From NCBI RefSeq assembly GCF_025643275.1, contig NZ_CP089977.1:2074667-2106666 (forward strand): a DNA stretch of 32,000 nucleotides, read 5' to 3'. The stretch comes from Moraxella nasicaprae. GTDB lineage: Bacteria; Pseudomonadota; Gammaproteobacteria; Pseudomonadales; Moraxellaceae. The translations under genes and the position numbers were made by a program. How positions within the stretch are numbered: the stretch's first letter is position 1; each line of letters begins with the position of its first letter. The notes under the pieces are model-generated. The model made no database searches. It saw only the letters and a list, made by a program, of their open reading frames with translations, and was not told where the DNA came from. Of this stretch, positions 1-32,000 are shown piece by piece.

Positions 1-1887
1 GAACAAGGACAGGTACTCGAATCATTGTTTGGTAGTGAGTCCCTGTTAGCTATTGCTCCGCTGCTATCTCAGTTAGGCACACTCAAAGACAATCTAAAAA
101 AAGTGGGCGATAGTAGTCAGTACGCTGGCTCAATGAATAAAGAGTATGAAGCCAGAGCCCAAACCACTGCTAATAATTTGCAAACCCTAAAAAATCAAAT
201 GGTTATGCTGGGTATTTCAGTTGGTTCGGTGGTATTGCCTGCCTTAAATGGGCTTATCAATGACATTAAACCTGTGATTGAAAGCGTCATCGCCTTTACC
301 AAAGCCAATCCTGAGCTTATTGCCACACTTTTTAAGGTAGTGACTGCTCTTTTTGCCTTTAAAGCAGGCTCATTGGCGGTTCGATTTGGTTTTAATCTGC
401 TATTTGGTGGTCTTTTATCTGGGTATGGGGTAGTAGCTCGTTTTATGGGTGCTTTTAGGCTGGTTAATGCGTCCATTCGTCTTTTCCAGATGGGCAGAGC
501 CGTTTCCGCCCTGCGACTATTTGGACTGTCCGCTCGTCAAGCCCGCACCGCCATCAGCTTGTTCACTGGGGGCTTTAAACTGATTCGTTCAGGGGCGACT
601 GGCTTTGTGTCTGTACTGGGCAAAATCATGAATTTTGCCAAATTGTTTGGCTCATCGCTTTTCAGTGTGGGTGCAAAAGTCGGTCAAGCCTTTATGATGA
701 TTGGACGAGTAATGGCTGTTGTTGGACGAGCAATGCTGACTAATCCCATTATTTTGATTGCGGCAGTTATTGCGGGTGTGGCGTATCTGATTTATAAAAA
801 CTGGGATACTATCAAGCCAATGCTTGTGGCATTCTGGACGAGCATCACGCAGGCGGCAAGTGACGCTTGGCAATGGCTGGTTGGTATCTGGAATGGCTTT
901 ACGGCTTGGTTTAGCAGCTTGTGGAATGGTGTTAGCAGTTGGATTGGTGGTGTCTGGACAGGTATCGTAAATGGTGCAAGCATTGCTTGGCAATGGCTGA
1001 TTGGTATTTGGAGTGGTTTTACGGCTTGGTTTAGCAGTCTTTGGACTGGCATTACTGCTTGGGTAAGTGGTGTCTGGACAGGTATCGTAAATGGTGCAAC
1101 AGCCGCTTGGCAATGGCTTGTCGGCATTTGGAGTGGTGCATCTGCTTGGTTTGGTGGATTATGGCAATCTGTTTTATCCGTTGTCATGTCTGTTTGGAGT
1201 GGTATCACTTCATTTCTGAGCGGTGTGTGGGCAAACATTAGGGGTCTGGTGTCAGCAGGTGTGCAAGGACTAATGGCTATCATCCGTGGATTTAGCCCCA
1301 TCTCCGCCTTTTCCACTGCTTTTTCAGCCGTTTGGGGCTTTTTAAGTGGCTTGGTTGGTCGCTTTCGCACCTTTGGGGTCAATATCATTCAAGGGCTTAT
1401 TGGTGGTATCAAATCAATGGCAGGAGCTGTGGTTGGGGCAATTAGTAGCACCGTGGGTAATGTTGCTGGTACCGCCAAAAGAATGCTTGGCATTAATAGT
1501 CCTAGCCGTGTGTTTCGTCAGCTTGGCTCGTGGGTGTCCGAGGGCTTAGCCATTGGTATTGATAAAGGCGGTCAAAAACCTGTGTCCGCCATTGGCTCTG
1601 TTGCAAGTGGGGTTACGGCAAACTTTGGGGCAAAAATGGGCAATCTGTCCGCCCAAATCAGCACCAGTGTGGGCGAACATCAAGCAAGAATGACAAACGC
1701 CAACGCCACCAATGCCTACAACTCAAACAACCAACAACAAGGCAACATTACTATCCATTTTAATCCCACCATCAACACAAGTGGCGGCGATGTGGGCAAA
1801 ATTGAAAGAGCCTTGCAAATCTCACAAGCTGAATTTGAAAAACTATTTAACCGTATGCAAGCCGACAGACAAAGGAGAGCTTACTGA
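1..1887 (+). CDS. Phage tail tape-measure protein (5' end truncated by the window edge)
   Basis: The frame is open back to nt 1 and encodes more than 620 aa. It has hydrophobic/Gly-rich segments and Trp-rich tandem repeats, and sits directly upstream of GpU/X/D. Its stop overlaps the next start (tgATG). Confidence 0.85.
   Translation, partial: EQGQVLESLFGSESLLAIAPLLSQLGTLKDNLKKVGDSSQYAGSMNKEYEARAQTTANNLQTLKNQMVMLGISVGSVVLPALNGLINDIKPVIESVIAFTKANPELIATLFKVVTALFAFKAGSLAVRFGFNLLFGGLLSGYGVVARFMGAFRLVNASIRLFQMGRAVSALRLFGLSARQARTAISLFTGGFKLIRSGATGFVSVLGKIMNFAKLFGSSLFSVGAKVGQAFMMIGRVMAVVGRAMLTNPIILIAAVIAGVAYLIYKNWDTIKPMLVAFWTSITQAASDAWQWLVGIWNGFTAWFSSLWNGVSSWIGGVWTGIVNGASIAWQWLIGIWSGFTAWFSSLWTGITAWVSGVWTGIVNGATAAWQWLVGIWSGASAWFGGLWQSVLSVVMSVWSGITSFLSGVWANIRGLVSAGVQGLMAIIRGFSPISAFSTAFSAVWGFLSGLVGRFRTFGVNIIQGLIGGIKSMAGAVVGAISSTVGNVAGTAKRMLGINSPSRVFRQLGSWVSEGLAIGIDKGGQKPVSAIGSVASGVTANFGAKMGNLSAQISTSVGEHQARMTNANATNAYNSNNQQQGNITIHFNPTINTSGGDVGKIERALQISQAEFEKLFNRMQADRQRRAY
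862..1221 (+). repeat. Three tandem 120-nt (40-aa) Trp-rich repeats inside the tape-measure gene
   Basis: Units starting at 862, 982 and 1102 each encode AWQWL(V/I)GIW.G..AWF..LW... . The first two units are nearly identical at the nucleotide level. Confidence 0.85.
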
Positions 1888-2774
1888 TGTACGCCATGCT
1901 TGGGCAAATCCCTTTTGAAGCCACAGACAGCTTTACCGCTTTGACTACCACGCATGATGCCAAATTTGTTCATCATAAGGTCATACAGGGCAAGCCACGC
2001 ACACAAGGCTTGGGGCTACTTCTCGACAAGCTCAAATTTAGCCTGCGACTGCATTGGCGACTGGGTGATGTAGGTGGGCAGTATCAAGCACTGCACCAAG
2101 CATTTATTTCCCAAGACGCACAGGCACTCGTTACAGGCTCAGGGCAGATGATGGGTTTTTATACCATTGATAAATTATCCGTAACCACCACCGCTCAAAA
2201 TGACACGGGCGATACTTTGGCGATGGACATTGATGTGGATTTGACTGAATTTATCGGCGACCCTACCGCCCCAAATCCTACGCCAGCCATTGCCACCATG
2301 GACAGCGTACCGCTCTTATCCATCAAAGATGACAGTATCAATGCTCCCATCGATATTGAAACGGCAAGCCTGATAGCAGATGTGGGGGCGTGGCACAGAA
2401 GTGAAGGGCTGCTTGATGGCATTTCATCAAAACTTGCCTTATTGGGCGAACTGTCAAACGACCCTGCACGCTATGCTTTAACATTATCTGAGATTGTGTC
2501 GGACGGCACAGGTGTTATTAAGGGTCTATCAAATATTCCTGCTTTATCCGCTTATGCTGATAAATTGGACGGCATGGGTCGCTTTGGCGATGTGGTGTCT
2601 GATGTGATTGGCAAGGTAGGCACAGGTGTTGGGGCGGTACAAGCAGGTAATTTAACTGGGGCAAAAACCGCCTTTATGGGGGCAATCGGTGCAATGGGTG
2701 TGGGTAAATCCACCGTCAGTAAGCTCACCGCCAAAATTGCCAGTAAAAAGCCCCTAAAACTATTTAAAAGATAG
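1887..2774 (+). CDS. Phage tail protein, P2 GpU-like N-terminal domain with a Gly/Ala-rich C-terminal extension
   Basis: The N-terminus MYAMLGQIPFE...HHKV.QGKPRTQGLG...L.L..HW and ...GSGQMMGFYTIDKLSVT follow the GpU family pattern. The gene lies between the tape measure and X/D. Confidence 0.65.
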   Translation: MYAMLGQIPFEATDSFTALTTTHDAKFVHHKVIQGKPRTQGLGLLLDKLKFSLRLHWRLGDVGGQYQALHQAFISQDAQALVTGSGQMMGFYTIDKLSVTTTAQNDTGDTLAMDIDVDLTEFIGDPTAPNPTPAIATMDSVPLLSIKDDSINAPIDIETASLIADVGAWHRSEGLLDGISSKLALLGELSNDPARYALTLSEIVSDGTGVIKGLSNIPALSAYADKLDGMGRFGDVVSDVIGKVGTGVGAVQAGNLTGAKTAFMGAIGAMGVGKSTVSKLTAKIASKKPLKLFKR

Positions 2775-2787
2775 GATTGTTTAAAAA

Positions 2788-3006
2788 ATGAGTAGCGTAC
2801 TAATCCACACCTGCAATGAACACGACCGCTTTGATTTAATCGCCCATCGCTATTATGGCACAATTGATGAGATTGGGCGTATTATGGACGCCAATCCACA
2901 GCTTGCCTTATCTGAGACCTTGACCGCAGGCACAACTGTCTTTGTGCCGATTATTCAAAAATCGCAAGCCAAAAATACCAATTTGCCACCTTGGTTTAGA
3001 GATTAA
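2788..3006 (+). CDS. Phage tail protein X (P2 gpX-like, LysM-like)
   Basis: 72 aa. DRFDLIAHRYYG...IMDANPQLA...L.AGT.V.VP matches the Phage_tail_X pattern. It lies directly before gpD. Confidence 0.75.
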   Translation: MSSVLIHTCNEHDRFDLIAHRYYGTIDEIGRIMDANPQLALSETLTAGTTVFVPIIQKSQAKNTNLPPWFRD

Positions 3007-3008
3007 CA

Positions 3009-4055
3009 ATGATACAAAATACTGACAAGCCCAAATTTGCTGTTATCTATGAGCAAAAAGACATCACAAACGCCATTACGCCATACCTACTGGAAATCAC
3101 TTATACGGACTATCTGTCTGACCAATCGGACGAAATCACGCTGACCCTTGAAGATGTGAATGGCGACTGGCTGTATGACTGGTATCCTGACAATGGCGAT
3201 GGCGTGGAGCTGTCTTTGGCGGACGATATGGGCGAGCTGATGTCGCTTGGGCGGTTTGAGATTGGCGAGATTGAATACCGCTATCCACCGTCTGTCGTGG
3301 TGTTAAAGGCACTCTCCACAGGCATTAGCAAGGCAAACCGCACCAATCAAGCCAAAGTCTATAAAGACACCACGCTTGCCGACATTGTCCGCACGGTGGC
3401 AAAACGCCTAAATCTGTCGGTAACTGGGCAAATCAGAGACATCAAAATCACCACTGTAACCCAGTATCAAGAGCGAGATGTGGAGTTTTTGACCCGACTT
3501 GCCAAAACTTACGGGCATAGTTTTAAGATTGTGGATAAAACGCTGGTCTTTTATGACAATGAAAAACTGGGCGAAAATGAAGCGGTGGCGGTACTGGATA
3601 AAACATCTGTCATTGATGTGCGTTTTCGTGATGTCATCAAAGACACACCAAGCGAAGTACAGGTTTCCACCTACAACACTCAAAAGAAAGAAACCATTAC
3701 CAAAACCGCCAAGCCCAAACCCAAAAGAAAAGGGGCGAAACCTACCACCACCGACACCCTAAAAATCACCGCCCCCAACAATGCCACAGACGGCGAAGCA
3801 CAAGCAATGGCAAATGCCCACGCACAAAACCAAGCGGACGAGCAAATTGCAGGGGAGATTGAATTGGTTGGTAATGCCATGCTGGTGGCAGGTCAGACAA
3901 TTCTAGTAACTGACTTTGGTAAATTTAGCGGTAAATACTTGGTAAAACAGGCTCGCCATACCCTAAATAACCAAGGCTTTTTAACCACGATTGAGATTAA
4001 AATGCTTGAATACATTGACCCAAAAGACAACAAAACACAGGAAAACACTCAATGA
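3009..4055 (+). CDS. Phage late control gene D-like tail/baseplate hub protein (P2 gpD / Mu gp44-like)
   Basis: 348 aa. Motif LGRFEIGEIEYRYPPSVVVLKALS, correct position, and an ATGA overlap with the following gpV-like gene. Confidence 0.8.
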   Translation: MIQNTDKPKFAVIYEQKDITNAITPYLLEITYTDYLSDQSDEITLTLEDVNGDWLYDWYPDNGDGVELSLADDMGELMSLGRFEIGEIEYRYPPSVVVLKALSTGISKANRTNQAKVYKDTTLADIVRTVAKRLNLSVTGQIRDIKITTVTQYQERDVEFLTRLAKTYGHSFKIVDKTLVFYDNEKLGENEAVAVLDKTSVIDVRFRDVIKDTPSEVQVSTYNTQKKETITKTAKPKPKRKGAKPTTTDTLKITAPNNATDGEAQAMANAHAQNQADEQIAGEIELVGNAMLVAGQTILVTDFGKFSGKYLVKQARHTLNNQGFLTTIEIKMLEYIDPKDNKTQENTQ

Positions 4056-4594
4056 ACTACGCCCACAATAACCTATCCGCTACGCTCCAATTTGGCGAAG
4101 TGAGTGAAATTGACCCAAAGACACACAAAGTGAAAGTAAATTTCAATGCCTTGGATAGTATGACAAGCGACTGGCTTCCTGTCATCTCGATGGGGGCAGG
4201 TGGCAATCAATTCTATACCTTGCCCGATGTGGGGGCGACCGCCGTGTGCCTGATGAATGCGGGTGGCGATGGCGGTGTGGCACTTGGCGTGATTTATAAT
4301 GACCAAGATACCCCACCAACCGATAACGGTGAGCTATGGGTCAAGCGATTTAGTAATGACACCGTCATCAGCCACAACCGCCAAAACGGACAAATCATCG
4401 TAGAAACGAGTGGTGATGTACTGATAAAAGCAAAACAAGTAACGCTTGACACTCCAAGCACCATCATCACAGGCAATGTACAGGTAACAGGGAAACTTAC
4501 CGCAAGCATAGATGTGGTGGGCGGTGGGGTCAGCCTAAAATCGCATACGCACGGCGGTGTCGCTGGTGGCAATAGCAGAACTGGCACACCTTAA
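4052..4594 (+). CDS. Baseplate assembly protein V / tail spike (P2 gpV, Mu gp45-like)
   Basis: 180 aa. The N-terminal OB-like region is followed by a C-terminal SLKSHTHGG (HxH apex motif). Gene order supports the call. Confidence 0.8.
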   Translation: MNYAHNNLSATLQFGEVSEIDPKTHKVKVNFNALDSMTSDWLPVISMGAGGNQFYTLPDVGATAVCLMNAGGDGGVALGVIYNDQDTPPTDNGELWVKRFSNDTVISHNRQNGQIIVETSGDVLIKAKQVTLDTPSTIITGNVQVTGKLTASIDVVGGGVSLKSHTHGGVAGGNSRTGTP

Positions 4595-4660
4595 CACACC
4601 TTTAACATACGGATTTTTCTTAAAACCCTTTAAAAGACCCAAACTCCAAAACCCCCTACA

Positions 4661-4691
4661 ATACACCCAATCACTTTGGGTGTATTTTTTT
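4661..4691 (+). terminator. Rho-independent terminator between gpV and gpW
   Basis: Stem atacaccca (4661-4669) pairs with tgggtgtat (4677-4685) around a 7-nt loop, followed by T6 (4686-4691). Flanking ctacaa/ttgtag can extend the stem. Confidence 0.6.
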
Positions 4692-4701
4692 GTAGGTCAA
4701 A

Positions 4702-5052
4702 ATGACAACCACCAACCACCGCCATTGGCAATTATCATCTGACAGCACGGCAATCACGGATATTGATGACATTCATCGCTGTATCGAGATTATTTTGGCC
4801 ACCAAAAAAGGCTCTGATGTCTTGCGACCGACCTTTGGCTCGGCTCATTTGGATTATTTGGACGCACCAACTGATATTTTAATTCCTAATGTGGTGCGTG
4901 AGATTCATCTGGCACTGCAAACTTGGGAAAAGCGAGCCATCATCAAAGACATTTATTTTACAGGGCAAGCACCACATTTGACGATGATGATTGATTGGCA
5001 AGTGGCGGATAGTGTCAAAGGCGAGATTTATAAAAGCGAATTTATCTTGTAG
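4702..5052 (+). CDS. Baseplate wedge protein, GPW/gp25 family (P2 gpW, Mu gp46-like)
   Basis: 116 aa. IEIILATKKGSDVLRPTFGS...ALQTWEKR matches the GPW_gp25 signature. Confidence 0.85.
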   Translation: MTTTNHRHWQLSSDSTAITDIDDIHRCIEIILATKKGSDVLRPTFGSAHLDYLDAPTDILIPNVVREIHLALQTWEKRAIIKDIYFTGQAPHLTMMIDWQVADSVKGEIYKSEFIL

Positions 5053-5060
5053 GGGCGAGC

Positions 5061-6200
5061 GTGAAACTACCAAAACGAGAAAACTTAAAAATCGTGGACG
5101 ATGACATCGGCACGATTTTAAGTGAGACAATCAAAGACTACGAACACCGAGCAGGCAAAGTGCTACAACCTGCTCATATTGAACGCCTTCTCATCAATGC
5201 CTTTGCTTATCGTGAGTTATTGCTACGAAAACAGCTTAACGAAGCCTACCGCCAGCAACATATCCCCTATGCCACAGGCTTAATGCTTGATGTCGCTGGG
5301 GCGGATTTTGGCACACATCGCCTGTCCGCACAGCCTGCGGATACTGTTTTGGAATTTAGCGTTAATCCTTCTGAAATTGGCAATTTAACCATTCAAATCG
5401 CCAAGGGCACACAAGTCTTGGCGGGCAATGTTACCTTTGCTACCACAGAGGGTGGACAGCTTAATCAAAACAGTCCAAGTATCCGCCTAAATGCCGTTTG
5501 CACTCAAACAGGTGCAGTTGGCAATGGCTATGCGGTGGGGCAAATTGGCACGCTGGCAACTCGCCCACACCCCACCATTAGCGTATCAGCCAAAAACATC
5601 ACCATCAGCCAAAATGGGACTGATGTAGAGAGCGATGACAGCTACCGAGAGCGGATTATGCTTGCTTTTGAGCGTTTTAGTAATGCAGGCTCAAAAGGAG
5701 CGTATGCTTATTTTGTCCGCTCGGTCAGCCAAGAGATTATTGATGTCTATGTAGGTAATGCCATAGACCGTCAAGGACAGCCGATTGGCGGGACGGTGGC
5801 GGTGTACTTGCTTGGCAAGACTATGCCAGTTTCGGACAATCTGATTCGTGAAGTAAATAAGGCGTTGAATGACGAAAAGGTACGCCCCCTATGTGATACC
5901 GTTACCGTAAATTCTGCAAAAGTGGTTAATTTTACCCTAAATGCCGAGCTGACCGTCTTTACAGGGGTAAATGCTGATGAAGTCTTGGCAAATGCCAAAA
6001 GTGCATTTGATGTTTATCAAAAAGAGGCACAAAGCCGACTTGGGCAAGATGTCGTTCCCCTAAACATCGCCAAAACCTTGCAAGTGGCGGGCGTTTATGA
6101 TGTTAAGCTCATTAGCCCTACCTTGACCGCCATTGCCCCTGATACGGTTGCCATTTGCAATCACATCAATATCCGTATTGTGGGGCAAACCGATGGATAA
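5061..6200 (+). CDS. Baseplate protein J (P2 gpJ, Mu gp47-like)
   Basis: 379 aa with a GTG start. Size, position after gpW and the ...ESDDSYRERI...S.AGSKGAYAYF... pattern are typical of Baseplate_J. Confidence 0.8.
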   Translation: MKLPKRENLKIVDDDIGTILSETIKDYEHRAGKVLQPAHIERLLINAFAYRELLLRKQLNEAYRQQHIPYATGLMLDVAGADFGTHRLSAQPADTVLEFSVNPSEIGNLTIQIAKGTQVLAGNVTFATTEGGQLNQNSPSIRLNAVCTQTGAVGNGYAVGQIGTLATRPHPTISVSAKNITISQNGTDVESDDSYRERIMLAFERFSNAGSKGAYAYFVRSVSQEIIDVYVGNAIDRQGQPIGGTVAVYLLGKTMPVSDNLIREVNKALNDEKVRPLCDTVTVNSAKVVNFTLNAELTVFTGVNADEVLANAKSAFDVYQKEAQSRLGQDVVPLNIAKTLQVAGVYDVKLISPTLTAIAPDTVAICNHINIRIVGQTDG

Positions 6201-6774
6201 GCTCATTTATGCCGATGTGATTGCCAAAGAGCAAACCTTTACAGCTTTGGCGGATTTGGGGCTTGCCCTTGATGAGTTGCCAATAGATAAGCTCCTTATT
6301 CGCTTGATTGATTTGGTAGACAGTGAGCATTTACCAATTTTGGCAGAGAGTATGAGTGTCGCTGGAGTGGACGGCTATTGGCTTGCCGAAAGCGATGAAG
6401 CAAGGCGAAATCTTATTAAAGGAGCGTATGACCTGCACCGCTTCAAAGGTACACCGTGGGCGGTTAAGGAAATCGTCAGACGGCTTGGCTTTGGTAATGC
6501 CACGCTTGAAGAGGGCTTTGGTGGCAAACGACATAATGGCGAAATCACAAGGCGAGATGGCGTCTATAACTATGGGCATTCTGACCGCTGGGCGTATTAT
6601 CGCATCATCATTCACGAACCTATTACCCTTGAACAGGCGAACCTACTTAGAAAGACTTTGTCCGCGTTTGCCCCTGCTCGCTGTATTTTGTCCGCCCTTG
6701 ATTTTACACAGGCAAGCATTCGGCACAATGGCAAAATTATCCGAGACGGCAGATACACTCGTGGCACGGCTTAA
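6193..6774 (+). CDS. Tail protein I (P2 gpI, Mu gp48-like)
   Basis: Start taken at MDKLIYADV (ATG 6193), with an ATGGATAA overlap with the gpJ stop. LPILAESMSV.G...W......RRNLIKGAYDLHRFKGT matches the Tail_P2_I pattern. Confidence 0.75.
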   Translation: MDKLIYADVIAKEQTFTALADLGLALDELPIDKLLIRLIDLVDSEHLPILAESMSVAGVDGYWLAESDEARRNLIKGAYDLHRFKGTPWAVKEIVRRLGFGNATLEEGFGGKRHNGEITRRDGVYNYGHSDRWAYYRIIIHEPITLEQANLLRKTLSAFAPARCILSALDFTQASIRHNGKIIRDGRYTRGTA

Positions 6775-7023
6775 ACGACTTTAATTTGTAAGGAAAAGAT
6801 TATGGCAAACTTGCAAGAAACACCCACTTGGGAAGCTGGTATTTATCAGCTTGAAACTTCTGACCCTGTGATGGGCGGAGAAAATGGTATTGATAATAGA
6901 GCTCCAAGACAACTCGCCAACCGCACACTGTGGCTAAAAAATGAGCTAGCAAGGCAGATTGGGGTGGTCAATAGTGGCAAACTTGGCAAAACTGAAAATG
7001 CGGTATCAGCAAGCAAACTTGCC

Positions 7024-7373
7024 ACCGCTCGCAATATTGCAATGACAGGGACGGCTCGTGGAATGTCAATTTTGACGGCTCACAAAATGCCACAGGTGCC
7101 TTAACGCTTGCAAACAGCGGTGTTACGGCAGGCTCTTATAACTCGGTTACAGTAGATGCCAAAGGACGAGTAACAGCAGGCTTAACCCAAACGCACGGAC
7201 TGGTAACCGCCACTACCGCACAAGGGACAGCCAATGTCGCCACAGGTAACGGCAACACCTTTCTTAACATTGTTGCAAGTGGCGTGGGTCAAACTGCGTC
7301 TGTTGGTTCATCCACCCAAATCACAGGTACAAATGGTATTACCGTCTCATCAGACACGGCTGGCAAGCTCATT
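7024..7373 (+). repeat. Tail-fibre internal direct repeat, copy 1 (about 350 bp)
   Basis: Aligns with 7908-8258 (offset 884, then 885 after the 1-nt gap) at high but imperfect identity. It encodes ARNIAMTG(D)GSWNVNFDGSQNATGALTLANSGVTAGSYNSVTVDAKGRVTAGLTQTHGLVTATTA...GVGQTASVGSSTQITGTNGI.VSSDTAGKLI. Confidence 0.8.
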
Positions 7374-7907
7374 TTAGGGCAAACACTTGCCAATAGTTTG
7401 ACTGATGCTTCTACCGCCAAGGCTTTGACCGCCTTACAAGGTAAGGTGCTTGATGAGAAGATTACGGCTGTCAATAACGCTTTGACAAGCCACCGCCATA
7501 ATTGGAATGAGATTGATAGCAAGCCCAGCACTTTTACGCCATCAAGCCATACACATACCATCGCTAATATTACCGATTATGATGTTAGGCAAATCAGTAC
7601 TGAAGATTTGGATAGCATTACCAAATGGGGTATTTATGGACAAGGGGCAAACAATCAATCACTGACTGAGAGAAATTATCCTGTACCTAATGAAGCTGGC
7701 ACATTGGAAGTTATGCCTGGCACTTACGGACTTCGCCAAAGATTTACTACATTTGCCACTCATCGTCAGTTTGAGCGCTCAAGAAACAATGCTCAAACAG
7801 GCTGGAATGCGTGGACGGAGCTATCAAACACATGGGACGCCATACGAGGCAAGCCAAATAACCTTGCTACCACCACAAGCAATGTCGCCTCTGCCACCAA
7901 GCTCCAA

Positions 7908-8258
7908 ACCGCCCGCAATATCGCAATGACTGGCGATGGCTCGTGGAATGTCAATTTTGACGGCTCACAAAATGCCACAGGTGCCTTAACGCTTGCAAAC
8001 AGTGGTGTTACGGCAGGCTCCTATAACTCAGTAACGGTGGACGCAAAAGGACGAGTTACCGCAGGCTTAACCCAAACGCACGGACTTGTAACCGCCACCA
8101 CCGCCACAGGGACAACCAACACCGCCACCACGAACACTAATACATTTCTAAACATTGTGGCAAGCGGCGTAGGTCAAACTGCGTCTGTTGGCTCAAGTAC
8201 GCAAATCACAGGCACAAACGGCATCAGCGTATCATCAGACACTGCTGGTAAGCTCATT
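7908..8258 (+). repeat. Tail-fibre internal direct repeat, copy 2
   Basis: See copy 1. This copy is in frame. Confidence 0.8.
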
Positions 8259-8680
8259 GTTACCCGTGATAGCAACTCGCCCACCGCCACCAAACTTGCC
8301 ACCGCCCGTAACATCGCCCTAACAGGAGCGGTAACTGGCAATGTCAATTTTGATGGGTCGGGGAATGTGAGTTTGGCAACAACTGTGCAATCCGTGAGTG
8401 GCAAAGTGGTTGTTATGACTGGTACTATCGAACATGGTGGCACCATTCCACTACCAGCAGGATTTAATGAAAATCAATGCAAGTGGATGGTTTCAATGAA
8501 TGATGACAATCCAACTCGAACAACATGGGATATTAACGAAGGAGGGTATCATTTACATTATCGCCAAGAATGCTTTACGGAAGGTCGTGTGGTAACAGCT
8601 AGGACTTATCTAGGTGGACATTCTGGCTCATCATCTGTTGTGAACAGTAAGGCTAACTACATCATCATTGGAGTGAAATA

Positions 8681-9259
8681 ATGTATTACATTTTTAATAA
8701 AGATGGTAAAAATATCGGTCAGTGCGACTTTGAGCCAAACGCAGAAGACTTAGCAAGTCGCCAAGAAAGCTATCAACTGTACAAAAATCCTTTACAACAA
8801 GGGGATGAAATTTGGCTTGTTGATGGAAAAATCACAATCATCAGCCCGGCTCAATTAACGACAGAAGAGCTTAAAGTCCAACACCAATCCCAAATCTGGG
8901 AAGCCATCAAACAAAAACGTCACACCATCACTCGTGGCGGGGTTTATGTCAAATCGGTCAAAAAGTGGTTTCATACCGATGATAGTTCTCGCACACAGTA
9001 TTTGGCATTGCAAATCTTGCCACAGCTACCGCCTGATTTAATGTGGAAAACGATGGATAACAGCTTTGTCAAATTGGATAAGGCGTTATTGACCGAGCTT
9101 GCGATGACGATTTTGACCGCCGAGCAAGCTGATTTTGCTAATGCTGAAAAGCACCGTTTGGCAATGTTACAGGCACAAAATCCCCTAGAATACGATTATT
9201 CAAAGGGTTGGACAGCCATTTATGACCCAACTGACAAACAAGGAGCAAGCGATGAATAA
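8681..9259 (+). CDS. Probable tail fibre assembly/chaperone protein
   Basis: 192 aa. The start overlaps the fibre stop (taATG), which is the gpG/Mu-U chaperone position. Assigned mainly by synteny. Confidence 0.5.
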   Translation: MYYIFNKDGKNIGQCDFEPNAEDLASRQESYQLYKNPLQQGDEIWLVDGKITIISPAQLTTEELKVQHQSQIWEAIKQKRHTITRGGVYVKSVKKWFHTDDSSRTQYLALQILPQLPPDLMWKTMDNSFVKLDKALLTELAMTILTAEQADFANAEKHRLAMLQAQNPLEYDYSKGWTAIYDPTDKQGASDE

Positions 9260-9707
9260 AGTCTATTTAGCTTGCTATCGTGGGCGTGGCGACAAATTGA
9301 CCCACCGCCTATGTGATGGCATTACCCGCTTTTTTACTCGTGGCAAATACAGCCACACCGAGATTGCCATCGCCTTGCCTGACGGTCGTTACCAATGCTA
9401 TTCATCAAGCGTGCGTGAAGGTGGTGTGCGTACCAAGATAATGCCCTTAAATCCTGACAAATGGGACTTAATCGCCCTTGGTGGCATTTCGCCCGAACAA
9501 ATTACCCGCTATTACCGACAAAATCACGGCTCGGATTATGACCTTTTGGGGGCGTTGGGCTGTGTGGCGGGACTACCACAGAACGCAGATAAATTCTTTT
9601 GTTCTGAGTGGTGCTACAACGCCATTTTTGGGTCAAATCAAGGCTTTCGGTTTAGCCCCAATCAGCTTGCCGAGATTGTTCGCCATTTATCCATTTTGGA
9701 TAACTAA
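9252..9707 (+). CDS. Hypothetical protein, possibly a permuted papain-like (YiiX/C92-type) cysteine hydrolase
   Basis: Start chosen at MNKVYLACYRG, preceded by AAGGAG. His (KYSHTEIAI) precedes Cys (KFFCSEWCY), the order seen in permuted NlpC/P60-like enzymes. This is a weak motif-level call. Confidence 0.35.
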   Translation: MNKVYLACYRGRGDKLTHRLCDGITRFFTRGKYSHTEIAIALPDGRYQCYSSSVREGGVRTKIMPLNPDKWDLIALGGISPEQITRYYRQNHGSDYDLLGALGCVAGLPQNADKFFCSEWCYNAIFGSNQGFRFSPNQLAEIVRHLSILDN

Positions 9708-9732
9708 TTTTGTTCTTATTTAGGAGAAATCA

Positions 9733-10254
9733 ATGCCAAATCCAAGTAACTACCCAACCCAAATCACGCCACATTTTAGCTATCGTGAGCTGACAAGAAG
9801 CGAAACTGCCAGACGGCATGGAGTTGCAAACATCCCAAGCCAAAGCGATCTTGCCAACATCACTTATACCGCTCATCAGCTTGAAAAGGTGCGTGCTTAT
9901 TTAAATGACAAATACCAAAAGCCCATCGCCATCATCGTAACTTCTTGCTTTCGTAGCGAAAGGGTTAATAAACTGGTTGGTGGTTCAAAAACTTCCGCTC
10001 ATCGCTTTGGACTGGCGGCGGATTGTGATGCTACAGGCTTTACATCAAGGGCATTTGCCAAAGAAATCATTGAGATGCGTGATAAGGGCTTGATTGCCTT
10101 TGATCAGCTGATTTTGGAATTTCCAGAAAGAGGTGATGGAGCATGGGTGCATTTGGGCTTTAAAAAAGACGGCAAAGGTCAAAGAAATCAAATCTTAACC
10201 GCCACCAAACGAAACGGCAAAACTGTGTATTTGCAAGGCTTGCAAGGAGGTTAA
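9733..10254 (+). CDS. Peptidase M15 family (D-Ala-D-Ala carboxypeptidase-like) peptidoglycan hydrolase, probable endolysin
   Basis: HFSYRELTRSETARRHGVANIP, the Zn ligand motif SAHRFGLAAD (Hx6D) and AWVHLGF. RBS taggag lies upstream. Confidence 0.8.
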   Translation: MPNPSNYPTQITPHFSYRELTRSETARRHGVANIPSQSDLANITYTAHQLEKVRAYLNDKYQKPIAIIVTSCFRSERVNKLVGGSKTSAHRFGLAADCDATGFTSRAFAKEIIEMRDKGLIAFDQLILEFPERGDGAWVHLGFKKDGKGQRNQILTATKRNGKTVYLQGLQGG

Positions 10255-10362
10255 GATGATTTAGATTAAACGATAAAAAAAGAAAAGACGGTCGGTATGA
10301 CGGTGTGCGACCACCGCCATACCAGCCACGCAGTGTGAGTGCGTAAGCCCAAAGAACCGCCT

Positions 10363-10374
10363 GCTTAGCTAAGC
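10363..10374. promoter_or_regulatory. Perfect 12-bp palindrome GCTTAGCTAAGC upstream of the com-like gene (candidate operator or terminator element)
   Basis: Seen directly. It lies 41 nt before ATG 10415 and is followed by a T-rich run (tgttatttta). An imperfect 16-bp stem (10290-10305 pairing with 10312-10327) lies just upstream. Confidence 0.3.
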
Positions 10375-10414
10375 GGTGTTATTTTACCACAAAATCCATA
10401 GGATTACGCAAAAA

Positions 10415-10609
10415 ATGAAACAGCGTTGCACAAATTGCAAAAAACTTTTAGCCATTGGCACGGGCAATTTTGCCATCAAATGCCCAAGATGCAAAACTTT
10501 AAATCAAATTAACACGCAAACCAAAGAATGCCACGAGCATCATAACCCTTTAAATAAGGAAACCTATGAATGCTCAAAACAACCCCCAACCAACCCAATC
10601 CACCCCTAA
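10415..10609 (+). CDS. com: Mu Com-like zinc-finger translational regulator
   Basis: MKQRCTNCKKLLAIGTGNFAIKCPRCKTLNQI has the same CxxC...KLL...I.CPRCK arrangement as phage Mu Com (MKSIRCKNCNKLLFKA...IEIRCPRCKRHII, recalled from memory). It sits at the prophage right end and its 3' end overlaps the next gene by 44 nt, as com does with mom. Confidence 0.75.
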   Translation: MKQRCTNCKKLLAIGTGNFAIKCPRCKTLNQINTQTKECHEHHNPLNKETYECSKQPPTNPIHP

Positions 10610-11443
10610 CCCCAAACAATACCCAAAATCAAAACCCAGTGTCGGCAGTCTCTTTGCTGGCATTGGCGGATTTGACTTGGGATTTGAAAACGCAGGTTTT
10701 TACACCAGCTGGCAAGTGGAAATTGACCCCATTTGCAAAGCGGTGTTATCAGACCGTTTCCCCCACGCCACCCAGTTTGACGATGTTAGAAACTGCTTGC
10801 CCAAAATCCAAGCCCTGCCAAATGGCGGAAGTGTCGATGTCATGTCTCCATGGCAGGCAAACGAGCAGGACTTCACGGACAGCGGACAGGCTTGTTCTTT
10901 GATGCTATCGGTATTATCCAAGCAATTAAGCCAAGATTTGTCGTGCTTGAAAATGTCACAGGTCTCATCAATTCCAACGATGGCAAAGACCTACAAACAG
11001 TCATTGAAACGCTTGCCCAATGCGGGTATGTGGGATTTTGGCGAGTGCTGGACAGCCGTTATTTCGGAGTCCCCCAAAAACGCCGTAGAGTATTCTTGGT
11101 TGCAGGTCTTGGAGAATACCCACCATTTAGCCTTATGGCTGACTTGGGGTCAGTGGAACGCATTTCTGGCAAGACTGAATCGCAATCGTGCTGGGCGGAC
11201 GCACACCATACGCTACTGGCAGGGGTCGGCTCATCCGCCATCAACATCAATTGTGCTGATATCATCGCTGTGCCAAATGGACGGCATCAGATGGCTGTCA
11301 GGGAGCGAACGACTGTCGATGATGGGCTTTGCAAAGGATTGGATGAGACCAACGCTTGTGAGGCTAGGACTGCGGGAAACGCCGTCTGTCCGCAAGTCGC
11401 ACAGTTTATCGCAAGCCACTTGATGACGTCTTTTAACCCATAA
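10566..11443 (+). pseudogene. DNA (cytosine-5) methyltransferase, disrupted by several frameshifts
   Basis: Motif I SLFAGIGGFDLGFENAGF is in frame 1. A PCQ triplet occurs only in frame 2 (10813-10821). AGKRAGLHGQRTGLF, ENVTGL and QKRRRVFLVAG are in frame 3. Motif IX ERLSMMGFAKDW is back in frame 1, and motif X GNAVCPQVAQFI is in frame 3. Confidence 0.65.
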
Positions 11444-11506
11444 TTGAACCAGCATTTCAACCATTTTGAGTGTCTTGAACGCCTTTAACTTTAAAAGGAT
11501 AAGTTT

Positions 11507-12373
11507 ATGACACTCAATTCACTTTCTAACAAACATTACAAAACCGCCCCTTTGCCATTTACAGGGCAAAAGCGAATGTTTTTAAGGCACTTTGAAAAAA
11601 TCTTAAAAGATAATGTCTCAAATGATGGAGAGGGCTTTACGGTGCTTGATGTCTTTGGCGGTTCTGGACTGCTTGCTCACAATGTCAAGCGTATCTTGCC
11701 CAAAGCCAACGTCATTTATAACGACTTTGACGGCTATGCTGAGCGTTTGGCTCATATTCCCACCACCAATCGCTTACGCCAAGAGCTGTTTGAAATCTTA
11801 AAAGACGAGCCAAGAAGTGCCAAATTATCAAACACCACCAAAGCCAAAGCCCTAGACCATATCCGTAAAAGTGCCGACAACGGGACTTTTGTTGATGTGC
11901 AAACCTTGGCAGGTTGGTTGTTGTTTAGCGGACGACAAGTGGGCAATCTTGATGAGTTTTTGGCAGAGTCCACCTTTTATAACCGTATTGTCAAAACTGA
12001 CTACGACACCGCAGATGGCTATCTGGAAGGTCTTATCATTGAATGCCTAGATTTTGAAAAGCTGTTACAAAAATACCAAGACACCCCAAATTGCTTGCTT
12101 CTGCTTGACCCGCCTTATGTTTGCACCGCACAGGGGGCGTATGCCAAGCACGGCTATTTTGGCATGACGAAGTTTTTACGGCTTATGCAGTTTGTGCGTC
12201 CACCCTTTATCTTTTTTAGCTCCACCAAAAGCGAGTTGATGGATTATATGGCTTATGTGGAGCAGTACGAGCCACCCACTTGGCAAAGGGTTGGGGGCTT
12301 TGAGCGGATTGTTGTCAATGCTCGCATTAACGCACAAATTGGCTATGAAGACAATATTTTGGTTAAGTTTTAA
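11507..12373 (+). CDS. N6-adenine DNA methyltransferase, Dam-like (D12 class); no adjacent restriction gene
   Basis: The AdoMet motif VLDVFGGSGLLAH precedes the catalytic LLLLDPPYV (alpha-group order). The ORF is an intact 288 aa with RBS aaaagga. Confidence 0.7.
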   Translation: MTLNSLSNKHYKTAPLPFTGQKRMFLRHFEKILKDNVSNDGEGFTVLDVFGGSGLLAHNVKRILPKANVIYNDFDGYAERLAHIPTTNRLRQELFEILKDEPRSAKLSNTTKAKALDHIRKSADNGTFVDVQTLAGWLLFSGRQVGNLDEFLAESTFYNRIVKTDYDTADGYLEGLIIECLDFEKLLQKYQDTPNCLLLLDPPYVCTAQGAYAKHGYFGMTKFLRLMQFVRPPFIFFSSTKSELMDYMAYVEQYEPPTWQRVGGFERIVVNARINAQIGYEDNILVKF

Positions 12374-12463
12374 AAAGTGAAAATTCATTACAAAAAGACT
12401 GGACTACGCTCTATGAGTACGGCAGTATGTGCCTTATAAATTAACAAGTTAAAGGTAAATGTA

Positions 12464-12910
12464 ATGTTAGACATTCAAACGGTTTCAAGTTTTGTCCAAG
12501 AGTATGGTGTGGTAGATTTTGACTGCGAGATGGACGATGGCGTACTTTGGTTTCGGGGTGTCAATTGTTATTTGATTATTGGCAAAGTTACTGACAAGCA
12601 GGTGTTTTTGACGGTTTGGGAAGATGATGAGTGCAATGAAGTCATTGAAAACTTTGAAATCCAGAACCTTGATGAATTGAATGTTTGCTTAAAGAAATAC
12701 GCCTTGATTGCTCAGGTAAGCACCAAGCAAGATGAAACCATCCAAAAACCAACCGACACCACGATGATTGATATCTACTTTAAGCTCATTAAAGACAAAT
12801 TGGCAGAACATCAAATCAACCTTGATTTTGAAAAACAAAGCCAAGCCGAAAAGCTGGTCATTCGCCACATTGAGGATAAACTGGTGGAGGTTATCAAATT
12901 TTTGCAATAA
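12464..12910 (+). CDS. Hypothetical acidic protein (last prophage gene)
   Basis: 148-aa ORF followed by a strong terminator. I recognise no motif. Confidence 0.5.
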   Translation: MLDIQTVSSFVQEYGVVDFDCEMDDGVLWFRGVNCYLIIGKVTDKQVFLTVWEDDECNEVIENFEIQNLDELNVCLKKYALIAQVSTKQDETIQKPTDTTMIDIYFKLIKDKLAEHQINLDFEKQSQAEKLVIRHIEDKLVEVIKFLQ

Positions 12911-12929
12911 CCAAGTAAGATAAAAAAGT

Positions 12930-12960
12930 AAATGCCCCAAGTAAGATTGGGGCATTTTTT
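12930..12960. terminator. Bidirectional rho-independent terminator
   Basis: Stem aaatgcccca (12930-12939) pairs with tggggcattt (12948-12957) around an 8-nt loop. T6 follows on the + strand and an A-run precedes it (T-run on the - strand). It lies between convergent ORFs. Confidence 0.75.
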
Positions 12961-12983
12961 ATGGGGTAATTGTAAAAATGAAA

Positions 12984-15900
12984 TTATCTTGCACATAGTG
13001 CAACAAAACCAAAAAGATATTTATTGCATAAATAGGCGAGATTTTTCGCGGCGGGCATCATCATCTCCAATCTTCCTGTATTTATTAGGGCTGCCAATCT
13101 ATTTGCTTCTTCCTGATTGGCTTTTGGTGCATTTGCTCTAATTTTATTATAATAAGCCCCATTCCATCTCACCACCTCCTCAGCCATCTGCACTGCCATA
13201 TTCACATCTTCTTCTGCTAGGGCTGCTACTGTCCCTGCGATGAGTTTGGCTTGGTTGATGATACTTTGTCTTTGAGAGTCTGTTAGGGTAGTGGGGTCAT
13301 CTATTTGCCAATCTGCCCAGATTTCTGCCATACTAGCACCTAAGGCACCTGCTTGGCAAGTTGATCCTTGTGCTTTGGCAGATAGACAGCCTGTGAGTCC
13401 TGCGGCAAGTTTGTGGGCGATGTTGTTAATGTTGCCATCTGTATCAATGGGTTTAACCAAATGAGCAAAGGCTTGTTGATGTGATAGGGCAATCAGTTGA
13501 TTACCAAGATTGGTTTTTAGGTTGTCTTCTAAGTCTGTGCCATAGATGGCAGATTGTAGTAGGCTTTTTGAAGTACTTTGGGCAATGCCTTTGATGAATC
13601 TGTCATTAAGACTTAACTGGGTTTGGTCAATGCCTTGTATGTTTAGTCCTTTATCAATCTTATTGCTGATACCAGCACTGGCGATGGCAAAGGCAAGCTG
13701 TTTGGCATTGTCTTTATTGCCAAGCTGCTTGATGGCGGCTTTGATGTTGCCTTGATTATTGATTAGGCTGATGGTGGCTTGTTCGGCAAGGGTGCTAAGA
13801 GCGGTATTTGCCATCGCTGTCAGGGTATGACTGCCCAATAAAGTACCGTTAATCGGTGCAATACCGCCTGTTGCCATTCCCATGGCAATGGTTAAGATGG
13901 CAGCCCCTGCTGGAGTAAGACCTGCTTGCTGGTAGTTCCATTCTTTTTGAGTGAGAATAAGGGTCTGCCAGTCGATGTTGTTTTGCTGGATGAGCGAATT
14001 TAGATAGCTGTATTCGGGCTGTTTGGCAAGTTCAAGGATTTGTTCCTTGATGACTTTTCTTTGGACATCTTTTTCGCTGATAGGGATTTGTACCACAAGA
14101 CCGCCATCGGCAACAAAACTAGGCGGTGTACTACCTGTAAAGCTGGGTAAAACAGCTGTTTGAGTATATTGTCCTTTATCTTGCATTCGTTGCCAAAAGA
14201 CTTCATTGGCTTGTGAGGTGGTGCTTATATTGAGAGTGCTAATCGCTGGAAGTAGATGAACTTTGCCGCCTGCTTCAATATTTGCACCAGACAGATAGCT
14301 AAATATACTGCCTTGTAGGGTGGTGTCGCCAAGAGATTTGGTATTGATATAACGAGCGGTCAAAGAGGCGGGCAGGGCAGTAATTTGCAATTTGTGATGA
14401 TTGGTTGTTGCATTGCCTGCTTTAACGCCCAAGATGCGTCTTTTGACCTGAGTATCTTGATGATGCTCATGCACATCATTGACGCTAAATAGATTGATTG
14501 CACCTGTAGCAAAGACACTGATATTGCCTGTCGTACTCATTTTGGTGGCATAAAAGTCAGCATTACTTTGATGACCTTGAGCGGTTAATGAGATATGATG
14601 GGCAGCCAAAGAAGTCGGTAGGGCGGTGGAATACTCATCTTGGGTTTGAACATTGATGGTTTTGCGATTGAGTGCACTGCCTTTTTTGCTGCTACTTTCA
14701 TCGTAGCGATGGGTATAATTGATGGCATGGTCAACGAGTAAATGATGATTAGCAGCGATGGTTAGGTTAGACTTAGCATCAATGTTGCCAGCTTGTACAA
14801 CCAAATGGACTGGCTGCCCTGCTTGATTGGTCTTGGTGGCAGATAGGCTGACATTACTGGCTGTGATTTGACTTGGCACAAACAAAGCATGGTTGCGATA
14901 ATAAGAGGAGTTTTCCTTGCCCATTTCATAGATGTTGTGTGAGCCATCGACTAGGATGCTGGCGGTGATGTTTTGGTCGTTTTTGTGGTATTTGTCAGTT
15001 AATGTACCCTGTGCTTGCAAAGTGATGTTATTGGCAGCGGTCAAGTTCGATGAACGGATTAGAATGCCTTGAGCAGCATTCATGCTGATATTGTTTTGTG
15101 CTGTCAGGGTGGAGGGCTGATATTCTGTACCGATTGGATTTCTTTTCAAGTCAGCCAGTTGGTCAGTCAATCTTGATACATCAGCTTGCAAAGCCTCCTC
15201 TTTTGATTTGGCAGGCAAATGCTTAGATAATACCGATTCTAATTCGTTGATTTTGGCGTTGGTTTGGTTAATTAGTCGGTCATAGTCAGCCACAGTCTTT
15301 GGATCTGCCGGCGAAGTGGGTGATGCTGAACGAAATCTAATCCCTGATGGTGGGGGAGGCGGTGGGGGAGGTAAGAGAGTGTCGCCAAGCGATCTGCTGT
15401 TTTCTGGTAGAGATGGCGTGGCAGGATTGCTTAATGCCTGTCTTTGACTATGATGCAAAGCTAGCTGAAATTGCAGAGAATTAATCTGAGTCTGCAATTG
15501 TCGATAAGACTGATATGCGTCAGATTTTTGAAAGATTGCTAATGCTTGCTTGGCTTGTTTGAGCTGTTTTTCTATATTGTCAATCGTATGTATGGGCAAT
15601 GCTTGACCATCTAGGCGATTGCTTAGAGCATCAACCAGAACGGAGCCCTTCCCAGCATTTAGATGGATATTTTTACCTGTAATATTTGCCCCTTGTAAAA
15701 CAATCTCTTGTGCGGATATGGTCAAATTTCCTTTTGGAGTAAGTTGTGCTAATTGACCTGAGCCAATACCCTTAGTGCCTTCATGACCGATTAAATCAAT
15801 GTTGCCATTTTGGGACTGTAGCCATAAATCTCCATCAGCAGATAATTGATGTGTCTGAGGTCGAATGTGCAATGCTTGCTCGCTAATAATAGATAAGTCG

Positions 15901-17531
15901 CCACTTAGTGTCGTAGTTTGCGGATTTTTGGTTAACAGCTGTGTTTTGGTTGCATTAGCAAATAATTGACCCTGCGGCTTGATGGACAGCTTTTTGGTTT
16001 TTAATAAAATTGCACCAGCCGTCAGATTGGTCGATCCTGTAATCGTATGCAAACCAAGTGAAACGCTACTTAAGATACCCTTAGCACTTAAATTACCACC
16101 TATATTTTGATCGCCTGTGGTATAAAGCGTTAAATGATGATCGGCATTGGCAGTCGTGTTTTGCCAAACTAGGTCTTTTCTAGACTCAATAGAGATGTTT
16201 TTGTGTGCAGTTAAATTACTGTTAGTCAGCGTTTGATTTTGGTGTGTGTAGAGATTGATTGATCCATCTGCATTTAACTGGTTGTCAGTCATTTGTGCAC
16301 TGCCAGCTAATGATGCTACAGTGATGTTGCCTGTTGTACGAATACTACTTTTACCGATAGATAGAGCGTCTTTGGTAACTAACTGGACATTGCTGGCAGT
16401 CATATTGGACTGCTGTACGCTGAGCGTCTTGGCTTTGGTTTCAATGTTGCTGGCAGTTAAATTTGTTTGATGTAGATTAAGGGTGTTGTTTGTTGTTAAA
16501 AGGATGTCTCTCCCTCCTGTCACATTGCCTGCCAAAGTTTGATTGTTAGCATTTAGGTGGATATTGCCTTGTTTGGTGCTCATCACCCCTTGTGCCGACT
16601 GGTAAATATCTGTTTGGCTACTTAGTAGGATTTGATGATCTGCATGTATATTGCCTGTGTTTTTGATGTATCCATCACTACTGACATAGACTTGCTGAGC
16701 GGCGTTTAAGCTACCAGCATTATTGACACCAACGCCCTGATCGGTAACAATCAAACGAATATTGCCAGCATACATACCGCCAAGCTGACCTGTATCAATA
16801 GCAATGGTGGCAGCGGAAGATTTATTTGATGATGCTTGAACAGGAGTGGAAAGTCCATTGGTAATAATATTAGAGCCTGCAACAACATTAATACTATCAT
16901 TGGCATGGATTTTGCCATTTAATTCCACTGCTTTAGCATATAGATTAAGATAATTGGCTTGATGCCTATCGGACATACCTGTTTGACCGATATTAATTTT
17001 ACCAGCATTGATTTGATGGCTAATGTTGCCCTGCAAATGACTAACCGTGCCAGTTGTTAATGTTGCCTCATTTGTGTTAATAAACCCAGCACCAGAAACT
17101 ACAATTCCTGACGGGTTGGCAATGATAACATTGGCTGTTTGTCCAGCAACCTCAATAATACCAGCAATATTGGTGGCTTTACTACTGTTAATTTCATTGA
17201 TGATGGTATGGGCAGAACCTTGTTGTAAAAAAGGATTACCCTCAATCTGATTGGCAAGCTGTGTCTGTGTACTACCACGAGCATTGTTTAGCACGACACC
17301 TATGTCATTAACATTGAACCTTTCGTATTGATTATGAGATATGCCATTAACAGGTGTGCGAATCTGTACCACAGGAACAGCTTGTCCATTAGTATGAGTT
17401 CCTGCAAGAATAATGGGTTTTTTATTAGAATCTGCTTTTGGATCGCTGATAACTTGGGCAATGCTTGATGTTGAAATTGATAAAAGAATGGCAGAAATGG
17501 CAATATTCAAAGATGATTTTGAAAATAGCAT
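12984..17531 (-). CDS. cdiA: CdiA/filamentous-haemagglutinin-type TPS exoprotein, toxin-less truncated copy (1457 shared codons plus a 58-aa tail)
   Basis: Identical to the 1779-aa copy through VVRWN. It then reads GAYYNKIRAN...GRLEMMMPAAKNLAYLCNKYLFGFVALCAR*. The last 25 or so codons lie in the putative prophage end. Confidence 0.85.
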   Translation of the reverse strand: MLFSKSSLNIAISAILLSISTSSIAQVISDPKADSNKKPIILAGTHTNGQAVPVVQIRTPVNGISHNQYERFNVNDIGVVLNNARGSTQTQLANQIEGNPFLQQGSAHTIINEINSSKATNIAGIIEVAGQTANVIIANPSGIVVSGAGFINTNEATLTTGTVSHLQGNISHQINAGKINIGQTGMSDRHQANYLNLYAKAVELNGKIHANDSINVVAGSNIITNGLSTPVQASSNKSSAATIAIDTGQLGGMYAGNIRLIVTDQGVGVNNAGSLNAAQQVYVSSDGYIKNTGNIHADHQILLSSQTDIYQSAQGVMSTKQGNIHLNANNQTLAGNVTGGRDILLTTNNTLNLHQTNLTASNIETKAKTLSVQQSNMTASNVQLVTKDALSIGKSSIRTTGNITVASLAGSAQMTDNQLNADGSINLYTHQNQTLTNSNLTAHKNISIESRKDLVWQNTTANADHHLTLYTTGDQNIGGNLSAKGILSSVSLGLHTITGSTNLTAGAILLKTKKLSIKPQGQLFANATKTQLLTKNPQTTTLSGDLSIISEQALHIRPQTHQLSADGDLWLQSQNGNIDLIGHEGTKGIGSGQLAQLTPKGNLTISAQEIVLQGANITGKNIHLNAGKGSVLVDALSNRLDGQALPIHTIDNIEKQLKQAKQALAIFQKSDAYQSYRQLQTQINSLQFQLALHHSQRQALSNPATPSLPENSRSLGDTLLPPPPPPPPSGIRFRSASPTSPADPKTVADYDRLINQTNAKINELESVLSKHLPAKSKEEALQADVSRLTDQLADLKRNPIGTEYQPSTLTAQNNISMNAAQGILIRSSNLTAANNITLQAQGTLTDKYHKNDQNITASILVDGSHNIYEMGKENSSYYRNHALFVPSQITASNVSLSATKTNQAGQPVHLVVQAGNIDAKSNLTIAANHHLLVDHAINYTHRYDESSSKKGSALNRKTINVQTQDEYSTALPTSLAAHHISLTAQGHQSNADFYATKMSTTGNISVFATGAINLFSVNDVHEHHQDTQVKRRILGVKAGNATTNHHKLQITALPASLTARYINTKSLGDTTLQGSIFSYLSGANIEAGGKVHLLPAISTLNISTTSQANEVFWQRMQDKGQYTQTAVLPSFTGSTPPSFVADGGLVVQIPISEKDVQRKVIKEQILELAKQPEYSYLNSLIQQNNIDWQTLILTQKEWNYQQAGLTPAGAAILTIAMGMATGGIAPINGTLLGSHTLTAMANTALSTLAEQATISLINNQGNIKAAIKQLGNKDNAKQLAFAIASAGISNKIDKGLNIQGIDQTQLSLNDRFIKGIAQSTSKSLLQSAIYGTDLEDNLKTNLGNQLIALSHQQAFAHLVKPIDTDGNINNIAHKLAAGLTGCLSAKAQGSTCQAGALGASMAEIWADWQIDDPTTLTDSQRQSIINQAKLIAGTVAALAEEDVNMAVQMAEEVVRWNGAYYNKIRANAPKANQEEANRLAALINTGRLEMMMPAAKNLAYLCNKYLFGFVALCAR

Positions 17532-17673
17532 TTTAACTTCCTTGTAAAATTGTCAGCTCCTTCTTAGATTTAGTGAAAGTTTAGCAAATACCAAAAAATA
17601 GTTCAAGTCGGAATTGGTATGATTTTTGAGGAAATTTAATCACGGGTTGGTGTGTATGAATACCTTATTTAAC
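13171..17673 (-). repeat. 4503-bp perfect direct repeat, copy A (cdiA promoter, 5'UTR and codons 1 to about 1454)
   Basis: Offset 7795 to copy B. Every stretch I compared is identical and all six-frame ORFs match in both copies. Identity ends at 17673/17674 on one side. On the other side, mismatches appear at 13170 and 13167. Confidence 0.9.
17578..17606 (-). promoter_or_regulatory. Candidate sigma70 promoter of cdiA copy A
   Basis: The - strand reads TTGAAC, a 17-nt spacer (tattttttggtatttgc), then TAAACT, about 45 nt upstream of the ATG. SD AAGGAAG lies 5 nt before the ATG. Confidence 0.5.
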
Positions 17674-18142
17674 TAATCTTTTATGTAACGAACTTCAAAA
17701 TTATAATAATATTAAAAATCAATTATTAACTAATTTCTTTGATTTTTGAGTTCATAAACAAGCATTTTGTTCGTCTTATTATGCCACATCTTATAGATAT
17801 TATAAGTCTTTTGCTTGCAGAAATGCCAAGACAAGACTGCGAAAAAATTAAAAAAATGAGAGTTTGGTTCCCACAAGAACGGGAGAGGAGCGGTGTTCTT
17901 ATGTGTCATGTAAAGCAGACTATCTGTGCAATACAGCCTAAAACAAGGCATGGAGCATCCGCTAAAACTGATGGCACGCACCACCTTTATCCCATGGATG
18001 GATGACATCTGGGATCGGGGTATGTACGAAAGACAGAGTGCTGATTATTACTGGCAAGGTTATAAAGATTTGTGCTTTAGAGTGCAGGCGTATGTCAATG
18101 AGAATCCCAAGCTAAGAGACATGTATCCCTAAACCGCTTTAT

Positions 18143-18178
18143 CAAGAATAAAAAACCACCATCGAAAAGATGGTGGTT
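18143..18178 (-). terminator. Rho-independent terminator ending the cdiA-immunity operon
   Basis: Stem aaccaccatc (18154-18163) pairs with gatggtggtt (18169-18178) around the loop gaaaa. On the - strand it is followed by ttttttatt. It lies 50 nt after the stop at 18228. Confidence 0.75.
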
Positions 18179-18227
18179 GGTGGGGTTGGTTATGCAGTGT
18201 ACTAGCACAATGCTGAGTCTGATATAA

Positions 18228-19094
18228 CTATAACTTACTAGCCCAAGGACCAAAATCAAACCTAGAATAATCCTCTCCAACTTGTGAAAATACATGTAAG
18301 AAATATTCATCTAGCATCTCTTGTGGGTTATTGATTTCATAAATTCCATTAATAAAGTCGCCATCTTTTACCCAAAACATACGATGGTCATAATAGTAAC
18401 ACATGAGTATTAAATCATATTCTTTTGGGTCTTCATCAGGCTTACAGCAATCTATCATAACCCTTAGATTGGGAAAACCATCTGTACGATATTTTTCTTG
18501 TTTTTCAATACCTTCAATTTCAATATCAATAAAAGCATAGGGAATTTTTTTAACCAAACTTTCAATTGCTTGCTTGGCTTTTTTGCGTGAGTTGGGTAAG
18601 TAAATATCAAATGGTTTCCAACAGCTATATGGGTCTCCGATTAGCATGGTTCCCCCTTGAATATACCTAACACTATCAGATAGTAACACGCCACCAAATG
18701 CCTTTAACCAACCATCTTTTAAATAGTTTGGTAGCCAATGGTAATAATCTTCACTAGGGTCAGTTAAAAAATAAATTCTTTGGTTTAACTCAAAAAATGT
18801 TGATAAAGATAAATTTAACTCAATTAATTCATACCAATAAACTGTTAATTGGCAATTTAATTGGAAATCATTTAAATATTGATAGGTTTTTGGATAATGG
18901 GCTTGTAATGATAATATGGATTTGTGAATATCCAATCCTAACTGTCTGATTTGTTCATCATAAATCCACTTATAATCACTGTTATTGATATAATCCATTT
19001 CTTTGTGCTTCATATCAGAGACAAAATCTGCAACATACTCAACAATTTTATTTGACATATTTTGCTCAAGTTTGTCTTTTGTATAGATAGGCAT
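18228..19094 (-). CDS. Hypothetical protein, second immunity-position ORF (paralogue of 19130..19990)
   Basis: The ORF is open from 19106. The second ATG (19094, MPIYTK) has GGAG 6 nt upstream. It is AT-rich. It shares PKTYQ.L and the C-terminal I..(I/L)NNPQE..D.Y..H.FS....(D/R)FDF.P with the upstream ORF. Confidence 0.7.
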   Translation of the reverse strand: MPIYTKDKLEQNMSNKIVEYVADFVSDMKHKEMDYINNSDYKWIYDEQIRQLGLDIHKSILSLQAHYPKTYQYLNDFQLNCQLTVYWYELIELNLSLSTFFELNQRIYFLTDPSEDYYHWLPNYLKDGWLKAFGGVLLSDSVRYIQGGTMLIGDPYSCWKPFDIYLPNSRKKAKQAIESLVKKIPYAFIDIEIEGIEKQEKYRTDGFPNLRVMIDCCKPDEDPKEYDLILMCYYYDHRMFWVKDGDFINGIYEINNPQEMLDEYFLHVFSQVGEDYSRFDFGPWASKL

Positions 19095-19129
19095 AGTTTT
19101 CTCCATAAAAACATATCTAATTCTATAAT

Positions 19130-19990
19130 CTAAAAATCCACCATATATGGAGTAAAATCAAAGTCGCCATCTTGACCCGAAAAAATATGGGCTGCGTAAC
19201 TATCAATGGCTTCTTGTGGATTATTCAATCTTTTTATGCTAAATACATCAGCATTTTGGATAATATAGATATTTTCTCCCTGATCAATAGATGAGCAAAA
19301 TAATTGGAAACCAGTGTTGCTATAGTCGTCCATAGTTCGTGTATCTAATAGATTTCTTAACTCAAAATAATCATTTCTATTATCCCCTGTATACTGATCG
19401 TCATCATAATCTCTCACGATGCGATGATTAAACTTAGCATCTAAAAAATCACAATATTTATCTCTATTTTGTCTAGTTTCAAAATTATCTATAATAGAGT
19501 GAATTGGACTTTGTAAAGTTGTTGGCAGACGGCTTTTAAAAGGACTAGTAACTGTGTCTTCTGCAATATGCCACGCATCTGTGTGGAGTATCCAAGAGCG
19601 AAGAACAAAAACTGGTAAATTTTTGTAAAAAATACTATCAGGATCTTGTTCGTAGCAAGGAATTGATGGATATGATAAATAAAAACATTGATGATTAACA
19701 ATTATACCAAATTGAGTAATATCTCCCATAATTTCTGGATAAGGTGATTTTTCTACAGCATAGAAGAACTCTGCTTTTAAAAGCAGCTGATAGGTTTTGG
19801 GTTGAAGGCTTTCAAAGGGTTGGACTAAATATTCCTTTAAATCGCCTTTTGAAATAAAATGGTAGCCATCATATTTTCTTTCATTGCATTTTAAACTTAG
19901 TTCCATAAATGGAATATCATCAAAATCATTTTGATAAAAGACTTTATCACAACTTTCCTCTAACTGAGTTTTAGTCAAAAATAGTTTCAT
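19130..19990 (-). CDS. Putative CdiI-type immunity protein for the HNH toxin (family unrecognised)
   Basis: 286 aa. The start overlaps the cdiA stop as ATGA (19987-19990), with GGAG inside the last cdiA codons, indicating translational coupling. This is the canonical immunity position. Confidence 0.65.
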   Translation of the reverse strand: MKLFLTKTQLEESCDKVFYQNDFDDIPFMELSLKCNERKYDGYHFISKGDLKEYLVQPFESLQPKTYQLLLKAEFFYAVEKSPYPEIMGDITQFGIIVNHQCFYLSYPSIPCYEQDPDSIFYKNLPVFVLRSWILHTDAWHIAEDTVTSPFKSRLPTTLQSPIHSIIDNFETRQNRDKYCDFLDAKFNHRIVRDYDDDQYTGDNRNDYFELRNLLDTRTMDDYSNTGFQLFCSSIDQGENIYIIQNADVFSIKRLNNPQEAIDSYAAHIFSGQDGDFDFTPYMVDF

Positions 19991-22900
19991 GATTTTTTTC
20001 TCCGCTTAAATAATTCTTGATGAACTTTTTCGGTTGCATCTTTGAGTATCTGCTGCTGTTGCCTTAACAAATATGCTCTATATTTAGGAGATATTTCTTT
20101 ATTCCCCTTAACATATTTAACCCATCCATCAGTACCTGTTTCAATCTTAGAACCCTTAGAAGAGTTAAGATGTTTAGGTAGTGGCTGTAAATTAGAAGGA
20201 TTATTTATGAGCTTTTCTTGTACATCTTTTGGCAAATCATTAAAGCCTGGAATTTTTTTAAATTCCGCTCTGGGGAGAATATGATCAAAAGATGCTACAG
20301 CGTCATCGGGAAAGAATTTTTTGGTATTTGTAAAAGGATCCAAATACATTACCTTGCCAGTTTTAGCATCTACCCAATCACCTTTGATTAAAATCTCGGC
20401 AGCATTACCATATTTGTTGCCAAAATCACAACAATTCGCATTATGCACCCACACACCCAATCTGCCCACATGATAGGTGTGAAAGTCATCCACTTCGATA
20501 TTATAGACAGTGTCGGTGTGGTTGGGTAGTAGGTATTGGCTTATAACTTCTACTTCTTGATTGTTTCTATCAAGTAGTATCATGCCTTGTTCTAGTAAAG
20601 ACGCTTTTAGCCAGCCTGTATCTTTAATCCAAAATGGGTGTTCAGCTGTGGTTTCTAAGGTTTCAATTTGACCTTGATGGTTTTTGACCGTTACTTGGAA
20701 AATGGGTTGGTCAGGTGTTGCTTTGGTGGCAATGACAGGACGATAGCCGTATTCTAGGGTAATGTCATTTCTTGTCCAAATCAGTTCACCACCTGTGAAG
20801 GTTTCGATGGTTTTCAAGCCTTCTGATGTTTCAATCAGGGTTCCTGCGGTAAAGCAAACGGTGCCTTTCTTGCACAGTTTAGAGATGCTATTGATAATAG
20901 CGGCACTAGCACCAGCACCAAAACCACCACCCAATCTATTTAAACTGGTGGTTGCATTCCACCTAACCACCTCCTCAGCCATCTGCACTGCCATATTCAC
21001 ATCTTCTTCTGCTAGGGCTGCTACTGTCCCTGCGATGAGTTTGGCTTGGTTGATGATACTTTGTCTTTGAGAGTCTGTTAGGGTAGTGGGGTCATCTATT
21101 TGCCAATCTGCCCAGATTTCTGCCATACTAGCACCTAAGGCACCTGCTTGGCAAGTTGATCCTTGTGCTTTGGCAGATAGACAGCCTGTGAGTCCTGCGG
21201 CAAGTTTGTGGGCGATGTTGTTAATGTTGCCATCTGTATCAATGGGTTTAACCAAATGAGCAAAGGCTTGTTGATGTGATAGGGCAATCAGTTGATTACC
21301 AAGATTGGTTTTTAGGTTGTCTTCTAAGTCTGTGCCATAGATGGCAGATTGTAGTAGGCTTTTTGAAGTACTTTGGGCAATGCCTTTGATGAATCTGTCA
21401 TTAAGACTTAACTGGGTTTGGTCAATGCCTTGTATGTTTAGTCCTTTATCAATCTTATTGCTGATACCAGCACTGGCGATGGCAAAGGCAAGCTGTTTGG
21501 CATTGTCTTTATTGCCAAGCTGCTTGATGGCGGCTTTGATGTTGCCTTGATTATTGATTAGGCTGATGGTGGCTTGTTCGGCAAGGGTGCTAAGAGCGGT
21601 ATTTGCCATCGCTGTCAGGGTATGACTGCCCAATAAAGTACCGTTAATCGGTGCAATACCGCCTGTTGCCATTCCCATGGCAATGGTTAAGATGGCAGCC
21701 CCTGCTGGAGTAAGACCTGCTTGCTGGTAGTTCCATTCTTTTTGAGTGAGAATAAGGGTCTGCCAGTCGATGTTGTTTTGCTGGATGAGCGAATTTAGAT
21801 AGCTGTATTCGGGCTGTTTGGCAAGTTCAAGGATTTGTTCCTTGATGACTTTTCTTTGGACATCTTTTTCGCTGATAGGGATTTGTACCACAAGACCGCC
21901 ATCGGCAACAAAACTAGGCGGTGTACTACCTGTAAAGCTGGGTAAAACAGCTGTTTGAGTATATTGTCCTTTATCTTGCATTCGTTGCCAAAAGACTTCA
22001 TTGGCTTGTGAGGTGGTGCTTATATTGAGAGTGCTAATCGCTGGAAGTAGATGAACTTTGCCGCCTGCTTCAATATTTGCACCAGACAGATAGCTAAATA
22101 TACTGCCTTGTAGGGTGGTGTCGCCAAGAGATTTGGTATTGATATAACGAGCGGTCAAAGAGGCGGGCAGGGCAGTAATTTGCAATTTGTGATGATTGGT
22201 TGTTGCATTGCCTGCTTTAACGCCCAAGATGCGTCTTTTGACCTGAGTATCTTGATGATGCTCATGCACATCATTGACGCTAAATAGATTGATTGCACCT
22301 GTAGCAAAGACACTGATATTGCCTGTCGTACTCATTTTGGTGGCATAAAAGTCAGCATTACTTTGATGACCTTGAGCGGTTAATGAGATATGATGGGCAG
22401 CCAAAGAAGTCGGTAGGGCGGTGGAATACTCATCTTGGGTTTGAACATTGATGGTTTTGCGATTGAGTGCACTGCCTTTTTTGCTGCTACTTTCATCGTA
22501 GCGATGGGTATAATTGATGGCATGGTCAACGAGTAAATGATGATTAGCAGCGATGGTTAGGTTAGACTTAGCATCAATGTTGCCAGCTTGTACAACCAAA
22601 TGGACTGGCTGCCCTGCTTGATTGGTCTTGGTGGCAGATAGGCTGACATTACTGGCTGTGATTTGACTTGGCACAAACAAAGCATGGTTGCGATAATAAG
22701 AGGAGTTTTCCTTGCCCATTTCATAGATGTTGTGTGAGCCATCGACTAGGATGCTGGCGGTGATGTTTTGGTCGTTTTTGTGGTATTTGTCAGTTAATGT
22801 ACCCTGTGCTTGCAAAGTGATGTTATTGGCAGCGGTCAAGTTCGATGAACGGATTAGAATGCCTTGAGCAGCATTCATGCTGATATTGTTTTGTGCTGTC

Positions 22901-25326
22901 AGGGTGGAGGGCTGATATTCTGTACCGATTGGATTTCTTTTCAAGTCAGCCAGTTGGTCAGTCAATCTTGATACATCAGCTTGCAAAGCCTCCTCTTTTG
23001 ATTTGGCAGGCAAATGCTTAGATAATACCGATTCTAATTCGTTGATTTTGGCGTTGGTTTGGTTAATTAGTCGGTCATAGTCAGCCACAGTCTTTGGATC
23101 TGCCGGCGAAGTGGGTGATGCTGAACGAAATCTAATCCCTGATGGTGGGGGAGGCGGTGGGGGAGGTAAGAGAGTGTCGCCAAGCGATCTGCTGTTTTCT
23201 GGTAGAGATGGCGTGGCAGGATTGCTTAATGCCTGTCTTTGACTATGATGCAAAGCTAGCTGAAATTGCAGAGAATTAATCTGAGTCTGCAATTGTCGAT
23301 AAGACTGATATGCGTCAGATTTTTGAAAGATTGCTAATGCTTGCTTGGCTTGTTTGAGCTGTTTTTCTATATTGTCAATCGTATGTATGGGCAATGCTTG
23401 ACCATCTAGGCGATTGCTTAGAGCATCAACCAGAACGGAGCCCTTCCCAGCATTTAGATGGATATTTTTACCTGTAATATTTGCCCCTTGTAAAACAATC
23501 TCTTGTGCGGATATGGTCAAATTTCCTTTTGGAGTAAGTTGTGCTAATTGACCTGAGCCAATACCCTTAGTGCCTTCATGACCGATTAAATCAATGTTGC
23601 CATTTTGGGACTGTAGCCATAAATCTCCATCAGCAGATAATTGATGTGTCTGAGGTCGAATGTGCAATGCTTGCTCGCTAATAATAGATAAGTCGCCACT
23701 TAGTGTCGTAGTTTGCGGATTTTTGGTTAACAGCTGTGTTTTGGTTGCATTAGCAAATAATTGACCCTGCGGCTTGATGGACAGCTTTTTGGTTTTTAAT
23801 AAAATTGCACCAGCCGTCAGATTGGTCGATCCTGTAATCGTATGCAAACCAAGTGAAACGCTACTTAAGATACCCTTAGCACTTAAATTACCACCTATAT
23901 TTTGATCGCCTGTGGTATAAAGCGTTAAATGATGATCGGCATTGGCAGTCGTGTTTTGCCAAACTAGGTCTTTTCTAGACTCAATAGAGATGTTTTTGTG
24001 TGCAGTTAAATTACTGTTAGTCAGCGTTTGATTTTGGTGTGTGTAGAGATTGATTGATCCATCTGCATTTAACTGGTTGTCAGTCATTTGTGCACTGCCA
24101 GCTAATGATGCTACAGTGATGTTGCCTGTTGTACGAATACTACTTTTACCGATAGATAGAGCGTCTTTGGTAACTAACTGGACATTGCTGGCAGTCATAT
24201 TGGACTGCTGTACGCTGAGCGTCTTGGCTTTGGTTTCAATGTTGCTGGCAGTTAAATTTGTTTGATGTAGATTAAGGGTGTTGTTTGTTGTTAAAAGGAT
24301 GTCTCTCCCTCCTGTCACATTGCCTGCCAAAGTTTGATTGTTAGCATTTAGGTGGATATTGCCTTGTTTGGTGCTCATCACCCCTTGTGCCGACTGGTAA
24401 ATATCTGTTTGGCTACTTAGTAGGATTTGATGATCTGCATGTATATTGCCTGTGTTTTTGATGTATCCATCACTACTGACATAGACTTGCTGAGCGGCGT
24501 TTAAGCTACCAGCATTATTGACACCAACGCCCTGATCGGTAACAATCAAACGAATATTGCCAGCATACATACCGCCAAGCTGACCTGTATCAATAGCAAT
24601 GGTGGCAGCGGAAGATTTATTTGATGATGCTTGAACAGGAGTGGAAAGTCCATTGGTAATAATATTAGAGCCTGCAACAACATTAATACTATCATTGGCA
24701 TGGATTTTGCCATTTAATTCCACTGCTTTAGCATATAGATTAAGATAATTGGCTTGATGCCTATCGGACATACCTGTTTGACCGATATTAATTTTACCAG
24801 CATTGATTTGATGGCTAATGTTGCCCTGCAAATGACTAACCGTGCCAGTTGTTAATGTTGCCTCATTTGTGTTAATAAACCCAGCACCAGAAACTACAAT
24901 TCCTGACGGGTTGGCAATGATAACATTGGCTGTTTGTCCAGCAACCTCAATAATACCAGCAATATTGGTGGCTTTACTACTGTTAATTTCATTGATGATG
25001 GTATGGGCAGAACCTTGTTGTAAAAAAGGATTACCCTCAATCTGATTGGCAAGCTGTGTCTGTGTACTACCACGAGCATTGTTTAGCACGACACCTATGT
25101 CATTAACATTGAACCTTTCGTATTGATTATGAGATATGCCATTAACAGGTGTGCGAATCTGTACCACAGGAACAGCTTGTCCATTAGTATGAGTTCCTGC
25201 AAGAATAATGGGTTTTTTATTAGAATCTGCTTTTGGATCGCTGATAACTTGGGCAATGCTTGATGTTGAAATTGATAAAAGAATGGCAGAAATGGCAATA
25301 TTCAAAGATGATTTTGAAAATAGCAT
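19987..25326 (-). CDS. cdiA: CdiA-type contact-dependent inhibition toxin / filamentous haemagglutinin-family TPS exoprotein with a HINT-HNH C-terminus
   Basis: 1779 aa. Sec signal MLFSKSSLNIAISAILLSISTSSIAQ. TPS domain motifs VPVVQIRTP..GISHNQYERFNV, GNPFL and IIANPSGI match FhaB NPNL/NPNGI. Long FHA-type repeats, a P8 tract, and a pretoxin region ending in VVRWN. Confidence 0.9.
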   Translation of the reverse strand: MLFSKSSLNIAISAILLSISTSSIAQVISDPKADSNKKPIILAGTHTNGQAVPVVQIRTPVNGISHNQYERFNVNDIGVVLNNARGSTQTQLANQIEGNPFLQQGSAHTIINEINSSKATNIAGIIEVAGQTANVIIANPSGIVVSGAGFINTNEATLTTGTVSHLQGNISHQINAGKINIGQTGMSDRHQANYLNLYAKAVELNGKIHANDSINVVAGSNIITNGLSTPVQASSNKSSAATIAIDTGQLGGMYAGNIRLIVTDQGVGVNNAGSLNAAQQVYVSSDGYIKNTGNIHADHQILLSSQTDIYQSAQGVMSTKQGNIHLNANNQTLAGNVTGGRDILLTTNNTLNLHQTNLTASNIETKAKTLSVQQSNMTASNVQLVTKDALSIGKSSIRTTGNITVASLAGSAQMTDNQLNADGSINLYTHQNQTLTNSNLTAHKNISIESRKDLVWQNTTANADHHLTLYTTGDQNIGGNLSAKGILSSVSLGLHTITGSTNLTAGAILLKTKKLSIKPQGQLFANATKTQLLTKNPQTTTLSGDLSIISEQALHIRPQTHQLSADGDLWLQSQNGNIDLIGHEGTKGIGSGQLAQLTPKGNLTISAQEIVLQGANITGKNIHLNAGKGSVLVDALSNRLDGQALPIHTIDNIEKQLKQAKQALAIFQKSDAYQSYRQLQTQINSLQFQLALHHSQRQALSNPATPSLPENSRSLGDTLLPPPPPPPPSGIRFRSASPTSPADPKTVADYDRLINQTNAKINELESVLSKHLPAKSKEEALQADVSRLTDQLADLKRNPIGTEYQPSTLTAQNNISMNAAQGILIRSSNLTAANNITLQAQGTLTDKYHKNDQNITASILVDGSHNIYEMGKENSSYYRNHALFVPSQITASNVSLSATKTNQAGQPVHLVVQAGNIDAKSNLTIAANHHLLVDHAINYTHRYDESSSKKGSALNRKTINVQTQDEYSTALPTSLAAHHISLTAQGHQSNADFYATKMSTTGNISVFATGAINLFSVNDVHEHHQDTQVKRRILGVKAGNATTNHHKLQITALPASLTARYINTKSLGDTTLQGSIFSYLSGANIEAGGKVHLLPAISTLNISTTSQANEVFWQRMQDKGQYTQTAVLPSFTGSTPPSFVADGGLVVQIPISEKDVQRKVIKEQILELAKQPEYSYLNSLIQQNNIDWQTLILTQKEWNYQQAGLTPAGAAILTIAMGMATGGIAPINGTLLGSHTLTAMANTALSTLAEQATISLINNQGNIKAAIKQLGNKDNAKQLAFAIASAGISNKIDKGLNIQGIDQTQLSLNDRFIKGIAQSTSKSLLQSAIYGTDLEDNLKTNLGNQLIALSHQQAFAHLVKPIDTDGNINNIAHKLAAGLTGCLSAKAQGSTCQAGALGASMAEIWADWQIDDPTTLTDSQRQSIINQAKLIAGTVAALAEEDVNMAVQMAEEVVRWNATTSLNRLGGGFGAGASAAIINSISKLCKKGTVCFTAGTLIETSEGLKTIETFTGGELIWTRNDITLEYGYRPVIATKATPDQPIFQVTVKNHQGQIETLETTAEHPFWIKDTGWLKASLLEQGMILLDRNNQEVEVISQYLLPNHTDTVYNIEVDDFHTYHVGRLGVWVHNANCCDFGNKYGNAAEILIKGDWVDAKTGKVMYLDPFTNTKKFFPDDAVASFDHILPRAEFKKIPGFNDLPKDVQEKLINNPSNLQPLPKHLNSSKGSKIETGTDGWVKYVKGNKEISPKYRAYLLRQQQQILKDATEKVHQELFKRRKKS
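19990..20439 (-). other. C-terminal toxin domain of CdiA: cysteine-less HNH-type nuclease (aa 1630-1779)
   Basis: SFDHILPRAEF...NPSNLQPLPKHLNSSKG matches the classic HNH pattern DHI.P...NLQ.L....N..K. Confidence 0.65.
20440..20856 (-). other. HINT (pretoxin-HINT / bacterial intein-like) domain of CdiA, aa 1491-1629
   Basis: CFTAGTLIET (Cys1), TAEHPFW (TxxH block B) and VYNIEVDDFHTYHVG..GVWVHN (terminal HN), followed by ANCC. Confidence 0.75.
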
Positions 25327-25468
25327 TTTAACTTCCTTGTAAAATTGTCAGCTCCTTCTTAGATTTAGTGAAAGTTTAGCAAATACCAAAAAATAGTTCA
25401 AGTCGGAATTGGTATGATTTTTGAGGAAATTTAATCACGGGTTGGTGTGTATGAATACCTTATTTAAC
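20966..25468 (-). repeat. 4503-bp perfect direct repeat, copy B
   Basis: See copy A (offset 7795). Confidence 0.9.
25373..25401 (-). promoter_or_regulatory. Candidate sigma70 promoter of full-length cdiA
   Basis: Identical to 17578-17606: TTGAAC, 17-nt spacer, TAAACT. Confidence 0.5.
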
Positions 25469-25938
25469 ATAATATACATTATGCGAAGTGTAAGCAATCG
25501 ACTTAGGGGATTGATGAATGCTTGATACGCACACTTTAAACGATGTGTTTGGCATGATTACTCATCAAGTTGCTCGTTGTGATTGCTTGGGTTTGAAGCT
25601 AATGACGGCACTCATCAAGACCAACTGATGGCGATTTGGTTTTGGTGCTAGTCATGCTTGGTCAATGTGCATTCATCAAATGTGTTAAATATACCTCATC
25701 AAATCATCAAAATAATGCCAAAAAATCAATCAATTTGGGCGAAAACCCCACCTGTATTTATGTTAATTATCTTCACAAAATCAGTACCACATAGTCGATA
25801 ATCGGTCTTGTGAATATCGCTATATTCATCTATAATAGCTTGTTATTTGTGCAAAAATTTTGGCAAAATACTTGATTTTACGAAGAATTTGATGCCAAAT
25901 CGATGTTTTTAATACACCAAACATGATAGGAGTTTTTT

Positions 25939-26274
25939 ATGTTGGACTTGCTGATTAACACCGCTCACGCCACACAAGGTGCGGCTGGCGAACAGTCGCT
26001 ATTCATGAATCTGTTGATTCCTGTGGCATTTTTTGCAATTTTTTATTTTCTCATCATTCGCCCACAATCAAAACGCAATAAGCAACATAAAGCGATGGTT
26101 GATGGCTTGTCAGCTGGCAATGAAGTGGTATTTGCAGGTGGTTTGATTGGTAAAATCAAACGCATTGAAGGCGATTATGCGGTCGTAACGCTCAACAATG
26201 GCGGTACAGAAGTTAAGGTTCAGCGTGCCAGCGTTTTGATGGTATTGCCAGCAGGCACTGTTGATAATATCTAA
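25939..26274 (+). CDS. yajC: Preprotein translocase subunit YajC
   Basis: 111 aa. LLIPVAFFAIFYFLIIRPQSKRNKQHKAMVDGLSAGNEVVFAGGLIGKI is the YajC signature. It lies upstream of secDF. Confidence 0.9.
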   Translation: MLDLLINTAHATQGAAGEQSLFMNLLIPVAFFAIFYFLIIRPQSKRNKQHKAMVDGLSAGNEVVFAGGLIGKIKRIEGDYAVVTLNNGGTEVKVQRASVLMVLPAGTVDNI

Positions 26275-26382
26275 TTTTATGCTTGCCCAAACAGCTTTTT
26301 TGCAAAGATTTTTTTGCAAAATTGACCGTTTGGGTTGTTTTATTTCTAAGCCAATCGGCTTATCAATCAAATAAGAATATCT

Positions 26383-28260
26383 ATGCATTATCCCGCTTGG
26401 AAATATGTGCTGATTGCTCTTGTGTTGTTCATCGCAGGCATTTATGCACTACCAAATCTCTATCCTGATGAACCTGCGGTACAAATCACGGGTGCTAGTG
26501 CAGGTACACAGCTGACTGAGGAGGTCTTAACTCAGGCTCAATCAGCATTAAGCGAGGCAGGACTTGACCATCATGATGGTAGTTTTGCCAATAATAGTGC
26601 CTTAGTCCGCTTAAATAATTCCGAAGACCAGCTAAAAGCCCAAGAAGTTCTACGCCGTAAATTGGGCGAAAACTATGTGGTTGCTCTCAACCTTGCCCAA
26701 ACCACGCCAGAATGGCTGACCAAAATCGGTGCAAAACCAATGAAACTGGGTCTAGACTTGCGTGGCGGTGTGCGTTTTGTGCTTGAAGTGGACATGGACA
26801 AGGCATTGGAACAACGCCTAAGCACTGCCAGCCAAGATGTTCGCCGAGCTTTGCGTGCTGAGCAGATTCCTGTGCAGTCAATGCGTACCACCAAACAAGG
26901 CTTGATGCTGACCTTTGGCAGCAATGAGCAACGCAATCAGGCTCAAACTGTTCTACAAAAAAACATGGGTCTTGATTTTGCTTTGCGTCCGCTCATGGAT
27001 ACACAAGGCCCTGCCCTTGAAATGGTATATACCGAAGCCAAACTTGCTGAGATTAACGAATATGCCGTCAGCCAAAACTTGACCACCTTGCGTAATCGTA
27101 TCAATGAGCTTGGTGTGGCAGAGGCATTGGTTCAATCACAAGGTTCAAACCGCATCGTGGTTGAGTTACCTGGCGTCCAAGACACCGCCGAAGCTAAGCG
27201 TGTGCTTGGTCGTACTGCCAACCTAGAATTTCGTATGGTGAGCGAAGAAGCTGCCAATTATACAGGCGGCATTCCACCTGCTGGTACGGAGGCTTTCCCG
27301 TTTGGTACCACAGACGGCCCTGCGGTTTTGCTTGACAAACAAGCCATCGTAACAGGCGAAAAAGTACAAGGTGCACAGCCAGGCGTGGGTGAAGATGGTC
27401 GTTCGGAGGTTTCTATCACGCTAGATACCGCAGGCGGTCGTTTGATGCAAAATGCCACTCGTACAGCCGTAGGCAAACAAATGGCGGTCTTGTTTATTGA
27501 GCATAAACAAAAAATCAGTTATGAGCCAGACCCAGCCACAGGCGAGCTGGTCGAAAAACGCACCCCCTACTCTGAAATGCGTGTCATCAACCGAGCCACC
27601 ATTCAAGCGGTGCTGGGTTCGTCATTCCGCATCACAGGTCTTGACAGTGAGGCAGAAGCGTCTGAGCTTGCCCTATTGCTTCGTTCAGGAGCATTGGCAG
27701 CACCGATGTACTTTGTTGAAGAACGCACCATTGGTCCATCATTGGGTCAAGAAAACATTGATAAAGGTATTTTCTCAACGCAAGTTGGCTATCTGCTGGT
27801 GTTTTTGTGGATGATTATCTTCTATCGTGCTTTTGGTGTGATTGCTAATATTGCATTGGCATTCAATGTCATCATCATGGTGGCAATCATGTCAATCATT
27901 GGCTCATCATTGACCCTGCCTGGTATTGCAGGTATTGTTTTGACCATCGGTATGGCGGTCGATGCCAATGTGCTGATTTTTGAACGCATTCGTGAAGAAC
28001 TTGCCAATGGTGCTCGTGCCAAAGGTGCGATTGTGGCAGGCTTTGATCGTGCATTTAGCAGTATTTTTGATGCCAACATCACCACGCTGTTGGTGGCGTT
28101 TATTTTATTTGCCATCGGTACAGGTCCGATTAAGGGCTTTGCCATCACTTTGGCAATCGGTATCGTAACTTCGCTATTTACTGCCATTTTGGTGACTCGT
28201 GCCATGATTCAAATTTGGTACGGTAAGCGTAAAAATTTAACCAAACTAAGTATCGGTTAG
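26383..28260 (+). CDS. secD: Protein translocase subunit SecD
   Basis: 625 aa. LGLDLRGGVRF, a large periplasmic domain and six C-terminal TM segments. Confidence 0.9.
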   Translation: MHYPAWKYVLIALVLFIAGIYALPNLYPDEPAVQITGASAGTQLTEEVLTQAQSALSEAGLDHHDGSFANNSALVRLNNSEDQLKAQEVLRRKLGENYVVALNLAQTTPEWLTKIGAKPMKLGLDLRGGVRFVLEVDMDKALEQRLSTASQDVRRALRAEQIPVQSMRTTKQGLMLTFGSNEQRNQAQTVLQKNMGLDFALRPLMDTQGPALEMVYTEAKLAEINEYAVSQNLTTLRNRINELGVAEALVQSQGSNRIVVELPGVQDTAEAKRVLGRTANLEFRMVSEEAANYTGGIPPAGTEAFPFGTTDGPAVLLDKQAIVTGEKVQGAQPGVGEDGRSEVSITLDTAGGRLMQNATRTAVGKQMAVLFIEHKQKISYEPDPATGELVEKRTPYSEMRVINRATIQAVLGSSFRITGLDSEAEASELALLLRSGALAAPMYFVEERTIGPSLGQENIDKGIFSTQVGYLLVFLWMIIFYRAFGVIANIALAFNVIIMVAIMSIIGSSLTLPGIAGIVLTIGMAVDANVLIFERIREELANGARAKGAIVAGFDRAFSSIFDANITTLLVAFILFAIGTGPIKGFAITLAIGIVTSLFTAILVTRAMIQIWYGKRKNLTKLSIG

Positions 28261-28269
28261 GAGTTTATT

Positions 28270-29400
28270 ATGAGTTCTGAAAATCACCCAATCGATGCCA
28301 ATGCAGCTGACCGCCCTACTCGCCGCCGCACGCCACGCCGTGACGGTAAAGGAGCAAATGCCAGTGCCAACCAACATCTGGCTGACCAAAGTATCATCGC
28401 CCAAGCGGACGAATTTGCCGAAAAAGAAGGCGGTGTCAAGCTGATTGCCAATCAAAAAATCTTAGGCTTTATGAAAATTGAAAAGCCGATGATGATTTTG
28501 TCGCTGATTTTGGTCATTGGTAGTTTGATTGCTATTTTTACCAAAGGTCTTAATCTGGGTCTGGATTTTACGGGCGGTGTTTCTGCTAATGTCATCTATC
28601 AAGAACCTGCCAAACAAACCGAGGTCATCGGTGCGTTAAGTCAGGCTGGTTTTCATGATGCGGTGGTGCAATATCTAGGCACAAACCAAGAGTTGCTCAT
28701 TCGTTTACCACCCCAAGATGGCAATGCTGAGAGTTTGACTCCGCTACTGGATAAGGCATTGGACTTGCCAAACAACACCGCAACGGTTGATAGCATCAGC
28801 ATCGTTGGCTCGCAAGTGGGTAATGAAATTTACCTAAATTCTCTGCTGGCTTTGGCGGTGGCACTGGGCATGATGTTGCTGTATGTGGGTACTCGCTTCC
28901 AGTTCAAGCTGTCTTTGGGTGCAGTTTTGGCACTGTTTCACGATGTCATCATTGTGGTCGGTGCATTTGCCCTATTCCAATGGCCGTTTGACTTGACGGT
29001 ATTGGCGGCAGTATTGGCGTTGATTGGTTATTCGATTAACGATACGATTGTGGTGTATGACCGTATTCGTGAAAATTTCCGCCGTGTGCGTGGTCTTAGC
29101 CCAACACAGGTGCTTGATTTATCTTTGACTGAGACGCTACGCCGTACTTTCATGACGGTGGGAACAGTATTTGTGGTTGTGATTGCAATGCTATTTTTGG
29201 GTGGCGAAGGTCTGTACTGGTTCTCTGTTGCCCTATTCATCGGTCTGATTGCAGGTACTTATTCATCGGTCTATATCGCCAGCTCCATTCCGCTTCGTTT
29301 GGGACTGTCTCGTGAGGATTTCATCGTGCGTGTTAAGCCTGAGTTTGAAGAAGAGATGGTGGTGTTTGCCGATCCAGAGCTTCAAAATAGCAAGGACTGA
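28270..29400 (+). CDS. secF: Protein translocase subunit SecF (with an Arg-rich N-terminal extension)
   Basis: LNLGLDFTGG, C-terminal TM bundle and IGYSINDTIVVYDRIREN. A strong taggag RBS precedes ATG 28270. Confidence 0.85.
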   Translation: MSSENHPIDANAADRPTRRRTPRRDGKGANASANQHLADQSIIAQADEFAEKEGGVKLIANQKILGFMKIEKPMMILSLILVIGSLIAIFTKGLNLGLDFTGGVSANVIYQEPAKQTEVIGALSQAGFHDAVVQYLGTNQELLIRLPPQDGNAESLTPLLDKALDLPNNTATVDSISIVGSQVGNEIYLNSLLALAVALGMMLLYVGTRFQFKLSLGAVLALFHDVIIVVGAFALFQWPFDLTVLAAVLALIGYSINDTIVVYDRIRENFRRVRGLSPTQVLDLSLTETLRRTFMTVGTVFVVVIAMLFLGGEGLYWFSVALFIGLIAGTYSSVYIASSIPLRLGLSREDFIVRVKPEFEEEMVVFADPELQNSKD

Positions 29401-29407
29401 CCCTAAG

Positions 29408-30760
29408 ATGAATATGCTTTCATCACACAATACGCCTAAAATTACTTTTAGGCGTATTTTTATCATCGCCATTCCTGTATTGCTTGCTAATCTGGCGATG
29501 CCCATACAAGGACTGGTGGACACCGCCATCATTGCCCAAATGGGTCAAGCCGCCTCTTTGGCTGGGCTTGGCATTGCGGTGCAGATGATGACGGTGCTAT
29601 TGGCAAGTTTTAATTTTTTACAATACGCCAGTTCAGGCTTGACAGCACAACATCTGGGAGCGACTGGCTTGACCAGTGGCATATTAGCAATAGCGTGGCG
29701 TGCATGGCTGATTGCTGCCTTCATTGCCATCATGTTGTGGCTGGCACAGATTCCTTTGGTGCAGCTCGGCTTGACGCTATTTTCTGCCAGTCAGACCGCC
29801 AGCGACATTGCCAAAGAGTATCTTGGCATACGATTTTTTGGGGTGTTTGCTGAACTTGCCAATTATGTATTTGTTGGTGTGCTGGCGGGCATGGGGCGAA
29901 CTCGCCAACTGCTACTATTACAAAGCACCATCGCCCTGCTAAATATCGTCATCAGTATTTTATTGGTGAAATTTGCCCACTTGGGTGTGGCAGGTGTGGC
30001 ATGGGGAACGGTGCTTGCTCAATGGCTTGGCGTGCTGATGGGGCTGTTTGTTTTTGCCAACAGTTTGGGCATATCCATCAAGAAGATTTGGCAAATAAAC
30101 ATGCAAGCCTTTGAAAAATCAAAACTATTTTCCCTGCTACGCCTAAATAAAGACATTTTTATTCGCACCATTTTATTGACGCTCAGTTTTGCTTGGCTGA
30201 CTAAGCTTGGGGCAATGCATGGCGATGCTGCGTTGTCTGCCAACATCATTTTGCTACAAATATTAAGCCTATCAGCATACGCACTTGATGGGCTGGCGGT
30301 GGCGGCAGAAACCCTGTGTGGTCAAGCCTTTGGGCAAAAAAACCGCTCATTATTTTTGCTGGCATTCAGACGAACAGGCATCAGCATCATGGCGATTGCT
30401 GCATTATTATCTGTTGGCTGGCTCTTGGCAATGCCAAGTTATCTTGATATGATGGCAAAAGACCCAGTCGTCCATGCCATCGCCACACGCCATTCGTTAT
30501 TTGCTAGCCTATTGCCCATCGTGGGAGCATTGGCATATTGGATTGATGGTGTGTATTTTGGTATGACCGCAGGCAAACAAATCCGTCAAGCCGCCATGAT
30601 TGTTGCCGTCATTTATTTTTTGGCGAGTGTGATTTTGCACACCAATTTTGGTATGATTGGGATTTGGTTGTCGGTACTTTTGTTATTGGCATTACGCTTT
30701 GTGGTGTTGGCGTGTTTTTTGCCAAGCACTCTTAATACTTTGGAAACCCAAGATGAATAA
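29408..30760 (+). CDS. MATE family efflux transporter (DinF-like)
   Basis: Start taken at MNMLSSHN just after the secF stop. FRRIFIIAIPVLLANLAMPIQGLVDTAIIAQMG is a typical MATE N-terminus. About 12 hydrophobic segments. Confidence 0.8.
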   Translation: MNMLSSHNTPKITFRRIFIIAIPVLLANLAMPIQGLVDTAIIAQMGQAASLAGLGIAVQMMTVLLASFNFLQYASSGLTAQHLGATGLTSGILAIAWRAWLIAAFIAIMLWLAQIPLVQLGLTLFSASQTASDIAKEYLGIRFFGVFAELANYVFVGVLAGMGRTRQLLLLQSTIALLNIVISILLVKFAHLGVAGVAWGTVLAQWLGVLMGLFVFANSLGISIKKIWQINMQAFEKSKLFSLLRLNKDIFIRTILLTLSFAWLTKLGAMHGDAALSANIILLQILSLSAYALDGLAVAAETLCGQAFGQKNRSLFLLAFRRTGISIMAIAALLSVGWLLAMPSYLDMMAKDPVVHAIATRHSLFASLLPIVGALAYWIDGVYFGMTAGKQIRQAAMIVAVIYFLASVILHTNFGMIGIWLSVLLLLALRFVVLACFLPSTLNTLETQDE

Positions 30761-31370
30761 ACTTGATTATATTGCCGTCTATTGCGGCTCAAATTTTGGC
30801 ACAACTCCCGCCTATCATCAAGCCACTCAAATACTGGGGGAGATGATGGCAAAGCGTGGTTATACGCTGGTCTATGGCGGTGGCAAGGTGGGCTTAATGG
30901 GGACGATTGCCGATGCTGTGATTGCTCATGGTGGTCGCACCATTGGTGTCATTCCAAAGTTTTTGCTTGAAAAAGAGGTGGCGCATTTGGGGCTTGATGA
31001 ACTGATTACCACGCCAGATATGCCCACTCGTAAGACCAAGATGATTGAATTGGCAGACGCTTTTATCGCATTGCCTGGTGGTATTGGTACTTATGAGGAG
31101 CTGTTTGAAGTGATTTCATTGGCTCAGCTTAGACAACACGCCAAGCCGATTGGTTTGCTAAATATTGCAGGATTTTTTGACCCATTGATACAGATGCTGA
31201 CCCAAACTGCCGAAGCTGGATTCATGCCTAAGCAAAATGTTGGCTTGGTCTGCGTGGACGATGATGTCGAGCGTTTGTTTGAAAAAATGCAACATTATCA
31301 GTTTATTGAAACTCAAAAATGGGTCAAACCTGACTGGCTTGATGAGCTAAATGTACCAAAATTCATTTAA
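30753..31370 (+). CDS. LOG family (TIGR00730-type) nucleotide phosphoribohydrolase
   Basis: Start at MNKLDYIAVYCGS, overlapping the MATE stop by 8 nt. Motifs GGGKVGLMG and PGGIGTYEELFE. Confidence 0.85.
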   Translation: MNKLDYIAVYCGSNFGTTPAYHQATQILGEMMAKRGYTLVYGGGKVGLMGTIADAVIAHGGRTIGVIPKFLLEKEVAHLGLDELITTPDMPTRKTKMIELADAFIALPGGIGTYEELFEVISLAQLRQHAKPIGLLNIAGFFDPLIQMLTQTAEAGFMPKQNVGLVCVDDDVERLFEKMQHYQFIETQKWVKPDWLDELNVPKFI

Positions 31371-31556
31371 ATAGCAACATTTGTGGCAAAATATGACAAA
31401 AAACACTTGCAATAAAATAAAACGAATGTACACTATACATAATGAAATTTTGGTATTTAAGAAATCAACTCAGCCCAGCCGATGGCAAGGTTGATTTGAT
31501 GAGCATCTTAAATAAAATTCTTTATTTTAACTTTTTTTAATTGGAAGGTGATGGCA

Positions 31557-31988
31557 ATGGACATCAAAAAAATTCGTGAACTTGTTGATTTGATGGAAGA
31601 AAAAGATTTGTTAAGTCTAGAATATGGTCAAGACGACAACTACATCAGCCTAACTCGTAATACCGCTGTACAGACCATTGCTGTGCCGCAAGCAGCACCG
31701 ATGGCAGCCGCTCCTGCTCCTGTCGCTGCCCCTGCTCCAAAAGCACCAGCGGGCAAGGTAGAGACTTCGCCAATGGTTGGGGTGTTTTATTCAGCACCTA
31801 GTCCAAATGACCCTCCATTTGTCAAAGTTGGTCAAAAGGTAGAAGCTGGTGATACACTGGGCATCATTGAGGCAATGAAAATCATGAATCCGCTAGAAGC
31901 CACCCAAAGCGGCATCATCGAAGAGATTTTGGTGAGTAATGCTGAGGTGGTTGAATTTGGTCAGCCTGTCATTCGCTATAAAGCCTAA
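31557..31988 (+). CDS. accB: Acetyl-CoA carboxylase biotin carboxyl carrier protein
   Basis: MDIKKIRELVDLMEE, a Pro/Ala-rich linker and the biotinylation motif IIEAMKIMNPLEA. The RBS ggaaggtg precedes ATG 31557. Confidence 0.9.
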   Translation: MDIKKIRELVDLMEEKDLLSLEYGQDDNYISLTRNTAVQTIAVPQAAPMAAAPAPVAAPAPKAPAGKVETSPMVGVFYSAPSPNDPPFVKVGQKVEAGDTLGIIEAMKIMNPLEATQSGIIEEILVSNAEVVEFGQPVIRYKA

Positions 31989-32000
31989 CAGGATAGTGCC

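Follow-up and report, generated by a model that had tools for sequence, protein, structure and literature searches.

How does a bacterium change the toxin that it deploys without falling victim to its own siblings? Polymorphic-toxin loci are thought to change their deployed toxin via recombination with silent orphan cassettes. A cell that simply recombines loses its previous immunity gene, which should be suicidal among siblings; the way out that has been put forward is a duplication of the locus first, with recombination to follow. This duplication-then-recombination model was formulated for Rhs in Salmonella (PMC3967940) and has been restated for CDI (PMC4927057, PMC6336857). The evidence for it is thin, consisting of Southern and PCR signals from a minority of evolved Salmonella cells (PMC3967940), and so far the support for the model has been indirect and confined to Rhs in Salmonella evolved in the laboratory. 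The window analysed here, the whole stretch of 32,000 nucleotides, raises the question of whether such an event can be seen in a natural chromosome. We think it probable, if far from certain, that it records a recent tandem duplication in a Moraxella cdi locus, after which one copy switched its toxin and the other was disrupted by a phage.

The argument starts from a perfect direct repeat, whose parts and ends are as follows.

20966..25468, minus strand: repeat copy A, a 142-bp leader and cdiA codons 1-1454, 100% identical to 13171-17673
13171..17673, minus strand: repeat copy B, the same 142-bp leader and codons 1-1454
17673..17674, no strand: putative duplication join point, where the end of segment X meets the leader start and 100% identity turns abruptly into unrelated sequence
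20956..20967, minus strand: VRWN codons of copy A, GTT AGG TGG AAT
13161-13172, minus strand: VRWN codons of copy B, GTG AGA TGG AAT

A base-by-base comparison at an offset of 7795 shows that the copies, both on the minus strand, match in one unbroken run of 4,503 bp with 0 mismatches. This bears out the earlier note, which had claimed 100% identity; a perfect 4.5-kb repeat cannot have arisen by chance. Each copy begins 142 bp 5′ of an ATG (17531 and 25326), and the same comparison finds the flanks unrelated right past either end of the repeat. At the 3′ end, identity is lost after base 2 of the V codon in VRWN, so the claim that it breaks within these codons, with unrelated sequence beyond, also stands, as does the size of 3,292 bp given for the unique segment between the copies (17674-20965). 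Calling this segment a toxin-immunity cassette was too simple, as it is a composite of linker, PT-HINT, toxin, cdiI, orphan cdiI, terminator and gene remnant. The GC content of the cassette is 30-36%, versus 40-46% for the scaffold.

The repeat forms the greater part of two genes.

19987..25326, minus strand: cdiA-1, 1779 aa, with TPS, DUF637, PT-VENN, PT-HINT and a C-terminal toxin
12984..17531, minus strand: cdiA-2, 1515 aa, with the same scaffold, 33 aa of toxin CTa, 24 prophage-end codons and a stop

Both are CdiA-type TpsA genes as had been proposed, with TPS, DUF637 and PT-VENN domains detected in each. The TPS secretion domain (PF05860, E=1.7e-40; TIGR01901, E=1.3e-17) spans aa 25-290 in each copy. 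The pretoxin profiles match at E=7e-21 for DUF637 and at 27.9 bits for PT-VENN (cutoff 20.3), the latter ending at aa 1455. In cdiA-1 the domain limits are aa 25-290 for TPS, 1240-1399 for DUF637, 1414-1455 for PT-VENN and 1497-1630 for PT-HINT. No cdiB/TpsB (an ORF with POTRA and ShlB) was found in the 32-kb window or in the flanks of the closest related locus, L001; in L024, from a related clade, the cassette array is followed by cdiB. The CdiB transporter must be encoded elsewhere and may lie beyond the prophage described below. Secretion by cdiA-1 and cdiA-2, with no cdiB seen in the window, is putative.

The most informative comparison is with this nearest relative, protein P0001 of locus L001, from Moraxella sp. 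GCA_030530725.1. It has one cdiA, likewise in a yajC-secDF setting, and P0001 is 97% identical to the cdiA scaffold over aa 1-1457. The L001 contig crosses the entire scaffold with unique flanks on either side, which suggests that L001 is single-copy for the cdiA scaffold. In the comparison of single-copy and two-copy relatives that had been proposed, L001 appears single-copy, with different CTs behind VRWN. On the yajC-secDF side, the upstream flank of copy A is native context, as the L001 alignment runs unbroken over 25468/25469, from 32000 to 20955. The downstream flank of copy B, with toxin CTa, is native as well: L001 9854-14471 aligns to 17677-13061, which is 110 bp beyond VRWN. By these alignments the outer flanks are native and the novelty lies in the inner 7,795 bp. 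Homology of L001 to copy B begins at the 17673/17674 join. The position of this join is inferred from loss of homology alone, the native right-hand neighbour of X not having been found; no clean microhomology was seen there, and no metagenome contig matched a 24-mer taken from the X terminus.

In L001 the main gene carries the toxin of copy B, and the toxin of copy A, with its PT-HINT domain, is a downstream orphan. There are two orphan cassettes in L001, with pretoxin stubs of 530 bp and 41 bp; the pretoxin homology of the PT-HINT orphan is ~41 bp, and this second orphan is 94% identical over 232 bp to the start of the copy A CT. Longer orphan arrays are found in M. oculi, M. oblonga and Faucicola.

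The point at which the two genes part company is itself of interest. Judged by where relatives diverge, VRWN is the VENN-equivalent toxin-swap junction of the Moraxella cdiA lineage. The PT-VENN profile ends there and related CdiA proteins diverge directly after it, in keeping with what had been expected of a VENN-like junction. P0001, for example, shares the scaffold and diverges right past VRWN, and P0002/3/5/9/15 have three different CTs behind AAEAVRWN. Divergence behind the junction is seen three times in L001 and once in L005. Three clades use VRWN for such swaps, and one array has it together with VENN; the M. oculi cassette array has both AAEAVENN and AAEAVRWN.

Behind the junction of cdiA-1, the unique segment contains the following features.

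20427..20865, minus strand: PT-HINT pretoxin domain, full-length profile match to Pfam PF07591 (E=7.8e-25)
19990..20426, minus strand: post-HINT toxin domain (DHILP...NLQP...NSSKGSK), sub-cutoff GmrSD_C match
19130..19990, minus strand: cdiI-1, 286 aa, candidate for the cognate immunity gene, with a start that overlaps the cdiA-1 stop (ATGA)
18228..19106, minus strand: orphan immunity gene (292 aa), distantly paralogous to cdiI-1
18154..18178, minus strand: terminator-like hairpin and T-run, between the immunity genes and copy B
17674..18153, no strand: segment X, the putative tail of the duplicated unit, a small-gene remnant and a homologue-less part
17919-18132, plus strand: 3′ remnant of a small gene in X, with homologues in other contigs

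PT-HINT is a Hint/intein-like domain placed between the VRWN junction and the toxin. In other Moraxella and Faucicola loci, HINT 3′ fragments of varied lengths all stop at the equivalent of ~20427 with a different toxin/immunity pair after each. By this pattern the 3′ end of PT-HINT (...GVWVHN followed by ANCC, ~20427) is a second toxin-swap junction. The toxin beyond it is probably a His-Me/HNH-type nuclease, a weakly supported assignment; its match to GmrSD_C (E=6.7e-4, 20 bits) falls under the curated 23-bit cutoff. It found no match in sequence searches of PDB or NCBIfam, and its single-sequence AlphaFold (AF2) model, with a pLDDT of 47.7, is unusable. It is 44% identical to an M. oblonga toxin.

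By its position, cdiI-1 is a candidate for the cognate immunity gene of the cdiA-1 toxin. No known family was matched in profile searches including Pfam and NCBIfam, and its homologues occur only in Moraxella-type contigs of ~1 kb each, M. cuniculi being among the matches. The orphan immunity gene shares 37% identity with cdiI-1 over 57 aa and 95.7% DNA identity with M. oblonga L002 3162-4031, where the toxin ahead of the counterpart is another allele from the same family. In segment X, no homologue was found for 17674-17918. The X pseudo-protein matches a small gene in unrelated contexts, beside either an IS fragment and umuDC or an Arc-like gene, and these contexts say nothing about the native neighbour of X.

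Whether both genes are expressed is less clear than the earlier note had suggested. The promoter proposed in the leader, TTGAAC-17-TAAACT, is weak, with a consensus match of only 8/12, and a promoter scan makes no call there. This weak hexamer match was the support for the statement that both copies should be transcribed, and the terminator-like hairpin lies 480 bp upstream of copy B. The duplicated 142 bp may not reach as far as the native promoter.

The second gene ends at a prophage.

13061..13160, minus strand: 5′ stub of toxin CTa, 33 codons, GAYYNKIRANAPKANQEEANRLAALINTGRLEM, a peptide identical to the start of the P0001 CT
1..13060, plus strand: right part of a Mu/BcepMu-like prophage, with Pfam/PHROG matches and a right terminus at 13060

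Two cdiA toxin genes had been described. There are indeed two scaffolds; of the second toxin just 33 codons are left before the ORF runs into the prophage terminus. By its reading frame, the cdiA-2 toxin is destroyed. No immunity gene lies behind cdiA-2, and the prophage comes next. DNA homology of copy B to L001 stops at 13061; past the matching point the L001 toxin continues, ...GATGA followed by ACAAAGAAAACCTGG, as CTa codon 34 onward. The Mu-type terminus begins exactly at this loss of homology, its right end at 13060 reading inward TGATGCCCGCCGCGAAAAATC. Compared with the right end of BcepMu, the terminus TGATGCCCGCCGCGAAAAATCTCGC matches at 15/25 positions in register and has the terminal 5′-TG; the background is 6.0 +/- 2.2 matches, and 0/20,000 random window positions reached 15. 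The prophage encodes a tape measure protein, baseplate and fibre proteins, an M15 peptidase and two DNA methyltransferases (Pfam/PHROG), and the tail and baseplate gene order of its right end is Mu-type. Its closest annotated phages are the transposable AFS-2018a, BcepMu and phiE255. With this gene content and terminus, the Mu-type identity of the prophage is well supported.

The exact 20-mer of the prophage end has no match in IMG/VR. Homology to the viral contig L018 is lost at 12925, where L018 has another gene, and the last 135 bp of the prophage are thus unconfirmed by this contig; a search with the AFS-2018a transposase as query did not recover L018. AFS-2018a as deposited ends in 14-bp direct repeats and lacks Mu-type termini. 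A tRNA-targeted integrase phage was considered and rejected, as there is no tRNA in the window.

We propose the following course of events, on the basis of one two-copy genome, known from its assembly alone, with L001 as proxy for the unrearranged state. The ancestor would have had the order leader-cdiA(scaffold)-VRWN-CTa-cdiIa and then orphan cassettes, a layout kept in L001; the last orphan would have had a 41-bp pretoxin stub, then PT-HINT, toxin and immunity genes. A tandem duplication of the unit from 142 bp 5′ of the ATG to the end of X would have created the X-to-leader join at 17673/17674. The scaffold of the upstream copy may then have recombined with the orphan stub through ~29-41 homologous bp directly ahead of VRWN, a step that the L001 comparison supports. 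CTa and the intervening cassettes would have been lost, and the scaffold joined to PT-HINT and the HNH-like toxin as cdiA-1, followed by cdiI and the orphan cdiI. The downstream copy, the parental one, would have taken up a transposable Mu/BcepMu-like prophage after codon 33 of CTa, where the breakpoint is seen, leaving cdiA-2 a presumably toxin-less delivery scaffold. Duplication, switch and prophage insertion may have occurred in a different order. The net effect would be that a formerly silent toxin became deployable from cdiA-1. Past the prophage, outside the window, we predict the parental immunity genes, with the rest of CTa, cdiIa, the orphans and a second CTc cassette.

A duplication mediated by the phage was rejected: the repeat is phage-free and direct, and intramolecular replicative transposition yields deletions or inversions with flanking phage copies. 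It counts against the proposed course itself that, if the ancestral orphan was like that of L001, the crossover homology is only ~29-41 bp, near the lower limit for RecA. As for the repeat, the layout had been presented as a platform for RecA-mediated cassette exchange. Two direct repeats of 4.5 kb should indeed be readily deleted or amplified by RecA, and would still allow collapse to one copy or further amplification. A better reading of the layout is duplication and subsequent recombination between main gene and orphan: L001, apparently single-copy, has the toxin of copy B on its cdiA and that of copy A as an orphan.

Other accounts of the repeat have to be weighed. An old pair of paralogues, two TpsA/CdiA genes with one TpsB, may have been homogenised by ongoing gene conversion up to the ends of homology. 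In M. catarrhalis the N-terminal regions of MhaB1 and MhaB2 are 99% identical, with one transporter, MhaC (PMC3699455), and copy B carries the orphan-type variant 'GAGGAGGTGGT', versus the main-type 'GAGGAATCGGT' of L001, a possible trace of a conversion tract. We find this account unlikely, however. L001, at 97% identity, assembles one scaffold with unique flanks on either side; no decayed homology was found past 17673, as an old upstream duplication would leave; and the simplest cause of 0 differences in 4.5 kb, the non-coding leader included, is recency. It is also improbable that leader-scaffold-CTc-cdiI-X was acquired horizontally, by natural transformation with one homologous and one illegitimate end or as a 7.8-kb circle integrating Campbell-style. 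HGT with illegitimate recombination has been proposed for CT replacement in Acinetobacter cdi (PMC6336857), and the low GC of the cassette is consistent with it. So are the HINT-toxin and immunity modules that are common to, and circulate among, several Moraxella species (88-96% DNA identity), and the plasmid-like contexts of related cdi loci. Yet the donor scaffold would need 100% identity over 4.5 kb, and the nearest known relative differs by ~3%. A donor that must match perfectly would be a sibling cell, which makes acquisition a variant of the duplication proposed above; moreover, CTc is already an orphan at the same locus in L001.

The remaining concern is the assembly. Misassembly classically shows itself in perfect repeats of several kb, and our case rests on an assembly. 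Orphan recombination does produce CT-switched subpopulations (PMC3967940), and two haplotypes of a mixed population, CTa::prophage and CTc, each with one scaffold per chromosome, could have been strung together. This seems to us unlikely. The X-to-leader junction at 17673/17674 is absent from both single-copy haplotypes, so that the assembler would need reads containing it. Both outer junctions are independently supported by L001 synteny, and a contig across both copies implies that the 4.5-kb repeat was resolved by reads or scaffolding.

A duplication followed by a switch has a close parallel in the model of Koskiniemi et al. 2014 and Ruhe et al. 2016, in which one tandem duplicate becomes a main-by-orphan chimera with the former orphan toxin, the other copy keeps the parental toxin and immunity, and the repeats permit reversion. 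The window shows the predicted layout, and L001 the ‘before’ state: there are two full-length copies in tandem, joined at one new point, and one CT is orphan-derived where the other copy has the parental CT, by proxy with L001. The differences are that CdiA/TpsA is involved here rather than Rhs/T6SS; that the arrangement is fixed in an assembled genome, versus <2% of an evolved culture; that the crossover homology is ~29-41 bp, versus 522 bp in Salmonella; and that here a transposable prophage later inactivated the parental copy.

Acinetobacter type-I CdiA proteins (~2,000 aa; TPS-HET-DUF637-PT-VENN-CT) have the same architecture at 28-35% identity, with E down to 1e-234. They also include PT-HINT and toxin alleles (e.g. 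bau-C3), P0018 having the same DHILP...NLQP toxin. They have V/I-x-NN in place of VRWN and an extended signal peptide region that is absent here. Their loci are arranged cdiB-cdiA-cdiI, reportedly without orphans (PMC6336857), in contrast to the orphan arrays and lack of an upstream cdiB here. MhaB1/MhaB2/MhaC of M. catarrhalis, in the same genus, likewise combine two large TpsA proteins of near-identical N-termini and divergent C-termini with one transporter; the identity here reaches the pretoxin junction and includes the leader. In the orphan cdiA-CT/cdiI arrays of Poole et al. 2011, cassettes are also preceded by a region of pretoxin homology, which is a stub; here the second module has a complete, promoter-proximal 4.5-kb scaffold.

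Taken as a whole, the locus may be a natural, fixed snapshot of CDI toxin switching, in which a duplication was followed by a main-by-orphan crossover through ~30-40 bp at VRWN, and then by phage inactivation of the parental toxin, perhaps locking the switch with parental immunity kept. We hold this full sequence tentatively, at a little short of even. A sequenced chromosome with the predicted end product, together with a relative still in the original arrangement, would be a tangible instance of the model from nature, and the window provides exact junctions for testing it. For the Moraxellaceae, VRWN emerges as a functional-looking variant of VENN, the ends of PT-HINT as a second recombination anchor, and a transposable phage as an agent able to shut off one of the toxins in a two-copy arsenal.

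The two large open reading frames of this DNA, copy 1 (19987-25326, minus strand, 1779 aa) and copy 2 (12984-17531, minus strand, 1515 aa), share a perfect direct repeat. In a position-by-position comparison at an offset of 7795, the segments 13171-17673 and 20966-25468, both on the minus strand, form a single uninterrupted identical run of 4,503 bp, and one base beyond either end the mismatch is essentially random. A repeat scan of the window also recovered it, as direct-repeat family D1. Each repeat copy comprises a 142-bp leader upstream of the ATG (17531; 25326), then codons 1-1454 of the ORF. Identity ceases within a valine codon, past its second base: the junction reads GTT AGG TGG AAT in copy 1 versus GTG AGA TGG AAT in copy 2, which encodes VRWN in both, and beyond this peptide the copies are unrelated. 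An earlier note had described this repeat from the sequence; aligning the two segments gave 100% identity over 4,503 bp, and its coordinates, its 3,292-bp unique segment and its synonymous codons were all right.

Domain profile searches matched both ORFs to a TPS secretion domain (E about 1e-40), to DUF637 and to PT-VENN, the last match stopping at residue 1455, within VRWN. Both products are of the CdiA type. Among characterised families, the type-I CdiA of Acinetobacter (roughly 2,000 aa) comes closest, at 28-35% identity; some of those proteins have PT-HINT too, as copy 1 does. In copy 1 (1779 aa) PT-VENN is followed by a full PT-HINT domain (E = 7.8e-25) and by a 146-aa domain in which the motif DHILP...NLQP...NSSKGSK occurs. 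The sole profile match of this domain is sub-threshold, to GmrSD_C, an HNH-type family; PDB and NCBIfam searches gave no match to this toxin domain, and the AlphaFold model predicted from the single sequence was unusable. Profile searches found no POTRA/ShlB transporter gene within the 32-kb window, so no cdiB is in view.

The same note had proposed that VRWN is the equivalent of the VENN junction, and comparison with relatives bears this out. The closest database protein, P0001 (Moraxella sp. GCA_030530725.1), aligns over residues 1-1457 at 97% identity, and its alignment ends exactly at ...EESVRWN. Another clade (38% identity) has ...AAEAVRWN, followed by at least three unrelated C-termini. 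In a cassette array of M. oculi (L005, 1187-6305) pretoxin stubs ending in AAEAVENN, AAEAVENN, VAVENN and AAEAVRWN lie side by side; because this array mixes both endings, VRWN and VENN are allelic variants within one pretoxin family. In Acinetobacter relatives the corresponding residues are V/I-x-NN. These sequence comparisons identify VRWN as the swap junction of these CdiA proteins. Two loci of the 38%-identity clade, from human-associated metagenomes (L024, 10001-20295, and L025), have the Burkholderia-like order cdiA, cdiI, orphans, cdiB; their neighbours (Rep3, Mob/TraI, zeta-toxin and MafA/MafB genes) suggest a plasmid or mobile element.

The locus encoding P0001, L001, resembles a state before duplication. 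It has one cdiA with the toxin C-terminus CTa, followed by two small ORFs, in the yajC-secDF context of the window, where yajC, secD, secF and a MatE gene lie upstream of copy 1 on the opposite strand. The first L001 orphan combines pretoxin homology over 530 bp with a different toxin and a 169-aa ORF. In the second, homology to the main gene begins 8 bp past the preceding stop codon (ATGGCAGTGCAGATGGCTGAGGA...), and runs for about 41 bp up to VRWN; from there the orphan matches the beginning of the copy 1 C-terminus, CTc, at 94% identity until the contig ends inside HINT. An indel in this orphan (L001 17694-17923) shifts the frame after ...GGGFGAGA relative to copy 1, which may be decay or sequencing error. 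Two stretches of the window align to L001: 32000-20955, uninterrupted, which shows that the flank upstream of copy 1 is native, and 17677-13061, which shows the same for the toxin side of copy 2. Compared with L001, the window thus carries 7,795 bp more, made up of CTc with cdiI, an orphan cdiI, segment X (17674-18153), leader and scaffold. As the L001 contig crosses the scaffold with unique sequence on either side, we argue for a single scaffold copy there.

It is unlikely that the two copies are an assembly artefact built from single-copy haplotypes. Neither such haplotype contains the junction of X with the leader, for which an assembler would therefore need real reads, and synteny with L001 confirms both outer junctions.

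The segment following copy 1, which had been taken as one unique toxin-immunity cassette, is a composite of several modules:

20865-20427: linker and PT-HINT, cassette start
20426-19990: toxin
overlapping the cdiA-1 stop codon: 286-aa ORF, candidate cdiI
after the 286-aa ORF: 292-aa ORF, candidate orphan immunity gene
18178-18154, minus strand: terminator-like hairpin
17674-18153: segment X, end of the unit, with the 3' remnant of a small gene

The 286-aa ORF is likely the cognate immunity gene of cdiA-1. The 292-aa ORF shares 37% identity with it over the last 57 residues, and has 95.7% DNA identity to an M. oblonga gene behind a 44%-identical allele of the copy 1 toxin; we read it as a putative orphan immunity gene. 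The cassette is AT-rich (GC 30-36% vs 40-46% in the scaffold). The small gene (106-111 aa, function unassigned), whose remnant and shared terminator occupy 17919-18180 (plus strand), lies elsewhere beside an IS3-type transposase fragment and umuDC, or beside an Arc-like repressor. Loci of Faucicola mancuniensis (L008, 9458-15962), M. oculi (L003) and M. oblonga (L002) hold orphan cassettes in arrays of at most five, each cassette opening with a PT-HINT 3' fragment of variable length that always ends ...GVWVHN, behind which lies a different toxin and immunity pair; as this end is common to them, the end of HINT acts as a second-level anchor for recombination. In Faucicola, the main gene has VAVENN upstream of HINT.

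The assembled sequence does contain two scaffold copies, but the reading of two cdiA genes fails for the toxin of copy 2. After VRWN this copy encodes GAYYNKIRANAPKANQEEANRLAALINTGRLEM, identical to the first 33 residues of the 167-aa P0001 toxin; the ORF then diverges and stops 24 codons on. DNA homology to L001 extends 110 bp beyond the junction, to 13061. Reading inward from 13060, TGATGCCCGCCGCGAAAAATCTCGC matches the BcepMu right terminus, TGAAGCGCGGCGCGATATTTCAGCA, at 15/25 positions, in register from the first base (random window positions, 6.0 +/- 2.2; 0/20,000 reached 15), and what we take to be the E. coli Mu R1 end at 13/25. Positions 1 to about 13060 are a myovirus prophage late region, with tape measure, gpU/gpD-like, baseplate, fibre, M15 peptidase and two DNA methyltransferase genes. 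The best annotated relatives of the gpD-like protein are in Pasteurella phage AFS-2018a, BcepMu and phiE255; the AFS-2018a genome encodes a repressor, transposase A/B, Gam and Mor, and its tail module lies at the right end. There is no tRNA in the 32-kb window. The terminus match, the transposable-phage relatives and this lack of a tRNA together indicate a Mu-type prophage inserted in the toxin-coding part of copy 2, which is left as a delivery scaffold without toxin and without an adjacent immunity gene. Past the tail fibres the prophage right arm carries cargo genes:

9733-10254: M15 peptidase
10566-11423: C5-cytosine methyltransferase-like ORF
11507-12373: D12 N6-adenine methyltransferase
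12464-12910: 148-aa ORF, function unassigned

A related IMG/VR contig (L018, 38.4 kb) shows 87% identity as far as 12925, beyond which it has another terminal gene. Internal direct repeats occur in the phage region at 7009-8331 (units of about 885 bp, 85% identical, at 7050-7349 and 7935-8234; a 46-nt motif three times inside tail-fibre ORFs) and at 833-1072 (a 120-bp tandem pair, 74% identical, in the tape-measure gene).

The suggestion that both copies are promoter-equipped fared poorly. The shared TTGAAC-17-TAAACT agrees with consensus at 8/12 positions and was not called by a promoter scan, and of the roughly 600 bp of intergenic DNA upstream of copy 1 the repeat includes only the 142-bp leader. 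The best sigma-70-like match near copy 2 is TTAATA-18-TATAAT (17700-17729, minus strand, 10/12), which lies within segment X, just beyond the edge of the repeat; were it functional, copy 2 would own a promoter absent from copy 1.

The layout is what a duplication-then-recombination model would predict, and is plausibly a natural example of the model published for a Salmonella rhs orphan (Koskiniemi et al., PMC3967940) and restated for cdi loci (Ruhe et al., PMC4927057; De Gregorio et al., PMC6336857). Under this model, duplicating the locus in tandem would have joined X to the leader at 17673/17674. Recombination between main gene and orphan in one copy would have fused the scaffold to the orphan toxin, over no more than about 29-41 bp of homology, provided that the ancestral orphan was like that of L001, while the other copy kept the parental toxin and immunity; a Mu-type prophage would have entered the toxin part of copy 2. 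The breakpoints themselves are seen in the DNA, and from them we infer duplication, crossover and phage insertion, in any order. Direct repeats of 4.5 kb would be expected to permit RecA-dependent collapse or amplification. The net state is one active-looking chimeric cdiA, copy 1, and one phage-truncated parental copy, copy 2.

Follow-up and report, generated by a model that had tools for sequence, protein, structure and literature searches.

Phage Mu inserts at effectively random sites, carries conserved ends, leaves a short target duplication and, when it lands within a gene, yields an ORF that is truncated or fused. A Com-like regulator precedes a DNA-modification gene at its right end, and that end reads ...CA-3′ with a CGAAAAA motif. 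The Moraxella prophage family described here resembles Mu in all of these respects, in the order of its tail and baseplate genes and, in one relative, in its Portal_Mu and Mu F head genes. It differs in duplicating 6 bp of target instead of 5, in a left end that starts with TA instead of TG, in methyltransferases that stand in place of mom, and in a head module (TerL to G) placed at the left end; this head-gene block is inverted between relatives of the Moraxella/Neisseria phage family. Target duplications are 6 bp in B3 as against 5 bp in Mu (PMC8705779), and Pseudomonas phage B3 and the B3-Tn552 type share with the Moraxella phage family this 6-bp duplication, a DDE transposase with an AAA+ activator, and a genome of ~38 kb, but differ from it in host and from its myovirus P2/Mu-like virion module. 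The Leptospira TA-TA prophages, a group of B3-Tn552 type, have non-canonical TA ends (PMC8705779); the Moraxella phage has such a TA at one end, its ends being asymmetric (5′-TA...CA-3′), unlike those of B3 and the Leptospira group. Two of the nearest sequenced phages, judged by baseplate protein J (36–38% amino acid identity), are Pasteurella phage AFS-2018a, whose left end has a repressor, transposase A/B, gam and mor, and Burkholderia phage BcepMu. Their tail genes come in the same order, but they are distant, with no DNA similarity and other ends.

CdiA-CT/CdiI loci with orphan CT modules, as in E. coli EC93 and EC869 and the TpsA proteins of Neisseria and Moraxella, have TPS, DUF637 and PT-VENN pretoxin regions and a VENN-like VVRWN motif, with a variable CT right after it and a presumed immunity gene next downstream. 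The Moraxella nasicaprae locus shares this layout, but differs in having two full-length cdiA copies with a 100% identical 4.5-kb N-terminal region, one of them with its CT split by a prophage, and no adjacent cdiB: no TpsB-like gene was found in the window (the whole 32,000-nt stretch analysed) or within the related locus L153 described below, and the transporter gene may sit at another place in the genome.

We are highly confident that a transposable prophage of ~38 kb is inserted in the toxin-coding C-terminal part (CT2) of a full-length cdiA gene in the M. nasicaprae chromosome. The observations that carry this reading are the phage terminus, the chimeric ORF, an intact allele, the location of the two gene halves by accession order, and hallmarks of transposition in relatives. 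The features of the locus are collected in Table 1.

Table 1. Features of the cdiA–prophage locus, in window coordinates
Feature	Position	Strand	Details and basis
Right arm of Mu/B3-like transposable prophage	1..13060	+	Pfam, PHROGs; NCBI proteins UXZ04853-UXZ04868
Intrinsic-terminator hairpin, bidirectional	12930..12957		After last phage gene; 27 nt past chimeric ORF stop codon
Conserved phage right terminal region	12976..13060	+	Ends ...GATTTTTCGCGGCGGGCATCA-3′; nine-way comparison
Phage-derived end of chimeric ORF	12984..13060	-	2/3 of codon 1491, 24 more codons (..MMPAAKNLAYLCNKYLFGFVALCAR), stop
CT2 toxin-coding remnant	13061..13160	-	33 codons (GAYYNKIRANAPKANQEEANRLAALINTGRLEM) + 1 nt
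Predicted 6-bp target-site duplication copy TCATCT	13061..13066		Relatives' 6 bp, empty site, shared Met
cdiA copy 2, conserved part	13161..17531	-	Signal peptide, TPS domain, stalk, DUF637, PT-VENN pretoxin ending VVRWN; Pfam
4.5-kb direct repeat	13160..17673 = 20955-25468		cdiA N-terminal 1457 codons + 142 bp upstream
Spacer, copy-1 unit to copy 2	17674..18227		554 bp; 92-aa ORF without family match
Two paralogous immunity-like genes	18228..19990	-	292 aa, 286 aa (= UXZ04872.1); downstream of copy 1
cdiA copy 1	19987..25326	-	1779 aa, UXZ04873.1; same N-terminal 1457 aa, PT-HINT domain, HNH-like C-terminal toxin (CT1)

Conserved right terminus of the prophage

A multi-locus end comparison places the right terminus exactly at position 13060, close to which the original prediction had put it. 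The same terminal sequence, ...TTTTTCGCGGCGGGCATCA, occurs in 10 further Moraxella/Faucicola loci, where homology ends at the base of 13060 and the flank is different each time; the 11 termini compared have 11 different flanks, the combination of conserved ends and unrelated host DNA that is a trait of transposable phages. Eight Moraxella/Faucicola genome loci contain the 19-mer that ends at 13060, and two IMG/VR prophages have ends almost identical to it; in all of these, homology breaks at ...CATCA beside unlike flanks. The exact 21-mer of the right end does not occur in IMG/VR. The conserved terminal region presumably holds transposase-binding sites, and a TGCAATAAAT block ~33–43 nt from the right tip is common to the left end.

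Likeness to Mu had been advanced in support of this terminus. Read outward, 13060 to 13041 is TGATGCCCGCCGCGAAAAAT; the Mu right end, given correctly in the original prediction, is TGAAGCGGCGCACGAAAAAC. The two agree at 13/20 positions, with CGAAAAA at positions 13–19 in both, but because at least 13/20 is reached by nine other or equal 20-mers of the window, some scoring 14–15, this likeness alone is not above chance. Of other candidates considered, the 'type B' ends at L013, L021 and L025, taken as left ends, are right ends with an extra gene, and the ORF in the flank of L048 is not homologous to M. nasicaprae cdiA.

Intact allele and separated gene halves

The minus-strand ORF at 12984–17531 encodes 1515 aa and is annotated as UXZ04869.1; its residues 1–1457, which close with VVRWN at 13161, lie within the 4.5-kb repeat and are followed by a 58-aa tail. 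The gene is intact, and has no such tail, at the prophage-free locus L153 of Moraxella sp. GCA_030530725.1, where it encodes a protein of 1624 aa (P0022). The L153 DNA is 97.7% identical to window 13061–17677, with the alignment breaking off precisely at 13061|13060. The 33-codon remnant is the beginning of a different, genuine toxin domain, being 100% identical to residues 1458–1490 of P0022; past the break, P0022, which reads ...VRWNGAYYNKIRANAPKANQEEANRLAALINTGRLEMNKENLDYLY..., runs on as ...GRLEM-NKENLDYLY... for 134 further residues. The empty site is ...GGAAGATTGGAGATGA|ACAAAGAAAAC, with the target stretch ...ggaagattggAGATGA|ACAAAG. Codon 1491 is split, its A at 13061 belonging to the host and its TG at 13060–13059 to the phage, so the host supplies 33 tail codons and 1 nt and the phage 25 codons and the stop. 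These last 77 nt are phage terminal DNA that recurs at the 10 other insertion sites and is missing from the intact allele, which bears out the proposed host/phage chimera and its read-through of ~25 codons into phage DNA ahead of the terminator. In a CT-family alignment, ~125 residues are absent from the C-terminus of UXZ04869.1; a word-index protein search with a 77-aa tail gave no match.

The rest of the toxin is encoded in the same 2.1-Mb genome. UXZ04815.1 (135 aa) consists of M and 134 residues, 133 of the 134 being identical to the C-terminus of P0022, and UXZ04814.1, a homologue of the presumed immunity protein, shares a 90% cluster with the 159-aa gene located 4 nt after intact CT2 in L153. 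M. nasicaprae accessions run in gene order (checked for UXZ04853, 55, 58, 67, 68, 69, 72, 73 and 74), and UXZ04815.1 and UXZ04814.1 are 54 and 55 numbers from UXZ04869.1. Between the two cdiA halves lie 53 proteins, UXZ04816–68, a block that fits the prophage. Accession order thus puts the toxin remainder and its presumed immunity gene beyond the other prophage end, where they had been predicted; cdiB, tentatively predicted there too, does not follow the toxin and immunity genes in L153. The CT2 toxin domain has no Pfam match, its AlphaFold model is poor (pLDDT 62.8, 7 sequences), and Foldseek finds nothing for the model in the PDB at E < 0.7. L153 also carries orphan CT/immunity pairs, and the start of CT1 is present there as a downstream orphan.

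Gene content and completeness of the prophage

The right arm begins with genes for tape measure, gpU-like, gpX-like, gpD-like, V, W, J and I proteins, continues with tail fibre, fibre assembly, M15 peptidase and a Com-like Zn-ribbon (Zn_ribbon_Com, 10376–10609), and ends with a frameshifted C5 methylase, a D12 adenine methylase and a 148-aa final gene; the tail module is in Mu order. In DNA, window 1–13060 is 79–91% identical to Moraxella prophage right ends; no close DNA-level relative was found in the phage collection.

One related prophage, full-length at 38,572 bp (IMGVR_UViG_2843589229_000003), interrupts a lambda-like gene K of the tail. Its products include a DDE/rve transposase of 592 aa (PHROG 310, E = 1e-101), an AAA+ protein of transposition (AAA_22, PHROG 296), DUF3164, Portal_Mu and Mu F (Phage_Mu_F). 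In five Moraxella genomes (including M. bovis, M. lacunata, M. catarrhalis and Moraxella sp. ZY200743), the transposase lies 31–37 accession numbers from a D12 methylase in the same cluster (90% or more) as the window's. From these relatives, the M. nasicaprae prophage probably encodes a transposase as well. The expectation of a MuA/MuB-like transposase was borne out in part: the relatives have the DDE transposase and AAA+ ATPase, and the ORFs screened from the full related prophage, as reconstructed, included no integrase, but their transposase, in a further difference from Mu, has no HTH_Tnp_Mu or Mu-transpos_C Pfam domain and no match to MuA among PDB sequences.

The members listed of the best candidate transposase cluster (87 members) included none from M. 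nasicaprae, so the prophage could be defective. The window element might go further and be a decayed fragment, a right arm without transposition genes, instead of a complete, potentially active prophage; the frameshifted C5 methylase, the split tail-fibre region, the existence of internally deleted relatives and this absence of an M. nasicaprae transposase from the listed members all point that way. We consider this unlikely, since the 53 annotated proteins between the cdiA halves correspond to a full-length genome of ~38 kb and the tail genes in the window are intact save for the split fibre region.

Two cdiA copies in one contig

The two cdiA copies, in both of which Pfam finds TPS (E = 1e-40), DUF637 and PT-VENN, part ways at VVRWN. 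The repeat copies are 100% identical over 13171–17673, with two mismatches at 13167 and 13170. Repeats of this length and identity are a common cause of misassembly, and the phage ends are repetitive as well, which raises the question of whether the junction or the two-copy layout is an assembly artefact. Several points make this very improbable: the junction coincides exactly with the transposon terminus, and 100 nt of CT2 sequence that is unique bridge it; the two mismatches are private SNPs of copy 2; one prophage-length off, the same single 2.1-Mb contig carries the other half of the gene and the presumed immunity gene; and the connectivity needs two repeat copies.

Phage ends and target duplication

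The target-site duplication is 6 bp in all four related elements in which it was read: GCCAAA in the full related prophage, and CTTTCT, GGTTAT and GATAGA in internally deleted relatives. The 5-bp duplication originally predicted, tcatc, is therefore replaced by an expected TCATCT, or AGATGA on the coding strand, which includes a Met codon. In M. nasicaprae itself, the trace of the duplication is the duplicated Met codon only: UXZ04815 begins M-NKEN, and a Met codon is present in both gene halves, which requires at least 4 duplicated bases. By extrapolation from the relatives, a second copy of TCATCT would stand at the left junction; scanning metagenomes for TCATCTTAAACCCCACCACAA, the sequence predicted at that junction, gave 0 matches.

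In the relatives, the left end starts 5′-TAAACCCC (fuller form TAAACCCCACCAC; TAAACCCCACC-like), with TA and not the TG that had been predicted. Termini of the form 5′-TG...CA-3′ are thus absent, the right end being ...CATCA-3′. An inverted terminal sequence at the left end does exist, but as extrapolated from relatives the match is imperfect, TAAACCCCACCAC agreeing with TGATGCCCGCCGC at 8/13 positions. No left end was found that inverts the right end perfectly; the disrupted lambda-like K gene led to the real one.

These ends bear on how the prophage arrived. P2-like phages use integrases, the tail genes match P2-type Pfam families and the early region lies outside the window, all of which would suit a site-specific integrase acting at an att site that happens to be in cdiA. 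That route is extremely unlikely given 11 termini whose flanks all differ, 6-bp duplications unrelated in sequence, a DDE transposase with an AAA+ partner in relatives, no integrase among the ORFs screened in the full related prophage, and the presence of Portal_Mu, Mu F and Com. We can practically dismiss a reading without a chimera, in which the 58-aa tail would be CdiA's own C-terminus, short or degenerate, and the prophage would end elsewhere, such as at the terminator near 12960: the ORF has no interruption, its annotation is that of an ordinary protein, and a HMMER alignment extended to tail residue 44 (through a fortuitous NLxYL match), but the recurrence of its last 77 nt beside other flanks, the divergence of the intact allele exactly at 13060 and the ~125 missing residues already refute it.

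Discussion

Transposition into cdiA accounts for the locus as follows. A phage that resembles Mu in gene order and virion genes, and B3 in its 6-bp target duplications, was most probably inserted by a DDE transposase between bases 1 and 2 of codon 1491. The upstream half retains the promoter, signal peptide, TPS domain, stalk, VVRWN pretoxin motif and 33 CT2 codons, and then reads 25 codons into the phage right terminal repeat, stopping just before the last phage terminator to yield the 1515-aa chimera UXZ04869.1. The downstream half, UXZ04815.1, comprises 134 CT2 codons preceded by a Met codon copied in the target duplication, next to the presumed immunity gene UXZ04814.1 on the far side of the prophage.

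With the two cdiA halves on opposite sides of the prophage, the toxin domain is uncoupled from its delivery protein, and delivery of CT2 has probably been lost. The strain should be unable to deploy CT2, yet should stay immune to it because the presumed immunity gene is retained, and it still has a second full-length CdiA with a different toxin. The locus is a natural example of a transposable phage parting a polymorphic toxin from its delivery protein in which both halves and the ancestral allele are identified, and it bears on the turnover of the CDI repertoire in Moraxella. The event is an ordinary gene disruption, though a cleanly proven one, and nothing found here overturns current understanding.

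Some further consequences can be read from the sequence. Speculatively, the toxin-less CdiA may still be secreted and act as an adhesin or a receptor-binding decoy. UXZ04815, a stand-alone toxin ORF, may have gained its start codon from the target duplication. By analogy with the relatives' left ends (...GGTGGGGTTTA), a Shine-Dalgarno-like GGTGGGG in the left end of the phage would directly precede it, and the toxin ORF and the presumed immunity gene could form a toxin-antitoxin-like module that flanks and stabilises the prophage. We regard as quite unlikely this reading, in which the insertion created a new functional arrangement instead of a dead gene and in which, separately, the asymmetric TA/CA ends and inverted head block would be a transposable-phage architecture not yet described.

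A widespread, undescribed family of Moraxella transposable phages now has its ends and its 6-bp duplication defined, which should aid prophage annotation and could seed genetic tools. Internally deleted relatives of the prophage measure 483–1397 bp. Among them, a 483-bp and a 501-bp mini element were considered as mobilised MITEs; their internal deletion junctions differ, which makes independent in-situ deletions equally likely.

Phage end within cdiA copy 2

A Mu-like prophage had been predicted to truncate cdiA copy 2 at about 13060, from a 58-aa tail and a 20-mer that, read outward from the phage, resembles the right end of Mu. The tail and the 20-mer are both present in the sequence and the Mu end used for comparison is correct, but the resemblance, at 13/20 identity, is unremarkable, as nine 20-mers of the window match the Mu end equally well or better. 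We regard it as a lucky lead and not as evidence.

Comparison with other loci, by contrast, fixes the terminus exactly. Scanning TTTTTCGCGGCGGGCATCA against one genome per species gave 33 matches, 25 of them in unrelated taxa and read as chance, and 8 in Moraxella or Faucicola (M. bovis, M. caprae, M. lacunata, M. equi, F. mancuniensis and three contigs of Moraxella sp. S24M_Sa_18). At all eight, 85–140 nt of similarity to the window ends at ...GGGCATCA, with flanks that all differ; two IMG/VR prophages, whose ends differ from this one by one or two bases, show the same abrupt stop and differing flanks. Because homology stops at this point throughout, 13060 is the final base of a mobile element.

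Features of the window and of compared elements (coordinates are window positions unless a locus is named)
Feature	Position	Strand	Details
Phage tail/baseplate module	1–12910	+	Mu order: tape measure, gpU-like (UXZ04853), gpX-like, gpD-like (UXZ04855), V, W, J (UXZ04858), I, tail fibre, fibre assembly
Genes after fibre assembly		+	M15 peptidase, Com-like zinc ribbon (Pfam E = 1.9e-7), frameshifted C5 methylase, D12 adenine methylase (UXZ04867), 148-aa last phage gene (UXZ04868)
Bidirectional terminator hairpin	12930–12957
cdiA copy 2	12984–17531	−	1515 aa; UXZ04869
Spacer	between cdiA copy 2 and immunity-like genes		554 bp
Immunity-like paralogue pair	18228–19106, 19130–19990	−	UXZ04872 is an immunity-like gene, 286 aa
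cdiA copy 1	19987–25326	−	1779 aa; PT-HINT + HNH-like toxin; UXZ04873
yajC-secD-secF	beyond cdiA copy 1	+	SecD, UXZ04874
Prophage-free locus	L153		yajC, 60-aa ORF, intact cdiA, 159-aa gene (4 nt downstream), 137-aa gene; further, orphan DUF637/PT-VENN module with 169-aa gene, then start of orphan CT1
Transposase	E43		592 aa; DDE (rve); PHROG 310, E = 1e-101
AAA+ transposition protein	E43		PHROG 296
Head genes	E43		TerL, Portal_Mu, Mu F, G-like protein
Other genes	E43		DUF3164, head protease, major head protein
Mini element	L007 6119–6619	−	501 bp; both ends present
Mini element	L018 567–1049		483 bp; both ends present
Mini element	L001 4529–5925		1397 bp; both ends present

Intact gene and displaced toxin

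The relative Moraxella sp. GCA_030530725.1 (L153) has no prophage at this locus and carries the intact gene. Its 1,624-aa CdiA, P0022, falls in a 90% cluster with M. nasicaprae CdiA and ends ...VRWN-GAYYNKIRANAPKANQEEANRLAALINTGRLEM-NKENLDYLYQLNT...KLKD. Positions 13061–17677 of the window are 97.7% identical to L153 DNA, the match stopping exactly at 13061, and the empty site reads ...GGAAGATTGGAGATGA|ACAAAGAAAAC. Copy 2 is thus a host/phage chimera. Its first 33 tail codons are, as proposed, the remnant of another toxin domain: a full HMMER search using the tail returned CdiA C-termini that match residues 1–33 and then run on as NKENLDYLY... for ~125 further residues. The phage terminal repeat (13041–13059, minus strand) encodes ..AAKNLAYLC.., and the HMMER alignment ran past the junction because this resembles the replaced native ..NKENLDYLY..; we judged the likeness coincidental, since unrelated insertion sites show the same conserved sequence. 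Members of the family of CT2, the toxin-coding C-terminus of copy 2, occur in M. oculi and Neisseria weaveri, and also as an orphan followed by an overlapping 170-aa gene. The CT2 toxin domain gave no Pfam match and a poor structure model with no fold matches, and neither the window nor L153 contains cdiB.

The rest of the toxin and its presumed immunity gene had been expected beyond the other prophage end, and identity together with accession order places them there. NCBI accessions on the single 2,106,666-bp M. nasicaprae contig follow gene order. UXZ04815.1 (135 aa, 'hypothetical protein') is a Met plus 134 residues, 133 of them identical to the end of P0022, and UXZ04814.1 (128 aa) is identical at 119/128 positions to residues 32–159 of the 159-aa presumed immunity protein. 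UXZ04815 is separated from UXZ04869 by 53 protein accessions, as many as a 38-kb transposable prophage should encode. The predicted disruption is correct in substance, with near-complete proof; biologically, a gene broken by the insertion of a transposable phage is an ordinary event, and the family of this phage is poorly described. UXZ04814.1 is annotated 31 residues shorter N-terminally than MDO4894184.1 (L153 14880–15359), missing a hydrophobic segment, which could stem from another choice of start codon or from genuine shortening of the gene.

A family of transposable phages

IMG/VR relatives have a baseplate J 83–91% identical to that of the window. Walking along contig IMGVR_UViG_2843589229_000003 reconstructed one such prophage, E43, of 38,572 bp, which interrupts tail gene K of a lambda-like prophage; the K reading frame is restored when the element is taken out together with one GCCAAA copy. 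E43 shares its tail module with the window. In its DDE transposase Pfam finds no MuA-specific domain, and no MuA structure matches it by sequence. The genomes of M. bovis, M. lacunata, M. catarrhalis and Moraxella sp. ZY200743 carry this transposase 31–37 accessions from a methylase clustering with the window's. The M. nasicaprae element is a transposable phage and probably encodes such a transposase. By baseplate J, its nearest sequenced phages include the Mu-like Pasteurella phage AFS-2018a and also BcepMu, with 36–38% identity.

E43 is a prophage within a prophage, with a HicA/HicB pair near its insertion (L069 1–8350, L043 18242–21000). A head-gene block of ~6.7 kb (small genes, TerL, Portal_Mu, Mu F, G) lies at the phage left end, before the repressor/transposase region. 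One prophage has it in the opposite orientation to five others (E43 L069/L061/L057/L043 versus L063–L066, L068), with the left terminal sequence unmoved. Among Mu-like phages such a layout is unusual. In the window, the C5 cytosine methylase 3′ of the Com-like gene (10566–11443) is frameshifted into overlapping ORFs of 285 and 197 aa, and the tail-fibre region is in two pieces (6802–7104 and 7284–8681); both splits suggest some prophage decay. From L048 16283 onward (IMGVR_UViG_2681812931_000006), another member of the phage family abuts a long, repeat-rich 620-aa ORF with no Pfam match, ~1.2 kb from a PT-VENN ORF. This flank, which shows no homology to cdiA of the window, may mark a second insertion into or beside a polymorphic-toxin locus.

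Element ends and target duplication

The left end, 5′-TAAACCCCACCACAATAAACC..., is found at six loci (L001, L007, L018, L066, L069, L102). The anticipated inverted repeat is there in relatives, but it matches the right end, 5′-TGATGCCCGCCGC, imperfectly, at 8/13 positions, and starts TA; a TGCAATAAAT block is common to both ends, ~33–43 nt in from the tip. The family's termini are thus asymmetric, left 5′-TA and right CA-3′, whereas transposable phages usually have TG...CA and some Leptospira prophages TA–TA (PMC8705779).

The target duplication, foreseen as 5 bp, is 6 bp in related elements: 6-bp direct repeats flank all four complete elements, E43 and three mini elements. Mu duplicates 5 bp and B3-type transposable phages 6 bp (PMC8705779). 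The Met of ...GRLEM occurs in both cdiA halves, so at least ATGA was duplicated, which fits the 6-bp duplication of the family, predicted at the M. nasicaprae site as AGATGA on the coding strand (TCATCT, 13061–13066).

The mini elements, all from loci of the genome scan and two of them in one genome (Moraxella sp. S24M_Sa_18), contain little beyond the left and right ends, each within a perfect duplication, and are internally deleted phage copies. Because their deletion junctions differ, each may have been left behind by deletion in situ, rather than having been mobilised as a MITE. The L007 element shares 97.6% identity with the phage end of the window across its right part (252 nt).

Origin of the tandem copies

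The M. nasicaprae arrangement is X–CT1–I–I′–554 bp–X–CT2, in which X is a 4.5-kb direct repeat (13160–17673 and 20955–25468). Its copies mismatch at two positions, 13167 and 13170, and are 100% identical from 13171 on; each takes in 142 bp 5′ of the cdiA start and then 1457 codons, to VVRWN. L153 has one cdiA-CT2 beside yajC, and CT1 solely as a distal orphan. The repeat's upstream end (25468, 17673) lies ~25–30 nt inside sequence shared with island-free L034 (17645–17673, 25440–25468), where ruvA is directly upstream; strains that have yajC-secDF in common with the window differ from it to the left of ~25440–25463. The sequence suggests that the whole CDI islet was duplicated at a short att-like repeat. 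A plausible history would begin with duplication of the island at this repeat of ~25 nt; the pretoxin region would then have recombined with the orphan stub, promoting CT1 to a full-length gene, before the phage inserted into CT2.

Four other yajC-secDF strains carry a different island, with two integrases (tyrosine recombinases) and a ~790-aa protein. Across L034–L039, the window and L153, the ruvA–yajC intergenic region is a variable hot spot, empty in one strain, holding the two-recombinase island in four and the CDI island in the window and L153.

Follow-up and report, generated by a model that had tools for sequence, protein, structure and literature searches.

The window analysed here, by which we mean the whole 32-kb stretch of the complete Moraxella nasicaprae genome, carries on its minus strand a cdi locus comprising cdiA-1, two tandem genes (ORF1 and ORF2) and a predicted intrinsic terminator (Table 1), with yajC-secDF and prophage genes as its neighbours. 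A preliminary description of this DNA had noted two tandem ORFs of approximately 290 aa following cdiA; both proved to be intact, and their translations are exact matches to NCBI entries. The ATGA through which the ORF1 start codon (19990-19988) overlaps the cdiA TGA (19989-19987), and the GGAG embedded in the end of cdiA, can be read directly in the sequence, as had been described. Similarly, the reported gap of 35 nt between ORF1 and ORF2 holds when ORF2 is started from the ATG at 19094 (MPIYTKDKL...), a choice favoured by homologues and by the NCBI annotation over an alternative in-frame first ATG at 19106, which would yield a protein of 292 aa (18228-19106).

Downstream of ORF2, the terminator previously suggested to close the operon was recovered as a 10-bp stem (18178-18154) containing five G-C pairs and followed by a T run. 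This is the sole strong terminator-like site, with a folding energy of -15.8 kcal/mol (z = -4.0) that was equalled by none of 200 shuffled sequences. The AT-richness remarked upon for both ORFs was also borne out, G+C content being 0.30-0.32 across the two genes (positions 18501-20000), compared with 0.40-0.46 in the cdiA core. No ShlB-type ORF representing cdiB was detected anywhere in the 32-kb window. Given that cdiB of Moraxella bovoculi is located at the far end of its orphan array, the M. nasicaprae gene may lie elsewhere in the genome.

Table 1. Features of the M. nasicaprae cdi locus, in window coordinates.
Feature	Position	Strand	Description
cdiA-1	19987..25326	(-)	1779 aa: TPS domain, DUF637, PT-VENN-like boundary (..VVRWN), PT-HINT, C-terminal toxin
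Pretoxin HINT domain	20437..20838	(-)	CdiA-1 residues 1497-1630
Toxin type A, nuclease-like His-Me-finger (HNH/EndoVII)	19987..20427	(-)	DH..NL.P..N.SK..E..GW motif; GmrSD_C/DUF1524- and DHNNK-like
ORF1 RBS (GGAG)	20000..20003	(-)	Within final cdiA codons, 9 nt ahead of ATG
ORF1	19130..19990	(-)	286 aa; WP_263076373.1; exact match, NCBI label 'hypothetical protein'
ORF2 RBS (GGAG)	19101..19104	(-)	6 nt ahead of ATG 19094
ORF2	18228..19094	(-)	288 aa; WP_263076372.1; exact match, NCBI label 'hypothetical protein'
Predicted intrinsic terminator	18144..18178	(-)	End of cdiA-cdiI(A)-cdiI(B) operon; 10-bp stem + T run

The CdiA-1 toxin domain

Pfam searches of CdiA-1 identified TPS (1.7e-40), DUF637 (6.8e-21), PT-VENN (2.6e-6) and PT-HINT (7.8e-25) domains, followed by a toxin formed by the final ~145 residues after PT-HINT and containing the stretch ..DHILP..NLQPLPKHLNSSKGSKIE..GW. 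Several features of this region are indicative of modular exchange. In a second cdiA copy, divergence begins exactly after VVRWN. The final ~60 residues of the HINT domain also lead orphan toxin cassettes in other Moraxella, among them a Moraxella oculi cassette that opens with an identical ..LKASLLEQGMILLDRNNQEV..GVWVHNANCCD stretch, and the type-A toxin domain was itself found swapped, both into an M. bovoculi orphan cassette (80% identical) and onto other carriers.

The preliminary description had considered the toxin to be of HNH type, an assignment upheld here, in the broader sense of an HNH/His-Me-finger domain, by the motif and by matches of its relatives to Pfam GmrSD_C. Across 10 toxin domains from different loci, W20, P33, D50, H51, N81, L82, P84, N90, S92, K93, E98, G103 and W104 are invariant. 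Against GmrSD_C the window copy reaches 19.7-20.1 bits (E 6.4e-4 to 8.1e-4), narrowly short of the 23-bit cut-off; at the level of the toxin family, 8 of the 10 members match this DUF1524 His-Me-finger nuclease profile (best E 8.6e-7) and 3 of the 10 match HNH_4. Among PDB sequences, 7p9k matched best, through its DUF1524 end (E 0.065). From this likeness to His-Me-finger enzymes, the CdiA-1 toxin is predicted to possess nuclease activity.

Paralogy of ORF1 and ORF2 and the extent of their family

By BLASTP, only the C-terminal 57 aa of ORF1 and ORF2 align (37% identity, E 1e-6). Profile-profile comparison with hhalign, using family alignments containing 10 ORF1 relatives and 19 ORF2 relatives, extended this similarity end to end over 250 columns (probability 96.6%, E 5.7e-10), and a joint alignment of the two groups is colinear with 15 invariant columns, its invariant or near-invariant motifs being PKT, F..N, LP..L..W, LP, LR..D and D.Y..H.F...FDF. 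Since the hhalign match spans 250 columns and the joint alignment is colinear, the relationship is above chance, and judged from these alignments ORF1 and ORF2 are full-length paralogues of about 20% identity. The distant paralogy proposed earlier from islands of similarity consequently extends along both proteins; the islands themselves (PKTYQ, FYL..PS and the NNPQE..D.Y..H.FS...FDF.P tail) are found in both ORFs.

When 1.84 billion cluster representatives were screened exhaustively by profile, 149 related proteins were recovered at E <= 1e-3, of which 63 reached E <= 1e-10, the count of about 149 referring to clusters at 50% identity. A further search with a 76-member profile added one usable distant member. 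Most family members are 270-330 aa in length, and some carry fused Sel1 repeats or DUF1963, possible multi-domain immunity architectures. At roughly double the length of the toxin domain, ORF1 and ORF2 also exceed most CdiI proteins in size.

Scans of ORF1 and ORF2 against Pfam, NCBIfam and PADLOC returned no match. Placement in a known, unrelated family was thus looked for in all three profile collections and was not found. Extending the Pfam scan to 76 full-length family members likewise produced no matches at E <= 0.01 and nothing recurrent at E <= 5, so that the family, described at the outset as unrecognised, is absent from Pfam for 76 of 76 members. The same members were without matches to SMI1_KNR4/SUKH profiles, even at E <= 5, and to the SUFU (PF05076) and DUF2185 profiles corresponding to Imm-SuFu and Imm33; in these profile scans the family belonged to none of Imm6, 11, 28, 33, 36 or 41. 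Alignment of the family against one SUKH protein with hhalign gave a probability of 0.15%. PDB sequence searches, performed with single sequences and with the family profile, yielded chance-level matches only; one of these, between ORF1 and the nuclease colicin E7 (E 0.13), was treated as noise. AlphaFold2 models built on shallow family alignments reached pLDDT values of 62 and 50, and the best Foldseek match in the PDB had an E of 0.5, obtained with a weak model (pLDDT 62). In these tests, themselves weak, the loose SUKH/SMI1-like pattern remarked upon for the C-terminus gained no support. Comparison of N- and C-terminal halves gave a negative result for internal duplication. We predict from the profile searches and genomic contexts that these ~285-aa proteins constitute a new, previously unnamed immunity family that co-diversifies with a His-Me-finger toxin domain.

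Genomic association of the family with two toxin types

Loci were gathered through exact-protein look-ups and a genome-collection scan with a 22-member alignment, and were annotated with HMMs for both subfamilies and for the toxin. A type-A toxin domain was identified directly 5' of ORF1-type genes in Moraxella, Haemophilus and Pelistega. In M. bovoculi (L001, L002 and L004) the ORF1-type gene resides in an orphan cassette together with a toxin 80% identical to that of the window, and the same order of type-A toxin followed by ORF1-type gene is seen in Haemophilus (L008, L014 and L016), Pelistega suis (L010) and a MAG (L018). At one further locus (L007), an ORF1-type gene follows a type-A toxin borne on an unlike, N/S/K-rich, non-CdiA carrier, and toxin fragments lie upstream of ORF1-type genes at three others (L009, L015 and L017). 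Outside Moraxella, every module with an ORF1-type gene has just one member of the family, and the type-A modules there yielded no ORF2-type gene. Distant members of the family (P0045 and P0157) are also located directly 3' of toxins bearing the same motif. Overall, adjacency of toxin and predicted immunity gene is kept in at least 10 loci, and the family occurs directly 3' of the toxin on three scaffolds, namely CdiA, a short protein of 187 aa and the N/S/K-rich carrier.

ORF2-type genes are associated with a different toxin. A second toxin type (toxin B), 38% identical to toxin A (E 2e-23), immediately precedes ORF2-type genes in two Moraxella species, M. oculi and M. marmotae, and on metagenome contigs falling into two sets (L023, L024, L030 and L031-L034). 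At the M. oculi locus (L023), an orphan cassette at 4094-4756 combines the same HINT end as the window cdiA (..GVWVHNANCCD) with a divergent type-B toxin, and is followed after a gap of 15 nt by an ORF2-type gene starting MPIYTKDKL at 4772. Toxin B persists as a remnant in M. marmotae (L024) and as a fragment in L030, while the contigs L031, L032 and L034 encode a HINT plus type-B toxin protein of at least 511 aa ahead of the ORF2-type gene. Within the window, the toxin HMM matched cdiA-1 only, and no type-B toxin was detected. Stand-alone ORF2-type genes were found after CoA-transferase/thiolase genes in M. porci (L022) and an uncultured Moraxella (L029), which is the context that an orphan immunity gene would be predicted to show. 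With regard to the question raised in the preliminary description, whether homologues always follow such toxins, these two solitary copies are exceptions.

Adjacency in these modules is accompanied by co-divergence. Pairwise identities of toxins and of the corresponding immunity proteins are correlated across 11 modules (r = 0.90, Mantel p about 2e-4), a relationship that partly reflects plain linkage within mobile cassettes. Estimates of dN/dS were 0.29 for ORF1 and 0.22 for the toxin, and 0.13-0.27 for ORF2 in comparisons with six orthologues, its reading frame being intact; both ORF1 and ORF2 are hence under purifying selection, and ORF2 is not decaying. The two genes stay paired both in the window and in the M. 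bovoculi-like contigs L001-L006, a pattern that could also mean that they cooperate.

Predicted roles of ORF1 and ORF2

In light of these associations, we consider it quite likely that the locus represents a CDI operon of the order cdiA-cdiI(A)-cdiI(B), in which ORF1 encodes the cognate immunity protein and ORF2 an orphan directed against type B, the two forming a minimal homogeneous polyimmunity pair. ORF1 would then be CdiI-A, translationally coupled to cdiA, and may bind and block the type-A toxin in producer and sibling cells. ORF2 is assigned the role of an orphan immunity gene because ORF2-type genes follow toxin B elsewhere, whereas toxin B is absent from the window; as a putative CdiI-B co-transcribed with the operon but missing its partner toxin, it would have been retained under selection as a safeguard against type-B toxins that neighbouring Moraxella deliver. 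Both the A/B specificity and the physical neutralisation of toxins by these predicted immunity proteins are what we infer from genomic context and sequence comparison. The assignment agrees with one of the two possibilities raised in the preliminary description, namely that a cognate immunity protein is accompanied by an orphan or spare one aimed at a related toxin: ORF1-type genes occur with toxin A, and ORF2-type genes occur with the 38%-identical toxin B or alone.

The other possibility raised there, a two-component immunity or accessory system, was not supported. Under such a system, ORF1 and ORF2 would be jointly required against the CdiA-1 toxin, for example as a heterodimer, and the adjacency, common orientation and co-transcription of the pair, its maintenance as a unit in the window and L001-L006, and the purifying selection acting on both ORFs are all compatible with joint action. 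Outside the M. bovoculi/nasicaprae group, however, each toxin is accompanied by a single family member: ORF1-type genes follow type-A toxins on their own in Haemophilus, Aggregatibacter, Pelistega and other loci, and ORF2-type genes occur singly after toxin B or wholly alone. Given these single-gene modules we reject a strict two-component requirement, which we regard as very unlikely. Alternatively, ORF2 might also neutralise toxin A, or many different toxin variants, and so act as a second layer of self-protection instead of a spare against foreign toxins. A common catalytic core and 38% identity between toxins A and B, together with a C-terminal immunity motif common to both types, would permit such redundancy, but identity between the immunity types is only about 17-20% and their divergence follows toxin type, which is the usual mark of specific pairs, and ORF2-type genes were found in no type-A module outside the M. 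bovoculi/nasicaprae clade. Cross-protection of this kind is accordingly judged unlikely.

Size unusual for CdiI and the lack of a match to any known immunity family or fold might instead suggest that the family does not confer immunity at all, and comprises toxin-linked chaperones, activators, export helpers or proteins of unrelated function. Such a role is scarcely credible when set against the constant position of the family directly 3' of the toxin domain across different delivery scaffolds, and against its presence in orphan cassettes, its stand-alone orphan copies and its co-divergence with the toxin, which are hallmarks of immunity genes. A more far-reaching proposal, which we hold to be unlikely, combines an undescribed immunity superfamily, possibly of a new fold and dedicated to DUF1524/DHNNK-like toxins, with cooperation between ORF1 and ORF2 in the M. 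bovoculi/nasicaprae clade, for instance as a heteromer able to neutralise a broader set of toxin variants.

Interpreted as a cognate and orphan pair, the locus resembles previously characterized systems in many respects. Orphan toxin/immunity modules have already been described for CdiA-CT/CdiI (Poole et al. 2011, PMC3150448), and the present locus shares with these systems the TPS domain, VENN-type boundary and polymorphic C-terminal toxin of cdiA-1, the immediately 3', translationally coupled immunity gene, and, in sister species, orphan cassettes that open with a stretch identical to the main gene. It differs in that the immunity proteins are ~285 aa and fall in no named CdiI family, that not so much as a toxin remnant accompanies the second gene, a predicted orphan immunity gene, and that, in contrast to CdiB/CdiA/CdiI loci, an adjacent cdiB was not found in the 32-kb window. 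In homogeneous polyimmunity loci, tandem, distantly paralogous immunity genes carried on one message have been proposed to serve as a backup against the toxins of non-kin (Zhang et al. 2011/2012, PMC3113570, PMC3482391). The tandem, distantly related paralogues identified here are of a similar kind, although there are two genes only, these belong to the toxin operon itself instead of forming an array of their own, and their family is not SUKH, Imm6, 11, 28, 33, 36 or 41.

Among toxins, Tox-DHNNK has an HNH/EndoVII fold, is recognised by the motif DH, N, N, N, K and often accompanies HINT pretoxin domains; Imm-SUKH, Imm-SuFu and Imm33 have been reported as its immunities, and the delivery routes given for it do not include T5SS (PMC3482391). 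Compared by published motif only, the toxin family presented here is similar in its invariant D50, H51, N81, N90 and K93 and HNH-like spacing on a core of treble-clef length, and differs in its delivery by CdiA (T5SS) and in its unnamed immunity family; the matches of its members to GmrSD_C and HNH_4 additionally relate it to the GmrSD_C (DUF1524) nucleases. With SUKH (SMI1/KNR4) proteins the immunity family shares a mixed alpha+beta model, an LP-containing central motif and an association with HNH-fold toxins, but its members are approximately twice the length of a single SUKH domain, with no internal duplication detected.

CDI operons, orphan immunity and polyimmunity are already known, and the general understanding of CDI and polymorphic toxin systems is unchanged by these results; what is new is the ~285-aa family, tied to a DUF1524/DHNNK-like toxin, and its clear predicted split in A/B specificity. 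The analysis provides a function prediction for proteins hitherto annotated only as 'hypothetical protein', which occur in commensals and pathogens of the airways and the eye (Moraxella, Haemophilus, Aggregatibacter and Pelistega) and are tied to one nuclease-like toxin domain delivered by CDI and other carriers. With identities of 38% between toxins and about 20% between immunity proteins, types A and B offer a natural pair for the study of specificity evolution. Toxin-less copies of ORF2-type genes would, in turn, illustrate how strains stockpile immunity against the weapons of their neighbours.

Second cdiA copy and its surroundings

A second cdiA copy, cdiA-2, was found to share a perfect direct repeat with the toxin gene cdiA-1, which takes in the cdiA promoter/5' region together with ~1455 codons from the start of the gene. 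Comparison of 13160-17531 with the other copy gave two differences (13167 and 13170), both located just left of the perfect repeat. cdiA-2 departs from cdiA-1 directly after VVRWN, the motif at the PT-VENN-like pretoxin boundary where C-terminal toxins swap, and continues into a 60-aa tail followed by a hairpin, with no immunity gene after it. The repeat looks like a recent duplication or an unequal crossover at this toxin-swap boundary; alternatively, the end of cdiA-2 is possibly a truncated CT.

The truncated cdiA-2 adjoins a prophage module encoding GpU, GpD, gpV with an Apex motif, Baseplate_J, part of a tail fibre (DUF4376) and an M15 peptidase. Two ORF fragments, neither with a Pfam match, occupy the interval that separates the operon terminator from the cdiA-2 promoter and may represent a gene remnant. 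On the other side, yajC-secD-secF (within 25327-29400) is divergent from cdiA-1.

Coordinates of features in the window and in retrieved homologous loci
Feature	Locus	Position (strand)	Remarks
P2/Mu-like prophage tail and baseplate module with methyltransferases	window	1-12373
C5 DNA methyltransferase	window	10566-11423	after tail/baseplate genes
D12-class N6 DNA methyltransferase	window	11507-12373	after tail/baseplate genes
cdiA-2	window	12984-17531	1515 aa
Perfect direct repeat	window	13171-17673 and 20966-25468	4.5 kb, zero mismatches
Two overlapping ORF fragments	window	17739-18132 (+)	88 and 68 aa (e.g. ..IPWMDDIWDRGMYERQSADYYWQGYKDLCFRVQAYVNENPKLRDMYP)
Orphan-cassette array 3' of cdiA	L001 (M. 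bovoculi CP011377)	5919-13798	long; also in L023, L024, L030
Low-complexity N/S/K-rich protein, not CdiA, then ORF1-type gene	L007 (GCA_002754915.1)	2-2915	protein ends in toxin of cdiA-1 type
ORF1-type gene, then protein of at least 642 aa	L019 (MAG labelled Porphyromonas sp.)	3-2732	type-A toxin end
ORF2-type gene	L022 (M. porci)	6374-7330
ORF2-type gene	L029 (uncultured Moraxella)	8001-8858

Toxin-immunity cassettes and orphan genes at other loci

At L007, the toxin-bearing protein is followed immediately, with an 8-nt overlap, by a gene of the type of ORF1, the predicted cognate immunity gene. The occurrence of the same toxin and ORF1-type gene on a non-CdiA carrier indicates that toxin and immunity gene travel as a cassette from one delivery scaffold to another. 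All other hits were to Proteobacteria, so the Porphyromonas label of L019 may be due to misbinning; alternatively, lateral transfer may have brought the cassette there.

Genes of the type of ORF2, the orphan paralogue, were also found to be solitary in L022 and L029, 3' of CoA-transferase and thiolase genes and far from toxin genes. Two Moraxella lineages share this housekeeping neighbourhood, in which these orphan immunity genes have become fixed. The orphan-cassette arrays downstream of cdiA contain PT-HINT fragments, Imm49, Imm42-like, SMI1_KNR4-like and Ntox21 fragments together with many small family-less ORFs, and hold further unannotated toxin-immunity pairs. In M. bovoculi, the opposite strand carries cdiB at the array's far end (L001 13795-15837); no cdiB (ShlB/POTRA) was found across the whole 32-kb window.

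Extended family members and a colicin E7 match

Several members of the immunity family carry C-terminal extensions, consisting of Sel1 repeats (P0034, P0042 and P0032), DUF1963 (P0086) or 130-320 aa without a Pfam match (P0101, P0060, P0143, P0142, P0119 and P0171), and may represent polyimmunity-type fusions. Separately, phmmer gave weak, non-significant matches (E 0.13-0.7) between ORF1 residues 158-254 and PDB chains of the colicin E7 nuclease domain. The match is probably compositional; it is a curious one, ORF1 being the predicted binder of an HNH-type nuclease.

Follow-up and report, generated by a model that had tools for sequence, protein, structure and literature searches.

How the C-terminal toxins of CdiA proteins are cut from their stalk during delivery is poorly understood, as a 2022 review of the subject points out (PMC9086364). 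An architecture in which the toxin is preceded by its own protease, together with the hypothesis of self-cleavage, has been in print since 2003–2016. Comparative genomics found HINT domains between PT-VENN and nuclease toxins and predicted that they release them (Zhang, Iyer and Aravind 2011, PMC3113570), and HINT was then listed as a processing protease of T5SS toxins (Zhang et al. 2012, PMC3482391). The class I CdiA proteins of Pseudomonas are defined by a BIL (bacterial intein-like) domain (Mercy et al. 2016, PMC4725963), autocleavage of the P. syringae CdiA BIL being credited there to Amitai 2003, and the 2022 review describes the class I pre-toxin by its WVHN motif, with cleavage after the Asn. 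BIL domains have no nucleophile at the +1 position (PMC4031507), and Acinetobacter CdiA proteins with PT-HINT have been tabulated (PMC6336857). In Neisseria, class 1 MafB proteins carry an A-type BIL between a constant region and a variable toxin (Jamet et al. 2015, PMC4287609).

We analysed a window of 32,000 nucleotides from Moraxella nasicaprae (contig NZ_CP089977.1, positions 2,074,667 to 2,106,666), 'the window' meaning this whole stretch, which holds a gene of this kind (Table 1). The locus is probably the delivery end of a polymorphic toxin that Moraxella secretes by the two-partner route (CdiA/MhaB type), with a predicted BIL-released nuclease. The first of two cdiA copies is an uninterrupted open reading frame of 1779 codons with its catalytic motifs intact, encoding a TPS domain, a stalk, DUF637 (75 bits), PT-VENN ending in VVRWN (PF04829, 27.9 bits against a cut-off of 20.3), a Gly/Ala linker, PT-HINT and a terminal 150 residues; the TPS, DUF637, PT-VENN and PT-HINT scores all exceed the curated Pfam cut-offs, and the product also matches TIGR01901 of NCBIfam (E 1.3e-17). 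This is exactly the PT-VENN/HINT/nuclease order of Zhang 2011/2012, where HINT is the predicted releasing peptidase in T5SS, although that work was computational only and the Moraxella toxin family falls outside the models it deposited in Pfam. A class I Pseudomonas CdiA such as PSPTO_3229 of P. syringae DC3000 has the same A-type BIL directly before its C-terminus and the same WVHN, and self-cleavage of CdiA before delivery has already been proposed there (PMC4725963, PMC9086364). By comparison, the Moraxella backbone is short (1779 aa), resembles the Moraxella/Acinetobacter type I and retains PT-VENN upstream, its toxin is DUF1524-like where that of PSPTO_3229 is a colicin E7/E8/E9-type nuclease (PMC3113570), and the locus has no adjacent cdiB. 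Closer to hand, M. catarrhalis CdiAs of approximately 2000 aa carry DUF637 and PT-VENN, and some Acinetobacter type I CdiAs have PT-HINT (PMC6336857). The initial annotation considered a self-cleaving CdiA unusual; with HINT known in T5SS toxins since 2011–2012, BIL/WVHN CdiAs in Pseudomonas since 2016 and autocleavage since 2003, the literature lends that view no support. The Moraxella cassette is a well-formed new example, bringing no new mechanism or principle, of a layout documented in Pseudomonas, Acinetobacter and Neisseria.

Table 1. Features of the Moraxella nasicaprae locus (window coordinates).
Feature	Coordinates	Strand	Basis
cdiA copy 1, 1779-aa TpsA/CdiA-like polymorphic toxin gene	19987..25326 (incl. 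stop codon)	-	ORF and translation
TPS secretion domain, aa 25-290	24457..25254	-	PF05860, E 1.7e-40, 140 bits
PT-VENN-type pre-toxin motif, aa 1414-1457, ends VVRWN (1453-1457); first recombination junction	20956..21087	-	PF04829
Gly/Ala-rich linker, aa 1458-1490	20857..20955	-	Translation; GC 0.444
A-type bacterial intein-like / PT-HINT domain, aa 1491-1629	20440..20856	-	PF07591, 2LWY and 8W20 matches
A-N-C-C stub past predicted scissile N1629/A1630 bond; end of conserved handle	20428..20439	-	HINT-end comparison
C-terminal toxin domain, 150 aa, aa 1630-1779, His-Me finger / DUF1524-like	19990..20439	-	Profile search, AF2 model
Predicted catalytic core D1681-H1682 ... N1712 ... N1721-S-S-K1724	20152..20286	-	Family alignment, BrxU alignment
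imm1, 286-aa candidate cognate immunity gene	19130..19990	-	ATG overlaps cdiA TGA (ATGA)
imm2, 292-aa distant imm1 paralogue, candidate orphan immunity gene	18228..19106	-	hhalign
Terminator-like hairpin and T-run, closes cdiA-imm1-imm2 unit	18154..18178	-	10-bp stem, 5 GC pairs, T tail
cdiA copy 2, same as copy 1 through VVRWN, then 58-aa C-terminus	12984..17531	-	Translation

The protease is the best-defined part of the cassette. It matches PF07591 over the whole profile (positions 1–137 of 137; E 7.8e-25, 88.2 bits against a cut-off of 27.7), and phmmer aligns it end to end with the solved BIL 2LWY (E 3.2e-20), down to the last residues VHN, with no shift between the two at Cys1, TxxH or the terminal HN; the Rhs-type HINT 8W20 also matches (E 4e-11). 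The similarity is far beyond chance. Each of the expected blocks is present: the N-terminal Cys of block A (C1491, in CFTAGT), the TxxH of block B (T1560-A-E-H1563) and the His-Asn of block G (H1628-N1629), which closes the motif WVHN (1626–1629). A complete HINT module after VVRWN and a Gly/Ala linker, with an N-terminal Cys, TAEH and WVHN followed by Ala, had been read by the initial annotation from the letters, and both the Pfam search and the residue numbering bear it out. The residue after Asn1629 is A1630, with no Cys, Ser or Thr to act as a nucleophile; of 36 related HINT ends, 33 have Ala or Asp at this position. Splicing would make a different use of the same residues, the BIL excising itself and joining the toxin to the stalk, so that the mature CdiA would be HINT-less and release would follow the VENN-type CdiA route. 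Type A BILs that end in His-Asn 'can splice', the N-terminal thioester being attacked by the amino group that Asn cyclisation sets free (PMC4031507), and the Moraxella domain has both Cys1491 and HN1629 intact, closely resembles a solved A-type BIL and has PT-VENN kept upstream of it. Yet cleavage products dominate for type A BILs (PMC4031507), the comparative-genomics papers and CDI reviews favour release (PMC3113570, PMC9086364), and joining V1490 to A1630 brings no obvious benefit; we give splicing a very slim chance, and cleavage is the reading adopted below.

Where the exchangeable part of the gene begins was examined through composition and homology. The constant part has a GC content of 0.427, the linker 0.444 and HINT 0.426, against 0.340 in the toxin and 0.317 and 0.312 in the two downstream genes, and GC3 is 0.39 in HINT versus 0.25 in the toxin. 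AT-richness does not begin at the VRWN junction, as had been suggested, but at HN/A-N-C-C, the boundary between HINT and toxin. The HINT DNA is 88–92% identical to Moraxellaceae copies, with bounds near 20865 and 20427; homology to at least 20 Moraxellaceae loci is confined to 20865–20427, blastn similarity stopping at 20421–20429, while adjacent cdiA sequence is approximately 70% identical across species or unalignable. Among 36 related HINT ends, x-x-C-C precedes the divergence in 31. Since both composition and inter-species homology break past HN-A-N-C-C, HINT is to be regarded as a conserved 'handle' and not as a foreign part. The two cdiA copies, however, diverge directly past the VVRWN codons, at 20955 and 13160, so that a cassette exchanged from VVRWN onward, as first proposed, describes the split between the copies and not the composition or the homology between species. 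The exchangeable unit has two tiers, one after VVRWN and one after HN-A-N-C-C.

Across Moraxellaceae loci, 3' fragments of HINT head approximately 20 different orphan C-termini and stand at the front of nearly all orphan cassettes. The 3' coding part of HINT up to WVHN-A-[ND]-C-C is probably the conserved homology block used for swapping toxin/immunity cassettes within the family. Neisseria offers a parallel, in that orphan MafB cassettes, silent or expressed, start from BIL sequence and continue into new toxin/immunity pairs (PMC4287609), and the Moraxella arrays are alike; the Neisseria cassettes hold almost the whole BIL, whereas the Moraxella orphans hold 3' fragments of variable length, and MafB carries DUF1020 at its N-terminus and relies on MafA for export, whereas the Moraxella protein is a TPS protein. 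These observations might be taken to mean that HINT persists chiefly as a handle for recombination or as a spacer, with a protease that is lost or plays no part in delivery, the toxin being freed otherwise, in the target cell or elsewhere. The high identity of HINT beside poorly conserved cdiA sequence, the fragments at the head of orphan cassettes and the Neisseria parallel would all suit such a role, and MafB processing has not been ascribed to HINT (PMC7738311). A mere homology block, however, would have no need of the catalytic positions, every one of which is conserved at the protein level in the full copies, and HN is invariant in the Moraxella copies although their +1 residue is never a nucleophile. 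We consider it unlikely that HINT is only a handle, and retain a working protease as the preferred reading.

The last 150 residues had been described as a cysteine-less HNH nuclease. This is apt for the beta-beta-alpha core but not for the 150-residue piece as a whole, which starts A-N-C-C. Its motifs are DHILP (1681–1685), NLQPLP (1712–1717) and NSSKG (1721–1725), and in an alignment of 35 family members the D, H, N, N, S and K of the core are invariant. The HNH-like motif itself is present, and among 35 relatives 28 match GmrSD_C (E<0.1, best 9.1e-7) and five HNH_4, but profile support for the window sequence is weak: it reaches GmrSD_C (PF07510) at E 6.7e-4 with 20 bits, under the 23-bit cut-off. 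Searched with the family profile, BrxU (7p9k) matches in its HNH domain at E 0.003, DHIxP...NLQ...N.K being aligned, and the GmrSD_C/DUF1524 nucleases (BrxU 7p9k; His-Me group 3) have in common with the family DHIxP...N-L-Q...N..K and a helical insert between two strands (PMC5714182). GmrSD and BrxU belong to the type IV restriction enzymes and are large proteins that include a DUF262 NTPase domain, whereas the Moraxella domain is a stand-alone, secreted 150-aa warhead with a candidate immunity protein. An AF2 model (pLDDT 88) predicts the order strand (DH), strand (N), helix (N..K) of a beta-beta-alpha fold. A Foldseek search of the PDB gave nothing significant (best E 0.11 and 0.48), its non-significant top rows being the His-Me nucleases endonuclease I, BrxU and the Cas9 HNH domain. 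A word-index protein search recovered only five relatives; the family as a whole came to light through an exhaustive profile search, which gave 397 clusters at E<=1e-3, nearly all bearing the domain at the very C-terminal end. The family closes more than 150 proteins of 77–6828 aa with FHA/TPS, Rhs or eCIS N-termini. The PADLOC and NCBIfam profile libraries gave no match to the toxin.

Two better-known groups were compared with this family. Membership of the classical Zn-finger HNH or colicin-DNase group was rejected, there being no such Pfam matches for the toxin or the 35 members. The Tox-DH-NNK clade, compared by its published definition, matches in its DH, N, N, (N,) K, with the DH dyad in strand 1 and two Asn and the Lys assigned to the helix, in its lack of zinc cysteines and in its HINT association, but is tied to Pfam DUF1994 and to SUKH, SuFu or Imm33 immunity and is not listed with T5SS; neither the Pfam match nor the immunity type is found here, the toxin matching only GmrSD_C and Sec31 at E<=10 and none of the 35 members matching DUF1994 at E<=0.1. 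On sequence comparison the closest relative of the family is GmrSD_C/DUF1524, and it has no Pfam model of its own. The sub-threshold profile similarity of the window toxin and the absence of a significant structural match could also be those of an RNase, of a binding domain with no catalysis or of an HNH domain in decay, and some HNH-fold toxin clades (NucA-like) do act on RNA (PMC3113570). The invariance of D, H, N, N, S and K across 35 diverse members, the match of 28 of these to a His-Me nuclease family and the alignment of the motif to BrxU all weigh against this, as does the preference of practically all HNH-fold nucleases except NucA for DNA (Zhang 2011, PMC3113570). We regard such a reading as improbable, and a DNase remains our preferred assignment.

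The two genes downstream are candidate immunity genes, named as such purely by position and co-occurrence. There is no Pfam, NCBIfam or PADLOC match for imm1, and NCBIfam and PADLOC give none for imm2 either. In L025 and L027 the imm1 homologues P0161 and P0165 are immediately preceded by toxins of this family. The imm1 family aligns with imm2 over 207 columns (hhalign probability 72%, E 3.4e-5), and in M. oblonga (L001) the gene behind a toxin variant of 36% identity is 93% identical to imm2. The downstream genes of Marinicellulosiphila share only a C-terminal motif with imm1 (hhalign 20%, E 0.001), and full-length homology is not claimed for them.

The second cdiA copy raises the question of whether the locus is intact. 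A 4514-bp tandem repeat, 13160–17673 and 20955–25468, with a spacing of 7795 bp, differs at two positions only, which could point to an assembly artefact, and other features would suit a non-functional remnant. After the 58-aa C-terminus of copy 2 no immunity-like gene was found, and that C-terminus has no frame that continues it and no relatives among the loci fetched. No ShlB/POTRA protein (CdiB/TpsB) occurs among the ORFs of the 32-kb window, so that export of CdiA depends on a transporter encoded elsewhere; TpsB is present in related Faucicola loci. The locus moreover adjoins a prophage in a strain-variable island, and the entire insert upstream of yajC is missing from related strains. Against decay or artefact stand the intact reading frame and catalytic motifs of copy 1, its coupled imm1 and the terminator, and in M. 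catarrhalis a single TpsB, the unlinked or shared MhaC, naturally serves two TpsAs whose N-terminal parts are nearly identical (MhaB1/MhaB2/MhaC, or MchA1/A2/B; PMC3699455), an arrangement that the cdiA pair resembles. The MhaB proteins are described there as adhesins, and toxin/immunity function and HINT are not discussed for them. That the locus is a remnant or an artefact seems to us highly improbable, and a functional toxin locus is the reading that we prefer.

The most likely course of delivery and release, drawn from what is known of the family, would be as follows. The exported CdiA would present its C-terminus to a neighbouring cell, and the BIL would cut its own flanks, Asn1629 cyclising to break the N1629/A1630 bond and Cys1491 being able to form a thioester through which the V1490/C1491 bond would break. 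A toxin of roughly 17 kDa starting A-N-C-C would be freed and, with one metal ion in its DH/N/N site, would degrade the DNA of the target. Translationally coupled to cdiA, imm1 would shield the producer through its 286-aa product, and imm2 would counter a toxin variant of related type. Everything testable by computation agrees with the domains and the function put forward in the initial annotation: a pre-toxin HINT of autoproteolytic type that has no +1 nucleophile, a nuclease warhead of HNH fold and a cassette open to exchange. No obvious separate cytoplasm-entry domain is present in the released 150-aa piece. A bolder and rather doubtful proposal is that the A-type BIL is the universal joint of the two-tier cassette system (VVRWN; HN/x-x-C-C) and that the Cys-Cys stub on released toxins is functionally required. 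Were this true, the stub might mediate import in place of a cytoplasm-entry domain, or a thiol/thioester hand-off with Cys1491, and CDI would gain a delivery step of which there is as yet no description.

CdiA proteins with a built-in BIL protease are a natural system for studying how the stalk is cleaved. The Moraxella example is compact, combining a full set of catalytic residues with a 150-aa warhead and two candidate immunity genes, and its second cdiA copy, the same up to VVRWN, provides an internal control. To the catalogue of such toxins it adds an HNH-type family of 397 clusters for which there is no model, and a family of approximately 290-aa candidate immunity proteins that has no annotation.

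The protein encoded by the first of two tandem cdiA genes (copy 1) carries a predicted HINT, an intein-like self-cleaving domain, behind the secretion and pre-toxin domains listed in the table; an FHA N-terminal domain was also matched (NCBIfam). The solved bacterial intein-like domain (BIL) 2LWY aligns with the whole length of the HINT region (E 3.2e-20), VHN being the final residues, and 8W20, the HINT of a Rhs-type protein, is a second match; because of these matches we regard the predicted HINT as secure. The initial annotation had proposed a complete module, which the full-length Pretoxin-HINT profile and the end-to-end 2LWY alignment bear out, and its residue numbering was exact, both for VVRWN (1453-1457), C1491, TAEH (1560-1563), WVHN (1626-1629) and A1630, and in the toxin for DHILP (1681), NLQPLP (1712) and NSSKG (1721).

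Features of the cdiA region (residue positions refer to the copy-1 protein)
Feature	Position	Strand	GC	Details
P2-like prophage segment	1-12910			gpU, gpD, baseplate V/J/I, DUF4376 tail-fibre protein, Peptidase_M15 endolysin, two DNA methyltransferase genes (C5 and N6)
cdiA copy 2	12984-17531	-
Terminator-like hairpin	18154-18178	-		ends cdiA-imm1-imm2 unit
imm2	18228-19106	-	0.312	distant imm1 paralogue (hhalign 72%, E 3.4e-5)
imm1	19130-19990	-	0.317	286 aa; ATG overlaps cdiA TGA (ATGA)
cdiA copy 1	19987-25326	-	0.427 (constant region)	ORF, 1779 aa
TPS secretion domain	aa 25-290			Pfam, E 1.7e-40
DUF637	aa 1240-1399			Pfam
PT-VENN pre-toxin motif	aa 1414-1455			Pfam, 27.9 bits (cut-off 20.3)
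Gly/Ala linker			0.444
Pretoxin-HINT, full length	aa 1497-1630		0.426	Pfam, E 7.8e-25, 88.2 bits, profile positions 1-137/137
Toxin	aa 1630-1779		0.340

With Cys1, TxxH, a terminal His-Asn and Ala at +1, the HINT is specifically assigned, by its motifs, to the A-type BILs. In these domains a thioester forms at the N-terminus, the C-terminus is cut via Asn cyclisation and there is no +1 nucleophile; cleavage products are the main outcome, with splicing by aminolysis possible (PMC4031507). Because of this chemistry, the copy-1 protein would most likely be cut between N1629 and A1630, and possibly a second time between V1490 and C1491, setting free a 150-aa nuclease starting A-N-C-C; export would precede cleavage, and cleavage DNA degradation. 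Aminolysis would also permit the BIL to splice instead of releasing its toxin, which is less likely in a class yielding mainly cleavage products.

A shift to AT-rich composition had been described from the VRWN junction onward, but GC falls only at the toxin, past linker and HINT, with GC3 going from 0.39 in the HINT to 0.25. When the copy-1 3' region was compared by blastn with 24 related loci, mostly from Moraxella and Faucicola, DNA identity of 88-92% was restricted to 20865-20427, and numerous shorter 3'-HINT fragments every one ended at 20421-20429. This break in homology coincides with the compositional boundary after the HINT. In translation, 31 of 36 HINT termini read WVHN-x-x-C-C (ADCC in 19, DECC in 6, ANCC in 3, others including AKCC), past which they run into about 20 unrelated C-termini; these include, in L006, a classical HNH and, in L009, a NucA-like nuclease. 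Contig L001 of M. oblonga consists of HINT-headed orphans in an array (MGRLGVWVHNANCC..., MGRLGVWVHNDECC...), with a small ORF behind each one. In the window x-x-C-C lies at 20428-20439, and the Cys-Cys pair would occupy positions 3-4 of every released toxin. VVRWN is a genuine exchange junction too, the two cdiA copies parting ways directly past its codons. There are therefore two nested exchange points, VVRWN and the end of the HINT, and the HINT is a component of the conserved handle, not foreign DNA; the exchangeable cassette originally placed after VVRWN keeps its junction, but its foreign part begins later. A HINT acting solely as a recombination handle would fit these breakpoints, and is less likely when set against the conservation of all catalytic positions in full copies.

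Taken alone, the 150-aa toxin matched GmrSD_C/DUF1524 at E 6.7e-4 and 20 bits, under the 23-bit cut-off. All five relatives from a word-index search were joined to a ...WVHNA[ND]CCDF junction, and an exhaustive profile search found the domain in 397 clusters (E<=1e-3). In almost all of these it stops only a few residues short of the C-terminus; the host proteins are 77 to 6828 aa long, with FHA, Rhs or eCIS N-termini, and such extreme placement on varied proteins is what characterises a polymorphic-toxin warhead. Six residues (D, H, N, N, S, K) do not vary among 35 aligned family members, and GmrSD_C is matched by 28 of them (best 9.1e-7), HNH_4 by five and AHH or GH-E by a few. The best solved relative of the family profile is the HNH domain of BrxU, a GmrSD-family enzyme (E 0.003), aligned over vDHIxP...NLQ...N.K. 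In the AF2 model from the 35-member alignment (pLDDT 88.2) DH ends a strand, the NLQP Asn lies at the strand after it, and the helix that follows carries N..K; Foldseek against the PDB gave no significant match, in a list headed by endonuclease I, BrxU and Cas9-HNH. The best reading is a predicted cysteine-less HNH-fold nuclease, as initially proposed, at family level and not from the single, sub-threshold sequence. That sub-threshold score would accommodate an activity other than DNase, a less likely reading beside the family alignment to BrxU. In its conserved residues the toxin agrees with the DH-NNK clade of the literature; membership is not established, because neither the toxin nor the 35 family members matched DUF1994 (Pfam), the model its authors equate with the clade.

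The immunity function proposed for imm1 and imm2 would follow from position and conserved linkage. Without a match in Pfam, NCBIfam or PADLOC, imm1 has homologues adjoining the 3' end of same-family toxins in two metagenome contigs, HINT-fused in L025 and with another N-terminus lacking HINT in L027. The imm2 product is 93% identical to that of an M. oblonga gene found after a 36%-identical toxin variant, so imm2 appears to be an orphan candidate immunity gene whose toxin is absent, presumably guarding against neighbours. The toxin family and this ~290-aa immunity family are both absent from curated libraries.

The cdiA units span 12984-17673 and 19987-25468 in tandem. They share a 4514-bp repeat (13160-17673 and 20955-25468) with two mismatches only, taking in 142 bp 5' of the ATG, the copies lying 7795 bp apart. 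Past VVRWN copy 2, which adjoins the prophage, has a 58-aa C-terminus and then no immunity-like gene. The copies could stem from a real recent event, be it duplication or gene conversion, or from the assembly itself; decay or mis-assembly of the locus would suit their near identity and the unaccompanied copy 2, and is less likely beside the intact copy-1 reading frame. Short plus-strand ORFs at 17739-18132, flanked by the terminator of imm2 and the promoter of copy 2, have host-like GC (~0.42) and no Pfam match, and are possibly the remnant of a gene broken during duplication of the unit.

Four contigs (L028-L031) show 97-98% identity over yajC-secDF-matE and lose homology left of ~25463, beyond which comes either ruvA or two tyrosine-recombinase genes (other inserts, or none); the cdiA pair and prophage hence occupy a strain-variable insertion slot. 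Its edge (~25440-25468) is almost at the point where the cdiA repeat has its 5' end (25468), and the window has no tRNA gene. Since no TpsB/CdiB (ShlB/POTRA) gene lies within the 32-kb window, despite two TpsA genes, their transporter must be encoded elsewhere. Related Faucicola loci have TpsB beside HINT-bearing FHA proteins, and in M. catarrhalis a single TpsB (MhaC) serves two TpsAs with near-identical N-termini (PMC3699455). On the Faucicola mancuniensis chromosome (L004, L005) HINT-bearing FHA genes are broken into several large ORFs, behind which lie arrays with as many as six orphan cassettes headed by HINT; Rep3-type replication initiator and TpsB genes on the opposite strand suggest a plasmid-derived island. 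Contig L009 (BMPS01000028.1), labelled Streptomyces cinereus, has a GC of 0.456 and a Moraxella-like HINT (71% DNA identity) fused to its NucA-like toxin, and is probably contaminated or mis-binned in that assembly.

A self-cleaving CdiA had initially been considered unusual. However, a HINT placed between PT-VENN and nuclease toxins was predicted to release them by Zhang et al. 2011 (PMC3113570), HINT was given as the protease of T5SS toxins by Zhang et al. 2012 (PMC3482391), and Mercy et al. 2016 (PMC4725963) defined class I Pseudomonas CdiAs by their BIL domain and suggested self-cleavage before delivery, crediting BIL autocleavage to Amitai et al. 2003. Acinetobacter CdiAs with PT-HINT are tabulated by De Gregorio et al. 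2019 (PMC6336857), BIL-headed mafB-CT cassettes are described in Neisseria (Jamet et al. 2015, PMC4287609), and both the WVHN motif and a cut following its Asn are named in a review from 2022 (PMC9086364). The function first proposed is thus plausible and its novelty was overstated: in the light of these descriptions, the copy-1 protein is a well-preserved further example of an architecture already described.
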